A stretch of DNA of 64,000 nt from a virus: IMG/VR virus record IMGVR_UViG_3300044739_000018, positions 1 through 64,000 of that record, one strand, 5' to 3'. How positions within the stretch are numbered: position 1 is the first letter of the stretch; every line of letters begins with the position of its first letter. Positions 1-64,000 of the stretch are shown here, piece by piece. The notes beneath the pieces are model-generated. The model ran no database searches, was not told where the DNA came from, and saw only the letters and a list, made by a program, of their open reading frames with translations. Position numbers and translations under genes: made by a program.

Positions 1-140
1 TGCTCAAGACCCTGTACGTCCCTGATGCCCGCTTCCAGGTTCCGGCCATCCAGGGCACCGTGCAGCAGAAGCTCACCACGCAGTTCAACTTCACCTCGGA
101 CGGTGGAGTGCTTGAGGTTTACCAGGGCGCTCGTCCGTAA
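1..140 (+). CDS. 3' end of probable major tail protein (partial)
   Basis: Open frame from base 3 (LKTLYVPDARFQVP...VLEVYQGARP, TAA 138-140); beta-rich; lies directly upstream of the chaperone and tape measure genes. Confidence 0.6.
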   Translation, partial: LKTLYVPDARFQVPAIQGTVQQKLTTQFNFTSDGGVLEVYQGARP

Positions 141-168
141 CGAGCGTTAGGCAGTTCAAGGAATGGAC

Positions 169-194
169 GTGGGGGTCGGGAAACCGGCCCCCAC
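169..194 (+). terminator. GC-rich stem-loop with GAAA tetraloop after the major tail gene (terminator or mRNA stabiliser)
   Basis: GTGGGGGTCGG-GAAA-CCGGCCCCCAC; no U-tract. Confidence 0.55.
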
Positions 195-213
195 ATAGAA
201 GGAATGGAGCAAT

Positions 214-1044
214 ATGCCGAAGACCCGCCGCCTTGGCGACCTCTATGTCGTGGGCCAGGAGTTGACTCTGGACGACGGCGAAGGTGCCGTGACCGTCTGG
301 ATCAACAAGCTCAATCCTGTGGATCAGGAGGCAGCGTTGCGCAATGCCAACGCTGCCCGCGCCAGGGTGCTGGCTGGCAAGAGGGACCCTGACAATCAAG
401 AGCGACTTTCGCTGGAATCTGAGCTTCTCGATCAGTCCAAGGACGAGCTTGTTGACTTCCTGGCCGCAGATGCTCTGAACAACAAGCAGGAGGCCCTAGA
501 AGCCGAGCTAGCGGCCGAACAGGAGTGGGACGACAAGAACTACCTCCAGGGCCTTCTGGACGCCTGGGAGGGGGGTATGGAGGACCGCTACAACCGCGAC
601 CCCGAGGACGCAGAGGCAAAGCACGTCTTCGAGGAAATGGATCGGTGGCACAAGGTCGTCCAAGAGCGTCTGGACGGCGAGAAGGAGCGGCTCCAGGCTG
701 ACATTGGTCAGCGCACCGAGGACATCCTCCGACAGCAGGTTTTGGAGCGGCTTCTGACGGTCCAGGCCGACCTCGCATGGCTCAGCGAGTACCACCTATC
801 CGAGATTCTTTTCGCTGTCCGCGAGCCAGACCACCACAAGAAGAAGTACTTCAATGGCAGGGCGGACGTTGAGGAGCTTCCTCAGGAAGTCATGATGGCT
901 CTCTACGAGGGCTACCGCAACCTCTCCATTGACCCGACAGAGGGAAAAGACTCGCCGGGGACCCCGGCTTCCTCGCCCTCGTCAGAGCCATCAACCGAGG
1001 AGGAAACCTCTCAGCCATCTGGCCCGCAGGATGCACTTCTATAG
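214..1044 (+). CDS. Tail assembly chaperone (gpG-like)
   Basis: Between the tail tube and tape measure genes; acidic and helical; contains an in-frame slippery heptamer G GGA AAA. Confidence 0.75.
   Translation: MPKTRRLGDLYVVGQELTLDDGEGAVTVWINKLNPVDQEAALRNANAARARVLAGKRDPDNQERLSLESELLDQSKDELVDFLAADALNNKQEALEAELAAEQEWDDKNYLQGLLDAWEGGMEDRYNRDPEDAEAKHVFEEMDRWHKVVQERLDGEKERLQADIGQRTEDILRQQVLERLLTVQADLAWLSEYHLSEILFAVREPDHHKKKYFNGRADVEELPQEVMMALYEGYRNLSIDPTEGKDSPGTPASSPSSEPSTEEETSQPSGPQDALL
942..948 (+). promoter_or_regulatory. Programmed -1 ribosomal frameshift site GGGAAAA
   Basis: X XXY YYZ in the frame of 214..1044; the -1 frame is open from 948 to the stop at 1280. Confidence 0.85.
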
Positions 1045-1280
1045 AGGACGTTCCCCACGATCTGACCTTCGCCGTTCAACACGCAACCATAGTGATCTCC
1101 TGGCAGGAGAACTTGCTCGAAGGAGAGATGCCACCCGATTGGATGTGGCCTTACCAGGACGAGTTGGAAGTCTGGTTCGAAGAAGTCGATAGGAAGCGCA
1201 AAGAGAAGAACAATCCAGGTGGTGAGGACGCAGAGGGCGACTCGATGATGCAGAACGAATTCTCCAGGGGCAGGCGGTAA
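948..1280 (+). CDS. Frameshifted C-terminal part of the tail assembly chaperone (gpT-like; includes ORF 1092..1280)
   Basis: Stop-free -1 frame RLAGDPGFLALVRA...PPDWMWPYQDELEVWF...RGRR; its stop overlaps the tape measure ATG. Confidence 0.8.
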   Translation, partial: RLAGDPGFLALVRAINRGGNLSAIWPAGCTSIEDVPHDLTFAVQHATIVISWQENLLEGEMPPDWMWPYQDELEVWFEEVDRKRKEKNNPGGEDAEGDSMMQNEFSRGRR

Positions 1281-4200
1281 TGGCAACCAACGTTGATGCA
1301 AAGTACCGGATCGGCTTTGAGCTTGAGTCCAAGGATTTCATCGCGGGCCTCAAGGCCATTGAAGCCGAGTTCCGGAAGGCTGCCGGAGGCATCGGCCTAG
1401 GACAACTGCCCGGCGCCAAGGGCGCACAGCCCATTAAGTCGCCGCAAGATGTTCGACAGTTTGCCGCCGCGTTCTTGGCAGAGGGAAAGAAGCTTCAAGC
1501 GGGCCTGAAGGGCACGCCAGCGGAGCTAAGGAAGTTCGAGAAGGCCCTGGATGCGGCCTACAAGGCCATCCTGCACGGAGCCTCGCGTTTCCAGGGACGG
1601 ATTACCGCTGCGAAGGGCGCGGCCACCGACAAGGGCGTCCTTTACGACGAGGCCGCGACCATCCTTGCTGCGGGCAAGACGGCCCGAGAGTCAGCCCTGA
1701 ACTTCTTTGCCAAGGCAGGATTCAACAGCATTGGGGAAGCCCCTTCTGGCAAGCGCCCTGGCCTCGGTGGTTACGATCACCCACAGGCTGCCTACCGTGA
1801 GCGACTGGACGAGGAGCGCAACGCCGCCAGGGAGGCGATCAAGGCCAAGAAGTACGAGGCCCTGTCGATCCGCCAGAATGCCAACAAAGAGCGCGAGCTT
1901 TATGCCCTCAAGGCGCAAGAAGTAGCGGCTGAAGCTGACACCCTGCGGGCGCAGCGGCAGATTGCCAAGGAAACGTTCAACCAGTCAGAGTTGGCGAAGC
2001 AGGGCACGCTGTTCCAGCGGTTCCAGGCGCGTCGCCATGCTGCCCGCACCGGAGAGGTTGTCAGCCCGCTCTCGCAGCAGACGGCTGGTGGCCTGGTCGG
2101 CAACGCCCTCATCACCACTGGCAAGTACGCGGCTGCCGGTGCCCTCACGTACGGTCTGGTGAGCAAGATCGGTGCTGCGACCCGGAGCGCCATCGACTTC
2201 CAACGTGAGTTGAAGATCCTGGAGTCGCAGTTCGAGACGGTGGGAGCCACTGGTGAGGAGAGCTTCGGAGACGTTCGTAACTCCATCTTGGAAATCTCGT
2301 CATCGGTCGGTGAGACGGCACAGAAGACGGCCCTTACCTACCGACAGCTTGCTCCGCTCTACGAGGGAGAGAAGGAGAGGCTGGCACAGCAGGGGCTGAC
2401 GCCCAAGCAGGCAACGGACGATGCAACGAAGACGGCGCTCCAGTTCTCCAAGGTTACCGGGCTGCCCATTGAGGAGATTAACGACTCCCTGACCTCTCTG
2501 AAGGTCACCTTCGACAAGATTGACCTGCGGCCCTTCCTAGACCAACTTGTGTTCCTGGAGGCGGAGGAAGCGGTTCTTGCTCGTGAGACGGTGAAGTTCA
2601 CCGCCAACATTGCTCCGGCCGCAAAGGAGCTTGGCTTCACCTTCTACCAGCTTGCCAACGTCGGCACGGTCTTGCAGCAGGTCAGCGGTATGACCGGAGA
2701 CGTGCTGTCCGAGCAGTTCCAGCGAGTCCTGGTCAGCCTGAAGGACAAGAGTGACAAGATCTTCGACATCTACGAGCGGAACCCGCTGCTCAGTGGAAGT
2801 CTGCCGAAGATCACTGCAAAGTATTCTGAGAATGACATTTCTGGCGTCATCGAGCAGATGCTTACTGACGTTGCCCGGCTGCGAAAGGAAGCGCCAGAGG
2901 CGGCGGAAGGCATTGTTCAGAAGTTGAACTTCACCCTCGGTGGTAACCGACAGGGTGGAACCATCGGTGCTCTGTTCAAGGACGCGCAGAAGTCCCTCGA
3001 CGCGTTCAAGGGCAAGGACATCGACCCGCGGGCTGTGGGTGGCCTTCAGACGCGGTACGAGAAGGTGTCAGAGAGCATCGGTCAGCAGCTTGACAAGGTT
3101 CGTGAGTCCTTTGGGAACCTGTTCGCCTTCCTGGCTACAAGCGGGCTTGGAGATGGCCTCGCTTTGATCCTCAGGTTCGCAGCGACACTGCTCAGGTACC
3201 TCCATAACATCCTCAAGTTTGGCGAAGACATCGGCAAGAAGTTTGGCGGCTGGCCGTTCAAGATCGCCAGTGCTGCTGCTGGTCTGTTCGGGATCATCAA
3301 GCTGCTGAAGTACATCCGGACCTTGGTTGCTCAACAGGGTGCCATCAACCTGTTGAGTGCTCTTCCTGGTCTCGGCGGGCTTGGAAAGTTCGGTCGCGCC
3401 GCTGGCCCGGTTGCTGCTATCTCCGGGACGGACGCGGCGGCGGTCTCTGCCCTTGGAGGACGGGCTGTTGGCGGAATGTCAATTGGGGCTAGTGAAGCCG
3501 CTCTTGGTGGCACCGTTGTCGCCATGGGTCGGCTCGAAAAGGCAATGCAGCTAGTACGAAATGCTGGCTACAGGCTCTTGCAGATGTATGGCAATACAGC
3601 CTTCTTCATCAGGAACCTAGTCACTTCAACGAAGGCCCTTCTTGGCAGGACAGTTCTGCCGGTTCTCCAGAGTGTTACCGCGTCCTTTACGGCGGCGGGA
3701 GCAATCGCTGGTGCCGCCGCCGTGGGAGTTACTGCCGCAGGCGCGGGTGCTGTCCTTGGGGTCCGAGACTTTGTTGCCGAGGGCGGACAGATCCCCCTTC
3801 TTGGGCGTCTCGAAGCCTTCCAGCAAGCCAAGGGTGGAGTTCGGGGACAGAGTGACATTTTCCGCACCGAGATCAGGTCTTGGTCTGATGCCCAGTTGGC
3901 ACAGGAGGAGAAGAACCGTTCTGGCTTCTTCACGAGGCTTGAAGAGGGATTCTCCAAGTTCATCTTCGGCCGCAGCTCCAGCAATGACCTGGATCGTGAA
4001 CGGGATCGTCGGGACGCTGCCGCTGCTGCCCCAGGGCTGTCACGAAGGCTTACTCAGGGTGCCGCCGCGTTCGACAAGGACGACATTAGTGACGCCTTGA
4101 AGGTCGAGTCGTACAACTATGGCGACAACTACAACCGCAAGGACTTTGACACCATCAAAGAGATTGTCGCCAAGGTCAAGAAGGGCGACAAGCGGGCCAT

Positions 4201-5875
4201 TCGTATCGCGAAGGAACTGCTCAAGGGAAAGTTCAAGAACGACAAGGAGTTCCAGGAACTCATCGACGCCATGGATGCGTCGGCCGAGGACCAGAAGGCC
4301 ATCGCTGCCGCAGCCGCCGCTGTCTCATACGAGACTATCAAGCGTCGACTCAACGAGGGTCGCCCGGGGACCTCGCTGGAAGACCTCAAGACGGCTGCCC
4401 AGAAGCACTCCAAGGCACTCAAGGACGCCATCCCCAAGGACCCGAACGCTGTCGGGTATGACGAGGCTGTTGAGGCATACGAGCAGGCGGTTGCCGAGGA
4501 AAACAATGCTGTCTTTGAATACCTGAATCGCATGGCGGATCGTGCCGCCCGGCTGGCACGTGCGCGCAATCAGGAGGGCGGCGGTCTGCTGGGGCAGATC
4601 CGCTCGATCCGACAGCGCCTGTCCGATTCATCGTATGGCACGCCAGACCAGCGCGCTGACATGGAGCTACAGATTCTGGAGGCCCAGAAGCAATACGATG
4701 ACGCCCTCCGCGAAGGCGGGTACTCGGAGCGGGCAGCCGAGTTTGAGTCCACCGGCAACACCGTGGCTGCTGCCCAGGAGCGGCAGCGTCAGATCGAGGA
4801 TCAGATCCGGCGCGTCAAGGCGGCGGGGGATGAGAACGGCGAGCTTCCTGGGCTGACTGCCCAGCTAATCCAGGCGAAGGTGACGGTTCGCAACACAAGT
4901 TTGGCTCTGTTCAACGCAGAGATGGACCTCTATGTAGCGATGGCGGGCGGCGACCCGGTGATTTCGGCGCAGGCAGCCATCGACAAGGCTGTTCGTGCCC
5001 AGCGGGACCTTGACCCAAAGTCTGAGGAGTACCTCAACCAACAGGCGATCATTGAAACACAGACACGGACAAAGGCGGCTGCTTCCGCCGCCGAGCGGAA
5101 CGCCGAGCGCGTTCTTGCCTCTGTCCGCTCTGGAGATCCGCTTTCTGCTGCACAGGCCGAGCTGGATGATGCGGACGAGGCTGTTCGTCTTGCGGCTCCT
5201 GGCATCCAGAAGCTTGAAGCGGAGCGGCGTCGTGTTGAGGCCCAGCGGACCATTGCCGAGACCATTGCCGCGATCGGGCAGGCCCAGGCAGACCTCCTGA
5301 TTGCCTACGCGAATGCGGCGGGCGACTCGGTTCTTGCGTCCCAGTTGGCAGCGAAGAAGGCGCAGGATGCCCTCACTGCATACCAGGCCGCGCATCCTGG
5401 ATCAAACGCTGGCAATGATCCGCAGATTTCTACTCTCCAGGCGGCGGTCGTAGATGCAAATGCTGCGGCACGGGATGCAACGCAAGCAGATGCAGAAGCG
5501 AACATCGACTTCCTGCTCCAGATGGACAAGATCAGTGAAGCCACAGCCATCAGCATGTACCAGCAGCTTCTGGACAATGCCGATGTGGTTGGCCTTACGA
5601 AGAAGCAACGCGAAGCACTCCAGTTGAAGATCAAGGGTCTCCGAGATGCCCTTGGTGCAGACATGCACTTCAACCTGCCCGCTGACATCAGACTGCCGAC
5701 GTTGTACGAGGCGCGTCGTCTCAACCAGACCACGTCTGGTGCCTACCAGGACAACCGCAATGTCACGATCAACCTGACGGCCAATAACACTGTCGACGCG
5801 CAGGGCGCTCTCGACGTGATGGTCGACACTCTGAGTGGCCCCTCCCGCTTTGGATCACGACCGAGGACTTACTAA
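1280..5875 (+). CDS. Tape measure protein
   Basis: 1531 aa, Ala/Gln-rich and helical, with central hydrophobic segments; canonical position after the chaperone. Confidence 0.9.
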   Translation: MATNVDAKYRIGFELESKDFIAGLKAIEAEFRKAAGGIGLGQLPGAKGAQPIKSPQDVRQFAAAFLAEGKKLQAGLKGTPAELRKFEKALDAAYKAILHGASRFQGRITAAKGAATDKGVLYDEAATILAAGKTARESALNFFAKAGFNSIGEAPSGKRPGLGGYDHPQAAYRERLDEERNAAREAIKAKKYEALSIRQNANKERELYALKAQEVAAEADTLRAQRQIAKETFNQSELAKQGTLFQRFQARRHAARTGEVVSPLSQQTAGGLVGNALITTGKYAAAGALTYGLVSKIGAATRSAIDFQRELKILESQFETVGATGEESFGDVRNSILEISSSVGETAQKTALTYRQLAPLYEGEKERLAQQGLTPKQATDDATKTALQFSKVTGLPIEEINDSLTSLKVTFDKIDLRPFLDQLVFLEAEEAVLARETVKFTANIAPAAKELGFTFYQLANVGTVLQQVSGMTGDVLSEQFQRVLVSLKDKSDKIFDIYERNPLLSGSLPKITAKYSENDISGVIEQMLTDVARLRKEAPEAAEGIVQKLNFTLGGNRQGGTIGALFKDAQKSLDAFKGKDIDPRAVGGLQTRYEKVSESIGQQLDKVRESFGNLFAFLATSGLGDGLALILRFAATLLRYLHNILKFGEDIGKKFGGWPFKIASAAAGLFGIIKLLKYIRTLVAQQGAINLLSALPGLGGLGKFGRAAGPVAAISGTDAAAVSALGGRAVGGMSIGASEAALGGTVVAMGRLEKAMQLVRNAGYRLLQMYGNTAFFIRNLVTSTKALLGRTVLPVLQSVTASFTAAGAIAGAAAVGVTAAGAGAVLGVRDFVAEGGQIPLLGRLEAFQQAKGGVRGQSDIFRTEIRSWSDAQLAQEEKNRSGFFTRLEEGFSKFIFGRSSSNDLDRERDRRDAAAAAPGLSRRLTQGAAAFDKDDISDALKVESYNYGDNYNRKDFDTIKEIVAKVKKGDKRAIRIAKELLKGKFKNDKEFQELIDAMDASAEDQKAIAAAAAAVSYETIKRRLNEGRPGTSLEDLKTAAQKHSKALKDAIPKDPNAVGYDEAVEAYEQAVAEENNAVFEYLNRMADRAARLARARNQEGGGLLGQIRSIRQRLSDSSYGTPDQRADMELQILEAQKQYDDALREGGYSERAAEFESTGNTVAAAQERQRQIEDQIRRVKAAGDENGELPGLTAQLIQAKVTVRNTSLALFNAEMDLYVAMAGGDPVISAQAAIDKAVRAQRDLDPKSEEYLNQQAIIETQTRTKAAASAAERNAERVLASVRSGDPLSAAQAELDDADEAVRLAAPGIQKLEAERRRVEAQRTIAETIAAIGQAQADLLIAYANAAGDSVLASQLAAKKAQDALTAYQAAHPGSNAGNDPQISTLQAAVVDANAAARDATQADAEANIDFLLQMDKISEATAISMYQQLLDNADVVGLTKKQREALQLKIKGLRDALGADMHFNLPADIRLPTLYEARRLNQTTSGAYQDNRNVTINLTANNTVDAQGALDVMVDTLSGPSRFGSRPRTY

Positions 5876-6258
5876 TGGCCGTTGTGCGATGGACCTTCTT
5901 TGACCCTCTGACCCTGGAGGAATACACGTTCGGGATCAACCCGAACACTGGCGGCTCGCGCCAGTTCAGGAAGACGATCAACTACCAGAGCACGGCCGCG
6001 GCAGACGGCAAGACCCTGGTCTTTGAGGGGCGCGACGAAGTGAACAAGATGGAGTTCTCTGGGGCCATCCTGGAGCAAGGTCAGTATGACGCCATGGTCA
6101 CGTGGTTCAGCAAGCGTCACCAGATCCAAGTTACTGACGATTTGGGCCGCCAGTTCTGGATCTACATTACCTCTTTTGCTCCCGTACGACAGCGTGCCAT
6201 TCACTACCCTTGGAAGCACTCCTATACAGTGGAATACGTGGAAGTTGATTGGCCGTGA
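5875..6258 (+). CDS. Minor tail protein (distal tail/Dit-like)
   Basis: 127 aa, beta-rich (YTFGINPN...YTVEYVEV), immediately after the tape measure with TAATG coupling. Confidence 0.6.
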   Translation: MAVVRWTFFDPLTLEEYTFGINPNTGGSRQFRKTINYQSTAAADGKTLVFEGRDEVNKMEFSGAILEQGQYDAMVTWFSKRHQIQVTDDLGRQFWIYITSFAPVRQRAIHYPWKHSYTVEYVEVDWP

Positions 6259-8435
6259 GAACATCAGCAACTGAGATCTTCGATATCTGGAGTAGAGGAG
6301 GACCCTTCATCGGTGATGCGGGGACCCCACACTCGCGCGTCACGGTGCAGACTGATTTCTACCTGCACCCTTCTACTGCTCCGGCCGACTTGTGGCAAAA
6401 GATGCCCGTTCGTTACTTCCAGTGCGCGTCGAACAGCCAGACGGAGACAGAGGTCCCCAACGTCAAGAACATCTCCATAGACCGCAGCATCGACAGCGAC
6501 TCGGCTACCTGCACCATCTCGATCTACAACCAGAACATGGACCCCAACGACTCAGGTCAAGAGCTAGAACTTGGAAGCCCGGGTTACTTCACGTGGTCTC
6601 GTGGCACGAACCCTGTTGCCAACACCCGTTGGGGACACGAGGCCAACGCATGGCAAAACGTGCTGACCCCCAACGCTTTGTTGCGGACCTACCAGGGCTT
6701 CGGTGGAACGACCAAGACCATCGAAGATGCCCGCGCAGACGGCAACATTGTCCTCACCGGCGTGTGGCTCGTTGACGAGGTGCGCGTCCAAACGAACGGT
6801 GAGATCGAACTGCGGTGCCGGGACATGGCAAAGCTGCTGATCGAGCAGAAGCTGTATCCACCGCTCGTTCCCTCGGCCTCCTATCCGCTCGACTACCGCA
6901 GGATCTACGAGTACTACACGGTTGTCCTCGCCGGAGCTGGCGAGCGCCCGATGACCTTCTCGTTGAGCGGCAACCAGCCCTGGTATGGCGGGCAGGGTTG
7001 CTACGGCCGCGCTCCTCATCAGCACTGCCCAACGCACGTTTTGGACGAGAACAATGAGTCGTACTGGCTTAGTGTCGGCAACGACCGCGACACGTCCCCG
7101 TGGGCTTTCGAGTACATCGAGTTCGACGTGGGCGGCGGGCCTATCGACACGGTGTCCATCTGGGCCAAGGCTGGTGGCTCTGGCGGTTACCAGTGCTTCA
7201 TCTCCATCATGGAGGACGGCGTGTGGCAGGGGCCAGGCATGATCGACTCCAGCGTGTACGCGCCCATGCACATCGGTCGTTACGGCCCGGAGAACGGGGC
7301 GCAGTGGGCGGCATGGGAAGCCAACATTCCCTATGTCATGCAGGCCGGTGTGCCGTATGACAGCTCCACCGATATCACGCTGCCGCGGATCTACAACGCG
7401 CAGAAGATCCGACTTGGATTCACCAATCTGTGGGCCTCCGGCGTGGGCAACTACCAGTTTCGTGCGGCTATCCGCCGAGTTCGCGTACGTCTTCAGAAGG
7501 ACGTCACGGAGCAGCGGAAGCGGTTCATCAAGAACTTCGATGACTTCGCGGACATCGTGAAGGAACTCCTTCTTTGGTCCGGGTGGTGGCTGTGCGAGAC
7601 CACTGACGCTGGCCTCCCATGTAAGACGGGTGGTAACGCGTACCCACAGGTATTCGGCAACATTGAATGCACCGGAGTGCCTGGCAACGATCTTGAGGTG
7701 GAGGGGGCACAGTTTGAATACGTGCTGCCCAAGGAGATGGTGGACAAGGTGCCCGTCATCGACGCGATCAACGCGCTCAAGGAGATCGTGGGCTACCTGT
7801 TCTATGTGGACGAGGATGGTGCTGCCCGCTTCCAGTCGCCCAACTGGTGGCAGTCGGGCAACTTCGACGAGTTCGGTCAGCACACCAACTTCATCCCGGA
7901 TATCGACGAGCGCGTACAACTTACGGACTACGCCCTGAGCTACTCCGACCAGGCCCAGCAATCTGAAATCATCGTTAGCTCGTATGAGCCGACACTGAAC
8001 CTTTCGGACACCATCACGCACCGGATCGTGCCTCCGAATGCCCAACTCCTGAAGGGCATGGTGAAGGTGTGGCCCTGGATCAACGGGCACTTCGGCGGAG
8101 CCGCCACGAACGGCGAAGCCGGTGCCAGCGCGGAGCAAGCCAAGCAGGAAATTCGCATCCTGGCTGAGCTGGTGACCCTGCATATGTGGTTCCGGCAGCG
8201 GGTTGGCATGGTCCAGTGTGTAGCCAACCCGGCAATTCAAATTGATGACCAGGTGCGGATCTACGAGCGCCAGTCTGGTGAAACGTACATTCACTATGTC
8301 CGAGGGATCAACACGAACCATGATCTTGATGCGGGCACCTACACGATGAACCTTACGACCCACTGGATGGGCACCGCCGACCACTGGGCCATCACTCGCG
8401 ACAACATGACCGGCCTTTTCTCAAACGTGAGTTGA
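6249..8435 (+). CDS. Minor tail / baseplate hub protein with a possible inserted carbohydrate-binding (discoidin-like) domain
   Basis: Hub-like motifs (ISIDRSIDSDSATCTISI, CRDMAKLL, ANPAIQIDDQVRI); insert HVLDENNESYWLS...EYIEFD; the true start may be GTG 6255. Confidence 0.6.
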   Translation: MAVRTSATEIFDIWSRGGPFIGDAGTPHSRVTVQTDFYLHPSTAPADLWQKMPVRYFQCASNSQTETEVPNVKNISIDRSIDSDSATCTISIYNQNMDPNDSGQELELGSPGYFTWSRGTNPVANTRWGHEANAWQNVLTPNALLRTYQGFGGTTKTIEDARADGNIVLTGVWLVDEVRVQTNGEIELRCRDMAKLLIEQKLYPPLVPSASYPLDYRRIYEYYTVVLAGAGERPMTFSLSGNQPWYGGQGCYGRAPHQHCPTHVLDENNESYWLSVGNDRDTSPWAFEYIEFDVGGGPIDTVSIWAKAGGSGGYQCFISIMEDGVWQGPGMIDSSVYAPMHIGRYGPENGAQWAAWEANIPYVMQAGVPYDSSTDITLPRIYNAQKIRLGFTNLWASGVGNYQFRAAIRRVRVRLQKDVTEQRKRFIKNFDDFADIVKELLLWSGWWLCETTDAGLPCKTGGNAYPQVFGNIECTGVPGNDLEVEGAQFEYVLPKEMVDKVPVIDAINALKEIVGYLFYVDEDGAARFQSPNWWQSGNFDEFGQHTNFIPDIDERVQLTDYALSYSDQAQQSEIIVSSYEPTLNLSDTITHRIVPPNAQLLKGMVKVWPWINGHFGGAATNGEAGASAEQAKQEIRILAELVTLHMWFRQRVGMVQCVANPAIQIDDQVRIYERQSGETYIHYVRGINTNHDLDAGTYTMNLTTHWMGTADHWAITRDNMTGLFSNVS

Positions 8436-8436
8436 T

Positions 8437-9270
8437 ATGTCAGACCAGTTCCCGATCTCTGCCTACCTACAGCAGTGGCTGGAGCGCGCCGGTTCGCGGG
8501 CCTACCCCCGGTTGCTTACTGCCATCAACGACGCAACGCCCATGGCTGTGCAACACGCAGAGATGACGTATCTCCGGTACTCGCATCGGGTGGGCACGCT
8601 GCTGCCCATCGGGTACTGGCGGCTGGCTGAGTCCGGGTCCTCGACAGCAGCCGACTCGTCCTCCTTTGGCAGAAACGGCACGTACAACGGGGGCTACACC
8701 CAGCAAGTTCCGAGTCTGGTCTTCTACGCCTGGTCTGAGGACGACAATAAGGCAACCACGTTCAACGGCACGTCTGGCTACGTCAGTGTTCCGCATGCCG
8801 CTGGCTTGAGCATCACGACGGCGGTCTCCGTCGAAGCATGGTTCCAGCGTACGAAGTCGGGAGCGGTCCAGCCCATCGTTGGCAAGGGCCTGTCCACCAC
8901 ACATGCGAATGAGAACTACTCCATGTGGATCAACGCCAGCAATGAGCTTGAGGTGTACTTCGGCAACGGAAGCGCCTCGGTGACGAACAGCACAAAGCCG
9001 TCCATCGACACGGGCATCCACCACGCGGTTGGGACCTATGACGGAGCCACTCTGAACTTGTGGCTGGACAATGGCCTGGCGTCTCAGGACTCTGTGGCCT
9101 TGCTCATGGCGGGCAACAGCAATCCGCTGCGCATCGCCGGTGATGGCACCAACTTCTTTGGTGGCACCGTTGATGAGGTCGCTATCTACAACACGGATAT
9201 CTCAACGGAAGTTGACCGGCATTACAAGGCCGGTGTCGGCGTCCCTGTCCCGATCGCGTACGCACGATGA
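8437..9270 (+). CDS. LamG/concanavalin A-like domain minor tail protein
   Basis: GYWRLAE, SVEAWF, HHAVGTYDG, FFGGTVDEVAIYN motifs. Confidence 0.8.
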   Translation: MSDQFPISAYLQQWLERAGSRAYPRLLTAINDATPMAVQHAEMTYLRYSHRVGTLLPIGYWRLAESGSSTAADSSSFGRNGTYNGGYTQQVPSLVFYAWSEDDNKATTFNGTSGYVSVPHAAGLSITTAVSVEAWFQRTKSGAVQPIVGKGLSTTHANENYSMWINASNELEVYFGNGSASVTNSTKPSIDTGIHHAVGTYDGATLNLWLDNGLASQDSVALLMAGNSNPLRIAGDGTNFFGGTVDEVAIYNTDISTEVDRHYKAGVGVPVPIAYAR

Positions 9271-9728
9271 CCGACTACCGCCGCGCCATCATCCACCAGA
9301 GCACCCAGCGGCCCGCTCCACGGGCAGCGTTCTCACCCTTTGAGAACCGTCGCGCCGAGGTTGATCGCCAAGATGCCATGGGCATCAGCAACCACAGGAT
9401 CTCCGGCTTTTTGACCGTGCTTGGCGCCGGGGAAGTTGCCGTTGACGTGCCATTCCCGCTCTGGTTCGTGGAGAAGCCAGCCTTCAGCTTTGGCGGCGAA
9501 CTTGCTGAAGGCCACTCGGCCGAAGCTCTGAACATGCCGACCGTCTCGTGCGTCGTATTGCGTTGGGCAACTCAGACGCGGGAGATGGCGACCTACTGGA
9601 CCGGAGCCAACCTCGCCGTGGTTACCACCGGCAAGGAAGATCACTCCATGGTCGTGCATTGGCACATGGAGGGCAAGGCGTTTGTGAATCCTGTTGCTGG
9701 CGACGGCGGTACGGATGCGGCGATCTAA
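9267..9728 (+). CDS. Putative minor tail protein
   Basis: Translationally coupled ORF within the tail module. Confidence 0.5.
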   Translation: MTDYRRAIIHQSTQRPAPRAAFSPFENRRAEVDRQDAMGISNHRISGFLTVLGAGEVAVDVPFPLWFVEKPAFSFGGELAEGHSAEALNMPTVSCVVLRWATQTREMATYWTGANLAVVTTGKEDHSMVVHWHMEGKAFVNPVAGDGGTDAAI

Positions 9729-11056
9729 TGACCGAGCACTCTGTAGCAGCCAACGGAGGCTGGCGAGCGCGCATTGAACGCCCGAGGTTGCCCGTTCTGC
9801 GCGAGCGCATGGGGCCATACCAGGCAGCGGTTCGGCCCTCGTCGGGGGAGCCGGGGGACTGGGCCACCTTGGTGCACAGCCTGTTCAGCTTTGGTGGAGG
9901 AGCCAGCACTACGGCGCGAGTTCGTTACGTCGGCTCAGGTGACACGTACCTTTACACCGGCATTCGGCATGGTTCAGGGTCTACGGAGGACCTGAAGGTC
10001 TTCAATGTCAGCAGTCCATCGAAGCTGGCGTACAAGGGTGGCAACCTTGGCCCGACGTGGGGCGGAACCGGCTCGCGCCTGATTCCGCAGTTCTGGCCGG
10101 ACGAGTGGCCGGATGTCATCGCGGTCGGGGTCCCTCCACAGGGTGGCACAGGTAATGCTGAGCCGGGCGGCGTCCAGATCGTGGAACTTGGACCAGCCTC
10201 TGCACCGCTGGATGACCCGGTGTTCCATAGCTGGTCTACCGTCACCTTGGGATCTATCAGTGGCGGTAGCGTGGGTTTCCCCACTCAAAAGGGCAACAAG
10301 TTCTACTGGTTTGCCACCTATGGGTTTGTCCAGGTGGACCGGCTGGTCTGGGGCGAACTCACGGGTAACACTATGACCAGCGGTGGTGAGGTGAGTTGGT
10401 TCGGGGCGTCCGAGCTGTCGGGGGTCAATCGGAGGGGCTATGGCCCGATGGACTATGTGCCCACAGTGCAGGATTTGGCGGGCAATCCTACGTCGTTTGT
10501 GCATTCCCTCAGTGGTTCGTCATACGGCCTCTTGTTCACCGATGCCCCTCAGTTGGTGACGCAGAACAACCCGGGTACGAACAACAGCATGGGTGGGATG
10601 TTCCACTTCTATAACCAGCCCATGTTCTGGCGGCTGAAGCAACGCACCGGTGGGTCTAACACGGGTGTGGAGATTTTGTACGTGGACGTGACCAGCCCGA
10701 TTCTCCCCACCAATGACACCTGGACCATCAATACAGATGGAGAGCTGCTGGGGCAGAACAACCAGTCGGGCATGGCGCAGGCCACGTATGACCACGACAA
10801 AATGGTGATCCTGATGAAGTTCGGATCCATCTACAAGGTGCTGAACCTGAACTTTGTGACCAGGGAGATCCTGAACGAGTGGACTCTCCCGATTCCGCCC
10901 CCCAGCACGAACCCCTATGGCACGTTCGTTACCAAGAATGCCTCCTACTTCGGCCTTTGGGACTCTGGCGGGGTGTACTTGCTTGACCTGGGCATCAGGC
11001 CAGAGCGCAAGGTGGCCTCCAGCCTGGGCAATCGGGAAAGGGCCTACCGGAAATGA
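9728..11056 (+). CDS. Putative virion/tail protein (beta-rich); start re-assigned to ATG 9728
   Basis: TAATG overlap with the previous gene; G/S/T/aromatic-rich. Confidence 0.5.
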   Translation: MTEHSVAANGGWRARIERPRLPVLRERMGPYQAAVRPSSGEPGDWATLVHSLFSFGGGASTTARVRYVGSGDTYLYTGIRHGSGSTEDLKVFNVSSPSKLAYKGGNLGPTWGGTGSRLIPQFWPDEWPDVIAVGVPPQGGTGNAEPGGVQIVELGPASAPLDDPVFHSWSTVTLGSISGGSVGFPTQKGNKFYWFATYGFVQVDRLVWGELTGNTMTSGGEVSWFGASELSGVNRRGYGPMDYVPTVQDLAGNPTSFVHSLSGSSYGLLFTDAPQLVTQNNPGTNNSMGGMFHFYNQPMFWRLKQRTGGSNTGVEILYVDVTSPILPTNDTWTINTDGELLGQNNQSGMAQATYDHDKMVILMKFGSIYKVLNLNFVTREILNEWTLPIPPPSTNPYGTFVTKNASYFGLWDSGGVYLLDLGIRPERKVASSLGNRERAYRK

Positions 11057-11122
11057 AACAGACCTCATGGAGTGCCGAAAACACAACAGGTGCCGACGCG
11101 CCAGGGAACAGGTAGGTAAGGG

Positions 11123-12505
11123 ATGGCTGGGTCTACCAGTAATTACGGTCTAAAGAAGCTCGGCGCAGGCGAGCACCTGTCTGACGACGGCTACAAGTAC
11201 ACGAGCGCGGACCGCGACCAGATCGACACCCTGCTCAAGCTTGGGGCGGAGACTCATCATCACACCGGGGCCGCTCCCTCCAGTTACTCCGCCACCGCTC
11301 CCACCCTGACGCTCTCAACCACTGGCGGCGTGCTGCCCGCGGGCACCCGCATTTGGTACGCGTACACGTACGTTGATGCCAATGGGTCTGAGACTGGCCT
11401 GTCCACGTCCGACTACGTGGACACTGCTGCTCCTGTCAGTAATCCGGCTGCCCCGACTCTGACCTCCACGGCAACAACCGGAACCCTGATCCCCGGCAAC
11501 TACTACTACGTCCTTTCGGCCTACACCGGCTCCTCAGCCAGTGAGACACAGGCGACCAACCCGAACTACATCACGGTTCCTGCGGGCACGAACACGAACA
11601 AGATCACCCTCACGCTGCCGACTCCACCTGCCGGGGCAACTGGCTTCAACATTTACCGCCAGAAGCCCGGCAGCAGCGGCTACTTCTGGCTGACCACGGC
11701 GGTTGGAAGCTCATACGTTGACAACGGGTCGGTGACGGAAGATTGCAACCGCGTCCTGCCCACCAGGAACTCAACCAACAGTACGAACAAGGTCACCGTC
11801 GAACTGCCCGGGGCAGTGCCAGCGGATACGACCTGGAAGATCTATCGCACCACGAACGACGGCATCTGGACCAACAGTGTCCTGAAGTGGGTCATCGAGG
11901 AGACCTTCGACGGGTCGGGCATCATTACGCCGGAGTACATCGACGTTGGCACGGCGACCTCTCTTGGCAACCCACCCACGACGAGCCAACTGATCGGCAC
12001 TCCTGCCAAGGTTCTGCTCACTGGCGCAGCAGAGGTGCAGGGCAGCATGCCCATGGGCCTTACGGCCTTCCCCTTTGCAGAGACGTGGGGCTTCTTCGGC
12101 ACTCTTGAGATTATCGTGCCTGGAACCTCCGTTTGGGTGTGCCCGTTCCCCGCCGCAACCATTGTCTTCGTCAAGTGTGCCCTCGGTCGTGGCTACGCGC
12201 CCGCTTCTGGCTCCGTGATCGTGGATGTGAACAAGGGCAGTGGCGCTACCCCCACCTACACGACCATCTTCACGACGCAGAGCAACCGGCCGAGCATCGG
12301 TACCGGCCGCCAGATCGGGGCGAAGGCATACCCGGATGTGAAAACGCTCGTTGAGGGCGACTCGCTGTCGGTGGACATCGACGCTATCGGCGGGGGGGCG
12401 ACGAGGACTGACAAGGACTTGACCGTCACTGTTTACATGATTGCCCACGGATTCCCGGCAGCCACGAGCTTCGTTGCTGGCACGACTACAGGTACAGGTG
12501 CCTAA
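11123..12505 (+). CDS. Tail fiber/appendage protein with two internal FN3/Ig-like repeats
   Basis: N-terminal TSNYGLKK; repeats APTLTLSTTGGVLPAGT.. and APTLTSTATTGTLIPGN..; Thr-rich. Confidence 0.6.
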   Translation: MAGSTSNYGLKKLGAGEHLSDDGYKYTSADRDQIDTLLKLGAETHHHTGAAPSSYSATAPTLTLSTTGGVLPAGTRIWYAYTYVDANGSETGLSTSDYVDTAAPVSNPAAPTLTSTATTGTLIPGNYYYVLSAYTGSSASETQATNPNYITVPAGTNTNKITLTLPTPPAGATGFNIYRQKPGSSGYFWLTTAVGSSYVDNGSVTEDCNRVLPTRNSTNSTNKVTVELPGAVPADTTWKIYRTTNDGIWTNSVLKWVIEETFDGSGIITPEYIDVGTATSLGNPPTTSQLIGTPAKVLLTGAAEVQGSMPMGLTAFPFAETWGFFGTLEIIVPGTSVWVCPFPAATIVFVKCALGRGYAPASGSVIVDVNKGSGATPTYTTIFTTQSNRPSIGTGRQIGAKAYPDVKTLVEGDSLSVDIDAIGGGATRTDKDLTVTVYMIAHGFPAATSFVAGTTTGTGA

Positions 12506-13254
12506 TGGCTAACGAGAAGCGCAAGCGCCAAATTGCTGTCGGTGGTCTGATTGAGGACAACCCTCTGACCAGCGGTGCTACCACGCTCACGTCTGCGGGC
12601 TTGTCTGCTGTCATCGGAGGGGTTGCGTCGACGGAGCACCTTGCAGTCGTTCTGGATCCGGACGGCACGTATGGAGCGCCCGAGATTGCCTATGTGACGA
12701 CTCTGACGGACGGCGGAACCTCTGGCACCGTGGCGCGGGGCCAGGAGGGCACCACCGCCCGCGAGCATCTGCGAGATGTGCCCTGGATCCATGCAGCGAC
12801 CCTGCGGGACTACCTGAAGATGTGCAAGGCCGTCAGGGACGGCGGCGGCACTGTCACCATCACTTCGACTACGCGCACGCCTGTGGACTCCACCAACTTG
12901 CCCTTTGTGTACTTCGACTGTGAAGTCGGAGACATTGTGGAGTGCCAGTTCGCCTTCGGAGCCAACGTCACGGGAGGTGGTAACGGTTACGTGGACGTGG
13001 AAGTTGACCGACCCACGTCAGCCAACACCTACGTCGCCAATGCCAACGATGACGGTATCGCCGCATGGAGGAACGTGGCTGGTCCCGTCCATGCCGTGGG
13101 TGTGTTCACGATCACTGAACGCGGACGACACGGGTTTCGGCCTGTTGCATTCCGGTCGGGTGGAACCTCGGTGCAACTAGAGAACGCTGCTTCCGGCACT
13201 GCCGATACTCCCATCACCTTCATTGCTAAGAACCTTGGGCCGGAGAGTGCGTAA
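12505..13254 (+). CDS. Tail fiber-associated protein
   Basis: PEIAYVT...TVARGQEGTTAREH motif typical of phage tail-fiber N-terminal modules. Confidence 0.55.
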   Translation: MANEKRKRQIAVGGLIEDNPLTSGATTLTSAGLSAVIGGVASTEHLAVVLDPDGTYGAPEIAYVTTLTDGGTSGTVARGQEGTTAREHLRDVPWIHAATLRDYLKMCKAVRDGGGTVTITSTTRTPVDSTNLPFVYFDCEVGDIVECQFAFGANVTGGGNGYVDVEVDRPTSANTYVANANDDGIAAWRNVAGPVHAVGVFTITERGRHGFRPVAFRSGGTSVQLENAASGTADTPITFIAKNLGPESA

Positions 13255-14045
13255 TGGCGTCGATGCTCCAAGAGATGATGGCGGACTCTCCGATCCACCT
13301 GTGGAAGTTCGATGCCTTGTCAGGAACCATTCCTGACGAGATTGGCTCATTGGAACTCGACAGTGTGTCGGGCCTGACCTACAACCAGACGGGGCCGGGA
13401 CCATACAAGTCGGTGCTGTTCTCCAACGGCAAGGCGAAGACCACCGCCAATAACGTGTCGCCCGATCCTACTGACATGACAGTCGAAGTGTGGGCACTGA
13501 CCAACACAACCATGTCCACAGGTGTGGGACAGACCGTCTGGTCTTGCTTCCAGAACACCGGGAACTCGTACGGCGGGTTCATCATTGATGCCAACGGCCA
13601 GGCTGCCCTTGGAGTGTCTGGTTCCCCACGTTTCGTGATTGGCAAGCACCTCACCGGAGATCCGTGGGCGCAGGTGGCTATTGATCAGCTTCTGACCACC
13701 GGCGTGTGGCATCACATCGTGTTCACGTTCGAAAACTCTACCGGTACTTCGAAGGCGTACAGGAACGGCACTTTGGAGAACACCCAGGTCGGTACTACTG
13801 GCGGCTCTCGTGCCACAATCAAGGGGCCGGTGCGCTTCGGCGGCTTCAGTGACGATTACCCGCAGTATTGGGACGGGAAGATCGGCCCGGCCGCGGTCTA
13901 CAACACCGTCCTGTCACAGCCACGCATCCAGGCGCACTATGACGCCCTCAACAACTCCATCGTTCCGCTGAATGACCGGTACCTCTCCGGCAGCGCGGAC
14001 GGAGGCCCGCATCGCATGGTGCCCAGCGGAGGGTTCGGTAGCTAA
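13254..14045 (+). CDS. LamG/concanavalin A-like domain virion protein
   Basis: MADSPIHLWKFD, TVEVWA, WHHIVFTF, WDGKIGPAAVYN. Confidence 0.75.
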   Translation: MASMLQEMMADSPIHLWKFDALSGTIPDEIGSLELDSVSGLTYNQTGPGPYKSVLFSNGKAKTTANNVSPDPTDMTVEVWALTNTTMSTGVGQTVWSCFQNTGNSYGGFIIDANGQAALGVSGSPRFVIGKHLTGDPWAQVAIDQLLTTGVWHHIVFTFENSTGTSKAYRNGTLENTQVGTTGGSRATIKGPVRFGGFSDDYPQYWDGKIGPAAVYNTVLSQPRIQAHYDALNNSIVPLNDRYLSGSADGGPHRMVPSGGFGS

Positions 14046-15076
14046 TGCCCTACGGAACCGTCCAATACGCTGGCGCATACCAGCTCCGCACTACGGCTAC
14101 AGTTACACACACTGGGTCTGTAGTCATGGCGGGAACCGCCACCCTAACGGCAATCTCCTCCGAAGTAGTTTCGTTCTCTTACACCGGAGCGTCCACAACA
14201 TGGACAGTGCCTACGGGAGTTACAACTATTAGCGTCGATGCTTACGGCGCTGCTGGTGGACCCATCACTGCTGAGGTTTACACGCCGGGCTACGGCGGGC
14301 GTGTGAAGTGTGATCTCACGGTAACGCCCGGCGAGGTGCTGCAAATCAACGTTGGTGGACAAGGGGCTACTGGCACGATTGGAGGCTCCGGGGTTGCCGG
14401 TGGTTGGAACGGCGGAGGCGCAAGCGGCAACGGCGCGAGTGGTGGGGGTGGTGCTACTGACGTTCGTAGGGGAGCGTACGCCCTGGCTGACCGCCTGGTG
14501 GTTGGTCCTGCCGGTGGCGGTATCGGTGGTAACGGTAGTGGAACCAACGTCGGCCACGGTCACACTCCAACTGGGGCGAATGGCACGACTGCCGGGGCAC
14601 AGCCTGGTGGTGCTGGTGGTACTTCGAGTGCTGGTGGCGCGGGCGGCAATGGACCGGAGCAAGATGGTTCGCCGGGAACTCTTGGCACGGGTGGTGCTGG
14701 TGCTAATGGGTCTGGTCCTCGCCATGGCGGCGGTGGCGGTGCGGGGTACTACGGCGGCGGCGGTGGTGCTGGGTCCAGCACGCCGGGTCAGTCCGGTGGA
14801 GGCGGTGGCGGCGGCTCCGGACTGAGCACGGGAGTGAATGCAACCCTAACCAGTGGAGTTCGCACCACCGATGGCCTTTTGGTCATCTCCTACCTGCCAG
14901 TGACCAACCAGGTCACGATGGCCGGTATCAGCACCATGACTGTCATGTGGGCCGGACTGGTCACTGGCAGCGTGGCGATGAGCGGATCAGCAGCCATGAC
15001 CACATCGGGATCAGTTACTTCCGGCTTCGCGTTTGCTGCCCGCATGGGACCACTCCTGATTGGCAGGCGGTCTTAA
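14045..15076 (+). CDS. Glycine-rich domain tail appendage protein (copy 1)
   Basis: FSYTGASTTWTVPTGVTTISVDAYGAAGG...LTVTPGEVLQINVGGQG plus poly-Gly runs. Confidence 0.7.
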   Translation: MPYGTVQYAGAYQLRTTATVTHTGSVVMAGTATLTAISSEVVSFSYTGASTTWTVPTGVTTISVDAYGAAGGPITAEVYTPGYGGRVKCDLTVTPGEVLQINVGGQGATGTIGGSGVAGGWNGGGASGNGASGGGGATDVRRGAYALADRLVVGPAGGGIGGNGSGTNVGHGHTPTGANGTTAGAQPGGAGGTSSAGGAGGNGPEQDGSPGTLGTGGAGANGSGPRHGGGGGAGYYGGGGGAGSSTPGQSGGGGGGGSGLSTGVNATLTSGVRTTDGLLVISYLPVTNQVTMAGISTMTVMWAGLVTGSVAMSGSAAMTTSGSVTSGFAFAARMGPLLIGRRS

Positions 15077-15933
15077 TGGCAACGACAACTCTCAGCTATA
15101 CGGGTTCGGCTCAGACGTGGCAGGTGCCAGCGGGCGTAACCACTGTCACTGTTGACGTGAAGGGGGCGCAGGGCGGCAAAGCGGCCGGTGCTGCCGGAGA
15201 ATATGGTGGCAAGGGTGGTCGGGTCCAGTGCAACTTGACCGTTACCCCAGGCGAGACGCTCCAGATCAACGTTGGTGGACAGGGTGCTCAGGGCATCAAC
15301 TCGGGCAGTCCTGCTGCTGGCTGGAATGGCGGCGGCGTTGGATACCAAGCTGGTGGCTCAGGTGGCGGCGGAACGGACATTCGTAATGGCTCCTACGCTC
15401 TAGCAGATCGACTGGTCATCGCTGGCGGCGGGGGCGGTCAAGGTGGATACGGGTCAGGTGGAGCTGGCGGCGGCAGCGCGTCTGTTGACAACTCGACCTC
15501 TGGTATCGGCGGCACGCCATCTGGTGGAGCCGGAGCGGCGGCGCTCTCAGGCTGGGGTGGTGGTGGCGGTGGCACAAACTCTGCTGGCGGCGCTGGAAAT
15601 ACCAGCGACCCCTTCAGTGGTGACGGCTTCAGCGGCTCGCTTGGACAAGGTGGTGCCGGTGGAGGGCAGGGTGGGGGTAGCAACGGCGGCGGAGGCGGCG
15701 GAGGCGGTCGCTACGGAGGGGGCGGTGGAGCAGGCAACGCCAACGCTACCTACGGTTCGGGTGGTGGAGGTGGAGGCTCGGGCCTCTCAACGGGTGTTGC
15801 CGAGACGCTGACGAGCGGGTTCAAGACGGGCAACGGTGAGGTTGTCCTGACCTGGACGGCACCCGATCCCCTCAACAATCGTTACAGGGCAGATCACGTC
15901 GATGGTGGCCCCCATCGAATGGTGCTCGGCTAG
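15076..15933 (+). CDS. Glycine-rich domain tail appendage protein (copy 2); start ATG 15076
   Basis: LSYTGSAQTWQVPAGVTTVTVDVKGAQGG...LTVTPGETLQINVGGQG; paralog of 14045..15076. Confidence 0.7.
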   Translation: MATTTLSYTGSAQTWQVPAGVTTVTVDVKGAQGGKAAGAAGEYGGKGGRVQCNLTVTPGETLQINVGGQGAQGINSGSPAAGWNGGGVGYQAGGSGGGGTDIRNGSYALADRLVIAGGGGGQGGYGSGGAGGGSASVDNSTSGIGGTPSGGAGAAALSGWGGGGGGTNSAGGAGNTSDPFSGDGFSGSLGQGGAGGGQGGGSNGGGGGGGGRYGGGGGAGNANATYGSGGGGGGSGLSTGVAETLTSGFKTGNGEVVLTWTAPDPLNNRYRADHVDGGPHRMVLG

Positions 15934-15962
15934 TGCCGAAGGTATCTATGAGGTGATGCCTC

Positions 15963-16166
15963 ATGGCCCAGAGAGAGCAGAAGACCAAGACGGCGGCACG
16001 GTCAAAGAAGGCTGAGGCTGTCGAGGAAGACCCGCCCAAGTCTGAGCACCGTTCTGCCGAAGACCTCAAGGCAGAGATGGATGATCTGCTAGACAACATT
16101 GACGAGGTTCTTGAGGAAAATGCTGCCGATTTCGTGGCTGGCTATATCCAGAAGGGCGGTCAGTGA
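15963..16166 (+). CDS. pup: Prokaryotic ubiquitin-like protein Pup
   Basis: 67 aa; disordered N-terminus and C-terminal DDLLDNIDEVLEENAADFVAGYIQKGGQ, the Pup signature; SD GAGGTG. Confidence 0.95.
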   Translation: MAQREQKTKTAARSKKAEAVEEDPPKSEHRSAEDLKAEMDDLLDNIDEVLEENAADFVAGYIQKGGQ

Positions 16167-16300
16167 CCGAGGAGTGCCAGGACTGCCAGCGGCTTGAGAA
16201 AGAGCTTGCGGAGTGGAAGGAACTCGCCCAGCACTGGCGGCGCAAGTTCGGTGAGAGCGAGCGCGCCCGCATGACCAACAAGCAAAGGTCGGGCGGCTGA
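16163..16300 (+). CDS. 45-aa CxxC/coiled-coil peptide ending in RSGG (not in the ORF track)
   Basis: GTGA overlap with the pup stop; MTEECQDCQRLEKELAEWKELAQHWRRKFGESERARMTNKQRSGG. Confidence 0.6.
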   Translation: MTEECQDCQRLEKELAEWKELAQHWRRKFGESERARMTNKQRSGG

Positions 16301-16363
16301 GGCGACTGTTGAGCGCCCGTGAGGCGCTCCATTAGCACCCTTGCTCTTGCCGACAACGTAGGC

Positions 16364-16606
16364 ATGGTAAGCAAAGAGCGGGTGCGAGGTGTTCACACCT
16401 GGCTGTCTGCTGCCAGAACACAGAAGGCCATCAATGGCTGGCTGGCCGTGGGCTGGTTGGCCTTTGGTCTCATGGGCGTTTGGACCGACCTAAAGGACTC
16501 CATTCCAGTCCTGTTCTTCATCTCTGTGTACGCCAACACGGCAGGCCATTGGGCTGCCTGGGAGGCAGCAAAGTCCGAGGTCCGAGAAGAACAGGTCACA
16601 ACGTGA
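16364..16606 (+). CDS. Small membrane protein
   Basis: Two hydrophobic segments, SIPVLFFISVYAN motif; start re-assigned to ATG 16364. Confidence 0.6.
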   Translation: MVSKERVRGVHTWLSAARTQKAINGWLAVGWLAFGLMGVWTDLKDSIPVLFFISVYANTAGHWAAWEAAKSEVREEQVTT

Positions 16607-16615
16607 GGATGACCG

Positions 16616-16801
16616 ATGCCGCGCACCCTAACCCGGGCGGGCTGGACCGACGCTGATGGCGTAGCTCGTCTCGTCGTCTTGTGTGTGGCCTGCGCTGCCG
16701 AGCTAAAGGCAAAGCGCAAGTGCTTCGTGCGACCGTTTGGTGCGGGCACGGGTGAGTGTGAACTGTGTAACTACGAACTGAGGCGGGAGGTCGTTGAATG
16801 A
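16616..16801 (+). CDS. Small Cys-rich hypothetical protein
   Basis: CVAC and CELC motifs; overlaps the next gene's start. Confidence 0.5.
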   Translation: MPRTLTRAGWTDADGVARLVVLCVACAAELKAKRKCFVRPFGAGTGECELCNYELRREVVE

Positions 16802-17565
16802 AGTGGTGGCAGAGGTGGTGGCGTAGTTGGTTCCCGCAGGCCCATCGGCATGAGCCAGCAGAACTCAAGGATGGCACAGTCGTACAAGACCGGCGCCTTG
16901 ACCGGATTCCCCAGTTCGACGCACGAAGCCTGAACTTCCCGGTTCGGACCCTGATCCCCCAGGCGTATCCTCCGCGCTCCTACACGTGGTCGGTGCCAGT
17001 CAACCTGAATCAAGGTGCCGAAGGAGCTTGTGTTGGCTTCGGCTTTGCCCACGAACTTGCAGCGAGACCGGCGTCGGTGCCGGGCATGACCAATGACTTT
17101 GCCAGGCAGAAGATCTACTGGCGGGCACAGCAACTCGATCCCTGGGCCGGAGGTGCTTACCCAAACGCCAACCCCTTCTATGAGGGAACGTCCGTTCTGG
17201 CGGGGGCACAGGTCTGCACCAAGGAACTCAAGCTCTATGGCGCATACCACTGGGCCTTCAGCCTGGATGACGTGATCATGGCCCTCGGCTACAAGGGTCC
17301 CGTGGTCCTCGGTGTCAACTGGTACGAGGGCATGTGGGACACCGATGCCCTGGGCTTCATACGAGTCCGTGGTGCCCTCGTGGGCGGGCATTGCATTTTG
17401 GCCCATGCCGTGGACCTGCGGAACAAGCGGGTCAGTCTGTTCAATTCCTGGGGCAAGAACTGGGGCATAGGTGGGAAAGCCTGGATCAGCTTTGCCGACC
17501 TCGACAGGCTGCTAAAGGAGCAGGGAGAGGCTTGTGTGCCCACACTGAGGGTAGTTAAGGCTTAG
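16798..17565 (+). CDS. Papain-like cysteine peptidase (C1 family)
   Basis: Catalytic motifs NQGAEGACVGF (Q, C), GGHCIL (H), NSWG (N). Confidence 0.85.
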   Translation: MKWWQRWWRSWFPQAHRHEPAELKDGTVVQDRRLDRIPQFDARSLNFPVRTLIPQAYPPRSYTWSVPVNLNQGAEGACVGFGFAHELAARPASVPGMTNDFARQKIYWRAQQLDPWAGGAYPNANPFYEGTSVLAGAQVCTKELKLYGAYHWAFSLDDVIMALGYKGPVVLGVNWYEGMWDTDALGFIRVRGALVGGHCILAHAVDLRNKRVSLFNSWGKNWGIGGKAWISFADLDRLLKEQGEACVPTLRVVKA

Positions 17566-17622
17566 TCGATTAACACCCTCATTCTGTCGATCCTCTAGGT
17601 AGAACCAACCCTGGAGGTCGCT

Positions 17623-17751
17623 GTGAGTGAACAAGAAAACCCTCCGGTCGATGAAGACGAACTCGATGGCTGTGACCTGGAGTTTGACGAGGCCGTAACG
17701 GACGAAGAAATCCGGGAGCTTGTGGTTCCCGAGGATCAGGAGAAGGTCTAA
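17623..17751 (+). CDS. 42-aa highly acidic peptide coupled to the endolysin (not in the ORF track)
   Basis: GGAGG SD, GTG start, TAATG overlap with the endolysin; 18 of 42 residues are D/E. Confidence 0.6.
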   Translation: MSEQENPPVDEDELDGCDLEFDEAVTDEEIRELVVPEDQEKV

Positions 17752-18638
17752 TGGGGCGCGCCCTCTGGCTCCCGGACCTGCTCCGGCAGTACGGCGTGGA
17801 GGTAATCGAGGTTGCGGGTTGGCGCGAGCGTGGCTCTGCCACCTTCAATCCGCAAGTCATTGTGGCCCACCACACAGCCAACCCCAACCTGGCTGACATG
17901 CCGAGCCTCAACCTCCTCATCAACGGACGTTCGGGGCTTCCTGGACCACTGTGCCAGGTGGGTCTGTCGCGCTCCGGCAAGGCGTACATCGTTGCCTCTG
18001 GACGGGCCAACCATGCGGGCACCGGGAGTTGGCGCGGTGTCTCCGGCAACACGAATGCCCTGGGCATCGAGGCCGAGAACAACGGCACCGGTGAGCCGTG
18101 GCCCGCCGCGCAACTTGAGGCGTACTTCCGGGTTGCTGGCGCCATGTGCGACGGCACCACGCCCATGCGGGGAGCCGAATGGGTTTGCGGCCATAAGGAG
18201 TGGGCACCGAGCCGCAAGATCGACCCCAAGAACATCGACATGAACTGGTTCCGGGACCAGGTGGCACAGCGCCGGGCAGCGAAGCACGCTGGCACCCTGG
18301 GTGGCACAGTCAACCCGACCCCGCCTCCGCCCCCGCCTCCGCCACCGCCGCCTGCTCACTCCCACCCGACGCCGCTGGTCAAGAACGCCCCGGTGAATGG
18401 TGTCTGGCGCGGGCAGGTGTACCACCCCGAAGCTGGCAAGTGGTTCGTCCAGGCCAGCACGGCATGGTGGGAGATTCGTGACATTCAGCAGCATCTCAAG
18501 AACCAGGGTCATCAGATCGCCGTCGATGGATTCGGCGGTCCCACCACCAATCACCACATCGTCACGTACCAGCGTGCCCGGGGCCTGTCGGCTGATGGCG
18601 TTGTTGGGCCTGCGACGTGGGCACGGTTGCACGGCTGA
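17751..18638 (+). CDS. Endolysin: N-acetylmuramoyl-L-alanine amidase + poly-Pro linker + peptidoglycan-binding domain
   Basis: VAHHTA, RANHAG, GIEAEN, GHKEWAPSRKIDP; C-terminal VDGFGGPTT...YQRARGLSADGVVGPATW. Confidence 0.9.
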   Translation: MGRALWLPDLLRQYGVEVIEVAGWRERGSATFNPQVIVAHHTANPNLADMPSLNLLINGRSGLPGPLCQVGLSRSGKAYIVASGRANHAGTGSWRGVSGNTNALGIEAENNGTGEPWPAAQLEAYFRVAGAMCDGTTPMRGAEWVCGHKEWAPSRKIDPKNIDMNWFRDQVAQRRAAKHAGTLGGTVNPTPPPPPPPPPPPAHSHPTPLVKNAPVNGVWRGQVYHPEAGKWFVQASTAWWEIRDIQQHLKNQGHQIAVDGFGGPTTNHHIVTYQRARGLSADGVVGPATWARLHG

Positions 18639-18641
18639 GCC

Positions 18642-19067
18642 ATGACGTGGATCCTGGCAGCACTGCCGCTACCGGCAGGCGTATTCCTCTACCGCATCTT
18701 CGGAGCGGCTACGGACCCCACCGGGGGATGGCTGACAGCACTCAGCGGACTCGGTGTAGCTGGCATCCTCTGCGGATACCTGGCTTTCGATAATACACGT
18801 TTGCGCAAGGAGCTGAAGGACTGCACGGCAACAGTGCTCAAGAAGGACGAGGAGCACGCCAAATTGCTGGTTGACACGCTGGCACGGTACGAACGTCTGT
18901 TGCCGATTGAGACAGAGAGTCAGCGCATCCATACTGAGTCCATCAAGGTGCTGGAACGTAGCATTACCATGATGCACCAGCTTGCAGGTAGGCCAGCCCT
19001 GGACCCCGGCATCCTATCTAAATTGGACGGAGAGACTATCCGTAAATTGATCGGGGGGACGACATGA
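18642..19067 (+). CDS. Membrane protein, holin-like
   Basis: Two N-terminal hydrophobic helices then a coiled coil; follows the endolysin. Confidence 0.5.
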   Translation: MTWILAALPLPAGVFLYRIFGAATDPTGGWLTALSGLGVAGILCGYLAFDNTRLRKELKDCTATVLKKDEEHAKLLVDTLARYERLLPIETESQRIHTESIKVLERSITMMHQLAGRPALDPGILSKLDGETIRKLIGGTT

Positions 19068-19261
19068 GTGACGAGAAGATGAAGGAACTGCATCAAGCTG
19101 TCCTAGATGCGGACGAGGCCCTGCTGAAGACGTTGCGAGAGACAGAGTTTGCTCTAGAGCGCGCCATTGCGCAGCGACTGGAGGCGATGAACGACCACAG
19201 AATCATGATCGAGCGCGTGCGTGAGCAACAGGATGAACTGGGAGAGGACCCGGGTGACTGA
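19064..19261 (+). CDS. Hypothetical coiled-coil protein
   Basis: Coupled ORF in the lysis cassette. Confidence 0.5.
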   Translation: MSDEKMKELHQAVLDADEALLKTLRETEFALERAIAQRLEAMNDHRIMIERVREQQDELGEDPGD

Positions 19262-19847
19262 CGATCTGAACGACGATCTGGATGAACTATCTGTTGGCCT
19301 ATCCGAAGACACAGAAGACACGTTGGCAGACGACCCCCTCGTGCGCGAGCTGCGCAAGACGCAGGCAGCCATCAGGACGGAGAGCGACGAGCGGCAGCGG
19401 GCCATCGAGGCGGAGACTCAGGAGCGCAAGAAGGACTCCCGTCGAAACGTACTTGTGGTCCTTGCAGCCCTCCTGTGGGGCACGACGGGCGTTGTGTTCG
19501 GCTTCGTTGCCTTCAATAGTGCCGCCGACGTACGTGATACCCAGCGGCAGCAGGATCGGGACCGCATCACGGGCCGAGAAGCTGTCTGCGTAGGGCAGAA
19601 CGACAACTTGGAGAAGATCGTCAACGTCTCCCGCTCTCTGCTGGCAGCGACACAGCGGAGCGAGACGGATGAGCCGCGCACGCCGGAGGAGTTGGCTCAG
19701 CGTGACGCAGCTCTCAAGGTGTTCCTGGAGACGCAGGGCTTCCGCTATGTCGAAGGCAAGATTCATGCCGCCTTCCTGGACTGCGAGCTGTACAAGGTCG
19801 ATCCTCAGCAATCCGAAGCCCAACGTGTGTTCAAGGAACATCCTTGA
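19254..19847 (+). CDS. Single-pass membrane protein of the lysis cassette
   Basis: One TM helix (VLVVLAALLWGTTGVVFGFVAF); start GTG 19254. Confidence 0.55.
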   Translation: MTDDLNDDLDELSVGLSEDTEDTLADDPLVRELRKTQAAIRTESDERQRAIEAETQERKKDSRRNVLVVLAALLWGTTGVVFGFVAFNSAADVRDTQRQQDRDRITGREAVCVGQNDNLEKIVNVSRSLLAATQRSETDEPRTPEELAQRDAALKVFLETQGFRYVEGKIHAAFLDCELYKVDPQQSEAQRVFKEHP

Positions 19848-19850
19848 GCC

Positions 19851-20138
19851 ATGGACGAGGCGACGATTGACCGCATCGAACGTGGTGTGGCTGTCATCCT
19901 TGGGCTTCTTGTTGGTGCGGGCGCGGCGGTGGACCTGCGCCAGTTCCGTCGACGCAAGCAGACCTTCTCCTCACTGATCTGGCTCTTGCAGCGCAACAAG
20001 TGGACGCGGGCATCGCTGATCCTGGGGTGGGCGGGCCTCACTGCACATCTGTTCGTGGAGCCAGTGGTGCGGCAGGGCAAAGCTGCCGTGATCATCCAGC
20101 CGCTACCTGTGGTTGATCACCCGCTAGCTGTTGGCTAG
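19851..20138 (+). CDS. Small membrane protein (possible holin)
   Basis: Two hydrophobic segments. Confidence 0.5.
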   Translation: MDEATIDRIERGVAVILGLLVGAGAAVDLRQFRRRKQTFSSLIWLLQRNKWTRASLILGWAGLTAHLFVEPVVRQGKAAVIIQPLPVVDHPLAVG

Positions 20139-20364
20139 CAATTCCGTTGACTCCAAACGTCAATCGAAAATTTGATGTTTCGGGAAGATGGCGATGGCAT
20201 CACCATTTACCCGATTCTGACCACACACAGCGCGAAGTCAATGCTTGCGGTTGCTCGACCGGGTGACATACAAATTCCGCAACCGTTGCCCTAGACCCCG
20301 GCGGCCGGATCATAAAGGTCGGATTGGAAGGGCGACAAAATTCATAACCACATGGAGGAAAGCA

Positions 20365-20655
20365 ATGGCTGGCAAGGCTTCGCGCTCACACCCGAGCGCG
20401 GGAGAAGCCATACGCCTGCTGCGCGAGCGTGCAGGTCTCAGTGCGCGTGCACTGAGCCGCTATGCCCGCCTCAGTCCTGCCTACGTGGGCAAGGTTGAGG
20501 CGGGCACGCTCGACCCCAGCCTGAAGGCGTTTGCTCGCATTGCAGTGGCTCTCAACATGACCCAACAGGAAATCTGGTGGCTGGTCATGGCCGAAGGGAC
20601 TGTCACACCCCCTGAGTATGATGGCGAACAGACGTTCGAGGAAGGCTCAGGATGA
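20365..20655 (+). CDS. XRE-family helix-turn-helix regulator
   Basis: IRLLRERAGLSARALSRYARLSPAYVGKVEAG...PSLKAFARIAVAL; SD GGAGG; start ATG 20365. Confidence 0.85.
   Translation: MAGKASRSHPSAGEAIRLLRERAGLSARALSRYARLSPAYVGKVEAGTLDPSLKAFARIAVALNMTQQEIWWLVMAEGTVTPPEYDGEQTFEEGSG
20601..20622 (+). promoter_or_regulatory. PafBC/RecA-NDp-type promoter (TGTCAC-N10-TATGAT)
   Basis: Matches the actinobacterial TGTC(G/A)N-N10-TANNNT architecture with exact spacing; 30 bp upstream of the exonuclease start. Confidence 0.65.
20625..20638. promoter_or_regulatory. LexA (SOS) box CGAAC-AGAC-GTTCG
   Basis: Exact actinobacterial/Firmicutes SOS consensus, between the -10 element and the SD of the exonuclease. 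Confidence 0.75.
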
Positions 20656-21470
20656 GGTTTTCAGCAAGCAAGATCAATACGTGGATGGCCTGCCCACTAC
20701 AAGCCAAGTTCAAGTATGTGGACCACCTACCACAACGGCAGAGTGGCAAGGCTTCTTTTGGCGTCATCATCCACGACGCCCTCGACTACTACAACAACAG
20801 CCGTGACGTGGACGGAGCTGTAAGGCGGTTCTCTGACCACTGGAAGAACCCCGAGAAGCTTGGGGTGGAACCCGACTACTGGCCGCGGTACACGACGTAT
20901 GGCGGCCTGATGACACGCGGGCAGGAGATTATCAAGGAGTATGCCGACAAGCTGAAGTGGGACAAACGAACGGTCATCGCCACTGAACACAAGTTCTTGG
21001 TTCCGTTCGGTGACCACGAGATCGTGGGGTTCGTGGATCTCGTGGAACTACGCACAGGCCACCGGGGCCAACCAGTCCTGCGGATCGTGGACTACAAGAC
21101 GAATGCCAAGGCTCCGTTCACCACGGCCCTGCGCGTCAACATTCAGTTCACGGCATACATCTACGCCAGCCTGCAACCCGAGTTCTGGCTGGGCAATCCG
21201 CCCGAGGCCCCAGCCATTCCGGACGGGGACAAGTGGTGGGCACAGCTAGACGGTGTACACCGCGAAGGAATCTGGCACCACCTCATGACGAACAAGGAAC
21301 TGTCATGCGGTACCAGGGACGACAAAGACTTCATGCGCCTGTACCGGGCGTGCGAGGAAATCGGCAAGGCCGAGGCGGCAGGGATTTACGTGCCCAACAT
21401 TTCGGGTGACACGTGTACCTACTGCGACTTTGTCGAACCCTGCGGTGTCCCGATCCCGCCGCGCAATTAA
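20652..21470 (+). CDS. PD-(D/E)XK exonuclease (RecB/AddB/Cas4-like, Fe-S staple)
   Basis: FSASKINTWMACP, GVIIHDAL, GFVDLV, IVDYKT, QFTAY, CTYCDFVEPC. Confidence 0.85.
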   Translation: MRFSASKINTWMACPLQAKFKYVDHLPQRQSGKASFGVIIHDALDYYNNSRDVDGAVRRFSDHWKNPEKLGVEPDYWPRYTTYGGLMTRGQEIIKEYADKLKWDKRTVIATEHKFLVPFGDHEIVGFVDLVELRTGHRGQPVLRIVDYKTNAKAPFTTALRVNIQFTAYIYASLQPEFWLGNPPEAPAIPDGDKWWAQLDGVHREGIWHHLMTNKELSCGTRDDKDFMRLYRACEEIGKAEAAGIYVPNISGDTCTYCDFVEPCGVPIPPRN

Positions 21471-21499
21471 CAGGAGCATCAGTGACGAAGGAGGAAGGC

Positions 21500-21935
21500 G
21501 TGTCAGAAGTCTGTGAGTCCTGCCGGAAGCCCTATGTGCTCTACCAGCGTTGGGTGGCGGGCGAAATGTTCAGGGTCTGTGCTCTTTGCATCGAGGCCCA
21601 TGAGGAAGCCAGATCGGAGGGATCAGGATGCGTGTCCGAACGACTTGCCCGGATTGCGGTGCGGCTCTAGAGGTCGAGACCCAGCGGTTCACTGGCGAGC
21701 GGGCCGTCCGGCCCGAGGACCTGGTGAGGATGCACAAGTCAGCAAACGAATGTGAATACGAATTGCGGAAGGACGAAGACAAATGAGCGTGCGATATGTC
21801 GTGGTGAGCAGGTGTGCTGGATGCAGCGGGCCTATCTATGGGCCGGAGGAAGTGGACGACCTAGACGGCGTCGAGACCATGGTCTTCCACGCTGAGAAGT
21901 GCCCCCTGACGAAGCCGGAACGGAGTGGAAAGTGA
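21500..21935 (+). CDS. Cluster of three small Cys-rich ORFs (21500-21670, 21628-21786, 21783-21935)
   Basis: Each has CxxC motifs with an SD or an overlapping start/stop; two are below the ORF-track cut-off. Confidence 0.45.
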
Positions 21936-23053
21936 CCTTGCGAGTGATGAGGACAGGCAACAAGGAGTACGGCAGATACATCAAGGTGCTGCTCTGCGGC
22001 GACCCCGGTGCGGGCAAGACGCTGCTCTCCAGCACGTTCCCCGACCCGTTCTTTGTGTCGGCCGAGGGCGGCATGATGAGCATTGCTGGACGTGGTCTGC
22101 CATACGCCGACGTTCACAGCAGCGAGGAGCTGCTCCAGCTCAAGAACATCTTCGACCAGCCCAAGCCGGTTCGTGAACAGATGTTGGGCACAGCCATGGG
22201 AAGCGACCAGCCCATCCCCGTGCAGACGGTGGTGATCGACACCATCGACCAGATCAGTCGCATCCTGATTGACGAGCGCAAGACCGCCAATAAGAAGGAC
22301 ACGCTGGCAATCGCGGACTGGGGTTGGCTCGGGGACCAGGTGCGGGCCATCATCACCGGCTTCAGGAATCTGCCAATGCACGTTGTGTTCACGTGCCATC
22401 TCAAGCAGGCCGACGACTCCGAGACTGGTCGCGTCTTCTTCAAGCCTGCGCTGTCGGGCCAGGTGTCCGACGAGATTGCGGGCATGGTTGACCTGGCGTT
22501 GTGGCTCAAGCAGACGCCGATGACCGTCATCGAGGACAACCAGTCGGTGCGCAAGATCGTCCGGCTGCTCCAGACCTTCCAGGATCCGAGTCACCAGTGG
22601 GTCAAGGACCGGTCGGGCAAGCTTCCGCAGGAGTTCGACGTGGACTTCAAGACGGATTTCAACCGGCTGAACGACCTCATCTTCGGTGACATCCCGGACG
22701 AAACGCCGGAGTCAACGGAAGTTGAGGAGCCGCTTGAGGCTACAGACCCGCCGGAGATCGTCGAGGAGCCTGCCGCTTCAACGGACGTTGAGACTGAAGT
22801 GTCGGTTGAACCGAACAATTCTGCGGCCGTTGAGCCTGAGGCTGAGCCGGAGACGCCTGTTGTGGCAGAGACAGGCACGGAAGTAGCTGAACCTCCTGCC
22901 GGTGTGGATGCCGAGACCGGTGAGGTCACCGGCTTCACGTGTGAGAAGTGCGGAACTGTCTTCGACAACGAGGACCAGCGCGACCTATGCAAGATCAAGC
23001 GTGTTCCGATCATGTGCACCAAGTGCTACCGCGACAACTTCAAGACCAAGTGA
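21932..23053 (+). CDS. AAA_24/Sak4-like ATPase (recombinase) with acidic linker and C-terminal Zn ribbon
   Basis: Walker A GDPGAGKT, Walker B VVIDTID, VVFTCH; CEKC...CTKC; start GTG 21932. Confidence 0.8.
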   Translation: MTLRVMRTGNKEYGRYIKVLLCGDPGAGKTLLSSTFPDPFFVSAEGGMMSIAGRGLPYADVHSSEELLQLKNIFDQPKPVREQMLGTAMGSDQPIPVQTVVIDTIDQISRILIDERKTANKKDTLAIADWGWLGDQVRAIITGFRNLPMHVVFTCHLKQADDSETGRVFFKPALSGQVSDEIAGMVDLALWLKQTPMTVIEDNQSVRKIVRLLQTFQDPSHQWVKDRSGKLPQEFDVDFKTDFNRLNDLIFGDIPDETPESTEVEEPLEATDPPEIVEEPAASTDVETEVSVEPNNSAAVEPEAEPETPVVAETGTEVAEPPAGVDAETGEVTGFTCEKCGTVFDNEDQRDLCKIKRVPIMCTKCYRDNFKTK

Positions 23054-23062
23054 GGATGACAG

Positions 23063-23512
23063 ATGGCTGAGTTCGTACTAACAGAGGCGCAGGCAAGCGA
23101 CAAGAAGGAGTTCGAACCGCTCCCCGATGGCCTGGTGGTAGAGGCAGAGCTTCTCTCCGTCACGGTCAAGCCCAAGAAGATCAGGGGCGAGGACATGGAG
23201 CGGGTGGAGTTTGCTTTCAAGATCGTTGACGGCGACTTCAAGAACCGTAGGGTCTGGGGCGACACGTCCACGGCCTTTGTGGATCACCCCGAGTGCCGCC
23301 TGCGGGCATGGACCCAGGAAATCATGGGCGTTGACTTGCCCAAGGGGTTCAAGCTGGACACTGACGCGCTGGTTGGCTCGCGTTGCCGGGTTGCCATTTC
23401 GGCATACGAGTGGGAGCCGAAGGATGCACCCGGCACTACGAAGCATGGTGCCCGCGTCCAGGACGTGATCCGCAGCAAGTCTCAGCTTGGCATGTCGGAG
23501 GAGCCGTTCTAA
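23063..23512 (+). CDS. Single-stranded DNA-binding protein (DUF669-like)
   Basis: FEPLPDG, FKIVDGDFKNRRVW, C-terminal EEPF; follows the Sak4-like gene. Confidence 0.7.
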   Translation: MAEFVLTEAQASDKKEFEPLPDGLVVEAELLSVTVKPKKIRGEDMERVEFAFKIVDGDFKNRRVWGDTSTAFVDHPECRLRAWTQEIMGVDLPKGFKLDTDALVGSRCRVAISAYEWEPKDAPGTTKHGARVQDVIRSKSQLGMSEEPF

Positions 23513-23820
23513 TGGACGAACTTCAGGACATCGCTGTGCGCTGGCACGTGAAGCGGTTCCCTGAGGCTGGCCCCGAGCACGTCTGCATGAAGGCGACGGA
23601 GGAGTTGGGTGAACTTGCTGGCGCGGTCAACGGCCGCGTCGGCAAGAACGCCCCACGAGCACGAGGCGATGTGGGCGAGGAGGCAGCCGATGTGCTCATC
23701 ACGGTGATGATTCTGCTTGGCCGCTACTACCCCGAATACTCGTTGATGGACGAGGTAGCCAAGAAACTGGCGATCCTCACCGATCCTGAGAGCGGGCATA
23801 GGTCGGCTGCCCTGGCATGA
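23512..23820 (+). CDS. MazG-like nucleotide pyrophosphohydrolase
   Basis: KATEELGELA...EEAADVL motif; start ATG 23512. Confidence 0.75.
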   Translation: MDELQDIAVRWHVKRFPEAGPEHVCMKATEELGELAGAVNGRVGKNAPRARGDVGEEAADVLITVMILLGRYYPEYSLMDEVAKKLAILTDPESGHRSAALA

Positions 23821-25769
23821 CCAACCTGACCGAGTACCTCCGCAGCAAGGGACTCACGGTAAAGCGGGCAGGACCGGACGATGTTCATGTTGCCTGCTGG
23901 TACTGCAAAGAGGACCCAGGGAAGCGAGGCAGGCTTTACGTCAACGTCAGTGCTGACGAGAACGTGGCCGGTCTGCACTTCTGCCATCTGTGTGGAACGA
24001 GGGGCAACCTTCGGACCATGCGCAAGCACTTCGGTGACCCCGTGGACGACGACAAGGACGATACGTCTCACGCCGTTCAAGGGATACTCCAGGTGGCCTG
24101 CAAGTACTACGAGGACGCGCTCACACCGGACGTTCTGTCGTGGCTCAAGAAGGAACGTGGCCTTCGCCTGGAGACGATCCAGCAGTTCCGGCTGGGCTGG
24201 GCGCCGGGCGGCCTCCTCGAACACCTTCGTGAACGAGGGTTCAAGACGAGCGATGTGGCCGCCACGGGATTGGCTGTGGAGCGCAACGGAAATTGGCAGG
24301 ACTTCCTGCTCGACGAGGTGGTCATCCCGTATCAGGTTGCAGGCTCGGTGGTGATGCTGCGAGGCAAGAAGATGGACGGCAAGTACCGGACACCACCGCA
24401 TCAGAAGGCTCGCATCTTCAACAGCGATGCCGTTTGGAACGCCCACGAAATCCTCATCTGCGAGGGCGAGTTTGATGCCATGGTGCTGTCGCAGTTGGGC
24501 TACGACGCATGTGGAGTGCCTGGTGCCACCACCTGGCAGGAAGCATGGAATGGTTACTTCGAGAAGTCACGGCTCATCTACATCTGCTTCGACCCCGACC
24601 AGGCGGGCAACAACGGAGCGGAGAAGATCAAGGAGCAGTTGGGCAGCCGGACTCGACGCGTGGAGTTTCCCGTCCCGGAGAACACCGACGCTGGCGAGGT
24701 TGACCCGTCATACCTTGTCGTCAAATGGCAGTACGCCAAGCTTGAGTTCGACCAGCTTTTGAACGAGGCGGTGCTCCGAGGCAGCCTCCTAATCACCGTT
24801 GACGACGCCTATCGAGAGTGGAAGGAGCTTCAGGGTCAGAAGGGCTTGCAACTCGGCTATCCGGACCTCGACATGTCCATCTCGCCAGGGCTGCTGAAGT
24901 CACAGGTGCTGGTGGTCCTGGCGAAGACGAACACCGGCAAGACCCTGTTCCTACTGAACCTCTTCCAGCGCATCTCGATGTTGCAGAAGGACGCCAAGAT
25001 CCTGTTCATCTCCCTTGAGCAGACACGAGGCGACTGGTTTGAGCGGGCACAGAGGATCTGGAACTTCTACAACCTGGACTGTGAGCCGCAGTTTGTTGAG
25101 AAGGAGACGCTGAAGTACTGGCGTGAACGTCTGTTGCTGGTTGACAAGAACCGCGTCTCTGAAGAAGAACTGCTGAACAGCATGGATGAGTACGAGTTGC
25201 AGATGGGCTGTAAGCCTGACCTTGTAGCCGTGGACTACCTCGGGTATTGGGCAGCGGGCTTCAAGGGCAAGGATCGTTACGAGCGAGTCAGTGGTGCGGT
25301 CGAGAGCTTGAAGGCGGTTGCCAAAGAGAAGCGAGTGCCCATCGTTTCACCCCACCAGGTGTCCCGTGTTGCTGAGTTTGGTAGCGAACCGGACGTTGAC
25401 GCGGCCCGAGACTCTGGTGCTGTGGAGGAGACAGCCGACTTCGTGTTTGGTCTGTGGTCTCCCGACGCAACCAAGGGCAAGCAGGCGGATCAGCGCAACG
25501 GCCTCGTGAACCTGCGCATCGGCAAGAGCCGCCATGGAGGTAAGGGCGACACCATCAAGATCCAGTTTGCACCCGTGACGCTGGCGATGGTGCCCTACGA
25601 CGACAACAAGCTGCGGACGCTGGCCTCTGACGAGCTTCAGTACAACATTCAACGAGACACCTGGAAGCAGGCCATCTTCCGGCATCGGACGGGGCGCAAG
25701 GACATACACCTCGGGCCTGTCCCAGAACTAGAGACACCCACCGAACCAGAAGTCGAGAACGAAAGTTGA
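23817..25769 (+). CDS. DNA primase-helicase (Zn-binding + TOPRIM + DnaB-like SF4 helicase)
   Basis: CWYC/CHLC, ICEGEFDAM, FDPDQAG, AKTNTGKT, VDYL, QVSR, IGKSRHG. Confidence 0.9.
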   Translation: MTNLTEYLRSKGLTVKRAGPDDVHVACWYCKEDPGKRGRLYVNVSADENVAGLHFCHLCGTRGNLRTMRKHFGDPVDDDKDDTSHAVQGILQVACKYYEDALTPDVLSWLKKERGLRLETIQQFRLGWAPGGLLEHLRERGFKTSDVAATGLAVERNGNWQDFLLDEVVIPYQVAGSVVMLRGKKMDGKYRTPPHQKARIFNSDAVWNAHEILICEGEFDAMVLSQLGYDACGVPGATTWQEAWNGYFEKSRLIYICFDPDQAGNNGAEKIKEQLGSRTRRVEFPVPENTDAGEVDPSYLVVKWQYAKLEFDQLLNEAVLRGSLLITVDDAYREWKELQGQKGLQLGYPDLDMSISPGLLKSQVLVVLAKTNTGKTLFLLNLFQRISMLQKDAKILFISLEQTRGDWFERAQRIWNFYNLDCEPQFVEKETLKYWRERLLLVDKNRVSEEELLNSMDEYELQMGCKPDLVAVDYLGYWAAGFKGKDRYERVSGAVESLKAVAKEKRVPIVSPHQVSRVAEFGSEPDVDAARDSGAVEETADFVFGLWSPDATKGKQADQRNGLVNLRIGKSRHGGKGDTIKIQFAPVTLAMVPYDDNKLRTLASDELQYNIQRDTWKQAIFRHRTGRKDIHLGPVPELETPTEPEVENES

Positions 25770-25933
25770 GCCATGGAGAAGACAGCAAAAACCCTTATGC
25801 CATCGAGACATTGGGCATTGGCGGAAGCTGCCAGCCGCCACCCCATGAACGCAACGTGGGCTGACACTTCCACCCCGTCTCCGCCGATGAACACAGGAGC
25901 GGCGCAGCCGTCGCTGGCCGGGAGGGCCGAGTA

Positions 25934-26860
25934 ATGGGAACCAAGACGCCCTCTTTTGGGTCCGGCAAGCGTGAGTCACATGATGCGAGTGACTTCTACA
26001 AGCGCAACCTTGCCAGTGGCGGGTTCGTCCGAGCTGTACAACCTGAACTCAGCTCAACGGACGTTACGAGCGGGCTGTACGCCCACACATCCGAGGACAT
26101 GCACGAGCTTCCCGACAACAGCGTAGGGCTGATGGTTACCTCCCCGCCTTACCACGTTGGCAAAGATTATGACACCACGGACAGCTTCGACGACTACCTT
26201 GACCTGCTCTTTCGCGTCTTTGAAGAGACGTTCCGTGTCATGGAGCCGGGCGGGCGAGTGGTCATCAACGCGGCTGGGCTGGGTCGCTCACCGTACGTTC
26301 ACCTGCCTACCTTCATCAACGCCATCATGCTGGAGATCGGCTTCATGCCCAGGGGCGAGGTCATCTGGGTGAAGGCTGCCGGTGCCAGTGGCTCGTGTGC
26401 CTGGGGCAGCTTCATGAAGGCCAGCAATCCCGTGCTGCGTGATCTGCATGAGCATCTACTGGTGTTCTGCAAGGGCTGGGAGAACCCCAAGGGTGAAGTC
26501 CAATGGGGCCGCTACAAGGCAGGAGAGTCCACCGTCTCCAAGCAGGAGTTCCTGGACTACACGCTGTCGGTCTGGAACATGCCACCCGAGTCAGCCAAGC
26601 GCGTTGGTCATCCTGCTCCATTCCCTAAGGAGCTACCGCGACGGTTCATCGAGCTTTACTCCTACAAGGGGGACGTGATCCTTGATCCGTTCATTGGGGC
26701 AGGTGCAACTGCCGTCGCCGCACTAGCAGCGGGACGCAAGTACGTGGGCTATGACACAAATCCTGCGTACCTCACCATCGCAAAGCACCGGCTTAAGGAA
26801 GCCGGACAGAGCATGATTTGCGACGCGCACCTGCAATCGTGGAAGGACAAGACCAAGTGA
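25934..26860 (+). CDS. DNA methyltransferase (beta class, probably N4-cytosine)
   Basis: VTSPPY catalytic motif precedes HPAPFP and the DPFIGAGAT SAM-binding motif. Confidence 0.85.
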   Translation: MGTKTPSFGSGKRESHDASDFYKRNLASGGFVRAVQPELSSTDVTSGLYAHTSEDMHELPDNSVGLMVTSPPYHVGKDYDTTDSFDDYLDLLFRVFEETFRVMEPGGRVVINAAGLGRSPYVHLPTFINAIMLEIGFMPRGEVIWVKAAGASGSCAWGSFMKASNPVLRDLHEHLLVFCKGWENPKGEVQWGRYKAGESTVSKQEFLDYTLSVWNMPPESAKRVGHPAPFPKELPRRFIELYSYKGDVILDPFIGAGATAVAALAAGRKYVGYDTNPAYLTIAKHRLKEAGQSMICDAHLQSWKDKTK

Positions 26861-27303
26861 GCTTCGTTGACCTTTTGAAGCCGCAGGACGTGGTGGATGC
26901 ACGGACATTTGCGGACTATGTACGACAGATCTTGGGCACTCCGACCAACACAATGAAGGACCTGGTAACGCTCCAGAAGAAGCTGAAGGAACATCAGGAG
27001 GCGTGGCCGAACGCGGACTGGCAAACGCTCGTTCGCACGGTGGACTGGTGCAAGGCGCGGAAGAAGCGGCCTGCACGAGCCTTCCTGGTCGTGGACTGGG
27101 TTCGTTATGCCTGGGCGGACGGCTACTTGCCCGAGCTGGATACGAAGCCGGTGGACCAGCAGCTTGAAGAAGCGATCAGTGAGGCACTGGAAGTTGAGAC
27201 AGACACCGAGTGGCGTTACCGCCTTATCGGTGCAGAGGGTCGAGCACGGAAGGAGGTCTACGTCGCATGGAAGACCGCGCAAATGTCATCGAATTCCCTG
27301 TAA
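26857..27303 (+). CDS. Hypothetical protein
   Basis: GTGA-coupled ORF; start GTG 26857. Confidence 0.55.
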   Translation: MSFVDLLKPQDVVDARTFADYVRQILGTPTNTMKDLVTLQKKLKEHQEAWPNADWQTLVRTVDWCKARKKRPARAFLVVDWVRYAWADGYLPELDTKPVDQQLEEAISEALEVETDTEWRYRLIGAEGRARKEVYVAWKTAQMSSNSL

Positions 27304-27433
27304 AGATCACGCCGCCGCTTTGCAGTAACTGTGACCATGCGGCGTTGTCCTCATACGGAGTGTATTGCATGCTCTTTAACGAGAACATTATGTCCGAAAC
27401 GGTGGCCGCAGAGTGCGAGGAGTTCGACCCACA

Positions 27434-29470
27434 ATGAGTACCGATTTCCTGTCGTTCAAACTATCTGACGACTTCATCCACCCCTATAAGCGGCGCAAGG
27501 TTGGCTGGGGATTCCCCATCGGAGCGGGCAACAGCCTGGGTGAACTGACCTACATCACCAAGTACAGCCGCCGCAAGGAGGATGGCAGCAAGGAGCAGTG
27601 GCATGAGACCACTCGCCGCGTCATCGAGGGCATGTACTCCATCCTCAAGGACCACTGCAAGCAGAACCGCACGCCGTGGAACGAGTCCAAGGCACAGCGG
27701 TCAGCCAAGGACGCATACGAGCGGCTCTTTGCGTTCAAGTGGACCCCACCAGGCCGTGGCCTCTGGATGATGGGCACCGAGTTCGTCAATGGACGTTCCA
27801 ACAGCGCGGCGCTTCAGAACTGTGCCTTCATCAGTACCGAGAAGCTGTCCAGCCACAGCCATGCTGAAGCAACGTTGCCGTTCACCAGGCTCATGGAGAT
27901 GAGCATGTTGGGTGTGGGCGTGGGCTTCGACACGAAGGGAGCGGGCAAGCTCACCATCCACAAGCCAATGCTGGCAGACCCAGTGGAGTACACGGTCATC
28001 GAGGACAGTCGCGAGGGCTGGTACGACAGCGTGCGCGACCTGCTGCTGAGCTACTTCTTTCCGAACCAGTCAGCGGTGATGTTCGACTACAGCAACATTC
28101 GGCCTGCTGGCCTGCCCATTAAGGGCTTCGGTGGGCTTGCTGCGGGGCCTGAACCGCTCATCAGACTCCACGATGACATCCGCAATCTGTTCAACGGACG
28201 TTGGGAGGTGGACTCGAAGCTCAGCTCCAGCGACATCGTTGATGTGATGAACCTTGTCGGCAAGTGCGTAGTTGCAGGGAACGTGAGGAGAAGTGCCGAG
28301 ATCGCGCTAGGAGACGCCCACGACAAAGCGTTTCTTGATCTCAAGAACTACGACCTGAACCCAGAACGGATGGGCAACGAGGGTTGGGGCAACGTCTCGA
28401 ACAACTCCGTCTTCGCAGAGATCGGCGGCAACTACGACCACCTCGTGCCACGCATCGCAACAAACGGTGAGCCGGGGATGCTCTACCTCGACATGTGCCA
28501 GCAGTACGGCAGGCTGATCGACCCTCCGAACAACAGGGACTACCGAGCAGCGGGCACCAATCCGTGCGGTGAACAGACGTTGGAGAGCTACGAGTGCTGC
28601 ACCCTCGTGGAGACCTTCCCCATCAACGCCGAGGATCTGGACGACTACACCCGGACCCTGAAGTACGCGTACCTGTATGCCAAGGCCGTGACACTGCTGC
28701 CCACGCACTGGCCCGAGACCAATGAAATCATGCAGCGCAACCGCAGGATCGGTTGCTCTGTCTCCGGCGAGGCCCAGTTCGCGGAGCACTATGGCTGGAC
28801 CGAGATTCGGACCTGGCTCAACGCTGGTTATCAGGCTGTGCAGGACCGAGATGAGCAGTACTCGGAGTGGCTTGGTGTCCGCGAGTCCATCAAGACAACG
28901 TCCGTTAAGCCGAGCGGCACCGTGAGCCTTCTTGCAGGAGTCACCCCTGGTGTGCATTGGCCGACCGCCGACGTGTACATCCGACGCATGAGGCTCGCCA
29001 AGAACGACCCGCTGCTTGAGGCGTGTGAGGCGGCGGGCTACCTCACCGAGCCGGACTTCATGGACCCGAAGCACACGATGGTCGTGGAGCTTCCGGCCCG
29101 CGGCCCGAACGTTCGAACCGAGCGCGAGGTGTCAGTCTGGGAGAAGGCTGCACTTGCCGTCCTCCACCAGCGGTACTGGGCTGACAACCAGGTGTCCGTG
29201 ACGCTCACCTTCAAGCCCGAGGAACAGGGTGACCTGGGGGCATTGCTTCGTGCCTTTGAGGGGCAGTTGAAGTCGGTGTCGTTCCTGCCTCTGTCGGAGG
29301 AAGGTGCCTATCGCCAGATGCCTTACGAGCGCATCAACGATGACAAGTACGAGGAGCTGATCGCCAACGTTCGTTCGATGGACTGGAAGAAGCTCTACGC
29401 GGGAGCGGCGAACGACGCGGAGGGCGAGTTGTTCTGCAACAACGACGTGTGTGAGATGCCAGTCAGATGA
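27434..29470 (+). CDS. nrdJ: Class II (adenosylcobalamin-dependent) ribonucleotide reductase, monomeric RTPR type
   Basis: PPGRGLW, LQNC, GNVRRSAEI, TNPCGEQ, VKPSGTVS, C-terminal FCNNDVC; no NrdB/F in the window. Confidence 0.9.
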   Translation: MSTDFLSFKLSDDFIHPYKRRKVGWGFPIGAGNSLGELTYITKYSRRKEDGSKEQWHETTRRVIEGMYSILKDHCKQNRTPWNESKAQRSAKDAYERLFAFKWTPPGRGLWMMGTEFVNGRSNSAALQNCAFISTEKLSSHSHAEATLPFTRLMEMSMLGVGVGFDTKGAGKLTIHKPMLADPVEYTVIEDSREGWYDSVRDLLLSYFFPNQSAVMFDYSNIRPAGLPIKGFGGLAAGPEPLIRLHDDIRNLFNGRWEVDSKLSSSDIVDVMNLVGKCVVAGNVRRSAEIALGDAHDKAFLDLKNYDLNPERMGNEGWGNVSNNSVFAEIGGNYDHLVPRIATNGEPGMLYLDMCQQYGRLIDPPNNRDYRAAGTNPCGEQTLESYECCTLVETFPINAEDLDDYTRTLKYAYLYAKAVTLLPTHWPETNEIMQRNRRIGCSVSGEAQFAEHYGWTEIRTWLNAGYQAVQDRDEQYSEWLGVRESIKTTSVKPSGTVSLLAGVTPGVHWPTADVYIRRMRLAKNDPLLEACEAAGYLTEPDFMDPKHTMVVELPARGPNVRTEREVSVWEKAALAVLHQRYWADNQVSVTLTFKPEEQGDLGALLRAFEGQLKSVSFLPLSEEGAYRQMPYERINDDKYEELIANVRSMDWKKLYAGAANDAEGELFCNNDVCEMPVR

Positions 29471-29814
29471 CCTGCGACTACTGCCTCGATGGTCGTCACA
29501 TTCGTTGCCGTCCGTACTCAACGGGCTGTACCTGCTTGCGTTGTGCGTCTGAAAGACCCAAGATGCCCAAGCCCCCGAAGACTCCGAGAGTTGCAAAGGA
29601 GCCGAGACCCAAGGCTGCGAACGGTTATGCCACCGGCAAGGTGGGCCGACCTCTGGGTTGGTCGAGTCTGTCGTCAGAGGTCCAGGCGCAGGTTGAAGCC
29701 GAGCTTGCGGCAGGCGGCACCTTGAACGGCACGGCTCGTCTTGTCGGAGCTTCGCGGGAGCAGGTGCGGACCATTAGGTCGCGGATGCGAAGACTGGAGA
29801 AGGCAGATGGATGA
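29467..29814 (+). CDS. Cys-rich HTH DNA-binding protein
   Basis: N-terminal Cys cluster; C-terminal GTLNGTARLVGASREQVRTIR HTH-like segment. Confidence 0.5.
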   Translation: MTCDYCLDGRHIRCRPYSTGCTCLRCASERPKMPKPPKTPRVAKEPRPKAANGYATGKVGRPLGWSSLSSEVQAQVEAELAAGGTLNGTARLVGASREQVRTIRSRMRRLEKADG

Positions 29815-30012
29815 GGATGGCTTCATTGCCAAGGGGACTGTGGTGCGGTGTCCCGAGTGTGGCTATGAGATGAAGCTGGCGATCAAGTCGCGAGGAATGA
29901 CTTGTTCCCAGGGGGCTGGACGGCTTCCGCACAAGCCAAAGGAGATGGTGGAGGTATCCACCACGGTGAAATCAGGGGCCGTTACATTGACGGCCAGGAC
30001 AAGGAGGAAGTG

Positions 30013-30477
30013 ATGAACGAAAGAGTGGATTCCACTCCGGTCGACAACTACCAGGGCGTGTTCTCTGGTGGCTTCGATGTTGAGGCCATCGACCAGGAGC
30101 TGATGAAGTACGACCGCGACGTAACGGTCGTTGTGACGTGCCGGGTCAAGCCTCCTCGCTACAAGGAGACGAAGGATGGTGACCTGACTCGGGTCAACGT
30201 GCTGGGTGTCAAGGAGGTGGCCGTCCTTCACGAAGAGGATGAGAAGCAGATCCTTCAGCGCCTGAACTTGCAGGAGCTGTCGCAGATGACCCTCTACGAA
30301 GGCCCCGCAGACCCGGGCGGACCCGAGGTTGTGGAGGACGAAACGGACGTTGAGGATCCGGACAGCGTGTTCCAGCCCGGCGAGGTCTTCCGACCTGGTG
30401 AGCGCGAGGTCGTCAGCAGGATTGGCTACGACGACCCTGCCCTGGAGCGATTCCTGTCGGAGCAGACCCCCCGGTAA
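30013..30477 (+). CDS. Hypothetical protein
   Basis: SD GGAGG, coupled ORF; start ATG 30013. Confidence 0.55.
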   Translation: MNERVDSTPVDNYQGVFSGGFDVEAIDQELMKYDRDVTVVVTCRVKPPRYKETKDGDLTRVNVLGVKEVAVLHEEDEKQILQRLNLQELSQMTLYEGPADPGGPEVVEDETDVEDPDSVFQPGEVFRPGEREVVSRIGYDDPALERFLSEQTPR

Positions 30478-30737
30478 TGGAAGATGTCCCTGACGTAATC
30501 ATCATCAGCGTGTCGTTCGTCGAGGACTTGGTGCAAGTTGAGTTCGTCGAGGAGCGCAAGCAGACGGATCACGTGAGCCACGTCGAGTCAATGACCGTTG
30601 CCCGCGACACCATCGAAGAAGAAGCAGGAGAACTGGAGTCAGCGGCACGAGAAATTCTTGACAAGATGCACGTACTTCAGCGGAACCCGCCCGAGGCACG
30701 TCCGCGCCTGCGTGAAGAGACAGATGACGACGAGTGA
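30477..30737 (+). CDS. Hypothetical acidic protein
   Basis: TAATG-coupled ORF. Confidence 0.55.
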   Translation: MEDVPDVIIISVSFVEDLVQVEFVEERKQTDHVSHVESMTVARDTIEEEAGELESAAREILDKMHVLQRNPPEARPRLREETDDDE

Positions 30738-30975
30738 CTGGAAGCTCCGAGGCCGTTGCGTCGGAGTGCAGCCACCGGATGCCGACCTGTTCTTTTCGGA
30801 GGACTACAGGGACCAGAGACGGGCCAAGCGCGAGTACTGCGCCTGGTGCCCTGTCACCAAGGAGTGCCTGGACTACGCCCTAAGAACTGAAACGTGGGTT
30901 GGGGTGTGGGGCGGCATGACCGAGGACGAGCGAGAGAAGTACGACCGGCAGCGCAGACGGAGGGGACTGGCCTGA
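30724..30975 (+). CDS. whiB: WhiB-family Fe-S transcription factor
   Basis: W..RGRC, DLFF, CAWCPVTKECLDYAL, GVWGGMTEDER. Confidence 0.9.
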   Translation: MTTSDWKLRGRCVGVQPPDADLFFSEDYRDQRRAKREYCAWCPVTKECLDYALRTETWVGVWGGMTEDEREKYDRQRRRRGLA

Positions 30976-31137
30976 TGTGTGACAAAGAGCGTTACTACCT
31001 GGTGTCGCAGCTTGAAGCAGCGGTGGAGAACGTAACGCTCTGGCACAAACGGACTGACGATATGGCGTTCAACTTTGCAGTGGACTCACTGGTGAGACGC
31101 TTCGGACGGCTCAAGGCGCATGAGGAAAGGACCAAGA

Positions 31138-31449
31138 GTGACAAGTGACGAACTAGCGCAGGAGGTTGCCGACTTCATCGGCGGAGCCTGTGCCCGCGTC
31201 ATGGGTTCAGGGCAGATCCAATACGAGAAGGACGGTCAACAGAAGTTTGAGTCCATGAGCCTGGAAGAACTGGTGGACTGGACCATCGAGGAGCTACAAG
31301 ACGTAGCCGTCTACTCGGTGATGCTCGCCATCCGGATCCAGCGAGTGCAGGAACTCATCAACGGACGTGTTGCGAAACTCGGTGGCGAGATTCATGCCCA
31401 GGAGGAGCGCGTTGCAAAGCTCCGGTCTGCGATCCCACGGATTCACTGA
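31138..31449 (+). CDS. Putative all-alpha NTP pyrophosphohydrolase-like protein
   Basis: GQIQYE...QKFE...IEELQDVAVY acidic motif. Confidence 0.4.
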   Translation: MTSDELAQEVADFIGGACARVMGSGQIQYEKDGQQKFESMSLEELVDWTIEELQDVAVYSVMLAIRIQRVQELINGRVAKLGGEIHAQEERVAKLRSAIPRIH

Positions 31450-31871
31450 TGAAAACGTTCGTTAGCTCCCTGCCTGGGCGTGAGCACATGAAGCTCAAGA
31501 TCAAGAAGGAGACCAAGACCGAGGTCACCGTCGAGGTAGACAGACAATTTCTTGACAAGTCAACCGGAGAGATCCGAATTGATAAGCGGACAGTGACCAT
31601 TCCGATAGAGAACTGGCACTACTGGCTGCTGGCCTACAAGGAGGCCAAGTGAACGTTCTGACATGCGATAGCTGCACCACCACCGAGAACATGAACAACG
31701 AGATGGACTGGGTGAAGGTTGCTGATGCCTACGGGTGGAACGGTGACTTCTGTTCCTGGGAATGCACTCGCGACTTTGCCCAGGACATGGTGGACAACCC
31801 GCCCGAGACAATCGACCAGGTGCCTGCGCTACAGCCGGAACCCGAGCCGACCAAGCCGAAGGCGAAGTCCA

Positions 31872-32087
31872 GTGGCTGAGACTCGACACCACACTTTCCG
31901 TGATTCTTCACGAGTCGACGAGGCAACTTACGATGTCGACGAGAAGAAGATCCTCGTAACGTTTGTGGACGGTACGCAGTGGGTCTACGAAGGCGTACCG
32001 TTCAAGGAGTGGACGCACTTCCAAGCCTCGCCGTCACCTGGCCGCTTCATCGACAGCCTCAACAGGTATGACAACCACGCCGCTTAA
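31872..32087 (+). CDS. KTSC domain protein
   Basis: SSRVDEATYD...VTFVDGTQWVYEGVP...ASPSPGRFI. Confidence 0.8.
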   Translation: MAETRHHTFRDSSRVDEATYDVDEKKILVTFVDGTQWVYEGVPFKEWTHFQASPSPGRFIDSLNRYDNHAA

Positions 32088-32769
32088 GCTGGAGGTCCGA
32101 GAGCAGGTCATCACCTGCACCTCGTGTGACCTCCACGAACGTTGTAGCGCGCCCGTGCCGTGGTCCGGGCCGGTCCCAGCGCAGGTTGCGGTGCTGGGTG
32201 AGGCCCCGGGCAGGCAGGAGGACGAGCAGGGTGCGCCCTTCGTCGGTCCCGCAGGGAAGCTCCTGCGTGATGGGCTAACGAACGTTGGCCTGGACCCCTC
32301 GAAGCTCGCCTTCATCAACACCGCCTCGTGCTGGCCGCGTAACGAGGATGGAAAGGGCAGGGCACCACTGCCGAAGGAGGTCCAAGCCTGCGCCAAGAAC
32401 CGGGAGGACCAACTCGACCTGGTGGCTGCCAAGTTCGTGCTGCTGACGGGCAACGTGCCGCTCCAGGCGTACCGCTGGGACTTGAAGATCACCAAGGCCC
32501 GGGGACACACCTTCATGCGGAACCATCGCATCCATTTCCCCATCTTCCATCCCGCAGCAATCCTTCGAAACCCCGGGTGGAAGCGCGACTTTGAAGCTGA
32601 CCTCCAGACCTTCGCCAAGCTTGTCGAGGACCCCGAGGTTGACATTCCTCTAACGTGTGTTTACTGCGCCCGAGACGACTCCCAGGTGGAGTGGTGGCGG
32701 TTCGATGACGAGGGCATGGAGTACTGCGAGAAGTGCTACGTGCTCAGTCCGCAGGGCAGGCGGGAGTGA
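32068..32769 (+). CDS. Uracil-DNA glycosylase, family 4 (Fe-S)
   Basis: CTSCDLH, GEAPGRQED, PFVGPAG, NTASCWP, FHPAAILR. Confidence 0.88.
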   Translation: MTTTPLKLEVREQVITCTSCDLHERCSAPVPWSGPVPAQVAVLGEAPGRQEDEQGAPFVGPAGKLLRDGLTNVGLDPSKLAFINTASCWPRNEDGKGRAPLPKEVQACAKNREDQLDLVAAKFVLLTGNVPLQAYRWDLKITKARGHTFMRNHRIHFPIFHPAAILRNPGWKRDFEADLQTFAKLVEDPEVDIPLTCVYCARDDSQVEWWRFDDEGMEYCEKCYVLSPQGRRE

Positions 32770-33151
32770 GCGGCCACTGCAAGTTCTGCTACGCAGTCAT
32801 GGAGAACGTGGACCATGATAAGTGGTGGTGCCCTGAGTGCCTCAAGAGGAAGGTCAAGCAGGCGCGGCTGGGCGAGTGCCGGTGCGGGCAGGTTGAGGGC
32901 GTACACGAGCACACGGCCCCGCCAGAGCTAACGGCGACCGAGATTCAAGAACGACGAGCGCGAGAAAATCTTGACAAGTAACGCCCACTTCTCCCTGTCC
33001 GTATGGAATGCAGAAGGCGAGCAGATCGACCGACAGTCGAAGCTCACGGTGTGGGACGCGGTGGCGCAGGCGCAGGCAGCGCAAGACCGCGGATGGATGG
33101 CGAAGGTGACACCCATGGTGCCCGAGAAGGTGCAACTACGGACGCGCCGTA

Positions 33152-33192
33152 GGAAAATTTAGCCCCCGGGAACTTGGGACTTTGAGTGTTGA
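33152..33192. repeat. 41-bp dispersed repeat, copy 1
   Basis: GGAAAATTTAGCCCCCGGGAACTTGGGACTTTGAGTGTTGA; aligns without gaps to the copies at 42315, 47563 and 52175. Confidence 0.8.
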
Positions 33193-33735
33193 TTCAACGC
33201 CCGTTCAAGTTCCAGGCACCGAAGGCGCAAGAACTCCTTCTCCGCATCACTTTCTTCAAGCTTGCGCGTGATTATGGCGAGCGAACGCGTGATCATTTCC
33301 AGGCGGTGGATCATTTCGACCTCGATGTTGGTCGGTCTGTCGTTCGCACGGATCACCGGGTCCCGCTTGCCGTACTCGTAGATGTCATGGTCCCAGGACC
33401 CGTAGTCGTAGGAGGGCGCGTTGCTGCGCTTGAACGGGTTGTTCGACCCAGGCGCGGGCGGGTCAACTATCGGCATGAGCTTCCTCCGGGAGCCAGCACA
33501 GTTCGCAGACGTTGTAGGCGCGGTGGAACTTCTGGAAATCATGAGGCTCTACGCGCGCGTGCTCAACCATCGTTGACTGCAACACGCCGAGCAAACCCCA
33601 GGGATTGTCGAGACGAATGAACAGTCGTTCTCCGTCATCAGGCCAGTGCCATAGGCCGACGACCTTGCCCCCTTCCACCATCACGTCAAGTCGATTGCCT
33701 GTGGTGATATGGGTGCCCGCGCCGGTCGTCGTCAC
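33159..33735 (-). CDS. Two hypothetical proteins (33159-33476, 33463-33735), the last genes of the minus-strand arm
   Basis: Overlapping minus-strand ORFs with SD sequences. Confidence 0.5.
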
Positions 33736-33771
33736 ACTTGAATCCTACCTCTCCACTAGCCGATAGCAAGA

Positions 33772-34260
33772 GTGACAATGGCCGTCAGCAGAGTCCGATG
33801 CGCCGCATGCCGCGAGTACGTTTCGCCGGACGGTGCAATCTCAATCGGGATCAGTCGTGTCTGCTCCGAGGAGTGCATGAGAGACCTCTCCCGGCGCAAG
33901 CGGCGGACTAAGCCGGACCCGCGCAGGAGTAGGCAACAGGGGCCTGGTCGCCTGGACGCTGTGATACGTGCTGAAATCCGTAAGCGCGACGGAGAACGGT
34001 GCCGGTGGTGCGGGAGAAACGGATCTTCTGGCCTACAGATCCACCACATTCTCTACCGCAGCCAAGGAGGACCGGACCACCACTCCAACCTGATCCTGCT
34101 GTGTGCTGACCACCACGCCCTCGTTCACAGCAACAAGAGACACTGGCAGCCGGTCCTCCTTGGCACCCTCTGGATCGGCTACGTGCGCCAACGGATGTTG
34201 ACGGTGCCAGAGGTAGAGCGATGGTTGATTAAGGACGGGCTGTTGGAGCCGTTGGAGTAA
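33772..34260 (+). CDS. HNH endonuclease with N-terminal Zn ribbon
   Basis: RDGERCRWCG...IHHILYRSQGGPDHHSNLILLCADHH; inverted relative to its neighbours. Confidence 0.85.
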   Translation: MTMAVSRVRCAACREYVSPDGAISIGISRVCSEECMRDLSRRKRRTKPDPRRSRQQGPGRLDAVIRAEIRKRDGERCRWCGRNGSSGLQIHHILYRSQGGPDHHSNLILLCADHHALVHSNKRHWQPVLLGTLWIGYVRQRMLTVPEVERWLIKDGLLEPLE

Positions 34261-35272
34261 CGGAGCCTGCGGTGGTGCCGAAACTTGCAGCACCCTCGTC
34301 GCCGCCACTTCCGTCGTCACCCTGCTCATCCTTGACCCTGCGCCCGGACTTCAACCGCTCCCACTCGATGGTGGACTGGTGCTTGTTCGGTGCGCCCTGG
34401 TCAGGGTCGCCGGACTCCCGAATCGTCTGGGGTCCGTCCGAGTCGTACTTCGTCTTGTCCGTCATGCTTCTCCTCCTGCTTGGCTACAGGAGTGTTATCG
34501 GCACCCTGCATGATCCTTTGCAGGTCATGGGAGCAGATCTGAACGGGCGTTGCGATGCGCAGGCGGGCAGCAACGTCCTTGCGGTCCAGTTTCCAGCCAC
34601 CAGCCTCAGCTTCCCAAAGCCAGCAGTGCAGGCCGTCAGGGTCTACGGTCAGCTTGAAGTCCACGGACGTGTTGCCGCGTCCGAACGTTTCGATGAGGGC
34701 GACGGACATTTCACCCTTCCAGAACACGTCACACAGATAGTTCTCGACCCACTTTGGCATCAGCTCCTGCGCAGCGTCACCGAACCGCAGGGAGAGAAGC
34801 TGGTCGTCATCGACTGTTCCATAGACGTGATACAACAGCGGGCCGATGGTACGGCGAACCTTCGTCAGAGACAGCCCACACTCTTTGCCGAGGACAGCCG
34901 CGTGGCACTTGCCATCGTCGTGCAGGGCCTCGTGTCCTGCCTCGCAGCGGTACATCAGTACCCCTCCAGTTCTTTCATGGCCTCCAGTAGAGGCGTTGTG
35001 GGTGGGTTCTTGGGCACGTAGATATGGCAGTCGCATTGGTACCAATCCTCAGCGTCCTTGTCCCACCACTCCTTGCGGCAGACGCCCTTGCCGCTGTTGT
35101 GGAACGACTGAGCGTGGTCGCAGGTGCAGACGCCCATCGGCACAACATCTAGCGCCGGGCGCGCCACGGGGGGGAGCATGTTGCTGCGAGACCGATACCC
35201 GATGCCGTAGCCAAGGGCCATCATGCCTCCGCCGAGCACCATGCCCAGCAAAATGCCCAGGATCAGGGTCAT
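34229..35272 (-). CDS. Three hypothetical proteins (34229-34465, 34401-34955, 34955-35272; the last with an N-terminal TM helix)
   Basis: Coupled minus-strand ORFs. Confidence 0.45.
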
Positions 35273-36273
35273 CGGCGCTCCCGTACCTCCGGCACAACGT
35301 TCGTTGAGATACCAGGCTGTAGCTCGGCAGCGAATTCCTTACGGCCTTTGAGCGAAGCCTTGATGTAGTCAAGCCGATCCGTGGAGCTGGACACAAGGTC
35401 ATCCACGGCGCTGTCGGAGGACCGGGTGAGGCTCTCAATCTCATCCACGAGATCGTCCCGCCCTTCCCTCAACGCCATCACCTTCGGGTCGTGGCCGTGC
35501 CCGCGCAGACGCTCGATGTCCCGGTCGATCTCGCGGACCAGGGCCATCTCACTTGCGTAGCACTCTGCGACACGCTGGTGGAACTTGCGTCGACGCGCCG
35601 CCCGCCATGCGAAGTAGGGAACGAAGAACCCTGGGGCCAGCATGACGAGTGTGATCTTGTGCCCGTCAGCCTTGCCGTTCAGGTTCCAGTTCAGGTCTCC
35701 GAATTGGCGCACATCGTAGTCGTTCTGTCGATCAGCCATGGCACGTCGATGTCCCAGGGCGAGGGCCAGTGGTCCACCAAAGAACCACGCCAAGCCCGCA
35801 GCCGTGGGCACACTGAGGCCGAACGGCGTTGCCGAAAAGCCACTGGTGTCCACAGTGTGGACCTCCCGAGCGAGAACTCGGTCGAGCTGGCCGTTCTTGA
35901 CCTGCTCAACGTTCGTTCTGAACTCGGGAGTGAGAGCGCCACACTCTTGGCACCCTTCGGAGACGAACGGGTCCTCTCCGATGGCGTCAGCGATGCCGCC
36001 GTAGGTGTTGCTGTGCCCACGGAAGTCCCGCAGGTCTGTTGCGTTACGCAGGTCTGTTGCGAGCTGGTTGTCCACCGTTGGACCGCCATCAGATTCCTCG
36101 CCCGCGATGACGCGGTAGAAGTGAGCCTTGGTGGCCTGCTGCTCGGCAATGTCCTGGTTGATGTTGTGGGTGAGGGCCTGGCTCCCCACGCTGCCCCCGA
36201 CCGCACAAGCGATCAGGAACAGCATGATGACGAGCGGCCGGATGACGTTGTAAAGCAGGATCTTGTGTCTCAT
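35269..36273 (-). CDS. Membrane protein with C-terminal coiled coil
   Basis: Three hydrophobic segments; start ATG 36273. Confidence 0.55.
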   Translation of the reverse strand: MRHKILLYNVIRPLVIMLFLIACAVGGSVGSQALTHNINQDIAEQQATKAHFYRVIAGEESDGGPTVDNQLATDLRNATDLRDFRGHSNTYGGIADAIGEDPFVSEGCQECGALTPEFRTNVEQVKNGQLDRVLAREVHTVDTSGFSATPFGLSVPTAAGLAWFFGGPLALALGHRRAMADRQNDYDVRQFGDLNWNLNGKADGHKITLVMLAPGFFVPYFAWRAARRRKFHQRVAECYASEMALVREIDRDIERLRGHGHDPKVMALREGRDDLVDEIESLTRSSDSAVDDLVSSSTDRLDYIKASLKGRKEFAAELQPGISTNVVPEVRERR

Positions 36274-36274
36274 G

Positions 36275-36481
36275 TCAGTACCCCACGAAGTAGCCGGACG
36301 AAAAGAGCCGGTACCCCACACCAACGATGGCGAGGGCAACCACTGTGCCCCCGACCAACGCTGGCAGGTTCTTCGTGTCGAGGGCGCGCTTGGCGACCGC
36401 CGCTCCAATGGCGACGATCACCGTTGCGCACACCATCGACAGGCACCGCAAGACAAAGCTGCTTGCGGGAGGCCAGTCCAT
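36275..36481 (-). CDS. Small two-TM membrane protein
   Basis: Hydrophobic; coupled to the SPFH-like gene. Confidence 0.55.
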   Translation of the reverse strand: MDWPPASSFVLRCLSMVCATVIVAIGAAVAKRALDTKNLPALVGGTVVALAIVGVGYRLFSSGYFVGY

Positions 36482-37518
36482 TAGCCCGCGGGCTGCCCGT
36501 TGATGTAGACGGGAGCACGCTTGCCTTCGCAGTCAAGCCCGTGCTGGGCAAGCTGGCGGCACTTGGCCGTGTCCTTCTTGGCCTGCAACTCAGCCGTGTT
36601 GGCTTCCTCCGCCAGAAGCTGAGCCTTGGCCTTCTCGGCGGCGATGAGAGCCTGCTGCTGCGCGCCCTGCAACTCACCTTGGAGGCGGGCAGTCTCCAGC
36701 TTCTGCTTGGTCTGCTCGACCTGCTCCCGATCCTTCACGAGAGACGAGTCGTTGCCAGGACCGGCGTAGGTCACCTGGAACCTCATGGTCGGGCACTTGG
36801 CGTCACCGCCGCCAGCATCGGAGTCGATGCCACAGAAGTAGTCGCCGCCCAGGTTGGCCTTCAACCGCTCCGTGAAGGCAGCACCCAATTCGCTGCCCAG
36901 CCTGGTGCGTGTGGCTTCCTGCGCTTCCTGTCCGGCAGGCAGGATGCCTGCCTCGCTGGCGTTGCCCGGGAAGTTGTAGTGCAAGAACGCCCAGTCGTAG
37001 TGGTTCATGGTCTCACCGACAACTTCCTTCATGGTGATGCCGAAGTTCTCGTTGAGGAACCGGAACCATCCCTGCTGCGCTACCTCCGCCGGGTTGCCAC
37101 GAGCGTTGAAGCCGAGGTCTCCGTCGTCGCCAGCGTTGCGCCGACCATGCTTGGAGAACCACTCGCATGCCTTGGACAGATTGAAGCGGAACCTCACCTG
37201 TCCCTCGACATGCACCGGGGTACCACCACGAGCGTTGCCCTCGTAGAAGGCAGGGGCACCGGGGTCAGCCACGTTGCGGTCGGAGTTCGCCATGTAGAAC
37301 CTGTTGCTGGCAGGGATCTTCACGACCTGATCGTTGTCGTCGATCTTCTTGCTGTCTGCGCCGGGCGGGATCTGGAACTTCAACTTCTGCCCACCCCGTT
37401 CACTGCCATCGAACACACAGATGTGCGTGTCGGAGGTTGCGGTGGCGTATCTGCTACATGCAGCTAGGGCGGTGACCGCGATGGCAGCAAGTACAGCCAC
37501 GATGATTGTGCGCTTCAT
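36481..37518 (-). CDS. SPFH/band-7-like lipoprotein
   Basis: Signal peptide with lipobox ALAAC; V.VEGQVRFRFN, W.RFL..NFG, YDWAFL; C-terminal Ala/Glu coiled coil. Confidence 0.6.
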   Translation of the reverse strand: MKRTIIVAVLAAIAVTALAACSRYATATSDTHICVFDGSERGGQKLKFQIPPGADSKKIDDNDQVVKIPASNRFYMANSDRNVADPGAPAFYEGNARGGTPVHVEGQVRFRFNLSKACEWFSKHGRRNAGDDGDLGFNARGNPAEVAQQGWFRFLNENFGITMKEVVGETMNHYDWAFLHYNFPGNASEAGILPAGQEAQEATRTRLGSELGAAFTERLKANLGGDYFCGIDSDAGGGDAKCPTMRFQVTYAGPGNDSSLVKDREQVEQTKQKLETARLQGELQGAQQQALIAAEKAKAQLLAEEANTAELQAKKDTAKCRQLAQHGLDCEGKRAPVYINGQPAG

Positions 37519-37536
37519 CTTCTCTCTTTCGGTTCG

Positions 37537-37773
37537 TTACTTGACGGACGGGATGAACTGGAACACGAGCACGTCGGTCTCGGGAGAGCCGGTGCGCAGG
37601 GTGAAGCCGTGCCGAGTGGCGTGGATCTTCAAGACCGACCGCATCGAGCCGACCTTCACGTCGAAGTCCTCGCCGCGCTTGATCTGCCAGATGTCGCCAT
37701 CCGTCCACTGGTCCCACGGGTACTTGTTGGTCCCGCGCGACTTGAAGTCGTAGTCGTTGAGCTTTGTTGCCAT
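37537..37773 (-). CDS. Hypothetical small protein (KYPWDQW motif)
   Basis: SD GGAGG; compact and basic, possibly DNA-binding. Confidence 0.55.
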   Translation of the reverse strand: MATKLNDYDFKSRGTNKYPWDQWTDGDIWQIKRGEDFDVKVGSMRSVLKIHATRHGFTLRTGSPETDVLVFQFIPSVK

Positions 37774-37807
37774 GCTTCCTCCTGTTTACGGTGCTGTGAC
37801 AGTACTG

Positions 37808-38305
37808 CTAGCCGGAGACGCTGACAAGAGACCAAAGGGCCTCATCAGCAACGCACTCGTTGTCGTCGCAGTTCTCGCCACAAATATGGTCTCGGTGCGC
37901 TGCGATGGCAGCGATGAGGCGGTTCCTCTCACGCACGGCGAACACAACTTCCTGTCCGTCGCGGGTTCCTTCCCGAAGCAGTCTCGCTTCGAGAAGCTGG
38001 TTCTCTACGCCTGCCTTGAACCGCAAGGCACCTGCGCGCCAGCGTTCGTAGCCTGCCTGATCGCGCTTGGCTACGTTGCCGGTGGCCTTTGCCGCCGCAT
38101 ACTCGGCCTTCTTCGCCGCAAGCTGGCCCTCCACCGACTTCTTCATCGAGACGAGGGTGAAGTACCAGCGAGTGACAGCGTCGGGATGACGCAGCAAGGA
38201 AGCCCGGCCATCATCCGGGTTCCTCACTGCATCATCCACGACAGACTTGAAGTCCTCGTCGGACAGGGCCATCAGCAACTCGGGGGTGCTGGTGGCCGTC
38301 GTCAT
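37808..38305 (-). CDS. Hypothetical protein
   Basis: TAATG-coupled ORF; start ATG 38305. Confidence 0.55.
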   Translation of the reverse strand: MTTATSTPELLMALSDEDFKSVVDDAVRNPDDGRASLLRHPDAVTRWYFTLVSMKKSVEGQLAAKKAEYAAAKATGNVAKRDQAGYERWRAGALRFKAGVENQLLEARLLREGTRDGQEVVFAVRERNRLIAAIAAHRDHICGENCDDNECVADEALWSLVSVSG

Positions 38306-39192
38306 TAGGACGACGGGCCGGTTGCGCCGAGCAGGTGCTCCGTGGCCTGGACCCACTCGTTCAGAGCGGTGACCGCAGCCAGGTTGCCCGGGATGCCCTT
38401 GGGAAAGAGCAGCCCGATGAGGGTGTCCAACGTGTCGTCATCGAGGTGGATGCCCTCGACCACGAGCGCGGCACGGACGGGGGCAGAAGCCTCGGTGCGG
38501 TCCTTCTGGATCGCACGCTCCCGCTGAGCACGCCGCTCGGCCATGACAGCCCGCGTGGTGCCCTTGGGACGGCCACGAGGACGCTTGGTCGCCTTGACCT
38601 TCGGCTCGGCCTCGACCGGGGCAGTCTCAGCCGCCAGCTTCTGGGCCAGCTTGCCGTCCGGCTTGCGGATCACGCACCACTTCTCATGCGGCGCACGAGC
38701 AGGCTCGCTCATGGTCTTGTTGCAGTTGCGGCACTTCACCATGTTGTGGCTGCGCTGGTGAACGCGCACCGACTTGAGGTTGTCGAACTCCTTGCCACAC
38801 CCATCCTCGGGGCACTTGAACGTGACCGATTGGACGGGAGCAGTGGACTTCGCCTCAGCGGGCGGGTCCAGCACCGCAACATTGCTGCCAGTATCAACGA
38901 CGCCCAGAGGCTCCGCGATCTTGGCTTCGGATGCAGACATCACCTTCTCCTTTGTAGGACCTCGCATGAAGTCCTGTACGGGTACTCCGAGCACGGCCGC
39001 AGCCTTTCGGAGTGCCTTCCAAGGCGTGGGAGTGTTTCTCCCAACCGCCGTCAGTTGCACTCTGTGATCGCGGTATGCGAGCACAGTATGACCGCCGTTG
39101 CCGCCTATCTCCTCAAAACCCCACGACTTCAAGAGTGCGAGGGCATTTCGATTGGAGATAGGAGCGGCAGCGGCCGAGCGTCTACGCGCCAC
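38305..39192 (-). CDS. Multidomain nucleic-acid-binding protein: HicA-like N-domain, C2H2 and C2HC Zn fingers, AT-hook
   Basis: LKSWGFEEIGGNGGHTVL; FKCPEDGCGKEFDNLKSVRVHQRSH; CRNC..HEKWC; KRPRGRPK. Confidence 0.6.
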   Translation of the reverse strand: MARRRSAAAAPISNRNALALLKSWGFEEIGGNGGHTVLAYRDHRVQLTAVGRNTPTPWKALRKAAAVLGVPVQDFMRGPTKEKVMSASEAKIAEPLGVVDTGSNVAVLDPPAEAKSTAPVQSVTFKCPEDGCGKEFDNLKSVRVHQRSHNMVKCRNCNKTMSEPARAPHEKWCVIRKPDGKLAQKLAAETAPVEAEPKVKATKRPRGRPKGTTRAVMAERRAQRERAIQKDRTEASAPVRAALVVEGIHLDDDTLDTLIGLLFPKGIPGNLAAVTALNEWVQATEHLLGATGPSS

Positions 39193-40090
39193 CCTTCTTG
39201 CTCCTTTCCTTCAGGAACTGGTGTCCCTTGCGGGTGATGACCCGACCGCGGTCAGTCAGTTCCACGTAGCTGCTGTTGAGGAGGAGTCGTTCCAGATCAA
39301 CGACAACACTCTCGTTCAGCCGCAGCAGGTTGCTCAGGGTCTTGACGCCTGCCTTTCCACCGAGCCGGTTAAGCGTCTCGATGTAACGAACATGCTGCAC
39401 CGAAAGACCGCTCTCGTCAACCCGGCACAGTTCGAATACCTCTTGGGCAGTCGGTGTGCGCTTGTTCACAGCAGTGAGGTCCCTTGCGGTAAGCACGAGC
39501 TGGCGTGCGTTACGCGGAGTGCCTGCCGCAGCCCGACCGAACTGGATGCAAGTTTCCTCGTCCAATTCGACGCCAGCCTTGACAGCCATGCCCCTGACGA
39601 TGCTCCCCATGTCCTCGTCCGAATAGTCGTCGAACTCGGGACGGATGAGAAAGCGGTCGAACAAGGGACGAATGAGGGACTGCCGTTCCGTGGTGGCTCC
39701 CACGATCATGAGCAGTCCCGCGTGGATGCGTCGGCCACTGGAGTCCTGTATGTAGTTGAACTCCAGCAGCGGAAGCAGTTCCTCCTGTTGCTTCTTGGAG
39801 GCACGATGGATCTCGTCCAGCAGCAGCACACCATCGAACTGCCGGACGATGTTCGTCAGGGTGGCAGTGTTGATCGGCATGGTGAAGGACTCGAAGTCAG
39901 CAAACATTCCGTCGCCAATGATACGGGCGAGGCTTGTCTTTCCAAATCCAGCAGGCCCGTGTAGTAGGACGGGATCGAGAGCCGTGCCAAGCTCTACGGC
40001 GGCTGCCATGCGCACCTGTAGCTCGGCCTTCAGCGGTTCTTGCCCGATGAAGTCGTCCCACGTGTCAGGGCGAAGGGTATCTTCGCTCAT
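39182..40090 (-). CDS. ruvB: Holliday junction branch-migration ATPase RuvB-like
   Basis: LRPDTWDDFIGQE, GPAGFGKTSLA, LLDEIHR, VGATT, PLFDRF, GTPRNA, GVKTLS, TDRGRVIT. Confidence 0.85.
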   Translation of the reverse strand: MSEDTLRPDTWDDFIGQEPLKAELQVRMAAAVELGTALDPVLLHGPAGFGKTSLARIIGDGMFADFESFTMPINTATLTNIVRQFDGVLLLDEIHRASKKQQEELLPLLEFNYIQDSSGRRIHAGLLMIVGATTERQSLIRPLFDRFLIRPEFDDYSDEDMGSIVRGMAVKAGVELDEETCIQFGRAAAGTPRNARQLVLTARDLTAVNKRTPTAQEVFELCRVDESGLSVQHVRYIETLNRLGGKAGVKTLSNLLRLNESVVVDLERLLLNSSYVELTDRGRVITRKGHQFLKERSKKGGA

Positions 40091-40118
40091 TGCACTCCTT
40101 TACGTTTCGGTTAGGCCA

Positions 40119-40148
40119 AGCATACGCACTGGCTTGGCTCAGTGTCAA
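40119..40148 (-). promoter_or_regulatory. SigA-type promoter of ruvB (TTGACA-N18-TATGCT)
   Basis: Consensus -35 and TANNNT -10 in the intergenic gap. Confidence 0.7.
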
Positions 40149-40152
40149 TACG

Positions 40153-41023
40153 TTACGCCATGCCCCGTCGTCGCATCTCCAGCATGTATGCCGTGCGCTG
40201 ACTGTGCATTTCGCGGCCCGTGTCCGTCTTTGGGTCGATCATTTCGCCGCGGGCAAGAAGATCCTGCCGCACCTTGTTGAACCTGCTGGACAGTTCGACC
40301 TCGGTGAGCAGCGACACGTCCTCAACGTTGATTGGGGCTTCAAGTTCGAGGCCCTCCATCAGTCGCTTGAACTCGTCGTCCGCATCAGGCGGCTCCATCG
40401 TGCTCATCGGCTGTGTCAACCTCCTCTCGTAGTCCCGCAGCTCGCGGGTCCAGGCATTCTCGGAGCGGGGCAAGCCAATCGGCTTCCACTTCTTCCGCTT
40501 CTTCTTCCGCTTTCCCATGGTCAGGCGCTGGCACGCCGCCTCCCTTCGATGATGAGCCGTTCGACCTCTGTGATGAAGTTCTCAACCTGCTCGTTCCGCT
40601 TGACCGCGGCAGACCACACGTTGAAACACTGCCCGCAGTAGACCGAGGGCGGGTTGGTGGCAGGACGCCACGGACGATGCGGCGTGATTGCGTGGACCTT
40701 CCACCGCCCGCACCATGCGTGGTCCTGGTTGACGCGGACAGCATGGATCTTGCTGGCCCGCTGGCTCTCGGAAAGTCCTTCAACCAGCGGGCCAAGCTCG
40801 GCCAGGTATTCGCGGATTCGTTCTGATTCGCTCACGCAGTTGAACCCTCCGCCGAGTCTCCCGTGACCTTGAACACCAGCGTGTTGCCTTCGTGTCCATA
40901 GATCTCGAAGTTGAAGCCCTGGATCTCCCCGACACCTGCCCGCTCCTGTACGAGAGCGGCAAAGTCGGGGGCATCACACTTCAGCAATTCGTCCAGGTCC
41001 ACGCGGACCATCTTGACGATCAT
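40153..41023 (-). CDS. Three hypothetical proteins (40153-40518, 40521-40835, 40832-41023)
   Basis: Contiguous minus-strand ORFs. Confidence 0.5.
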
Positions 41024-41583
41024 GCCTTCTCCTTTTCCATGTCCTTCACCATCCGTGTTGCACGCTGGACGGCGCGAGCCAACTTGGTCTCGTCAGACAA
41101 TGCACGGGACTTGATCTTCTCTCCGGCAAAGGCTGCCCGCAGCGCCTTGCCCGCCTCGATGCCGATGAAACGGTCAACGAGCCGAATGTAATGCCGGACG
41201 AACTCGGGGCCATGGTGAGCCACGTGCTCGTCCGTGAGCTTGTGTGCCAGCGCGTGCAGTACGGAAAGGTGGTTGCGATCCTGCAAGCTCAGGCAGTCGT
41301 AGCCCGGCTTCCAGTCGTTGCGCACCAGGTCGCAGTACTTAACCTTCCAGTCCACCACGGCTGGGTTCAGGTAGAGACCAGCGGGAGCGTGCTGCTTCCA
41401 CCAACGGGAGTTGATGACCTCCCGGACGAAGATGTCGGTGTCCCACATGCGCAGGGCTGGGAACAACAGCATGCTGTTCGGAGCGTTCTTCTTCGCCTTG
41501 CTCGCACGAAGACGGGCGCCCAGGATGAGTGCTTCCTCGGCCCGCCACACCTTGGCCCGCTGGCTGTCGCGGGGCCGGGTCAT
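41020..41583 (-). CDS. HExxH zinc metallopeptidase-like protein (Rv0185/TIGR04338-like) with HALAH in place of HELAH
   Basis: N-terminal RDSQRAKVWRAE; VLHALAHKL...HHGPEFVRHY. Confidence 0.6.
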   Translation of the reverse strand: MTRPRDSQRAKVWRAEEALILGARLRASKAKKNAPNSMLLFPALRMWDTDIFVREVINSRWWKQHAPAGLYLNPAVVDWKVKYCDLVRNDWKPGYDCLSLQDRNHLSVLHALAHKLTDEHVAHHGPEFVRHYIRLVDRFIGIEAGKALRAAFAGEKIKSRALSDETKLARAVQRATRMVKDMEKEKA

Positions 41584-41773
41584 TCGTGGATCTCTACGGT
41601 GACCTCAAACTCCGACTCGTCGAAGTCAAAGCCCTCGATCACCACGTCGGCCCCGCCGTGCTGGCCGTTCAGGGTGACCGTGACGGTGTGGATGATGTCT
41701 GTGTCCGCCTCTTGAAGCACGGACTCCACGGCGTCCGCCGCGGTGTGCATGACGCCGCTGTCGAGGGTGTCCA

Positions 41774-42154
41774 TCAGCCCTCCTTGCTACCAAGCTCGGC
41801 AGCCATGGCCTCCAGGGCGTCGAGCACCTTGCGCTCCTCGTCCTCGGTTGCCTGCTTGGCTTCCTTGCCCTCCAGATCGGCTGCCATCAACAGCAGCTTC
41901 TCCTTCACTCCAGCCACGCTCTCCTTCTGAGCAGGAGCGGACGGAGCAGCGCCGCCAAGCTGGCGGTCGAGTTCACGGATGTGCTTGCACTCGAACTTCA
42001 CACCCATGCCGCCAGCCTTGTTCCGGCCGATGGCGTAGGCCGTGCAGTTGCAGGACCAGAAGTCACCCTCGGAACCCCACGTCACGACGTAGTTGCGAGA
42101 GCTGGACTCGGAGCTGACCTCGTAGAAGTCATCGCCCCTCTTAGTTACTTGCAT
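41774..42154 (-). CDS. SWIM zinc-finger protein
   Basis: YVVTW...WSCNCTAY...CKHI. Confidence 0.75.
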   Translation of the reverse strand: MQVTKRGDDFYEVSSESSSRNYVVTWGSEGDFWSCNCTAYAIGRNKAGGMGVKFECKHIRELDRQLGGAAPSAPAQKESVAGVKEKLLLMAADLEGKEAKQATEDEERKVLDALEAMAAELGSKEG

Positions 42155-42314
42155 CGGTACCTCCCTGTTACGGTTTGGTTTGGTTTGTTATGCGGGGCCG
42201 AGAAACGTGTAGCGCCACAGGCCCCCGAAGGAACCTGCGATCCCGTTCTCGGGAACGCCTCCCGACCCCGCAGTTCAGTTTGCACGAGGATTCCACGCTT
42301 CGCAAGCTGGCAAA

Positions 42315-42355
42315 CGAAAATTTGCCACCCCGAAGCTCGGGAGTCCCAGTGTTGA
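42315..42355. repeat. 41-bp dispersed repeat, copy 2 (intergenic)
   Basis: CGAAAATTTGCCACCCCGAAGCTCGGGAGTCCCAGTGTTGA. Confidence 0.8.
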
Positions 42356-42356
42356 C

Positions 42357-44937
42357 TTACGGAGCGGGCGGCTCCAGGATGGCCCGGATCAGTTCTTCTG
42401 TGAGGAAGTCCAGACCTGTCGCATCTTGGTTGACCAGCTTGTCGTTGCGCTCCAGCACGGCACGCACGTTGATGCGCAGCATGGGGGCGATGGCTTGGAA
42501 CAACTGCTGTTGCATGTTGCTCAGCATGTTCAGGAAGTCGGGCGGTAGGTCAGGTTCCATGCTTCTCCTTCAAGTTACGGATGTACTCCTCGACGTGCTT
42601 ATCCTCCAGGAACTCCTCGACTATATCCATCACGAGGTTCGTGACGTGGGAGTACTCGTTCCCATAAGTCGGTGAGGCGTAGGCTCCGCCGCCCTTGGTG
42701 CAGGTCTTACAGAGGTAGCTGCTGTCGGTGTCCTGTGACATGGTGTCCAGGCGGACACTGTGGTGCCTGACAACATCAGCGATGGCCGCTCGCAGGTCCT
42801 TCATTGCTTCGGCAGACATCTGTAATGAAAGAAGCGCCCGCACTCCAACTCCATGCAGTCGTCGTACTTGTGGATCAGCTCGGAGCACCCTTCGCAGGTG
42901 CGTGTGGTGTGGGCCATCAGTCCATGTCGATGGCGTAGCGCGGGCCTTCGCTGGCACGTGACCGCCAGTCTCGGGCAGCACGACGGACGTTCTCCAGTTC
43001 GTCCTGCCGACGCCGATGATTGTGGCTGTCGTAGGAGAGCGTGGGGTTGTGGTCGGTGTTCTCGTACACAGAGACGGACGATGAGCCAAGGACGGCGGTC
43101 ACCCAAATGACCACACCGTCTGGCCCCTTGACGAGCACGCTCTCGAAGTCCTTGAGAACGTGGTCACAATGCTGGTCGTCTCCGAACTCTCCCTCACAGA
43201 CCTTGCACTTGCCTTCCTGGCCTTCGTACTTGTGGTCAGCCATCAGATCAGGATGGCAACAGCGATGAGAACGGCTGCGATGAGGATGAAAAGGCGCGTA
43301 ACCCACACGACGCCCTTGTTCAGCGGTTCGTTGCTCATGATTCCTCCATGTCGTTGACCGGGCGAAAGCCGTGGCAGTGGTCGACCCACGTGCGCCGCCA
43401 TCTTGACCAGCGCATGCCTCCTACTTCGTTGGCCCCGTAGGTCAGGCACTCTCCGTAGAAGGCGCCGCCGTCTCGGGCGATACTCGTGTGATGCCTCGTG
43501 GCAGTGCAGCCGCACTCGCAGAGAGCAACGGGGCTGTTGGCCCTCATCGGTTCCTCTCCACGTATGCGGCTGTTGCTGCGTCCATAGCAGCAATGAGTCC
43601 GTGGTCCTCGTAGGTGAAGGCGAACCGCCGGATGTCATTCCACCGGTGGCGTTCGCTCACCAGCAGCTTGCGGAGCGACTCTACCTGCCTGGCCTGCTCC
43701 CCAAGGGCCACCTCGCGCTCCACAACGTCGGCGTAGAGCACGCTGGCCTCCTGGTTCAGCTCCTGGATCACGGGCCAGATGGCATTGGTGCAGAGCGTGA
43801 CGACTTTGAGTTTCATGGGATGGTCCCACCAGTCGGGGACCTTGGCGTCTACGGCGTAGGAGAGCAGCCGCTCGATGTTGTCCCTGTCCATGGACTCAGC
43901 CATTGATCGGCACCACCTTGTGCTCCTTGTGGATGGAGCAGAAGTATGGGATGTGCTCCGTCGTGTTTGGGTTGCGGGCCAGGTACCTGCATTGGCAGAA
44001 CCTCTCCAAGTACCCGCGGGTGAACCCCATGATCCTGAACAGAGCGACGGCCTCGGACTCATGCTTGACCTGCTCGATGGCTGGTGCCGTGATGCCATCC
44101 TTGATGAACTCGAACACCCATTCCTCGGCGTTCTCGTCGCGTCCTTCCTGCGCAGCACGGGCAACGTCGGCCAACGAACGTGGCCCACCTTCTTCACCCA
44201 AGAAAAGCAGGCACTGACGGATGCCCTTTGCAACTTCCTGGACGAGCCGGTCCATCACCGGGTCGTCAAACAGCAGGTCATCGGACACGGAGGTACTCCT
44301 GGATGGCCGCGCTGATGGCCGGGGGACGAATGCGATCCTTGTGGATGCGCTCGGCCACGTTGATGGCTGCCTCTAGGGCGGCAGGGTTCAGTTCTGAGTA
44401 GGTCTTGTGCGGGCGCACGGCTGACCGGAACCAACGCCGCTTCTCCCGCAGGCCGGGTGGTGTGGGCGGGCACTGATCCATGCCCGAGTGCATGCCGTTC
44501 GTGCCATGGCAGTTCGGGCAGATGTAATCGTCATTCCACTTTGCCACGTCGCCTCCTTTCCTCTGAGTAGGCACGAACCTCGTCGTACCAGGCTTGGTTG
44601 TGCGGTTCGTCCTTGCCGCGGTGGCAGGGGCAGATACAAAAACCACCCCCAGCAACGCCGCGAGCACGCTCGGACGCCGTGGGGGTGTTCTCGTACCTTT
44701 CGCACTCCCCATGGTCCTCGTCCATACAGGAGTCGGACACAAAGGGGTAGGCCACTACGCCGCTCTGTCGTGCCTGCTGCCGCGCTTGAGCAGACCACGC
44801 GTGGTTGCCCACAGCACGGTGCCCAGGCCGATGATGAGCACCGGCACGCCGAAGATGCGGAAGCGGTACAGAACCGCAGCAGCGAACCACGTTGCCGCGA
44901 TGCACGCGATGAGGGAGAACCAGTCGCCCTTGTCCAT
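42357..44937 (-). CDS. Cluster of roughly ten small hypothetical proteins, many Cys/His-rich (e.g. 42357-42560, 42550-42819, 42917-43243, 43335-43547, 43544-43903, 43896-44288, 44755-44937)
   Basis: Contiguous coupled minus-strand ORFs; no recognisable domains. Confidence 0.45.
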
Positions 44938-45308
44938 TAGAAATCACCTCCGCCGCCACCACCGGAGTCGAAGCTGCCTCCGCCCGAGTCGTATGAGGAC
45001 CCCGAGTCGTAGCTGCTCCCACCACTGTCGTAAGACGAGCCGCCCCCGTCGTAACCGGACGAGCCGCTGTCGCCGCTGGAGGACTCGGAGCTGGTCTCGG
45101 CCGGGGCACACTCGGTGCTGGCCTCAGAGGCCGTCTCCGTGGCCTCAGGGGCACAATCAGCGTCCCGAGGCTCCTGGTCGGTCCTGTTGGAGTTGTCGAT
45201 GTAGAGCGGGTTCACGTACCCCGGGTGGAGCATGGTGTTGGTGGTCGTCTGCTGCACGAAGGGCCTACTCGCGGGCCGGTTACGCCGACGCCGAAACCAG
45301 TTTCTCAT
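44937..45308 (-). CDS. Small protein with a low-complexity S/G/D/Y tail (SSYDSGG repeats ending GGGGGGDF)
   Basis: SD AGGAGG; start ATG 45308; tandem SSYDSG repeats. Confidence 0.6.
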   Translation of the reverse strand: MRNWFRRRRNRPASRPFVQQTTTNTMLHPGYVNPLYIDNSNRTDQEPRDADCAPEATETASEASTECAPAETSSESSSGDSGSSGYDGGGSSYDSGGSSYDSGSSYDSGGGSFDSGGGGGGDF

Positions 45309-46605
45309 TGCCTTCCTCCTTGAAGAATGAACGTTGAAGTACTCGTGTCTCGTGGGCTGTCGGTCCATAGGATGTCAGGACCACGGGCCTGCTCAGGTGA
45401 TGCTCGATCATGTCAAGGTACGCCGACTTCGACACGTTCGTCAGGACCGGCAGGAAGTCCTTCATCAGCAGCGTGGTGTCACGCCCGCCGAGGTAGTAGT
45501 CACCCGGCACGACGCCACTCGGAGCGTCGTAGCTGGTGCAGATCGGCATGCCTTCGTCGGGCACGCGGTCCATGTGGGTGACAGCGAGGCCGTCAACGTC
45601 GCTGGCTGTGATGGCGTACTGCAACACGGGTAGGTCCAGGTGGCCGTTGCGCCATGCTCCCTGCCAAACGCCCGCCCCGTTGTGCAGCTCGGGAATGTCT
45701 CGCGTCATGTGGAAGTCCTCGGTCACCATCGGACCCGGGCCATGCCTCGTGGTGTAGGAGCGGATCACACCAAGGACGGTGACGTTGCGCCGCGTTCCGG
45801 TACCACTCAGCAACTCCAGGGCGTTGTGTCGTGTGGTCTTGGACCACGTGGTGTAGGGGTGGAAGCCGAACTGTTCATCCAGCAGCACGCCCTGTGCCCC
45901 CTCGAACACGATGTTCTCGTAGTTGCGAAGCGGATTGCCTGCCTCGATCTGAACGACGTTGCCGAAGTCAGCGTAGGCGTCCAGCCATTCCTTCATCTTC
46001 GGGTAGAGAATGTTCTCCATGGCCTGGCCCCACATGTCCTTGTCCACCGTGCGGGGCACTTCGAACTCGCCCACCGCATCCTTGGCGTACCGGAGGAATC
46101 GTTCCAGCATGACCTGAGAAAGCACTCGGTCAGTCAGGTGTCCGACGCGCAGGACTGATTCCCACCCGGAATGCGACTGGTGGATGCGTCCTTCTCCGAC
46201 ACCCTCACCCGTGGACCCATGCCGGTCAATCCCTCGGCTCAGTTCCCGCAGTCGATTGAGCGACTTGTGGGCGGGCGTGAGGACCATGGCTCGCGTGTCG
46301 ACGTGCAGCATGGAGAACGGGTCCTTCACGCCTACCGAACGCAGGTGCTCGGCTTCCTTGAAGGCGTTGAGGGGGTTCACCATCATGAACTTCGACAGGT
46401 AGGTCGAGGACCCGGCAAGTGTGCCCGCACCGAACTGCGAGAAGGTGTGGTGCTTGCCATCCCACGTCACCACGTTGTGAGCGGCTTGTGGCCCGCCGCA
46501 ATAGCGGACCACAAGCGCGCCTCTCTGCTGACGACAGAGGAAGTCAACAACCTTCCCCTTGCCAGCGTCACCAAAGCCAAGGTCAACAACGACCGTTGCC
46601 TTCAT
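45280..46605 (-). CDS. Adenylosuccinate synthetase-like (PurA-like) protein with a divergent substrate loop
   Basis: LGFGDAGKG, GGPQAAHNV, HGSTGEGVG, FEGAQGVLLD..FGFHPYTT, YTTRHGPGP, THMD, SYGP. Confidence 0.85.
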   Translation of the reverse strand: MKATVVVDLGFGDAGKGKVVDFLCRQQRGALVVRYCGGPQAAHNVVTWDGKHHTFSQFGAGTLAGSSTYLSKFMMVNPLNAFKEAEHLRSVGVKDPFSMLHVDTRAMVLTPAHKSLNRLRELSRGIDRHGSTGEGVGEGRIHQSHSGWESVLRVGHLTDRVLSQVMLERFLRYAKDAVGEFEVPRTVDKDMWGQAMENILYPKMKEWLDAYADFGNVVQIEAGNPLRNYENIVFEGAQGVLLDEQFGFHPYTTWSKTTRHNALELLSGTGTRRNVTVLGVIRSYTTRHGPGPMVTEDFHMTRDIPELHNGAGVWQGAWRNGHLDLPVLQYAITASDVDGLAVTHMDRVPDEGMPICTSYDAPSGVVPGDYYLGGRDTTLLMKDFLPVLTNVSKSAYLDMIEHHLSRPVVLTSYGPTAHETRVLQRSFFKEEGNEKLVSASA

Positions 46606-47540
46606 CGGGTCAGAGCAGCCTCGACGGCCTTGATGGTCACGTCCTCGGTCTCGTGCTCACGCAGGTGCTCCAGTCCCTCGGAAAGCTCGATGGCCTCCTC
46701 GGCAAGCCCCACGGTCACAGCGATGACCTCGGCCACGCTCTCACCGCGGTCGTCCAGCAGGATGACGTTCTGCCCGAGCAGACCCTGCCATGCCTTGATG
46801 ATGGCGTCCTGGCTGCCGCTGTCGGTCGCAGGGATGAGGACGTAGACCTCGTACTTCTCCTGCAACTCGGCAAGGATGTCGGTGGTCGGGATGTTGTCGG
46901 TGATCTCGTCACCGATGACACGCCGGACCTCGCGAGCCTTGACCTGCGGGTAGGGAGCCTCGTCACCGATGATGAAGGCGTAGCCCTTGTGCTGACGCTT
47001 CTCGAAGCACTCGATGTAGGTCTTGCGGGCGAGGTAGTACATGCCCAGCTCGTAGGACTCGTAGCCCCAGCCGCCGCCGTTGCCCTCGATGAAGATGTTC
47101 TTCAGGTGCTCGTCCATGCGGTTGTCCGCCTCGAACTGCGCCATCTGGAGCGGCACGCGGTCAGACGTGGCGTCACCGACAGCCCCGAACATGATCTGCG
47201 GGTCCTCGACGTAGCCCTTCATCTGCACCAGCCCCAGCAGGGCGGGCAGCTTCTTCAACAGCGTCTCCGGGATCTCGCCCATGCTGCCGGTCACGTCGAA
47301 CAGCACGGCCACAGCCACGCTCTTGGGATGCTCCGGCAGGTCCATGGACTCGCGGATGTTGTCGCCAGCGTGAACGCCGTTGTTGTTCACGCTCTTGGGA
47401 TCGAGCGTCTCGTGCGCCTTCCACTCTGTCATGCCACGGCTGCGAGTCGTGTCGGTGTACTCGAAGCCGCTCTTGCCGGAACGCAACGTCGCACCAGTGG
47501 TGCTGGCGTAAACGTCCGTTGACCAGTTTCCTCCGCCCAT
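46602..47540 (-). CDS. von Willebrand factor A domain protein
   Basis: MIDAS-like FDVTGSM, GAVGDA, EGNGGG..ESYEL, IIGDE; start ATG 47540 with SD AGGAG. Confidence 0.8.
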   Translation of the reverse strand: MGGGNWSTDVYASTTGATLRSGKSGFEYTDTTRSRGMTEWKAHETLDPKSVNNNGVHAGDNIRESMDLPEHPKSVAVAVLFDVTGSMGEIPETLLKKLPALLGLVQMKGYVEDPQIMFGAVGDATSDRVPLQMAQFEADNRMDEHLKNIFIEGNGGGWGYESYELGMYYLARKTYIECFEKRQHKGYAFIIGDEAPYPQVKAREVRRVIGDEITDNIPTTDILAELQEKYEVYVLIPATDSGSQDAIIKAWQGLLGQNVILLDDRGESVAEVIAVTVGLAEEAIELSEGLEHLREHETEDVTIKAVEAALTR

Positions 47541-47815
47541 CAGCTTTCTCCTTGGTTGTGTTCGAAATTTCGCCCCACCGGGGGTTGAGAGTCTGAGTGT
47601 TGACTCTCGTTGATGAGGGTCCGTTGCTGCCGAAGAAGCAGCCAGAAGTACAGCCACCCAAACGGGACCATGAATAGGCCCATCACGAAGGCGTCAGCCC
47701 AGCCGATGTCCGCGGCCCACCCGCTAAAGGCGATGTTCACCAAGCCGGTGAGTGTGCAGGCACCGATGCTGCCAAGCAGTCCGTGAAGGACTGGTCGTTC
47801 GTGGAGCAAGCTCAT
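47540..47815 (-). CDS. Small two-TM membrane protein between the kinase-like and VWA genes
   Basis: Hydrophobic; overlap-coupled on both sides. Confidence 0.55.
   Translation of the reverse strand: MSLLHERPVLHGLLGSIGACTLTGLVNIAFSGWAADIGWADAFVMGLFMVPFGWLYFWLLLRQQRTLINESQHSDSQPPVGRNFEHNQGES
47563..47603. repeat. 41-bp dispersed repeat, copy 3
   Basis: CGAAATTTCGCCCCACCGGGGGTTGAGAGTCTGAGTGTTGA. Confidence 0.8.
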
Positions 47816-48597
47816 GCCATCGAGAAGGGTCGGAACCGGCGCGGCCCATACAGGCGCTCCAGAAGGTCGTCGAAATGCTCCTTGATCTGCCAAGGGTGGG
47901 CAGCCATCGTCGGCATCAGCATGGCGTTGAAGAAGGCGCGGTACTCCTTCGGGATGCCGTCAGGAATGGAGCCGTACTTCGGATCACCGCCCATCACATA
48001 GAGCATGGTGCGGGCAGCCATGGCGAGGTCCATCTGGTGGTACGCCTCGTGGCCGAGCACGGTCTTGGGGTACCAGTCCAGGTACTCCTGGCTCCAGAGG
48101 GTCTGGGGCATTTCCTCCATAGTGGAGTAGCACCAGTCCACGAGGACCAGCCCGTGCATTTCCGGGTGGATCATCACGTGGTCGGGCACGATGGCTCCGT
48201 GAACGAACTGCTGTTCATACGCGAAGCCGAGGACTACCAAGAGACGCCGAAACATCCAGGCCATATCCCTTGGGTCGATACCTCCAGGATACCGCGTCAG
48301 CACCTGCTTTAGCGAGTAGAAACCGTCCAGGTGAGTGAAAGCGTTCACCCACTTGCCGCCATCTGTGACGAAAGTCTCATGGAACTCGGGCAAGTAAGGC
48401 ACAAGCCTCGGGTCCGGTTCGTCCAGCAGCATCGAGAGGATCGACGCTTCCTTCGCGACGTGGCCTTCCTTGCCATCGTCGGACACCTTCAAGGCGTAGT
48501 AGTCGCCGTCCTTTAACGCACGGTAGATGGTGGCTTCCTCACCTTGCGCCGTCTCGTCGAGCAGCAGGTAGCTGCCCACCTGGTCACCGGGTTGCAT
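47812..48597 (-). CDS. Ser/Thr protein kinase-fold protein lacking the catalytic Asp (pseudokinase-like)
   Basis: YALKV (VAIK), KEASIL, catalytic loop VHGAIVPDHVMI, LVDWCYS (DFG position); start ATG 48597. Confidence 0.75.
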   Translation of the reverse strand: MQPGDQVGSYLLLDETAQGEEATIYRALKDGDYYALKVSDDGKEGHVAKEASILSMLLDEPDPRLVPYLPEFHETFVTDGGKWVNAFTHLDGFYSLKQVLTRYPGGIDPRDMAWMFRRLLVVLGFAYEQQFVHGAIVPDHVMIHPEMHGLVLVDWCYSTMEEMPQTLWSQEYLDWYPKTVLGHEAYHQMDLAMAARTMLYVMGGDPKYGSIPDGIPKEYRAFFNAMLMPTMAAHPWQIKEHFDDLLERLYGPRRFRPFSMA

Positions 48598-48753
48598 TGG
48601 TCCAACCTCCCCTTGGCATTCCGCATCGGTAACAGTGGTCCGAGCGATAGATGAGACCACCGACCGACTTGATGAACTTGTGGCCGTTCAGTTTGCCCCA
48701 CAGCCCGATGCAATGGACGTTGGGCGGGGCCTTGGTAGTGGGCTGTCTGCCCA

Positions 48754-49390
48754 CTAGTCGTCCAGGTGGCTACGGATGGCCCTGTAGGCGTCCTCGCGGG
48801 TCTTGGTCCGACCACGGTGGTAACCGCGGCCGGGGATCTTGTAGTCGAAGGCGAACCAGCCCGCTTCCTCGTCAATCAGCCGGTCCAGGGCCTCGTCGGT
48901 TGTGTCGAAGCGCAGCACCTTCTCACTCATGCGTTGGCCGGTTCCTTGACCTTGGTGTAGCCGTAGATGACGCCGTTGCCGAACTCCCAGAGGATGCGAC
49001 CGTAGTTGCGGGTCACGTATCCCTGGGCGTTGCGCTGCGAGCCAAAGGCGTGGTACTCGGTGATCCTCCGGTTCGGGCCGTGAATCTCCACGAGGTGAGC
49101 ATCGTTCTCTTTGGTGATCGTGGCAAGCCACATGTATCCCCGCGGGATCGGCGTAGTGCGAGGAGTGTGGGACATCAGCCTCTCCTTGTGATCTTGTTCT
49201 TGACCAGTGCTAGGGCGTAGAGCGCCGATCCGATGGCCGCGATGACGCCAGCTATCAGCGCCATCGCAAGGCCAAAGGAAAGGAACGCCACAATGATTGG
49301 GATGAACAGGAGGATGAACGGGACAGCGTGGAAGCCAGTGAGCCTGACTGTCGTGGTGCCGTCGTCGTTGCGAATCCTCTGGACTGCCAT
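48754..49390 (-). CDS. Three small hypothetical proteins (48754-48930, 48927-49175, membrane protein 49175-49390)
   Basis: Coupled ORFs. Confidence 0.5.
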
Positions 49391-50328
49391 CAGTGCTTCA
49401 CCAGTCCGAGCATCTGCACGACGCTGCTCTCGAAGATCTGGAGACGGCTGTGCGTGTTGTCGAGCGTCTGCTCCAACAGGTTGCCGTACTCCTTCGTCTT
49501 GCCGGTGAGGGCGTGGTACTTGTTGAGGTACTCCTGGTACGCCTTCTCCGTGATCTTCTGCCCGCTGGTCTGGATCTCCTGCATCTTGACGAGCAGGCTG
49601 TCGATCTCGTCCGCGGTCTCGGCCTCGAAGGCACGCTGGAGCATTTCCCTCTGCTTGGTGTCGTCCACCAGCGGGAACTCCGAGCACGAGGACCCGTTGC
49701 CGAGTCCGTTCACGAACTCCTCGACGGCCTGGACCTCAGCAGCGAATTCCTCCGGCACGAAGTAAAGGCCGTTGCGAACGACGGTGGCACCGAGTCGGAT
49801 GATGAAGTGGCGCACCCACTCCCGCACCGTGTACCCCGTGACGCTGCCGCGCTGGCTGTTGTACTTCTGCTGCATTTCGGCGGCGATCACGTCGGCCATC
49901 GGGTTGCGGTAACCCGGCAGAGCGAGAGCCTCGAACTTGCCGCCAGCCTTCTCGAACGTCACGTCGTATGCCTGGTCGTAGGTGAGCCTGCGCCCGCCAC
50001 CGTCGACCTGCTCCACGACGATGCGGCGAACGATCTTGCCGTTGCCCTCAGGCACGTCGCGGACGAGGAAGTTCTCGTAGACGTTGGGGTTGCTGGTCGG
50101 CTCCTTCTTGCGCTCGCACTCCTTGGTGACACGCCGGAACGTGTCGGAGTCCTTCGGCATGAGAGGCAGGCTCTTGTCGATGCCTGCGGCCACCAGCCTG
50201 CGCACCACTTCGCTGTGGTCCATGCGCAGGTCGTTGACGGTGTAGTACACCAAGCGGCCGAGGAACATCTGCTTTCCGGCATTGGCCGCGTTGATGAGAC
50301 GCGTCTGCAAGTCGCTGTATGCGCTCAC
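49390..50328 (-). CDS. DUF6744/DUF3150-like protein
   Basis: LGRLVYYTV, P...D.FRR, GLYFVP, helical C-terminus; family assignment from recall only. Confidence 0.55.
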   Translation of the reverse strand: MSAYSDLQTRLINAANAGKQMFLGRLVYYTVNDLRMDHSEVVRRLVAAGIDKSLPLMPKDSDTFRRVTKECERKKEPTSNPNVYENFLVRDVPEGNGKIVRRIVVEQVDGGGRRLTYDQAYDVTFEKAGGKFEALALPGYRNPMADVIAAEMQQKYNSQRGSVTGYTVREWVRHFIIRLGATVVRNGLYFVPEEFAAEVQAVEEFVNGLGNGSSCSEFPLVDDTKQREMLQRAFEAETADEIDSLLVKMQEIQTSGQKITEKAYQEYLNKYHALTGKTKEYGNLLEQTLDNTHSRLQIFESSVVQMLGLVKH

Positions 50329-50397
50329 TGGTATCTCCTGTTCGGTTTGGTTATGTTGGTTATGTTGACGGCTGGCCCCCAGGGATCATGCCTGGGA

Positions 50398-50427
50398 ACG
50401 GTACCGTCAGCAGGTGTTGCTTGTCAA
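50398..50427 (-). promoter_or_regulatory. SigA-type promoter (TTGACA-N18-TACCGT) flanked by 15-bp direct repeats
   Basis: Consensus -35 and TANNNT -10; GATCATGCCYGRGAA at 50384 and 50430. Confidence 0.7.
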
Positions 50428-50565
50428 GCGATCATGCCCGAGAAGGGCAGGATCAGGTGCGGTGCGTGTCTTTGAGAATGCAGCACACGGCACAGCAAAA
50501 GCGTTGACGCTCAGCCATCAGGCGCTTGCACTCGGATTCCGTGGCCCCACACTCGGAGCACTTCA

Positions 50566-50802
50566 TCAGTTCAGGCCGTGGACCAGCACGTGGCGCACGT
50601 CGATGAGCAGCGTCTGGAGTTCCCGAATGTCCTTCGGCTCCAAAACGGTGCGGACGGCGCTGGCCTGGAGCCAGGTCTCCACATCCTTGACCAGCCCCTC
50701 GACGGTGACCTCGGGGACCGTGACCTCGACCTCGACAGCGGTGTCTGTCTCCACGCCTTCTGTATCGGCAGGGACAGCCTCGTCAACCAAGCCCTCGGTC
50801 AT
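50566..50802 (-). CDS. Hypothetical acidic protein
   Basis: Coupled ORF. Confidence 0.5.
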   Translation of the reverse strand: MTEGLVDEAVPADTEGVETDTAVEVEVTVPEVTVEGLVKDVETWLQASAVRTVLEPKDIRELQTLLIDVRHVLVHGLN

Positions 50803-51038
50803 ACGGTGTGCCCGAACCCGTCACGGAGCAGCCGACGAGCTGCCTCTGCCAAACGAGCATTGAGCCGGAAGGCATCGCCGGACGGGTGTCCGTTCTCGAT
50901 GTCAACCTTCAACCGACGCAACTTCCCGTGAAGCTCCACTGACCGCTTCGCCTTCTGCTGTGTGCCCAGCATCGAGAGGCTCGACAACTCCTGCTCCAGT
51001 GCCGCCAGGCTCAGCTCGATCTCCGCTGTTGTTGCCAT
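50799..51038 (-). CDS. Stand-alone homolog of the MoxR C-terminal helical domain (divergent copy)
   Basis: KAKRSVELHGKLRRLKVDIE...RLAEAARRLLRDGFG; SD GGAGG. Confidence 0.6.
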   Translation of the reverse strand: MATTAEIELSLAALEQELSSLSMLGTQQKAKRSVELHGKLRRLKVDIENGHPSGDAFRLNARLAEAARRLLRDGFGHTV

Positions 51039-51774
51039 CTGCTTCCTCCATGTTCGGTAGTTGGAACGCCTTCATTGCTTCCTTCCGTCCACACTCAGAG
51101 CATAGACGGACACCCTTCTCGTAACGGCTGATTGCGTGCCTGTGTCTCGGGGCTTCCGAGCCACAGTGTCCGCAGACGTAGCTCTTGGGGTGAAACACTG
51201 GCTCCAGGACGAACTCCGAGTAAGCCTCGGTGCCCGACCAGTAGTCGCTGCCCTCGTGGTGCTCGGAGAGCTTGACCGTGAACTCGCCTGTCACGTACTG
51301 CTGAATGAGGTCCCACCGATCCTCTATGTCCACGCAGGCACCAAGAACGTAGCTGTCTCGGCTCTGCTCGGGACCGCTGATGTACTCAGCGGTGCAGTTC
51401 TCTCCTGCCTCGCACGGGTCCTTGCAGTGCAGGTACAGCCGACCTTCCTCGATGGTTACGCCCCACTTGTGGTCCTGCGCCTTGCATGGCCGCTTGTCCT
51501 TCTTGGACCAGGGCTGGACCCAAAGGGGCCAGTACACGCACTCCGGGTAGGTCTCACGCTCCCAGGCGAGAGCGTCAACTACGTCGGCGTTCGACCAAAC
51601 CGGCGCTTCGATCCACTTGTGCTCAGGCCCGCGGCGGTGCCGTGAAAGAGCACCAATCCAGGTGGTCTCGTCGCGTCGCTTCTGATCCCACACCTTGGGT
51701 CCCCACCTGAGGGTCATGCGTTCTGCCCATGCCAGGACGACAGCATGCGGGTCGTCGTAGTTCTCGTCACTCAC
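50902..51774 (-). CDS. Hypothetical protein with C-terminal Zn ribbon
   Basis: CGHC...CSEC; start probably GTG 51774. Confidence 0.5.
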   Translation of the reverse strand: MSDENYDDPHAVVLAWAERMTLRWGPKVWDQKRRDETTWIGALSRHRRGPEHKWIEAPVWSNADVVDALAWERETYPECVYWPLWVQPWSKKDKRPCKAQDHKWGVTIEEGRLYLHCKDPCEAGENCTAEYISGPEQSRDSYVLGACVDIEDRWDLIQQYVTGEFTVKLSEHHEGSDYWSGTEAYSEFVLEPVFHPKSYVCGHCGSEAPRHRHAISRYEKGVRLCSECGRKEAMKAFQLPNMEEADGNNSGDRAEPGGTGAGVVEPLDAGHTAEGEAVSGASREVASVEG

Positions 51775-52174
51775 CGCCTCGACCTCCCATTGGATCCGAC
51801 TCTTGAACTTCTGCCGCGGCAAGTTCAGCCTCCATCTTCACGAGCTTGGCAGCGGCGGTCTCGACCTCGCGCATCGTTGGCGCGGGCGCTGCGTGTAGCT
51901 CATCGTGCAGGATCGACTCGGTTTGGTTCTCGGTCTGGAAGTTGCACTCTTGGCACACCCAGGCCCGCGTGGGCGGTGGTCCCATCAGGAGCGGCCGCTT
52001 GCCACAGGTTGCTGCGTGGTGGGTGCCCATGCGAATGTCGTTGAACCCCTTACCACAGCCAGGACACGTGTACTTCTGCGGCTGCTGCGGGTGGAGGGCG
52101 TAGACCACATGGCGCGTCAGTTCGGCATTGTTCCTAAATGCCTGGCCGCAATACACGCAGTCATACGTTGGCAT
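51767..52174 (-). CDS. Protein with three C2H2-type zinc fingers
   Basis: YDCVYCGQAF...HVVYALH; YTCPGCGKGF...HAATC; WVCQECNF...HDELH. Confidence 0.7.
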   Translation of the reverse strand: MPTYDCVYCGQAFRNNAELTRHVVYALHPQQPQKYTCPGCGKGFNDIRMGTHHAATCGKRPLLMGPPPTRAWVCQECNFQTENQTESILHDELHAAPAPTMREVETAAAKLVKMEAELAAAEVQESDPMGGRGGE

Positions 52175-52961
52175 CGGAATTTTGCCCCACCGAGAGTTGG
52201 GAGGTTGAGTGTTGATTCAACATCCCCTTCACGACCTCGGTCTTGCGGGCCTCCAGGTCGATCACTCGCTGTTCCAGAACGGGCGTTAGCGAGAGCACTT
52301 GTGTGACTTCCGCCAGTACGGCCTCGACCTCGGGCAAGTTGCCCGTCTCCACCGTCTCGTCGATGCGAGACAGCAGGGAGGCAAAAGACGACTCGGGGTT
52401 GAGCGCGACAGGAAGCGCGTCATCCATCATGTCGTTGACCTTGTGTCCGTCGTCGGCCTCGCGCTGCATGAGCAGGCGGGCCTTGGCGACCGCGTCCTGC
52501 TTCGTGCGGGCAAGAGTGTGGAGCGAGTAGCCCAGGTGATTGCCCTTGCTGCTCACGCGTCGGACACCCACGGCGTAGTGCTGCATGTTGTACCACTGCG
52601 CGTGGTTCCCGGCCGCCCCCAACAGCCATCCCTTGTAGCGGGTGCCCTTCACGAAATCTTCCGCGCCTGCGTAAGAGCGTGAGAACACGTAGATCTGCCA
52701 CTCGACTCGCGGCTTGCGGACTACGCCAACGGGGATGATCTCGTCGTCAGGCAGGTCCAACGAATCCAGGTGCTGCCGCCAATAGCGGCTTGTGGCCTTG
52801 CCGATCTGGCCGTCCCTCTTGTAGCGGGTGTAGAACTGCGCTCCACAGTCGCAGACCCAGTAGACGTTGTACTGGTTGATCTGCGTCTCAGTCAGACTGT
52901 GCCCTGGCCTGCCAGGGGCGAATCCAACCTCTGCGGCGGTCTTGCCGGTGAGTGTCGCCAT
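52161..52961 (-). CDS. Hypothetical protein
   Basis: 266-aa coupled ORF. Confidence 0.55.
   Translation of the reverse strand: MATLTGKTAAEVGFAPGRPGHSLTETQINQYNVYWVCDCGAQFYTRYKRDGQIGKATSRYWRQHLDSLDLPDDEIIPVGVVRKPRVEWQIYVFSRSYAGAEDFVKGTRYKGWLLGAAGNHAQWYNMQHYAVGVRRVSSKGNHLGYSLHTLARTKQDAVAKARLLMQREADDGHKVNDMMDDALPVALNPESSFASLLSRIDETVETGNLPEVEAVLAEVTQVLSLTPVLEQRVIDLEARKTEVVKGMLNQHSTSQLSVGQNSDANV
52175..52215. repeat. 41-bp dispersed repeat, copy 4
   Basis: CGGAATTTTGCCCCACCGAGAGTTGGGAGGTTGAGTGTTGA; abuts the ATG of 51767..52174. Confidence 0.8.
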
Positions 52962-53215
52962 CAGCCGGGCCTCACCAGCGGCTTGACGTTGCTGAACTTC
53001 AAGAAGTCGAAGCTGGGGTCACCCATCTTCTCCGCAGACGGCTCGTCCACAAACTTGAAGAAGGCGGTGGTGATGCCGAGTGCGTCAGCGACCTGGGACA
53101 CAAGGTCTACGCCACCTGAGTCGTAGTCGCCCCAGGTGATGATCTTGTCGTCCAGGTAGAGGTACTGCATCTCGCCCACGTAGTCGTAGTCGAGAACGAT
53201 GTTGATGGTTGCCAC
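52961..53215 (-). CDS. Hypothetical protein
   Basis: GTG 53215 with GGAGG SD and an A/C-rich leader. Confidence 0.55.
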   Translation of the reverse strand: MATINIVLDYDYVGEMQYLYLDDKIITWGDYDSGGVDLVSQVADALGITTAFFKFVDEPSAEKMGDPSFDFLKFSNVKPLVRPG

Positions 53216-53284
53216 GTTGGCCTCCGTTCGGTTTGGTTGGTTGTGAGAGGGGCCGGGGCTTCCCCGCACCGACCCCTCTCACGA

Positions 53285-53563
53285 TCATTTCAGCGGCGGA
53301 TCAGGCGGATACGCGATCTGGAAGATCTCGCTCAAAAGGATCCTCGCCACTCGGGTGAGTTCCTCCTGCTCGGCGTCTACATCAACGCCTGTTTTCGCAA
53401 GCTCGTCCAGATCACGCTTCGCATCCTCCAGCTTCTGGTGAATGCTGATGCCGTGCTTGTTCCTGATCTGCTTGTTGACCTGGCCTGCGTTGAAACGGCG
53501 AAGCAAGTCATCCAGGTCCAGGCCCGCCTGCTCGACGCGAGCGGCGATCTCGGAGACGCTCAT
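53285..53563 (-). CDS. Stand-alone homolog of the MoxR C-terminal helical domain, third gene of the MoxR-VWA operon
   Basis: NKQIRNKHGISIHQKLEDAKRDLD...VARILLSEIFQI; ATGA overlap with the VWA stop. Confidence 0.75.
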   Translation of the reverse strand: MSVSEIAARVEQAGLDLDDLLRRFNAGQVNKQIRNKHGISIHQKLEDAKRDLDELAKTGVDVDAEQEELTRVARILLSEIFQIAYPPDPPLK

Positions 53564-55176
53564 GCGCCACCGATTCCGCCGAAGATATCCCGGATATCCT
53601 CGCCGCCCTTCAAGTCCTTGATGGTGAGCACCCGCTTGTCGCAGATGGTTGCCAGAGGCTCGTCGGAGTAGCCGCCGCCGATCATGATGCCCCACACCGT
53701 GAAGCCCATGCGCTCCTGCTCCTTCTTGAACTCCGTCATCCACTGGTCGTTGACGCCGCAGGCACCGTCAGTGGCGAACACAATGTCGCCCTTGACGAAG
53801 CCGTTCTCGTCGAACTCTGCCCGCAGGTGGTCCAGCGAGCGGGACAGCGGCGTCATGAAGTCGGTGCCTCCCATGAAGGAGAACTCCGCCATGTCGATGA
53901 TCTTCTGCGTGTTGTAATCCTCCGGCTTGGAGAAGTCGAACTCCGCGATCTGATGCGTCGACCCGAAGGTGATGGCACGGAACGACCGCTTCTGAGCACG
54001 AGCCAGGTTGAGCAGGCAGAGGCCCACGGCCTTCGCCCACATTTCCGGCTCACCGCTCATGGACCCTGACGAGTCGTCGCAGTAGATGATGCCGCCCTTG
54101 CCGACCTTTTCCTCACCGCGCATCTCGTACTGGAGCAGGTTGCCCTCGATGAACTCCCGGTAGAAGTCCAGCTTCATGAGCGGGTTGCGCAGCTTCGAGA
54201 ACTGGACGGGCAGGACGCGAGCAAGGTCGTTGCCCTTGCCAATGTCGAACACTTCGTCCCTCGCGTGGTTGACCTTCCGACGCTGCTCGGTGAACATGAG
54301 CCGCTTCATCGGGCCGAAAAGCTCCGCGATCTTCTTCAACCGCGGGTTGTTGAGCTTGGCTGCCAGTTCCATGCGCTCCTTGGCGGGCATGCGCTGGAGT
54401 GTTCCCGGCTCCAGGCCCCACGCGTCGCCCTGCGCAGCCATTTCCTGCGCTTCCTTGACGGCGGCACCGAGAGCCTTCTTCATGGTCTGACGGACGGCAG
54501 GCGTCGCGTTCTTCATCGCCTGCTGGAAGTCCTTCGCGTTCTGCATGGCCTGGGCCTTCAACGCCTCCATCTGCTTGTTCAGCAGGGCGCGCTGCTTGTT
54601 CCAGTCCTGTGCCTTCTTCGCGTCCTCCGGGTCGTCCAGATCGAGGTCGTCGATCATTTCGTCCAAGGACCGAAGCTGCTCCTGCTGGTCGTGCAAGTCC
54701 TGGAGCTGCTTCTGCAACTCCTTGGCCTTCTCCTGCTCAGTCTTGAGCCGGTCGTGCAGGGTTTCGAGGTCGGGCCGCATCGCCATGGTGCCCATGGCCG
54801 CGGCAACCTCGTCGCCCACCGTGCCGAGGGAGCGAAGCTCGTCCCATTCCTTCAATTCCATGGCCTCGGAAGTGATGGTGTGGTCGATGACGTACTGCGG
54901 CTGCATGTCGCCCACGTCCTCGTGCTTCGGCTCGACCTTGACCAGTGACCAGTACGTGTCTGACCACAGGGCGTTGCCGGTGTCCACGGTGTCGCAGAAG
55001 CGATCCGCCTCGTTGGCGTACTCCTGCATCTGATCGCGGAGCCGTTCCTCATCCTCCACGTCGTACTTGTCGTGCTGGATCGAGTGCTTCGACAGCTTGC
55101 TCGGGTCGGGTGCGTTACCCGACTTCAAGAACTCGTCGAGGAAGCCCTTCTTCTTGCGCTTGCGCCAGTCTGCCAT
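53560..55176 (-). CDS. ViaA-like VWA domain protein with long coiled coil
   Basis: GNDLARVLP, DSSGSM MIDAS, GGTDF..PL, DIVFATDG. Confidence 0.85.
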   Translation of the reverse strand: MADWRKRKKKGFLDEFLKSGNAPDPSKLSKHSIQHDKYDVEDEERLRDQMQEYANEADRFCDTVDTGNALWSDTYWSLVKVEPKHEDVGDMQPQYVIDHTITSEAMELKEWDELRSLGTVGDEVAAAMGTMAMRPDLETLHDRLKTEQEKAKELQKQLQDLHDQQEQLRSLDEMIDDLDLDDPEDAKKAQDWNKQRALLNKQMEALKAQAMQNAKDFQQAMKNATPAVRQTMKKALGAAVKEAQEMAAQGDAWGLEPGTLQRMPAKERMELAAKLNNPRLKKIAELFGPMKRLMFTEQRRKVNHARDEVFDIGKGNDLARVLPVQFSKLRNPLMKLDFYREFIEGNLLQYEMRGEEKVGKGGIIYCDDSSGSMSGEPEMWAKAVGLCLLNLARAQKRSFRAITFGSTHQIAEFDFSKPEDYNTQKIIDMAEFSFMGGTDFMTPLSRSLDHLRAEFDENGFVKGDIVFATDGACGVNDQWMTEFKKEQERMGFTVWGIMIGGGYSDEPLATICDKRVLTIKDLKGGEDIRDIFGGIGGA

Positions 55177-55222
55177 TCAGACCATCCTTCCTATGCGCTT
55201 GGTGTTCGGTTCGGTTGGGGCA

Positions 55223-55270
55223 TCGGAGACGGTGCGCCCATCGGTGCATGGATAAACGCACCGTCTCCGA
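55223..55270. repeat. Perfect 14-bp inverted repeat (stem-loop) between the moxR-like and VWA genes
   Basis: TCGGAGACGGTGCG ... CGCACCGTCTCCGA with an inner CCAT/ATGG stem. Confidence 0.75.
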
Positions 55271-55285
55271 AGGTCTTGCAGGTTA

Positions 55286-56491
55286 CTACTGGACCTGCGA
55301 GGCGTCGATGCCGAAGATCTCCTTCAGCAGCGTGCGGGTGACGCCCAGCAGACGGGTGTTCAGCTCCGACATGGTGTCGGACTTGCGACCCGTCTTGACG
55401 GCCCGCTTCTCCAGTCCGTCCAGGTCGGCCTTCGCCCGCTCCAGCTTCCCGTGAAGCTCGATGCCCTTCTTGTTCTTGATCTGCTTGTTGTCCGAGTTCT
55501 TGATGACCTCGTCCAGATCGACAGCGAGCTTCTCGACCGTCTCCAGCAGATCCATGGCCTCCTTGTCCAGCGGGTTCGCCAGCTCCAGGACGGCCTTCTC
55601 GACGATGGCCTGCTCGTCGGGACGGGTCCAGAGGACGTGCCGCAGGAGACGCATGTCGTCGATATCCGCGACGGGCCGCTGGCTCATCCAGGCCGTGGCC
55701 TTGATGATCTTCAAGCACTCCGCGAAGCGACGGTCGGTCGGCTCGATGCCCTCCTTGCGCAAGTTGTTGCGCAGGGTGTTCATCGCGTCGAGCACGTCGT
55801 CGTTGACGTTGACCGCCTGGGACTCGACCTGAGCCTGGACGATCTCGTCCCACGTCACGATGGCCTGGGGCGCACCGGCGACCTGGAGCTTCAACATCTG
55901 GAGGAAGTTGCCCGCCTCCTGGATGGGACGCACGATGTGACGGAAGTGGACCCGGTCGTACATCGCTTCGAGTTCCTCACCCTGCGGCAGCTCGTTGCTG
56001 GCGCAGAACAGGGTCGAGAGCGGCACGTTGATCGGCACGTCGTTGTAGAAGATCCGCTCGTTCATGATGGTCAGGAGCGAGTTGAGGATCGACGAGTTGG
56101 CCTTGAAGATCTCGTCCACGAAGGCCAGCTTCGCCGTGGGCAGCATGCCCTTGACGTTGCGCCGGTACTCGTCGTTCTCCAGGGCCGTGAGGCTCGGGGG
56201 ACCGAACAGTTCCTCGGGGGTCGAGAAGCGGGTGACCAGACGCTCGAAGTACTCGTCCGGGCCGATCCCGCCGATGTGCGCCTTCATCGTGCGCACGAGC
56301 CGCGACTTCGCCGTTCCGGGCGAGCCGAGCTGGAAGTGGTGCACGCCGCCGATGACGGCGATGGTGCCCGTCATCGTCTCCTTCGACCGCTCGACCAACT
56401 CGCTGTTCAGCGTGTCGATCAGCAGTTCGAACTTGGCCTGGAGCGGCGCAGGGGCCGCGGCAGGAGCGGGCGTGGTGGTGGTGTCGCTCAA
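55286..56491 (-). CDS. MoxR/RavA-type AAA+ ATPase
   Basis: GSPGTAKS, FSTPEELFGP, FVDEIFKANSSILNSLL, ASNELP, YDR, DRR; TTG start 56491 with GGAGG. Confidence 0.9.
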   Translation of the reverse strand: MSDTTTTPAPAAAPAPLQAKFELLIDTLNSELVERSKETMTGTIAVIGGVHHFQLGSPGTAKSRLVRTMKAHIGGIGPDEYFERLVTRFSTPEELFGPPSLTALENDEYRRNVKGMLPTAKLAFVDEIFKANSSILNSLLTIMNERIFYNDVPINVPLSTLFCASNELPQGEELEAMYDRVHFRHIVRPIQEAGNFLQMLKLQVAGAPQAIVTWDEIVQAQVESQAVNVNDDVLDAMNTLRNNLRKEGIEPTDRRFAECLKIIKATAWMSQRPVADIDDMRLLRHVLWTRPDEQAIVEKAVLELANPLDKEAMDLLETVEKLAVDLDEVIKNSDNKQIKNKKGIELHGKLERAKADLDGLEKRAVKTGRKSDTMSELNTRLLGVTRTLLKEIFGIDASQVQ

Positions 56492-56537
56492 TTTTCCTCC
56501 ATGGGTGTTGGTTTGGTTGGGTGGTTGGACTGCTTGG

Positions 56538-56566
56538 ACCCTACGGGTCTGTGCAGGTTGAGTCAA
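56538..56566 (-). promoter_or_regulatory. SigA-type promoter of the moxR-like operon (TTGACT-N17-TAGGGT)
   Basis: Near-consensus -35 and -10 in the intergenic gap. Confidence 0.65.
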
Positions 56567-56588
56567 GCATTTCGTGAGGAGAAAGCCG

Positions 56589-56618
56589 ATTTCCACAGGC
56601 CGCGGCAGGTTATCCACA
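56589..56618 (+). promoter_or_regulatory. Two DnaA-box-like sites (ATTTCCACA 56589, TTATCCACA 56610)
   Basis: One perfect TTATCCACA and one single-mismatch box, 21 bp apart, upstream of the moxR promoter. Confidence 0.5.
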
Positions 56619-56645
56619 GCCGTTGGTGCTTTCGCTCAACGAACG

Positions 56646-58410
56646 TTACTCCGTGTCGCTGTCCTCGACGACTGGCAGGACAGGCGTCCTGTTGAACAGC
56701 CGTTGGGTGAGGTAGGGGATGAAAAGGTCCAGGAAGACTTCCGCCGAAGTTGCCGGGACGTGGATGGCCCAGGTTCGCGGCGGGGTGCCATAACCAGGGT
56801 TGACGTTGACATCCTCGACGCCGTGAAGTTGCAACAGGTCGTGGAGACGGGTCCAGGGTTCCGCGGCCTTTTCGGCTGCTTGCTGGTTGAGCTTGGCCTG
56901 GATGTCCTTCTTTGCCTGCTCGAACCGCTTTTCCTCGACACCTTCCTCTACTTGCTCCCATGGCTTGATCTTGCGGCTGGAGCACTTGATCGTCGAGGGG
57001 TTGCCCTGGCCGTCCTTGATGGGACTCCAGTCGTCATCCATCAATGTCAGCGTGTGTAGGGCGTCGTAGCCGTCGCTGCTGTCGATGTACTTGACCTGCG
57101 CCTTGCGAGCAGCGGAGTGTTTACGCGGGACGTATGCGACTCTCATTCCGTACCGCATCTGTCGTCGGTTCACGGCAGGGTTGGCTCCACGTCTGCTTCC
57201 TCCTCTGTTGTTCCGTCGCGCAGCTTGCTGCGCATTTCGTAGTCGGCGGGAAGGTCGAACCTCTTGCTACAGATCCCACACATGAGGATCTCGCCCTGGA
57301 TGTTGCTGTCGAACGCCTTCTTGTCGTGAGCCAGGAACTTGCCGTTGTCCTCCACGTGGTAGAAGAACTCGTTGTTCCTGACGAGCACGAAGCTGCCCGC
57401 ATGGCCCTCGGGGCAACGCAGCACCGGAATTGATGCCAGCAGCCTGCTGATTTCGTCTTGCTCGCTCACTCAGTACCTCCTTCCAGGCTCTCGTGAAGCT
57501 CCATGAGCTTCTCCACTGTGCCATCAATGTCATCGGGCGTCACCTTGATGGCGACGATGTTCTCGACGTTGAGGATCGTGCGCAGCCGTGCCCTGCCACT
57601 CTTGGTCTTTTGCCAGGAGTACGCCTTCTTGGGCGCGCCATCAGGTGTGACCTCAGTAAGCGTGACCGAGCAGGATGGCTTCCCGCTGCGCATGATCGGC
57701 TTGCCCTCTGAGTTATTGCGGTTGATGCGCTCCACGATGCCGAACCGCAGGTCAGCGGAGCTTCCGGACACGGCGGCGTAGGCCACAAGATCACCGGGGC
57801 CATACGCTGTCCCCAAAGGATCACTCCAGCCCGGCCATTCCTCTTTCTTAGGCAAGATCAGCCTCCAGCTTTCGTAGCGAGTTCACGACTTCCGCGATGT
57901 CAGCGTCGGTCGTGGAGACCGGATAGACCATCGCTACACCCTTGTGGTCTGGGCCAAGCCCGCTGGCCGTTGGGTGGTTTTCGATGCCAGCGTCACGCCG
58001 CCAGTTGTAGACCTCCTTGCACGAGGCACAAGTGGAGTTGTGCTGGCCCCACCAGTGCTCTCGCTTGCCGTGTTGGCCCCGGCATCCTGCCTCCTTGGAG
58101 CACAACTCGGGGCACACTGTCACTTCCTCGCCGCCCCACAGTGATCTGCGTTCGGTGGGATACTTCACGCCAGGTCCTTCTCCATGGAGAGCAGCTTGTT
58201 GATGGCAGCCTGCACTTCGTTGTCGGTGGGCAGAGTGCCTACCTCCGCGACGCTCAGCTCTTGCACGGCCTCCAGGATTTCCTCCTGGGTGACACCTTCG
58301 GATTGCAAGCGGAGGATGTACTCCGGGTCCCGAAGGCCGACAATGATCTCGTCAGTCGTGCAGTCGTACACACGCCAGCGGTCAACGTCGAACGCAATGC
58401 GGGAGTTCAT
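56646..58410 (-). CDS. Five hypothetical proteins (56646-57173, 57170-57469, 57466-57855, 57848-58168, 58165-58410)
   Basis: Contiguous overlapping minus-strand ORFs. Confidence 0.5.
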
Positions 58411-59228
58411 ACTGCTACCTGCTTGTTGGTGAAGGTGCCGTCAAGCTGGGCGATCATGCACTCCAGCGGCGACTTGTCGGTGCGCTGCCGGATCAGGCGG
58501 GGCTGCACGAGCCGAGGCTTGTCGGGGTTGACGCAGTAGAGGAACTTGACCTCAATTACGTCGCCAACTTTCAGGTCATTACCGCGCTTTCCGATGATCG
58601 AGGACTTGCCTATTTCGACAATTTTTCCGTCCTTGAACACGCCATAGGCGCAATTGTCCTTGCCGTCAACGTGCATTCTGGTGACGATGGCGTCCACCGT
58701 CTTGACGAACTTGTGTTTGCGCATGATGTCCACGCGTCTGCCGGGACGGTAGGTGCCATCGAGCTTCTTGAACATGACACCTTCGCAGTCCTTCGCGAGC
58801 ATTTCGTCCAGGAGGGCACGCTTGTCAGCCTCATCCTTGGCGCAGACCGAGAGCTGGATGCAGTCGGATGGTGCCCACTTGGCAAAGAACACTTCCAGAG
58901 CCTTACGCCTGGTCCTGTACGGCGTGTTCAGGCCGATGTGCGTGCCAGCGACGGGAAGGTCGAACACAACCAGGGTGTCCCCGATCATTTCTCCGTCCCA
59001 GACCCAGGTGCCGGTGGTGAAGGCGCGGAACTCGGCGGCCAGTCTCGGCGGCAGGATGGTGCGGCTGGAGTCCCGGCCGCGGAGAGCGGTGATCTCACCA
59101 TCTTCGATGTGGACCATGTAGCGCACGCCGTCGTACTTGCGCTCCGCCCACCACTCGTCAGACGTGAGGTAGAACTCGGAACGATTTGACTCGGCGTTGT
59201 TCGCCATCATGGGGCTAAGCAAATCCAT
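58407..59228 (-). CDS. ATP-dependent DNA ligase (minimal)
   Basis: ERKYDGVR (motif I), DGEM, VFDL, EGVMFK, KHK, OB-fold EVKF..PRL. Confidence 0.88.
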   Translation of the reverse strand: MDLLSPMMANNAESNRSEFYLTSDEWWAERKYDGVRYMVHIEDGEITALRGRDSSRTILPPRLAAEFRAFTTGTWVWDGEMIGDTLVVFDLPVAGTHIGLNTPYRTRRKALEVFFAKWAPSDCIQLSVCAKDEADKRALLDEMLAKDCEGVMFKKLDGTYRPGRRVDIMRKHKFVKTVDAIVTRMHVDGKDNCAYGVFKDGKIVEIGKSSIIGKRGNDLKVGDVIEVKFLYCVNPDKPRLVQPRLIRQRTDKSPLECMIAQLDGTFTNKQVAV

Positions 59229-59509
59229 GTTGCTCCCTTCGGTTCAGTTCGTTCGCCATGTCTGCCAGCTTCATGGCGACATGGGCCAGTTGTTCCTCGG
59301 TGATGACCTCGGTGACTACGCTGTCGAGGTGACAGGAGCACACACACGGCGGGCTACCTGCCCTTTTGATGATGCCGTCGCACTTCCCGTGCGAGCTGAC
59401 CTGTGAGCAATTGCCCTGTGCCTGGTTGTGCCAGTGTTCACACGCCGCCTTGCCGAGCCTCTGATACTCGGTAAGCCACGTGCCACAGACCGTGCAGTGG
59501 TAGTGGTCG

Positions 59510-59962
59510 TTAGAACTCAAGACCAAACGCCTTCCGCTCTCGGCGCTTCTGTCGCCACTTCCTCATGTACTCGCGTCGTTCCTCGGTACAAGAAGGCGTG
59601 GACGGGCAGTCGGCCTTGCTGCGGCAGCCGTAGGTGTAGCCGGTGACGGTGCCGTGGGGAATCTGCTCCGCCGTGTGGTTGTGCTCACCGTTGACGCAGT
59701 TCTCATGCGAGGCACCGTGCTTTCGGTAGTCGCGTGGTGCGGGCTTGGCGAAGAACGGCTTGACCAGGTGTGAGTCGGGATCGTTGAGGATCTGGAACAC
59801 ACGTTGACGTGAGACGCCGTAAATCTTGCCGATGGCCTCCAACGTCCAGTGCTTGTCCCGCAGCAACTTCATGTGCTGGTTCCGCTCGGCTAGTTCGCGC
59901 CGTACCGCCATGACGGCATCGAACTTTGCCTGCGAAGCCAGCTCGCGATCCCGCCGATTCAC
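59510..59962 (-). CDS. HTH DNA-binding protein (sigma-70 region-4-like)
   Basis: WTLEAIGKIYGVSRQRVFQIL; C-terminal HGT..GY..GCR motif. Confidence 0.65.
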   Translation of the reverse strand: MNRRDRELASQAKFDAVMAVRRELAERNQHMKLLRDKHWTLEAIGKIYGVSRQRVFQILNDPDSHLVKPFFAKPAPRDYRKHGASHENCVNGEHNHTAEQIPHGTVTGYTYGCRSKADCPSTPSCTEERREYMRKWRQKRRERKAFGLEF

Positions 59963-61113
59963 TGGCCCCGAGTTACGTCACGCCAGCGGGCATCGACCTC
60001 TTTGGCCGACCCGCCGTACCGCCTGCGACGCGTTGTCTCGCCCCACCCAAAGCAAGCTGCTCCGACGCCAGCGCAGGCCCAGAAGATGATGCCGCCCACC
60101 GCGCTGGCACAGAAGATGCGGACGAGGCCGAAAGCGATCCGGCCTGCGTCAGTGGGGTTGGCCTTGGCTCCGTCCACGACGGCAACGATGCCGCCAATGA
60201 ACAGGATGTAGAAGCCCACGTAGAAGCCGAGGACGACTCCTGCGAGGATGAACAGAACTCCGAGGATGTACTTCACATTCTCTCCTGTCGCATGGTGGGG
60301 TCGCTCTCCATCCACCTGGGGGTCTTGGGATCTTTGGCGACGCGGGACTCCAACTCCAGCTTCGCCTGTTCGAGCCGTCGTCCGAGCGCCACGTAGTCGG
60401 TCTGCTCCTGCAACTCGCGCAGGGACTTGTCGAGGTAGTCAGACTTCTCGCGCTCCAGTGCCCACCGCTTGCGGTCCAACTCCAACTTGCGTTCCTTGGG
60501 ATGGACGATGCCGCTGTACGCGGCAGCGATGAGGGCGAGAGCGATGATGGTCAGACAGATCGTGAGAATCATCAGACCTCCGTGGTGTCCGCCACGAGCA
60601 GCACGGCGGGGATGATGTCGTCGATGCCGGGGTCAAGGCCGCACTCGGTGACGGGATACACGTCCAGGGCCTCCACCCAAACGGGCAGGTTTCCGTCGTG
60701 CTCCTGGAGTGCTGCGATCAGTTCGCTGACAGTCATGATGCCTCCTGCTCCGGGTTGGTGTCGGGAAGCTGTCCCTTCATGAGATCCTGCGCCATGCGCA
60801 GAGCCGAAGCGGCAGCGTCGTCCACTTTCTTTTCTTCCTCGGACTTCTGCTGGCCCTTCATCATTTCCTCGAACGCGGCGTTGACCTCGTCCGCGTCATC
60901 GAGGCGCTCGTGCTCAGGCGTCTGCTCCCGAGTTGCCTCGGCAGCCACCGCCTTCTGGGCGTCCTCGTCGAAGATGAACATGGCTTGGACCATGTGCGGG
61001 CCGTTGTCCATGTTCGGGAGTACTGCGAAGGTGTGCAGTTCCAGACCGGCTTCCTTTGCGACCTTCTCCAGATGCTCACAGAGCTTCTTGATCGGGTCCA
61101 TCGGGTCTGCCAA
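59959..61113 (-). CDS. Small hypothetical proteins (membrane proteins 59959-60276 and 60273-60572; 60733-61113)
   Basis: Coupled ORFs; hydrophobic segments in the first two. Confidence 0.5.
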
Positions 61114-61611
61114 TTACTTCACCGCCTTTCGGGTACGGGCCTTGGGGGCCGCCTTGGGTGTGGGTGTGGGCGGAGTTTCGTCCAGCGTCGACATGTTGAT
61201 GCCGAAGATCCCAGCCAGCAATGCCGAGGTCACGGTGTGGAGCAGCTCAGCGGCGAGGCGCACCTGGGGCACATCCCTGGAGTGGTCACCGATGGCCCTC
61301 TCGATGCGGTCCAAGTCGGACTTGGCACGCTCGATCTTGCCGTGAAGCTCGATGCCCCGCTTGTTCTTCATCTGCTTGTTCTCGCTGCCGTTGATGCACT
61401 CGTCCAGAGCGACGGCAAGGTGCTGGACCGTCGTGACGAGTTCCTGAGCCTCGACGTAGGCGTTGGCGGTCGTAGTCAGCGGCGGTGGCTGGGCGATGTT
61501 GACCAGGCGGGCGAGTGCGTCAGCGAAGTCGATGGGCTTTGCGGGCGGTGTTGCGGTCGTGTCGAGGACGCCTTCGACTGCGACGACTTGTACGTCGAGA
61601 ATGACCTTCAT
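61114..61611 (-). CDS. Stand-alone homolog of the MoxR C-terminal helical domain (closest copy)
   Basis: LAVALDECINGSENKQMKNKRGIELHGKIERAKSDLD...LLAGIFGI; 28 of 37 identical to the MoxR segment; start ATG 61611. Confidence 0.8.
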   Translation of the reverse strand: MKVILDVQVVAVEGVLDTTATPPAKPIDFADALARLVNIAQPPPLTTTANAYVEAQELVTTVQHLAVALDECINGSENKQMKNKRGIELHGKIERAKSDLDRIERAIGDHSRDVPQVRLAAELLHTVTSALLAGIFGINMSTLDETPPTPTPKAAPKARTRKAVK

Positions 61612-62729
61612 GACTGCTCCTTGTTTTTCAGTTCGGTTGCCAGGGCTTGTAGGGACAGGCTGGTGGCGAGGACACTCTCGAAGGGAAGCCCGTCGTAGAG
61701 CACGCCACCATTCTGCTTGTTGTTGTATTCGATGCGGTCGATCTTGTCGGTTTCGAGCACCATGAATCCGCTGCTGTTGCGGGTGCCGGTGTAGATGCCC
61801 GGGCTGTAGAGCTTGCCGTTGGGCACGGTGATGGCACCGAACCTGCCGCGGTGCTCCGTGCCATCGTCCATTGTGATCTTCATGATCGGCTTCGGGTCCT
61901 GCTTCTTGGCCCACATGAACACGTCGATCACGTCTTTGGGTGTGGCATCAGGAAAGACGATGCCACCCGAGCTGCCTTGCACGATGGGCATTACGGTTCC
62001 ACGACTTCGTAGCCGGGGATGTAGCCGACTTCCACCAGCCACTTCGCAACTGCCTCGGGACCGTTGGCGGCGATCTTGGCAAGTTCATGGTTCATGGCGT
62101 CCTGCGCCAAGTCCCAGAGGTCGCCTTCATCCAGAATCTCGTCGGGATCGTCGGTTACGTGGATCTTCACGTGTACTTCTCCTTGATCTTGGTGATCTCA
62201 TGCTCGTCCAGGCGTGCTTCGATCTCCTTCACGCGGGCGGCGAGGCAGATGATGCACTGGTCGTTCAGGACCCCATGAGGACAAGCCGCTGCTGGCTTTG
62301 AGGACACCCGACGCCTGGGAACGGACGTTGGTACTTGTCCGGTTGCCTGCAACATGCGCTGGTGCTCGGCCTGGTCAATGAGGGCAGCCAAAGCCGAGGA
62401 ACCCTCGACCGTTTCCCCTGCGGCTTCCAGTTCTTTGCGCCGCTCTTGTGCCCGCCTGAGCAGGCGCTCAGGAATCTCGGTCACCGGATCTGTTCACACC
62501 TGTTGAGCGGGAAGTTGCTCAGCAGGTCTGGGTAGCCATCACCCGAGACGTGATCGTCGTAAACGTCCCTTGGCACCCAATAGATCGAAGCGCCGGGCAC
62601 GTAGCGTGCCAGCGTCTCGATATCGAGGTAGTCGGGCTTGGCCTGGTCGTGAACCCGTCCGTCCACGTACACAGCGTTGTAGCTATCGCTCTGCACGAGG
62701 ACGGTACGGGTGCCATTGGGCAGGTCCAC
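61608..62729 (-). CDS. Small hypothetical proteins (61608-61991, 62167-62484, 62481-62729)
   Basis: Coupled ORFs downstream of the Ku-like gene. Confidence 0.5.
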
Positions 62730-63529
62730 TAGCTGACAGCCTCGATGCTGGCAGCGAGCAGCGCCTCGAAGTCCTGCTCCGGCGAACGCTTGGGAGTGGA
62801 CGGCGTGCTGGAAGCGGGCACCGGAGCACCCATCTTGGCAGCGACCAACTCAGCGATGCGCTGGCGGGTCTTGCTGGCGTAGTCGCCCGGATCGAACGCC
62901 TCGGCCAGCGTCTCGATGAACTGGAGCGCCTTCTGGACGGTCTTGTCCTCGACCGTGGCCGAGTCGGTGCTGATCCCGTTCACGTCCTCGGGCCGGAGAA
63001 GCTCGGTGACGACGAGGTTGCCGTTCCATGCCCGCAGCCGCACCAGCTTGGTGCCACCCCGGCTCATCGCGATCTCACCCAGGAAGGCGTACTCGGCGTC
63101 CGGGTCCTGCAAGATGGCGAGGAGAACAGCGTGAAGCTGGTTCTTGGCCGAGGGGATGAAGGCGTACGAGTTACCCAGCGGGTAGGTGTACGGCTCCACT
63201 TCCTCGATTTTGTGCGGGACGAGGACGAGCATGCCCTTGTCCAACTCCGACTTCTTGGCCTCCGCGACCTCGTCGGCGTCGACCAGCACGTAGTTGTCCT
63301 TGCTGGTCTCACGCATCCGGCCACACTCGCCGGTCTTGCCGATGACGCCGTGCTGCTCACAGATGTAGGTCTGCGAGACACCGTGGGCGTCAGCGACGGT
63401 GGAGTGAGGACAGGCCAGCTTGAAGCCTTCCTCCTTGTCTGCACCCGACCGCTTGATCGGGTAGAAGTCGCCCTGCATCTGCATCAGCGGACCCAGGGAG
63501 ATTGTTACGTTGCTCTGCGCCTTGCGCAT
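62729..63529 (-). CDS. ku: Ku-like DNA end-binding protein
   Basis: TISLG, YVLVDADEV, SYAFIP, LLRPEDV, ALQFIETLAEAFDPGDY...RIAELVAAK, DFEALLAASI follow the bacterial Ku core pattern. Confidence 0.75.
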   Translation of the reverse strand: MRKAQSNVTISLGPLMQMQGDFYPIKRSGADKEEGFKLACPHSTVADAHGVSQTYICEQHGVIGKTGECGRMRETSKDNYVLVDADEVAEAKKSELDKGMLVLVPHKIEEVEPYTYPLGNSYAFIPSAKNQLHAVLLAILQDPDAEYAFLGEIAMSRGGTKLVRLRAWNGNLVVTELLRPEDVNGISTDSATVEDKTVQKALQFIETLAEAFDPGDYASKTRQRIAELVAAKMGAPVPASSTPSTPKRSPEQDFEALLAASIEAVS

Positions 63530-63562
63530 ACCGCAACCCCTTTCGTTTCGTTTGGCGCTGGC

Positions 63563-63591
63563 ACTTTGCCAGCAAGTTTGGTGCGTGTCAA
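63563..63591 (-). promoter_or_regulatory. Possible promoter of ku (TTGACA-N17-CAAAGT)
   Basis: Perfect -35, weak -10. Confidence 0.4.
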
Positions 63592-63602
63592 GGCCCGGTT
63601 TC

Positions 63603-63983
63603 TCACCAGGCCATGTATTTCGGTCGTGTCTCGTCGGTGAGCCACTCCAGGCTGACTGGCTTGCCGCTCAACACTCGTTGGCAGATTTGGTTGTCGCAGC
63701 GGTGGGCTTCCTCGGCCATGCGAGTTGCCCAGCGTGCCAGGCTGGCATCATCGCCACCACGGCTTGTATTGCAGCGGTGGCAGGCAATGACGAGGTTCGC
63801 GTTGTCGTTGCCACCACCGTTGCGCCGCGAGACAAGGTGCTCGATGGTCCGCATGTTGCGCTTCGTGATGCCCGCTGTGGAGGGAAGCGGTGGCCTCAGG
63901 ACGTGTGTCTCCACGCCACACCAATGGCAGTTCGGGCCGTCACGAGCAACGAGCTTCTCGGCCTTGCGGCCCGCCCAGCCCAT
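63603..63983 (-). CDS. HNH endonuclease
   Basis: RDGPNCHWCG...TIEHLVSRRNGGGNDNANLVIACHRCN. Confidence 0.85.
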   Translation of the reverse strand: MGWAGRKAEKLVARDGPNCHWCGVETHVLRPPLPSTAGITKRNMRTIEHLVSRRNGGGNDNANLVIACHRCNTSRGGDDASLARWATRMAEEAHRCDNQICQRVLSGKPVSLEWLTDETRPKYMAW

Positions 63984-64000
63984 GCTGTTCGTGCCACCGA

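Follow-up and report, generated by a model that had tools for sequence, protein, structure and literature searches.

Pupylation, the bacterial counterpart of ubiquitination, is a drug target in Mycobacterium tuberculosis. Several viruses are known to bring components of host pathways with them: eukaryotic viruses encode ubiquitin, baculovirus v-ubi being an example, and phages carry genes for high-turnover host parts, such as psbA of cyanophages. Ubiquitin-like modifiers also take part in phage-host conflict on the bacterial side, where the Bil system tags phage tails by Ubl conjugation as a means of defence.

Cellular Pup is recognised by its enzymes through two helices, helix 2 docking together with helix 1 in the groove of Dop/PafA (PMC8599861). 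In the literature we found no description of a phage-encoded Pup. The nearest account is the hypothesis that actinophage and mycobacteriophage proteins avoid lysines and in this way escape pupylation (PMC13696103). Here we describe a phage Pup, and what is new is its synteny within a clade of phages, the figures for selection acting on it, a coupled partner ORF and the contrast with cellular Pups in helix 2.

Results

A single pup gene in a complete phage genome

The window, by which we mean the whole stretch of DNA analysed, covers the first 64 kb of an IMG/VR record of 163,481 bp that has direct terminal repeats and is 100% complete according to CheckV. Its features are collected in Table 1. 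The original prediction of a 67-aa Pup is confirmed by profile matches to Pfam PF05639 (E 2.8e-18, 67 bits against a cut-off of 27) and to the NCBIfam equivalog domain TIGR03687 (59.5 bits against 41.45), as well as by matches to M. tuberculosis Pup chains of solved structure (E about 2e-10). The translated 67 codons end in DDLLDNIDEVLEENAADFVAGYIQKGGQ. Of the last 28 residues, 22 are identical to M. tuberculosis Pup in the printed alignment, in agreement with the original prediction. The length fits the 60-70 aa or so of the Pup family, and QKGGQ stands directly before the stop codon, giving the GGQ/GGE end by which the family is recognised. Hydrophobic residues of helices 1 and 2 (L42, L43, I46, L50, F57, V58, Y61) are invariant between phage and cellular Pups, and so are the N-terminal MAxRExK, the ARC-binding helix region and QKGGQ. 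Judged by its sequence, the ORF is an intact Pup.

Table 1. Positions of features in the window
Feature	Position	Strand	Remarks
Three tail-fibre-like genes	13254-15933	+	one Laminin_G_3, two glycine-rich; upstream of pup
First glycine-rich fibre-like gene	14045-15076	+	343 aa
Second glycine-rich fibre-like gene	14947-15933	+	328 aa
Shine-Dalgarno-like GAGGTGA	15950-15956	+	6 nt before pup ATG; read from sequence
pup	15963-16166	+	67-aa prokaryotic ubiquitin-like protein, GGQ end; ATG start
pup helix-2 codons (NAADFVAG)	16119-16142	+	A55, A59 instead of cellular E, K/R
Partner ORF	16163-16300	+	45 aa; GTG start overlaps pup stop (GTGA); N-terminal CxxC
Lysis cassette	16798-19067	+	phrog_16701 peptidase, Amidase_2 + PG_binding_1 endolysin, two-TM holin-like ORF
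WhiB-family gene	30739-30936	+	70.6 bits
RuvB-like AAA+ gene	39182-40090	-	RuvB_N, lid and RuvB_C domains
Adenylosuccinate-synthetase homologue	45280-46605	-	441 aa; phrog_1211 E 2.8e-79; PF00709 E 4e-62
phrog_2971 gene	46602-47657	-	adjoins the preceding gene
MoxR-type AAA+ gene with adjoining phrog_24053 gene	53560-56617	-	bpMoxR, E 6e-43, found by Pfam; phrog_24053 protein of 538 aa

The gene lies where it had been placed, between tail appendage and lysis genes: the last fibre-like ORF stops 30 nt before the pup ATG, and small ORFs separate pup from the peptidase, endolysin and holin-like genes. A scan for promoters and terminators around pup gave signals no better than those of shuffled sequence. 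The two glycine-rich fibre-like proteins encoded directly 5' of pup are very poor in lysine, with one lysine in the first and four in the second, and contain stretches of 255 and 203 residues with no lysine at all, figures that carry no control for composition. Over the whole phage, lysine makes up 3.5% of residues and K/(K+R) is 0.32, as computed from a crude ORF set; these values say little without a GC-matched control.

The early observation that pafA, dop, mpa/arc and prcAB are missing from the window now holds for all 163,481 bp. Searching the rest of the genome for pafA and dop, which had been suggested as a check, gave no match to the Pup_ligase family (PafA/Dop); the 20S proteasome subunit families likewise had no match anywhere in the genome, and ARC/Mpa was not found in it. 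The AAA+ genes seen are RuvB-like, the sole AAA match of that search, and MoxR-like. The linkage pup-dop-pafA-arc/mpa-prcBA of Pup-proteasome loci is thus absent from the phage, whose genome contains one Pup match in total. Because the phage lacks every pupylation and proteasome enzyme, any activity of its Pup depends on Dop, PafA and ARC of the host, in agreement with the reliance on host enzymes originally proposed.

A separate observation concerns the adenylosuccinate-synthetase homologue and the phrog_2971 gene next to it. Its family, phrog_1211, is the PurZ-type enzyme found where phage DNA has 2-aminoadenine instead of adenine, and the Pup-carrying phage may have a Z-type genome.

Related phages share the locus and maintain pup

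The closest database proteins to the phage Pup (82%, 79% and 75% identity) are encoded on metagenomic contigs, all three with fibre-like genes before pup, small ORFs after it and then, where the contig reaches so far, a peptidase-sized ORF. Two further members, L016 and the more distant L017 (Pup 63% identical), were found via a neighbouring gene and a list of homologues. In all, five further metagenomic relatives carry pup. Genomic context matches in four; the fifth, L017, has the fibre-like upstream ORF and the partner ORF in common with the window.

Compared with two orthologues, pup has a dN/dS of 0.07-0.14 with synonymous sites saturated. The N-terminal half gives 0.13-0.30 and the C-terminal half about 0.03. 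Evidently, phage pup is selectively maintained under strong purifying selection.

Soon after pup, relatives encode a small membrane protein (L002, 10405-10758; also the JGI contig of P0004) with a precomputed match to PF04120 (Iron_permease). Since L017 carries a phosphoribosyltransferase in its place, the junction between pup and the lysis genes is a variable slot for accessory genes.

A coupled partner ORF

The start codon of the partner ORF overlaps the pup stop codon, and the same overlap is found in all five clade members with readable DNA, out of six (L002, L003, L016 and L017 among them). The product is 45-52 aa long, the 52-aa form being that of L017, and its invariant residues include the CxxC and an LxxxLxEWKxL...WRRxxGE core. 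AlphaFold2 models it as a single long helix over residues 6-42 (mean pLDDT 75). It matches no Pfam or PHROG family, a profile search against the PDB yielded chance matches only, and in libraries of 5.8 billion and 1.8 billion proteins the only match outside the clade was one spurious TPR-like repeat protein. Prediction of a complex of Pup with the partner scored 0.02, a value that bears on binding in neither direction. The small helical protein probably serves the Pup module as an accessory peculiar to the clade.

Lone Pups in other uncultured phages

Scanning IMG/VR with the single phage Pup protein gave no matches; an alignment-based scan combined with the DNA pattern ENA..FV..Y.QKGG[QE]-stop was needed, and it identified 27 contigs with a lone Pup. 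Viral Pups, the window clade included, form 16 sequence clusters. In the DNA examined around the lone viral Pups, Dop, PafA, PrcA/B and the neighbouring ATPase have no homologue. Hallmark phage genes accompany pup on L004, L005, L008, L099, L103, L107, L112, L116 and L122, and of these contigs L004, L005-L007 and L008 have no detectable proteins in common with the window phage. In such unrelated phages pup sits beside primase/helicase genes, beside ribonucleotide reductase (RNR) and portal genes, or just upstream of terminase (the L008/L117 lineage), i.e. in modules of replication, nucleotide metabolism and packaging. In a quick tree the window clade stands as a Pup group by itself (SH-aLRT 92).

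Small ORFs overlapping pup are seen in these phages as well. Several other viral Pup lineages have a small ORF after pup with a 4-nt overlap; in L112 and L119 it is a 46-aa four-cysteine, zinc-ribbon-like ORF (CPFC...CLAC) that overlaps the pup stop and is unrelated to the partner of the window clade. The L008/L117 lineage has, overlapping the pup start, an ORF of 117 aa with a zinc-ribbon-like CDRCG...FCGHH motif (L008, 207-560, + strand).

PHROGs contains no Pup family, and a tblastn search of cultured phages (INPHARED) with two viral Pups gave no match up to E 10. This absence from cultured phages is provisional because the low-complexity filter may mask Pup.

Cellular relatives and the host

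Of 511 confirmed matches in a genome collection, the best 80 include the nearest cellular Pups, with up to 69% identity. Nearly all of these 80 come from Acidimicrobiia MAGs, those of Microthrixaceae ranking first; the search pattern itself favours Acidimicrobiia, so that this similarity hints at the host without assigning it. An even draw of 401 Actinomycetota genomes, 14 of them unpublished and used for no other result, likewise gave no cellular Pup with more than 69% identity to the phage Pup. In all five Acidimicrobiia MAGs tested, dop, pup, prcB, prcA and pafA adjoin one another. In addition, the phage carries a WhiB-family gene. WhiB proteins are typical of actinobacteria and their phages; the gene points to an actinobacterial host. 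The two indications of the host are thus the WhiB gene and the resemblance to cellular Pups, which stays at or below 69%. A cellular donor cannot be named because most forks are unresolved in the quick tree of 105 Pups, built on 65 columns.

Helix 2 of part of the viral Pups differs from that of cellular ones

As cellular controls we took 159 Pups, 80 of the Acidimicrobiia type and 79 from an even phylum-wide sample. At the counterpart of M. tuberculosis E52, 159/159 of them have E, and at that of R56, 158/159 have K or R; this charged pair is an empirical regularity of the 159 cellular Pups, and not a published defining criterion. The window Pup lacks the pair, having A55 and A59 at these positions, a difference that, like the partner ORF, had escaped the original prediction. 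Within its clade the first position varies between A and E, and the second between A, S and R. A non-basic residue (A, D or N) occupies the R56 position in 8 of the 16 viral clusters (Fisher p 6e-9), and E is absent from the E52 position in 4 of the 16 (Fisher p 5e-5). The two altered positions stand as i and i+4, and F, V and Y, which face the groove, are invariant. By contrast with these differences, GGQ and GGE ends occur in the ratio 9:7 in viral clusters and 96:63 in cellular Pups.

The varied replacements suggest that viral Pups have been freed of a constraint acting on cellular Pups. The texts of the structural papers do not spell out contacts of E52 and R56 with Dop/PafA, which appear in figures only. 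Loss of the two charged residues probably alters the handling of the viral tag by Dop/PafA. The function affected might be one, such as reversible recycling, that a parasite of a dying cell would not need.

Discussion

We favour the view that the phage encodes a working Pup, a supply of modifier to be processed by host enzymes, and put its probability at roughly one half. Use of the host enzymes and a benefit to the phage are what we infer. The phage would express pup together with its late structural and lysis genes; host Dop would deamidate the GGQ end to GGE, host PafA would ligate the product to lysines, and host ARC/Mpa with the 20S proteasome would read the tag. In this way the phage would contribute only the small, scarce consumable of the pathway and would keep pupylation going, or raise it, while host gene expression collapses. 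The outcome would be degradation of host proteins with recycling of their amino acids, or removal of particular host factors.

A working modifier is favoured because the regions that cells need for docking on Dop/PafA, for ligation, for binding ARC and for threading are all retained under selection (dN/dS as above). The lack of these enzymes in the phage, its WhiB gene and the complete loci of the Acidimicrobiia MAGs also speak for it. The ratio of GGQ to GGE ends mirrors that of cellular Pups, which is what host-like processing of viral Pups would give. Published work fits a role in supply: free Pup is rarely detected in M. tuberculosis lysates unless overproduced (PMC5358908), and amino-acid recycling under starvation has been proposed for the Pup-proteasome system (review PMC8223512). 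Two points speak against it. A55 and A59 replace near-invariant charged residues, so that the change may be a defect in handling by Dop/PafA and not an adjustment of it, and the conserved, coupled partner ORF is not explained by supply alone.

The main rival, which we regard as a possible but clearly less probable explanation, is that abundant phage Pup jams the host system by occupying the coiled coils of ARC/Mpa, Dop or PafA, with the result that pupylated phage proteins would escape degradation or the regulated pupylation of the host would collapse. It would account for the loss of the basic helix-2 residue in 8/16 viral clusters and of the acidic one in 4/16 (1/159 and 0/159 in cellular Pups), and the ARC-binding region needed for such blocking is intact. 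Unprocessed Pup-GGQ binds Mpa and yet escapes degradation by the Mpa-proteasome (PMC3769308). The published lysine-avoidance hypothesis for mycobacteriophage proteins (PMC13696103) and the lysine-poor products of the two fibre genes 5' of pup point the same way, but low lysine is expected of glycine-rich fibres from composition alone. A pure blocker, moreover, would not need the N-terminal threading segment and the ligatable GGQ/GGE end, both conserved under selection, and many viral Pups have a fully canonical helix 2.

A little more tentative still is the idea that viral Pups are specialised effectors and not mere copies, having lost the charged helix-2 pair repeatedly, with the effect that conjugates would be hard for Dop/PafA to remove or that free Pup would block Dop/ARC, the helical partner assisting in the window clade. 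If this were true, phages would rewire or disable the sole ubiquitin-like degradation pathway of bacteria.

Pup and its partner might also act jointly, the partner binding Pup or ARC/PafA and directing or protecting the tag, so that pupylation would be put to a phage-specific use. Overlap and partner persist in all five readable clade members, down to 63% Pup identity, and the partner, predicted as one long amphipathic helix, is confined to the clade, bar the one spurious match, among 1.8 billion representatives; folding onto coiled coils is an established behaviour of Pup (review PMC8223512). We nevertheless think such joint action improbable, as other viral Pup lineages do without the partner, their overlapping downstream ORFs being unrelated, and four-base overlaps are frequent in packed phage genomes.

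Much less probable is a virion-linked role, in which Pup would modify or protect tail or virion proteins. The original prediction read this from gene position, and in the window clade pup does follow directly after tail-fibre-like genes, but the reading was not borne out: lone Pups elsewhere adjoin primase/helicase or RNR and portal genes, or precede terminase. Accessory genes are, besides, common at the tail-to-lysis junction of phages. The tail-gene neighbourhood says little on function because lone pup sits in other modules in unrelated phages.

Finally, a misassembled host fragment, the possibility that the original prediction named as fatal to it, or a recent functionless capture is extremely improbable and was rejected because the same pup recurs in five further independent assemblies (four with matching context), its stop codon is overlapped by the start of a phage ORF, dN/dS is low with saturated dS, and cellular Pups came no closer than 69% identity, whether in the top 80 of the 511 matches or in the 401 Actinomycetota genomes.

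The locus is of wider interest: a virus that carries the tag only makes the link between phages and pupylation directly testable. The natural helix-2 variants single out two residues for whose strict conservation in cells we found no explanation in the literature, and their role could reveal how Dop and PafA distinguish the states of Pup.

Comparison with known systems

With cellular Pup (M. tuberculosis Rv2111c, PDB 3M91, 3M9D and 7PX9; Acidimicrobiia) the phage protein shares family, length, the disordered N-terminus with MAxRExK, the ARC-binding and Dop/PafA-binding helices and the QKGGQ end. It differs in being encoded by a virus whose genome is devoid of Dop, PafA, ARC and 20S, in lacking the E and K/R of helix 2, and in its coupling to a clade-specific 45-aa ORF. 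The lone Pups of other uncultured phages are likewise orphan Pup-GGQ/GGE proteins; their contigs are genuinely of phage origin, and the DNA examined there lacks a Pup ligase. However, they belong to unrelated phages, sit in other modules and have no homologous partner ORF.

The Bil system resembles the phage locus in that a ubiquitin-like modifier takes part in phage-host conflict and in the link to tail proteins. There, however, the host encodes both the modifier and E1/E2, whereas Pup is here encoded by the phage with no conjugation enzymes alongside. Baculovirus v-ubi and cyanophage psbA have no sequence or structural relation to phage Pup and concern other hosts and other chemistry. The analogy is one of logic only: in each case the virus brings just the modifier or consumable and uses the machinery of its host.

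Follow-up and report, generated by a model that had tools for sequence, protein, structure and literature searches.

What might an enzyme of the adenylosuccinate synthetase (PurA) family make when its aspartate-binding loop has been replaced, and why would a phage encode it next to a VWA protein and a pseudokinase? The question is raised by the genome of a large soil phage (complete record, 163 kb), studied here through a window, the whole stretch of DNA that was analyzed, of 64,000 nucleotides.

Gene Order and Coupling

A first-pass annotation of the window described five overlap-coupled minus-strand genes, and this set is present at 44937-48597, where the genes are translationally coupled:

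47812-48597, minus strand: kinase-like gene, 261 aa, Shine-Dalgarno GGGGAGG
47540-47815, minus strand: small ORF with two hydrophobic stretches (2-TM ORF), 91 aa
47555-47606, no strand assigned: copy of a dispersed ~52-nt repeat (family D1), from a repeat search
46602-47540, minus strand: VWA gene, 312 aa
45280-46605, minus strand: PurA-like gene, 441 aa, a ligase paralog of the PurA family (PF00709)
44937-45308, minus strand: Ser/Gly/Asp-rich gene, 123 aa, strong Shine-Dalgarno AAGGAGGA

The stop codon of the kinase-like gene overlaps the ATG of the 2-TM ORF (ATGA), the 2-TM stop codon overlaps the VWA start (TGATG), and the VWA stop codon overlaps the PurA-like start (ATGA). The Ser/Gly/Asp-rich gene overlaps the PurA-like gene by 29 nt at the 3' end of the latter. 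A ribonucleotide reductase is also encoded in the window.

Distribution of the Module

The kinase-VWA-PurA neighborhoods that the first-pass annotation placed in actinobacterial genomes do exist, and their synteny is strict in a survey of 80 actinobacterial loci, so the genes do co-occur outside this phage. The PurA-like gene lies directly after the VWA gene in 78 of these loci, and it follows the VWA gene in 78 of 80 viral loci whose GC content spans 0.30-0.71 (30-71%). The kinase-like gene was found in 72/80 actinobacterial loci and the kinase cluster in 53/80 viral ones; some viral loci carry the VWA and PurA-like pair alone. The invariant core of the module is this pair and not the trio, with the kinase-like gene as a frequent third member. 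Phage Rizal has the same gene order as the soil phage (gp250-253), and the pair is present in Vibrio and Rhizobium phages.

The PurA-like family is mainly found in bacteria, where the module is a chromosomal operon of sporadic occurrence (13 of 301 sampled Actinomycetes genomes). Most viral neighborhoods of the module hold unrelated accessory genes. Neither the VWA nor the PurA-like protein matched a PADLOC defense family, and our literature search found no paper describing the module.

Lineage-Specific Genes and a Dispersed Repeat

The first-pass annotation included the 2-TM membrane protein in the system, which comparison with related phages does not support: the ORF is missing from the closest relative (L173), and three other small genes take its position in a second. 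The ORF is open and overlap-coupled at both ends, and it matched no family in Pfam, PHROG or NCBIfam; it does not belong to the conserved genes of the module. Its 3' end contains, immediately upstream of the VWA start codon, one of the four dispersed D1 copies (at 33144, 42307, 47555 and 52167), and the same element precedes the VWA gene of L173 although the small ORF is absent there.

The Ser/Gly/Asp-rich protein is of low complexity, running from a basic N-terminus (MRNWFRRRR) through (S-S-Y-D-S-G)-type repeats to a terminal Gly run. L173 has a gene of like build at the same place. The two proteins gave no BLASTP alignment, and tblastn returned no match to the gene in the other 80 viral loci; the gene is restricted to this phage lineage.

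The Kinase-like Protein

The AlphaFold2 model of the kinase-like protein (pLDDT 93.7) has the bilobal fold of Hanks-type protein kinases, with a TM-score of 0.79 to M. tuberculosis PknA/B. The protein matches PHROG 3043, "kinase" (E 1.2e-26), and Pfam Pkinase at a sub-threshold level only (15.4 bits, where the cut-off is 31.7). At the HRDxKxxN site it reads VHGAIVPDH, bearing out the report of an HGA loop without the catalytic Asp. This is a family trait, as H133-G134-A135 is found in at least 116 of 121 members and the catalytic-loop Asn is His in 111 of the 121, while K37 (the VAIK Lys), E50 (the alpha-C Glu) and D154-W155 (D154 being the DFG Asp) are kept. Identity is 32% to the operon partner from Streptosporangium and 30% to Rizal gp250. 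Most kinase-like partners, a point absent from the earlier annotation, carry an N-terminal J-domain; bacterial and cluster C mycobacteriophage homologs have one, but the soil phage protein lacks it, and the J-domain HPD motif occurs only in the Streptosporangium and Rizal homologs.

A MIDAS-type vWA gene beside a Hanks-type kinase-fold gene recalls the TerY-P triad, which Anantharaman, Iyer and Aravind reportedly described in 2012 as a conflict or stress module of vWA, kinase and PP2C phosphatase. The present module differs in that the whole kinase-like family lacks the catalytic Asp and the third partner is a PurA-family ligase; targeted tblastn queries revealed no phosphatase partner.

The PurA-like Protein and Its Probable Chemistry

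The PurA-like protein matches PF00709 (E 4.3e-62; 210.6 bits, cut-off 27), its best PDB sequence matches are all PurA, and it has fold and family in common with PurA (EC 6.3.4.4; E. coli structures 1ADE and 1KJX). It nevertheless scores far under the curated cut-offs for PurA (NF002223, 169.1 bits against 402; TIGR00184, 157.2 bits against 395.55) and for PurZ (NF038379, 52.5 bits against 300). A Streptosporangium homolog reaches 136 and 114 bits with the PurA models, and two actinobacterial genomes hold a canonical purA beside the paralog. Both lines of evidence uphold the first reading of the protein as neither housekeeping PurA nor PurZ. Sequence identity is 42% to cluster C phage homologs and 41% to the Streptosporangium homolog.

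PurZ, the succino-2-amino-deoxyadenylate synthase of Z-genome phages, is likewise a phage-borne PurA paralog with changed substrate use, and it is the source of the database labels on the cluster C phage homologs. PurZ has Ser at the P-loop Asp position, which is retained as Asp in the PurA-like protein. PurZ also still uses aspartate, whereas the aspartate site is gone here, and the PurA-like family belongs mainly to a bacterial chromosomal operon. No MazG-family match was found in the complete 163-kb phage record, and neither this result nor the chromosomal setting in bacteria speaks for a link to virion DNA modification.

All the motifs first quoted for this protein (GDAGKG, GGPQAAH, EGAQG, ELHNGAGVWQGAWRNGHLD and THMD) were found in its sequence. 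Aligned with E. coli PurA, it keeps D13, K16, H41, Q224 and D333, that is, the GDxGKG P-loop with its catalytic Asp and Lys, the catalytic His, the Gln of EGAQG and the T-x-x-D guanine contact. Changed positions are N38 to Q, R131 to E, R143 to E, T300 to W, T301 to Q, R303 to A, R304 to W and K331 to H, the position of R305 falls in a gap, and TRVG becomes TRHG. The aspartate loop GxTTGRxRRxGW of PurA is replaced by HNxxxxWQGxFRxG.

The residue pattern is conserved in a comparison of 124 members of the subfamily, among them the copies from Rizal and from the Vibrio and Rhizobium phages, and in a 30-row alignment (A3); the aspartate-binding residues are replaced throughout the subfamily. The equivalents of D13, K16, H41 and Q224 are invariant among the 124, further subfamily invariants are N309, W314, Q315, R319, Q40, H288 and R128-H129, and the consensus at the aspartate-binding positions is HNxxxxWQGxFRxG and G-S-C-G-[MQE]-G. 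Among the ligands of the IMP 5'-phosphate, N38 is replaced by an invariant Gln, T239 is kept, T129 is kept in the phage protein but is Cys in most members, and R143, contributed by the other subunit, is Glu here and not conserved; the new invariant pair R128-H129 could replace the lost ligands. The guanine-contact Asp (D346; E. coli D333) is invariant beside a variable Lys position (H/G/C/N), and the C-terminal contact S412-x-G414-P415 (E. coli S414-G416) is kept in alignment A3. As judged from these residues, the guanine-specificity elements are retained.

The observed folds, residue patterns, synteny and distribution lead us to a proposal about chemistry, partner roles and biological purpose. 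An unusual purine nucleotide is probably what the module makes, or attaches to something else. The best explanation overall, although we hold it with only about even confidence, is a GTP-dependent ligase that has the VWA protein as its obligate partner and would couple a 6-oxopurine nucleotide to some amine that is not aspartate. The ligase probably binds GTP and phosphorylates the O6 of the nucleotide, because the P-loop Asp and Lys, catalytic His, base-contact Gln and guanine-binding Asp are kept. The attacking amine would be something other than aspartate, since the aspartate loop has become a conserved H-N-x4-W-Q-G-x-F-R-x-G and the arginines are lost. The first-pass annotation likewise proposed a different amine or a protein lysine as acceptor. 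The nucleotide may not be IMP, because several 5'-phosphate ligands are altered. The VWA protein would either present the second substrate or be that substrate. The pseudokinase would regulate or scaffold the pair, and its J-domain, where it has one, would recruit DnaK; since some of the loci lack the kinase-like gene, the core reaction cannot depend on it.

The VWA Protein as a Possible Substrate

The AlphaFold2 model of the VWA protein (pLDDT 88.9, pTM 0.89) has a Rossmann-like VWA fold, and Foldseek matched it best to integrin beta I-domains and to SpaC, a pilus adhesin (probability 1.00, E down to 1e-7). The protein matches PHROG 2971, "unknown function" (E 2e-76), and it hit no Pfam family at E <= 0.1 and no NCBIfam family at E <= 0.001. 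A metal-binding motif of the MIDAS type, D-V-T-G-S ... G-D-A-T ... I-G-D-E, is invariant or nearly so among 26 homologs, with Thr in place of the first Ser of the DxSxS ... T ... D pattern. Some of the cluster C phage copies carry an intein just ahead of IGDE.

The N-terminus of this family is also conserved. A VWA profile matched 2273 cluster representatives (50% identity clusters); the match starts at residue 1 in almost every member, and that search showed no fusion at the N-terminus. Met-Gly starts 132 of 150 family representatives (50% identity), and the remaining 18 are either truncated or have a start that was called a few residues upstream of the true one. An M-G-x-[GST] start is found in 78/80 bacterial copies and almost all viral ones, including copies that begin with GTG, TTG or ATC. 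The N-terminal 8 residues are predicted by AlphaFold2 to be disordered.

These features would fit protein purinylation, an alternative that we consider unlikely. A 6-oxopurine nucleotide activated with GTP would be moved onto the alpha-amino group of VWA Gly2, exposed once the initiator Met is removed, leaving an AMP-like (N6-linked) nucleotide on the N-terminus, and the modified VWA protein would be the functional product. The lost carboxylate-binding arginines and threonines fit an amine without free carboxylates, and the constant adjacency of the VWA and PurA-like genes also agrees with such a role. We infer every step of this scheme, however, and the conserved Met-Gly may instead serve stability, docking or autoinhibition. 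We know of no such modification. If purinylation did occur, it would be an undescribed post-translational modification, in bacteria under NrtR-type control, that has been borrowed by hundreds of large phages.

Regulation and NAD Context

In 75 of the 80 actinobacterial loci the operon is headed by a Nudix-wHTH (NrtR-like) gene, which the first-pass annotation did not mention, and 20 loci have another Nudix gene after the operon. The Nudix box of the NrtR-like protein is intact, and the protein resembles an ADPR-responsive repressor model, scoring 121 bits where the equivalog cut-off is 400. Conserved operator repeats (GTTnTTCTCA / GAGAA) were found upstream of the NrtR-like gene in 57/75 loci. 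This arrangement is like that of NrtR regulons, and proteins of the NrtR family sense ADP-ribose (PMC2330246; PMC13464706). The lead gene and its own operator repeats suggest that the Actinomycetota operon would be under an ADP-ribose-type signal of NAD+ breakdown.

The viral loci offer further links to NAD, of a contextual kind only. The NrtR-like gene occurs in 8 of the 80, a NADAR gene lies near the pair in a Vibrio phage, NMNAT/Nudix and a phosphoribosyltransferase-like gene lie near it in a Rhizobium phage, and NAMPT occurs in one neighbor cluster. NAD-salvage or ADP-ribose genes near the module in some phages are reminiscent of NARP1-3, the NAD+ reconstitution pathways of phages, and it is conceivable, if improbable, that the module is a further route, analogous in function to these, by which NAD+ is rebuilt or protected, or ADP-ribose processed, after an NAD+-depleting defense. 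There is, however, no obvious place for PurA-type chemistry in NAD+ synthesis, and it does not follow from control by an ADPR sensor that the product is itself an NAD metabolite. The module contains no NARP enzyme, and neither it nor its PurA-like and vWA genes are mentioned in the NARP papers searched. Nor did the soil phage genome yield any match to NUDIX, the NrtR wHTH or NAPRTase, and the actinobacterial operator pattern was not found near its module.

Catalytic and Non-Catalytic Alternatives

A quite unlikely alternative to the proposed ligase is that the PurA-like protein is a non-catalytic switch, a GTP- and purine-nucleotide-sensing subunit like other SIMIBI-class NTPases. As part of a system for sensing or conflict, it would control the VWA protein and the pseudokinase/DnaK arm. 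Retention of the nucleotide-binding elements with loss of the second-substrate site would suit such a switch, as would partners with typical adaptor or regulatory folds (VWA, pseudokinase, J-domain) and the sporadic distribution, which is that of an accessory system. But the catalytic base (D13), acid (the H41 equivalent) and Q224 are invariant in the subfamily, a sign that the chemistry has been retained. The loop that took the place of the aspartate loop is also under strong conservation, as expected of a substrate site, and the lack of a PADLOC match for either core protein likewise counts against this alternative.

A divergent true adenylosuccinate synthetase, or a PurZ-type enzyme for 2-aminoadenine DNA, acting as an auxiliary metabolic gene in ordinary purine metabolism, is very improbable: the PF00709 match, the label "2-aminooxy adenylosuccinate synthetase" that PHROG 1211 and RefSeq give to the homologs, and the ribonucleotide reductase in the same window favor it, but the aspartate ligands R131, T300, T301, R303 and R304 are all replaced across the subfamily, the PurA and PurZ models score far below cut-off, the P-loop Asp is kept, the phage genome has no MazG or adenylosuccinate-lyase match, bacteria holding the paralog also have a true purA, and the constant VWA pairing is left unexplained.

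Implications for the Phage

The gene module of which the soil phage has a copy is widespread and apparently undescribed. The phage would have dropped the NrtR-like control seen in bacteria and would express the genes from its minus-strand accessory arm. By this means it presumably tunes a nucleotide- or NAD-linked state of its host cell, in a role that might be auxiliary metabolism or counter-defense.

Gene layout of the module

The viral record containing the window is complete (163,481 bp, with direct terminal repeats), and the window, with a GC content of about 60%, is its first 64 kb. Genes for a primase-helicase, a Sak4-like protein and ribonucleotide reductase were found in the plus-strand arm, and the module sits inside an accessory arm encoded on the minus strand from about 39 kb onward. 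The first-pass annotation described coupled minus-strand genes at 44937-48597; five genes with overlapping junctions are indeed encoded there, and all of the sequence motifs it quoted are present in the window.

Genes of the module
47812-48597, minus strand, kinase-like gene, translationally coupled
47540-47815, minus strand, 91-aa hydrophobic ORF with two transmembrane segments (2-TM ORF), translationally coupled
46602-47540, minus strand, VWA gene, translationally coupled
45280-46605, minus strand, PurA-like gene, translationally coupled
44937-45308, minus strand, Ser/Gly/Asp-rich gene, translationally coupled

The junctions read, in order, ATGA, TGATG and ATGA, and the Ser/Gly/Asp-rich gene shares a 29 nt overlap with the PurA-like gene. 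Upstream of the kinase-like gene, at a distance of about 0.8 kb, lies a DUF6744 gene (49390-50328, minus strand), whose position two related phage contigs share.

Conservation of the gene set in phages and bacteria

The actinobacterial kinase-VWA-PurA neighbourhoods that the first-pass annotation had mentioned were recovered in a survey of 80 loci from different species, in which the order NrtR-like, kinase-like, VWA, PurA-like was almost invariant. A PurA-like gene was present at 78 of these loci, the NrtR-like gene at 75 and the kinase-like gene at 72, with gaps falling mostly at contig ends. The PurA-like gene also followed the VWA gene at 78 of 80 viral loci spanning GC contents of 0.30-0.71; a kinase-like cluster lay upstream of the VWA gene at 53 of the 80, and at some viral loci the pair clearly stood alone. 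Cluster C mycobacteriophages, such as Rizal, have the order kinase (gp250), VWA (gp251), a 90-aa gene (gp252) and PurA-like (gp253), and in Vibrio and Rhizobium phages the VWA gene adjoins the PurA-like gene. These synteny counts, from bacterial and viral loci alike, argue that the VWA and PurA-like pair is the core of the module, with the pseudokinase as a common third member.

The gene upstream of the VWA gene in the Vibrio and Rhizobium phages was considered as a kinase and rejected; its place is taken by a different, Met-rich protein common to both phages (L007:4243-4962 and L008:3774-4568, respectively; 39% identity). In the Vibrio phage a NADAR gene also lies upstream of the pair, and a gene for an Rv2179c-like exoribonuclease follows closely downstream.

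The VWA family comprises 2273 representatives at 50% identity; relatives are encoded on 175 viral contigs and in at least 595 matched stretches of species-representative bacterial genomes. The distribution of the module is sporadic, with 13 positives among 301 sampled Actinomycetes genomes. A megablast comparison of the locus with phage records other than its own gave no match.

The PurA-like ligase

The PurA-like protein matched PF00709 (Pfam, E 4e-62), and in an HMMER alignment to E. coli PurA, from which residue numbers are taken, D13, K16, H41, Q224 and D333 were retained and eight other positions were substituted (N38 to Q, R131 to E, R143 to E, T300 to W, T301 to Q, R303 to A, R304 to W and K331 to H). 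The changes are not drift: in an alignment of 124 relatives, among them the copies from cluster C mycobacteriophages and from Vibrio and Rhizobium phages, the changed places hold invariants specific to the subfamily (Q40, R128-H129, H288, N309, W314, Q315 and R319).

Curated HMM cut-offs were used to separate PurA, PurZ and PurA-like proteins. The window protein scored 169 bits against a cut-off of 402 and 157 against 395 with the curated PurA models, and 52 bits against a cut-off of 300 with the curated PurZ model. Canonical purA genes (about 600 bits) were found alongside the paralogue in two actinobacterial genomes, and the phage genome had no match to the MazG family or adenylosuccinate lyase.

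The name "PurA-like" or "2-aminooxy adenylosuccinate synthetase" is attached to more than 200 genes of cluster C mycobacteriophages (e.g., NC_011272 gene 253), and the latter label is carried by homologues in the PHROG 1211 family and RefSeq. Judged by residues and HMM scores, neither enzymatic name is supported. The synthetase labels look like over-transfer from PurZ, because the models reject the protein, its residues are changed, purA exists separately and matches to MazG and adenylosuccinate lyase are absent.

The VWA partner and the kinase-like protein

An AlphaFold2 prediction for the 312-aa VWA protein confidently gave a VWA domain (pLDDT 88.9) whose best structural matches were integrin beta I-domains and the SpaC adhesin. 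The protein had no Pfam or NCBIfam family and matched only unnamed clusters in the ESM Atlas. A MIDAS-type motif is retained (D-x-T-G-S, G-D-A-T, I-G-D-E). Some cluster C mycobacteriophages and relatives (L001; P0428, P0479) carry an intein/homing-endonuclease-like insertion, annotated as an HNH endonuclease, within the VWA gene, which it splits immediately before I-G-D-E. Inteins tend to occupy functionally critical sites, and the position of this insertion thus suggests that the MIDAS motif is important.

The N-terminus of the VWA protein is also conserved. Met-Gly starts were found in 132 of 150 representatives, the other 18 being fragments or having start calls too far upstream, as well as at 78 of the 80 bacterial loci and almost every viral locus, and Met-Gly is kept in copies that start at GTG, TTG or ATC codons. 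The profile match begins at residue 1 in almost all members, no N-terminal fusion was seen among the family members matched by the profile, and disorder is predicted for residues 1 to 8. A complex prediction for the PurA-like and VWA proteins scored 0.00, which we counted neither for nor against binding.

The kinase-like protein was predicted to have a standard Hanks kinase fold (pLDDT 93.7), with a TM-score of 0.79 to M. tuberculosis PknA/B. In an alignment of 121 relatives the ATP-binding Lys, alpha-C Glu and metal-binding Asp (as D-W) are retained, the catalytic-loop Asn is mostly His, and HRD is replaced by H-G-A, so that the catalytic-Asp-free loop first noted in the window holds family-wide. 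By these patterns it is a pseudokinase throughout the family, or a non-canonical kinase at the least. Bacterial homologues and Rizal gp250 have a J-domain with an HPD motif at the N-terminus; the window protein begins at the kinase domain and has no J-domain.

Regulation and the NAD context

The gene that leads the bacterial operon encodes an intact Nudix box and an NrtR-type wHTH, and its product resembles an ADPR-responsive repressor model, scoring below that model's cut-off. AT-rich repeats in GC-rich DNA were found upstream of this gene at 57 of 75 actinobacterial loci, and are likely the operator of the Nudix-wHTH protein. They lie about 30-290 bp upstream (L009-L088) and have the form GTT[CG]TTCTCA, 4-6 nt, GAGAAnnnCTCA, 4 nt, GAGAA[CG]AAC. 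At 20 actinobacterial loci another Nudix gene comes after the operon, and in some phages NADAR, NMNAT/Nudix, NAMPT or NrtR-like genes lie beside the pair.

The genome of this phage had no match to NUDIX, NrtR wHTH or NAPRTase, and the only match to the actinobacterial operator pattern in the window, at 9330, is no better than chance and lies a long way from the module. PADLOC assigned no defence family to the VWA or PurA-like proteins and gave only generic matches for the kinase. Neither the NARP1/2 preprint nor the NARP3 paper, both on phage NAD+ reconstitution pathways, mentions the module. Table 1 of Rodionov et al. (2008; PMC2330246) lists NrtR-regulated unknown genes "nrtX-nrtY" in Streptomyces, Frankia, Kineococcus, Proteus and Hahella; as that paper presents them, they are divergent in Frankia alni, whereas the module is a co-directional operon.

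Genes and elements outside the core

The first-pass annotation had counted the membrane protein as a module member, which did not hold: the 2-TM ORF is absent from L173, the closest relative, and in another relative three other small genes occupy its position.

A ~52-nt element (plus-strand consensus CGAAAxTTxGCCCCxCCG...GAGTGTTGAxTC) occurs in four co-oriented copies in the window (33144-33195, 42307-42358, 47555-47606 and 52167-52218). One copy directly precedes the VWA start codon, where it is kept in L173, and the element may be a promoter, operator or RNA-processing signal separating the kinase gene from the VWA/PurA-like pair.

The Ser/Gly/Asp-rich protein (44937-45308) has a basic N-terminus, four to five S-S-Y-D-S-G repeats and a Gly run. 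BLASTP gave no alignment with its positional counterpart in L173 (7244-7669), probably because of low-complexity composition; read directly, the counterpart has the same basic N-terminus, S-S-Y-D-S-G repeats and Gly-rich end. No counterpart was found at more distant viral loci, and the gene is a lineage-specific addition. As integrin-type MIDAS sites typically bind x-D-S motifs, the protein might serve the adjoining VWA protein as a multivalent ligand, which is pure speculation.

Proposed mechanism

Starting from the demonstrated residue patterns, folds, synteny and distribution, we propose that the ligase would still bind GTP and activate a 6-oxopurine nucleotide, since the catalytic base, catalytic acid, P-loop and guanine contacts are invariant. 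The nucleophile would be something other than aspartate, because another set of conserved residues stands in for all those that bind carboxylate, and the VWA protein would be required for the reaction or be its target. One specific and rather improbable candidate is the free alpha-amine of Gly2 of the VWA protein, which would take the place of the aspartate amine.

One alternative is that the module serves an NAD/ADPR-linked pathway; the NAD/ADP-ribose link holds for the family as a whole but is indirect for the window locus. Another is that the PurA-like protein is a non-catalytic nucleotide switch, to be weighed against the same invariant catalytic residues. Ordinary PurA or PurZ activity fits least: the first-pass annotation had judged the protein to be neither housekeeping PurA nor PurZ, and indeed both sets of curated models reject it and its aspartate-site residues are replaced.

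Significance

To our knowledge, PurA chemistry has been re-used only in purine synthesis (PurA, PurZ and the toyocamycin enzyme ToyG), always with aspartate, whereas the window subfamily appears to have discarded aspartate and become locked to a VWA partner. No description of the module was found in the searchable full-text literature. Should the proposed ligase reaction yield a novel nucleotide or signal, or a modified protein, it would add a reaction to nucleotide biochemistry and account for a gene set mis-annotated in more than 200 mycobacteriophage genomes. Because of its recurrent tie to an ADP-ribose-type regulator and NAD-salvage genes, the module may be one of the players in the arms race that phages and bacteria wage over NAD+.

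What the first reader, a model, noticed from the sequence alone, without database searches (positions are those of the whole stretch)
50799..61611. MoxR AAA+/VWA system whose C-terminal domain recurs in three separate small genes
Seen: the ~95-aa C-terminal helical domain of the MoxR/RavA ATPase (~55286-55580; LAVDLDEVIKNSDNKQIKNKKGIELHGKLERAKADLD...LLKEIFGI) recurs in three genes that have no ATPase domain. These are 61114-61611 (LAVALDECINGSENKQMKNKRGIELHGKIERAKSDLD...LLAGIFGI, 28/37 identical in the core), 53285-53563 (NKQIRNKHGISIHQKLEDAKRDLD...LLSEIFQI, coupled to the VWA gene) and 50799-51038 (KAKRSVELHGKLRRLKVDIE...LLRDGFG). All have SDs or coupled starts and differ in divergence, so they look like maintained genes rather than debris. 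Established: MoxR ATPases work with VWA adaptors, and in E. coli RavA an accessory C-terminal region (the LARA domain) binds the partner LdcI. Inference: this basic helical module is the target- or partner-recognition domain. The free copies could be dominant-negative regulators, decoys for a host factor or defence sensor that recognises the ATPase, or tags that recruit substrates. I do not know of a described MoxR system with several free copies of its C-terminal domain.
Basis: partly seen in the sequence, partly recalled or inferred. Interest (0 to 1): 0.85.

Follow-up and report, generated by a model that had tools for sequence, protein, structure and literature searches.

The report
Phage copies of ATPase docking domain
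A soil phage carries three small extra genes copied from the tail of its MoxR motor protein; that tail appears to be where the motor docks onto its partner protein, so the copies probably act as competitors or decoys of that docking, an arrangement that recurs in related phages and that I did not find described.

Summary
Confirmed. A complete 163-kb actinobacterial phage encodes a RavA-type MoxR ATPase, a ViaA-like VWA protein and DUF6744. Exactly three other genes carry the ATPase's ~90-aa C-terminal domain. That domain is a three-helix bundle in the position of RavA's triple-helical domain, not LARA. Across paired MoxR/VWA proteins, its conserved Lys349 is kept or lost together with VWA Asp36 (110 of 111 pairs). 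The same analysis finds a charge-swapped contact elsewhere, so the bundle most likely docks on the VWA N-terminus. The free copies keep this basic face and lose the ATPase-specific linker. They show purifying selection (dN/dS 0.13-0.51), are gained and lost gene-by-gene in close relatives, and arose several times from MoxR tails. About 50 non-ATPase carriers exist (free, tandem, or fused to rIIB, a mini-VWA or Rv2632c-like domains), and those with genome context mostly lie on MoxR-bearing contigs. Best reading: competitors or sponges of MoxR-VWA docking, the phage's own or a rival phage's (0.5). Binding and expression are inferred, not shown. New variant of a known kind.

The parts
55286..56491 (-). 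RavA-type MoxR AAA+ ATPase, 401 aa (Walker A GSPGTAKS, Walker B AFVDEI), no LARA insertion
   Evidence: Pfam bpMoxR/AAA_5/AAA_lid_8; 276 bits to RavA 3nbx residues 6-304; model aligns to 3nbx 3-497, Z 34.5, rmsd 10.4; motifs
55313..55573 (-). C-terminal three-helix bundle (residues about 307-393), counterpart of RavA's triple-helical domain; conserved face E345, H347, K349, L388-L389, F393
   Evidence: AlphaFold pLDDT 91, three helices; conservation; K349 co-varies with VWA D36
53560..55176 (-). ViaA-like VWA protein, 538 aa: N-terminal domain with D36/D39/K80, coiled coil, ViaA-type middle domain, VWA domain with MIDAS DxSxS
   Evidence: hhalign to Salmonella ViaA 174-452, probability 99.5; invariant D368/S370/S372; phrog_24053
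61114..61611 (-). Free copy c1, 165 aa: about 50-aa N-terminal extension, three-helix bundle, low-complexity basic tail
   Evidence: 54% identical to the MoxR tail; orthologue in L003, dN/dS 0.51, P 6e-4; precisely absent in L010
53285..53563 (-). Free copy c2, 92 aa, bundle only, translationally coupled (ATGA) to the VWA stop
   Evidence: 44% identical to the MoxR tail; dN/dS 0.44 against the tail, P 0.006; sister of P0128 from another sample, support 97/85; slot empty in L003 and holding a small CxxC gene in L010
50799..51038 (-). Free copy c3, 79 aa, shortened bundle inserted behind the RBS of the downstream gene
   Evidence: 86% identical to its L010 orthologue, dN/dS 0.13, P 7e-10; 13 of 14 changes in the non-overlapped part are at third codon positions; precisely absent in L003
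49390..50328 (-). DUF6744 protein, 312 aa, probable third component of the phage MoxR-VWA system
   Evidence: Pfam PF20529, E 4e-46; within 10 kb of 47 of 80 viral MoxR loci and 9 of 80 cellular ones

Best explanation
The three-helix tail is the MoxR's docking site for its VWA adaptor. Its basic face (K349, probably E345) binds the adaptor's N-terminal domain (D36, K80), while a second contact joins the AAA+ core (E105) to the adaptor's middle domain (K335). Shown: fold, position, covariation. Inferred: physical contact. Phages of this actinobacterial clade repeatedly copy the tail into separate small genes that keep the docking face but have no motor. These proteins bind the VWA N-terminus and act as competitors or sponges that uncouple or titrate a MoxR-VWA(-DUF6744) machine. 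The target may be the phage's own machine (tuning or timing) or that of co-infecting relatives; the latter would explain several divergent, individually dispensable copies per genome. Which machine is hit, and what it remodels, is not known.
For: Three-helix bundle in the position of RavA's triple-helical domain. In E. coli, ViaA stimulates RavA only if that bundle is present, and LARA is dispensable for this (PMC10585395; PMC9489729). K349/D36 is the top inter-protein pair (APC-MI z 9.3; mean-field DCA z 8.0). Of 111 pairs, 98 keep both, 12 lose both and 1 is discordant; there are about 10 changes on the tree, and 5.6 of 6 independent pairs go the same way, none opposite (sign test p 0.03-0.06). 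Positive control: E105/K335 shows a true charge swap (E-K/R 111, K/R-E 39). All three window copies keep this Lys, as do 49 of 58 free domains (K or R). Free copies keep the R/K-N-K/R-x-G-I-E-x-H-x-K and LLx(E/D)xF motifs and lose the NPLD linker and the G-R-K-S loop. Purifying selection. Repeated origin from MoxR tails: not one clade (p-AU 0.013), with well-supported MoxR/copy sister pairs; an rIIB-fused copy is 95% identical to its own phage's tail. Extra copies sit near MoxR in L003, L005, L010, L012, L220 and L221.
Against: No binding or expression data. K349/D36 is a joint keep-or-lose pattern, not a charge swap, and it rests on about six independent contrasts. For E. coli the ViaA middle domain, not its N-terminus, was mapped to the bundle, and the bundles of RavA and this MoxR share no detectable sequence similarity. 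Motif conservation among free copies is inflated because they were found with a motif-bearing HMM. c2 has Ser at the E345 position. An inhibitor of the phage's own machine would be expected as one conserved gene rather than several variable ones.
Confidence: 0.5

Rival explanations
1. Decoys for a host factor. A host sensor, inhibitor or protease recognises the most constrained surface of the phage MoxR (the docking face), and the free copies soak it up.
For: Several divergent, accessory copies per genome (window 3; L220 three domains in two genes; L222 two adjacent genes). They lie among many small variable genes. Two copies are fused to rIIB and two lie just downstream of rIIA/rIIB-like genes. 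A surface fixed by VWA binding would also be a natural pattern for a host sensor (inference).
Against: No such host factor is known. Extra copies of a trigger would normally activate, not silence, a sensor (own knowledge). The retained residues are fully explained by VWA docking.
Confidence: 0.2
2. Tethers or tags. The bundle recruits whatever it is fused to (rIIB, mini-VWA plus Rv2632c-like, small N-terminal domains) to the VWA-MoxR machine, for example through the second arm of a VWA dimer.
For: At least six unrelated fusion partners. Two rIIB fusions sit apart on the tree. E. coli ViaA purifies as a dimer (PMC9489729). c1 keeps a conserved N-terminal extension (47% identical to L003).
Against: About 17 carriers, including c2 and c3, are essentially the bare domain with nothing to tether. 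rIIB in L222 lacks the domain. Phage gene fusions arise easily by recombination.
Confidence: 0.15
3. Duplication debris, or a stable helical domain co-opted for unrelated jobs.
For: Each copy is missing from some close relative. dN/dS of c1 and c2 is only 0.44-0.76, and not significant for c1 against the MoxR tail. The L012 fusion is too recent to show selection. Some database hits (P0129, P0131, P0137, P0160) look like MoxR fragments.
Against: c3 has dN/dS 0.13 with almost only third-position changes. Frames stay intact at synonymous distances of 0.6-1.1. Only this domain of the operon is copied. Polar surface residues are kept at 25% mean identity.
Confidence: 0.1
4. One reading: a LARA-like accessory domain that recognises an outside target protein, with free copies competing for that target.
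For: The C-terminal position and basic surface are compatible with some binding role.
Against: LARA is a beta-barrel inserted into the triple-helical domain (PMC10585395; PMC4124505). This domain is all-helical and continuous, and it co-varies with the VWA protein.
Confidence: 0.05

Closest known systems
E. coli RavA-ViaA (MoxR AAA+ / VWA; PDB 3NBX; PMC10585395, PMC9489729)
   Same: RavA-type AAA+ module (276 bits), a C-terminal three-helix bundle in the same position, and a partner with a ViaA-type middle domain and VWA domain. The bundle is implicated in partner coupling in both.
   Different: No LARA insertion; continuous bundle with unrelated sequence; partner has a different N-terminal domain and a long coiled coil; phage-encoded with DUF6744; free and fused copies of the bundle, which I found no report of for RavA.
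Viral MoxR-VWA pairs: Acidianus two-tailed virus p618/p892 (PMC4124505), Bacillus phage 0305phi8-36 orf66/orf63 (PMC3357382), Moorella phage MTATph1, jumbo-phage MoxR-vWA (PMC7824862)
   Same: Virus-encoded MoxR ATPase next to a VWA protein. In 0305phi8-36 the island holding the pair is deletable, with a growth defect.
   Different: Only 28-38% identical. Each locus's own MoxR tail found no extra copy within 10 kb in the distant viral or cellular loci tested. Here the genes lie among small early-type genes, not virion genes.
NorQ-NorD and CbbQ-CbbO (MoxR/VWA remodellers; PMC9976466)
   Same: One VWA adaptor engages the hexamer at two sites, pore side and ring side, as the two covarying contacts suggest here.
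   Different: NorQ is a bare AAA+ module without the C-terminal bundle, and its targets are known metalloenzymes.
bpMoxR MoxR-vWA ternary conflict systems (PF20030; PMC7159879)
   Same: Pfam bpMoxR matches the ATPase (E 6e-43).
   Different: No beta-propeller, VMAP or effector gene was recognised next to it in the window or the close relatives; the model matches only residues 66-235.

Membership tests
MoxR AAA+ ATPases, RavA subfamily | Single AAA+ module with Walker A/B and lid, closest to RavA | tested here: met
MoxR AAA+ ATPases, RavA subfamily | Triple-helical domain directly after the AAA+ module | tested here: met
   Helices 307-332, 336-367, 372-391; structural alignment reaches RavA residue 497 with 346 aligned, rmsd 10.4. 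Positional and fold equivalence only; no sequence similarity
MoxR AAA+ ATPases, RavA subfamily | Adjacent VWA partner with MIDAS motif and ViaA-type middle domain | tested here: met
MoxR AAA+ ATPases, RavA subfamily | Hexamer whose ATPase is stimulated by the VWA partner | not testable with these tools
   Needs biochemistry
Enterobacterial RavA-LdcI system (LARA domain) | Beta-barrel LARA domain inserted in the triple-helical domain | tested here: not met
   The 401-aa model has no strands after residue 187 apart from 2-residue bridges, and the bundle is continuous
MoxR-vWA-beta-propeller ternary conflict system | Linked beta-propeller/VMAP adaptor and effector genes | tested here: inconclusive
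   None among Pfam-annotated neighbours, but many neighbours have no family
Known three-helix families (BAG, spectrin, Habc, GAT) | Significant sequence or outstanding structural match | tested here: inconclusive
   Z up to 12 with many tied generic bundles; no Foldseek E<0.001; no Pfam family shared by the members

The most novel reading that the evidence does not exclude
Phages of one clade interfere with each other's (or a host's) MoxR-VWA remodelling machines by repeatedly spinning off the ATPase's adaptor-docking bundle as diversified stand-alone inhibitors or decoys: a self-derived class of AAA+ adaptor antagonists.
Probability: 0.3. Interest if true: 0.8.

Novelty: new variant of a known kind. 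Interest (0 to 1): 0.62.

Why it matters
How RavA-type MoxR ATPases engage their VWA adaptors is known only from truncation experiments, and what phage MoxR-VWA pairs do is largely open. This finding gives two residue-level, testable contacts (K349-D36 and E105-K335). It also offers natural small proteins that should block the interaction, which are ready-made tools. If the copies are inhibitors, they reveal a layer of regulation or phage-versus-phage conflict around a widespread three-gene module (MoxR, VWA, DUF6744). They are also a clear case of new genes arising repeatedly by copying one domain.

Tried and rejected
Complex prediction of c1 with VWA residues 28-538: no answer (score 0.29, mark 0.32); not used as evidence either way. 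Fold searches of the bundle in PDB, BFVD and the ESM Atlas gave only generic three-helix matches. No Pfam or PHROG family covers the domain. No match to the tail among 50,697 GenBank phages. Pattern scans with A2 could not run. Scans with A1, P0128 and P0139 returned one MoxR locus or nothing, so dN/dS between c2 orthologues could not be computed. A sample of 401 cellular genomes (phylum of G006, unnamed) gave four weak hits, none on a MoxR or a small free gene and all reading as coiled coils. No RNA holder is listed. The sigma-70 promoter scan found nothing and terminators were at chance level. The direct repeats found are the coding copies themselves; no flanking repeat or mobile-element end was seen. 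Apart from the two top pairs (and a weaker E345-K80, z 4.9), covariation scores were within noise. Literature searches found no paper on DUF6744, nothing useful on DUF3150, and none on free copies of a MoxR tail; the library lacks most subscription journals. P0129, P0131, P0137 and P0160 were excluded as probable MoxR fragments. The LARA analogy and an assembly artefact were considered and rejected.
Full report
Setting. The window is the first 64 kb of a complete 163,481-bp phage genome (127-bp end overlap, 60% GC). A whiB gene (30739-30936) points to an actinobacterial host, and the holding runs are soil metagenomes. The finding lies in a minus-strand arm of mostly small genes with Ku, an ATP-dependent ligase, adenylosuccinate synthetase and RuvB.

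Observation. The C-terminal 100 aa of the ATPase match three other ORFs at 54%, 44% and 40% identity (E 5e-22, 3e-13, 2e-7), and nothing else in the window above noise. A genome-wide HMM scan finds exactly four copies. c1 and c3 have good ribosome-binding sites, and c2 is coupled to the VWA stop. One contig of even depth spans the region. The ATPase most likely starts at TTG 56491 (401 aa).

What the domain is. The ATPase is of the RavA type: the family HMM matches RavA residues 6-304 at 276 bits, and the AlphaFold model aligns to 3NBX from residue 14 to 393 against 3 to 497 (Z 34.5, 346 aligned, rmsd 10.4). The tail folds as three antiparallel helices (pLDDT 91). RavA has, after its AAA+ module, a triple-helical domain (307-330 and 442-497) interrupted by the beta-barrel LARA domain (PMC4124505; PMC10585395). 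The repeated unit is therefore the counterpart of the triple-helical domain, and LARA is absent. The equivalence rests on position and fold; there is no sequence similarity. The same tail, more diverged, ends many phage and bacterial MoxRs of this type. The VWA protein is homologous to ViaA over the middle and VWA domains (residues 243-503 against 174-452, probability 99.5). DUF6744 lies near 47 of 80 viral MoxR loci and is probably a third component.

What the tail binds. In E. coli, ViaA stimulates RavA with or without LARA, but not the bare AAA+ module, which implicates the triple-helical bundle (PMC10585395). I paired MoxR and VWA sequences from the same loci or contigs (222 pairs, about 125 effective). 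Two inter-protein pairs stand out in both MI and mean-field DCA. The first is MoxR E105 (printed as E104) with VWA K335, which shows a clean charge swap (E-K/R 111, K/R-E 39) and serves as a positive control. The second is tail K349, the Lys of the H-G-K-L motif, with D36 in the VWA N-terminal H-D-K-Y-D motif. Of 111 distinct pairs, 98 keep both residues, 12 lose both and one is discordant. Each residue is the other's best partner among 369 and 486 columns. On the tree, 5.6 of 6 independent contrasts agree and none oppose (p 0.03-0.06). E345, one turn away, pairs more weakly with VWA K80. I infer that the bundle docks on the VWA N-terminal domain.

The free copies are selected, dispensable and recurrent. 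c3 against its orthologue in L010 gives dN/dS 0.13 (P 7e-10), with 13 of 14 changes in the non-overlapped, motif-bearing part at third positions. c1 against L003 gives 0.51 (P 6e-4), and c2 against the MoxR tail 0.44 (P 0.006); neighbouring genes give 0.04-0.24. Yet L010 (MoxR 98% identical) lacks c1 and c2, and L003 (89%) lacks c2 and c3, with junctions at gene boundaries. A profile search of 1.8 billion cluster representatives returned 67 proteins. About 50 lack an ATPase domain: bare domains of 83-114 aa, domains with short extensions, tandem doubles, and fusions to rIIB or to a degenerate VWA-like domain plus an Rv2632c-like domain. Where context was read, these mostly lie near a MoxR-VWA pair (L005, L012, L220, L221). 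Seven more share a contig length with a MoxR in the hit lists (inferred link). L222 has two copies and no MoxR within its 11.5 kb, and L013, L014 and L219 are too short to tell. Of ten clade loci picked by their MoxR, three have a clear extra copy and one a weak one. Outside this clade, no MoxR locus among 211 tested had a copy of its own tail within 10 kb. The copies are not one clade (p-AU 0.013), and several are sisters of their own phage's MoxR. The own MoxR ranks far higher than under permutation (P 2e-4), although shared ancestry contributes to this. The rIIB fusion in L012 is 95% identical to its own tail. Free copies keep the polar R/K-N-K/R-x-G-I-E-x-H-x-K face and LLx(E/D)xF at 25% mean identity, and drop the NPLD linker and the G-R-K-S loop; this is subject to search bias.

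Mechanism. Shown: RavA-type machine; three-helix tail; repeated, selected, accessory copies that keep one face; covariation of that face with the VWA N-terminus. Inferred: that the face binds VWA and that the copies do too. Most likely (0.5), the copies compete for the adaptor and so uncouple or titrate a MoxR-VWA machine, the phage's own or a co-infecting relative's. Rivals are decoys for a host factor (0.2), tethers for fused cargo (0.15), debris or co-option (0.1) and LARA-like target recognition (0.05). The substrate of the machine is unknown. In phage 0305phi8-36 the island carrying the pair is non-essential but its loss slows growth (PMC3357382).

Verdict. A real feature. The core is a new member of the known RavA-ViaA-like MoxR/VWA kind; the recurrent free and fused docking domains are a variant I did not find described. 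Interest 0.62.

Noticed in passing
L005:2221-3498; proteins P0133, P0146, P0149: A family of 350-425-aa phage proteins joining a small degenerate VWA-like domain (DxSGS...GG...TD motifs; only a weak Pfam VWA_CoxE hit, E 0.16), the three-helix bundle and an Rv2632c-like domain with a charged tail.
   Followed up: partly
L012:7974-11323; L222:3100-7810; P0164: rIIA/rIIB-like gene pairs in this phage clade; the bundle is fused to rIIB twice, and two free copies lie just downstream of an unfused rIIB. The window's own genome has no rIIB hit.
   Followed up: partly
window 49390-50328: DUF6744 accompanies MoxR-VWA in 47 of 80 viral loci but only 9 of 80 cellular loci; no paper in the library mentions it. 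Probable third subunit or substrate.
   Followed up: partly
window 53285-53563 and L010:11892-12059: The slot right after the VWA stop is a swappable cassette: c2 here, a 55-aa CxxC...CxxC gene with the same ATGA overlap in L010, a short spacer in L003.
   Followed up: partly
window 50902-51038: c3 was inserted behind the RBS of the downstream gene, so the upstream 306-aa ORF now reads 137 nt into c3 in another frame; the gene caller missed c3 in L010, probably for this reason.
   Followed up: yes
window 62729-63529 and 58407-59228: Ku-like protein and a minimal ATP-dependent DNA ligase (end-joining-like pair); the ligase is a constant upstream neighbour of the MoxR across the clade.
   Followed up: no
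window 45280-48597: Adenylosuccinate synthetase gene next to a 335-aa gene of no family and a protein-kinase-like ORF, conserved in L003, L008 and L010; could be a nucleotide-modification or signalling cluster.
   Followed up: no
window 23817-30936: Primase-helicase fusion, DNA methylase, B12-dependent (class II) ribonucleotide reductase and whiB.
   Followed up: no
P0171; P0206, P0213, P0214, P0262, P0267: An intein with LAGLIDADG domain in a relative's MoxR, and LAGLIDADG-bearing long forms of the VWA protein (probable inteins); HNH genes flank the operon in L007.
   Followed up: no
window 47555-47606 and 52167-52218: A 52-nt, 79% identical repeat spanning gene boundaries 4.6 kb apart; possible recombination or regulatory motif.
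   Followed up: no
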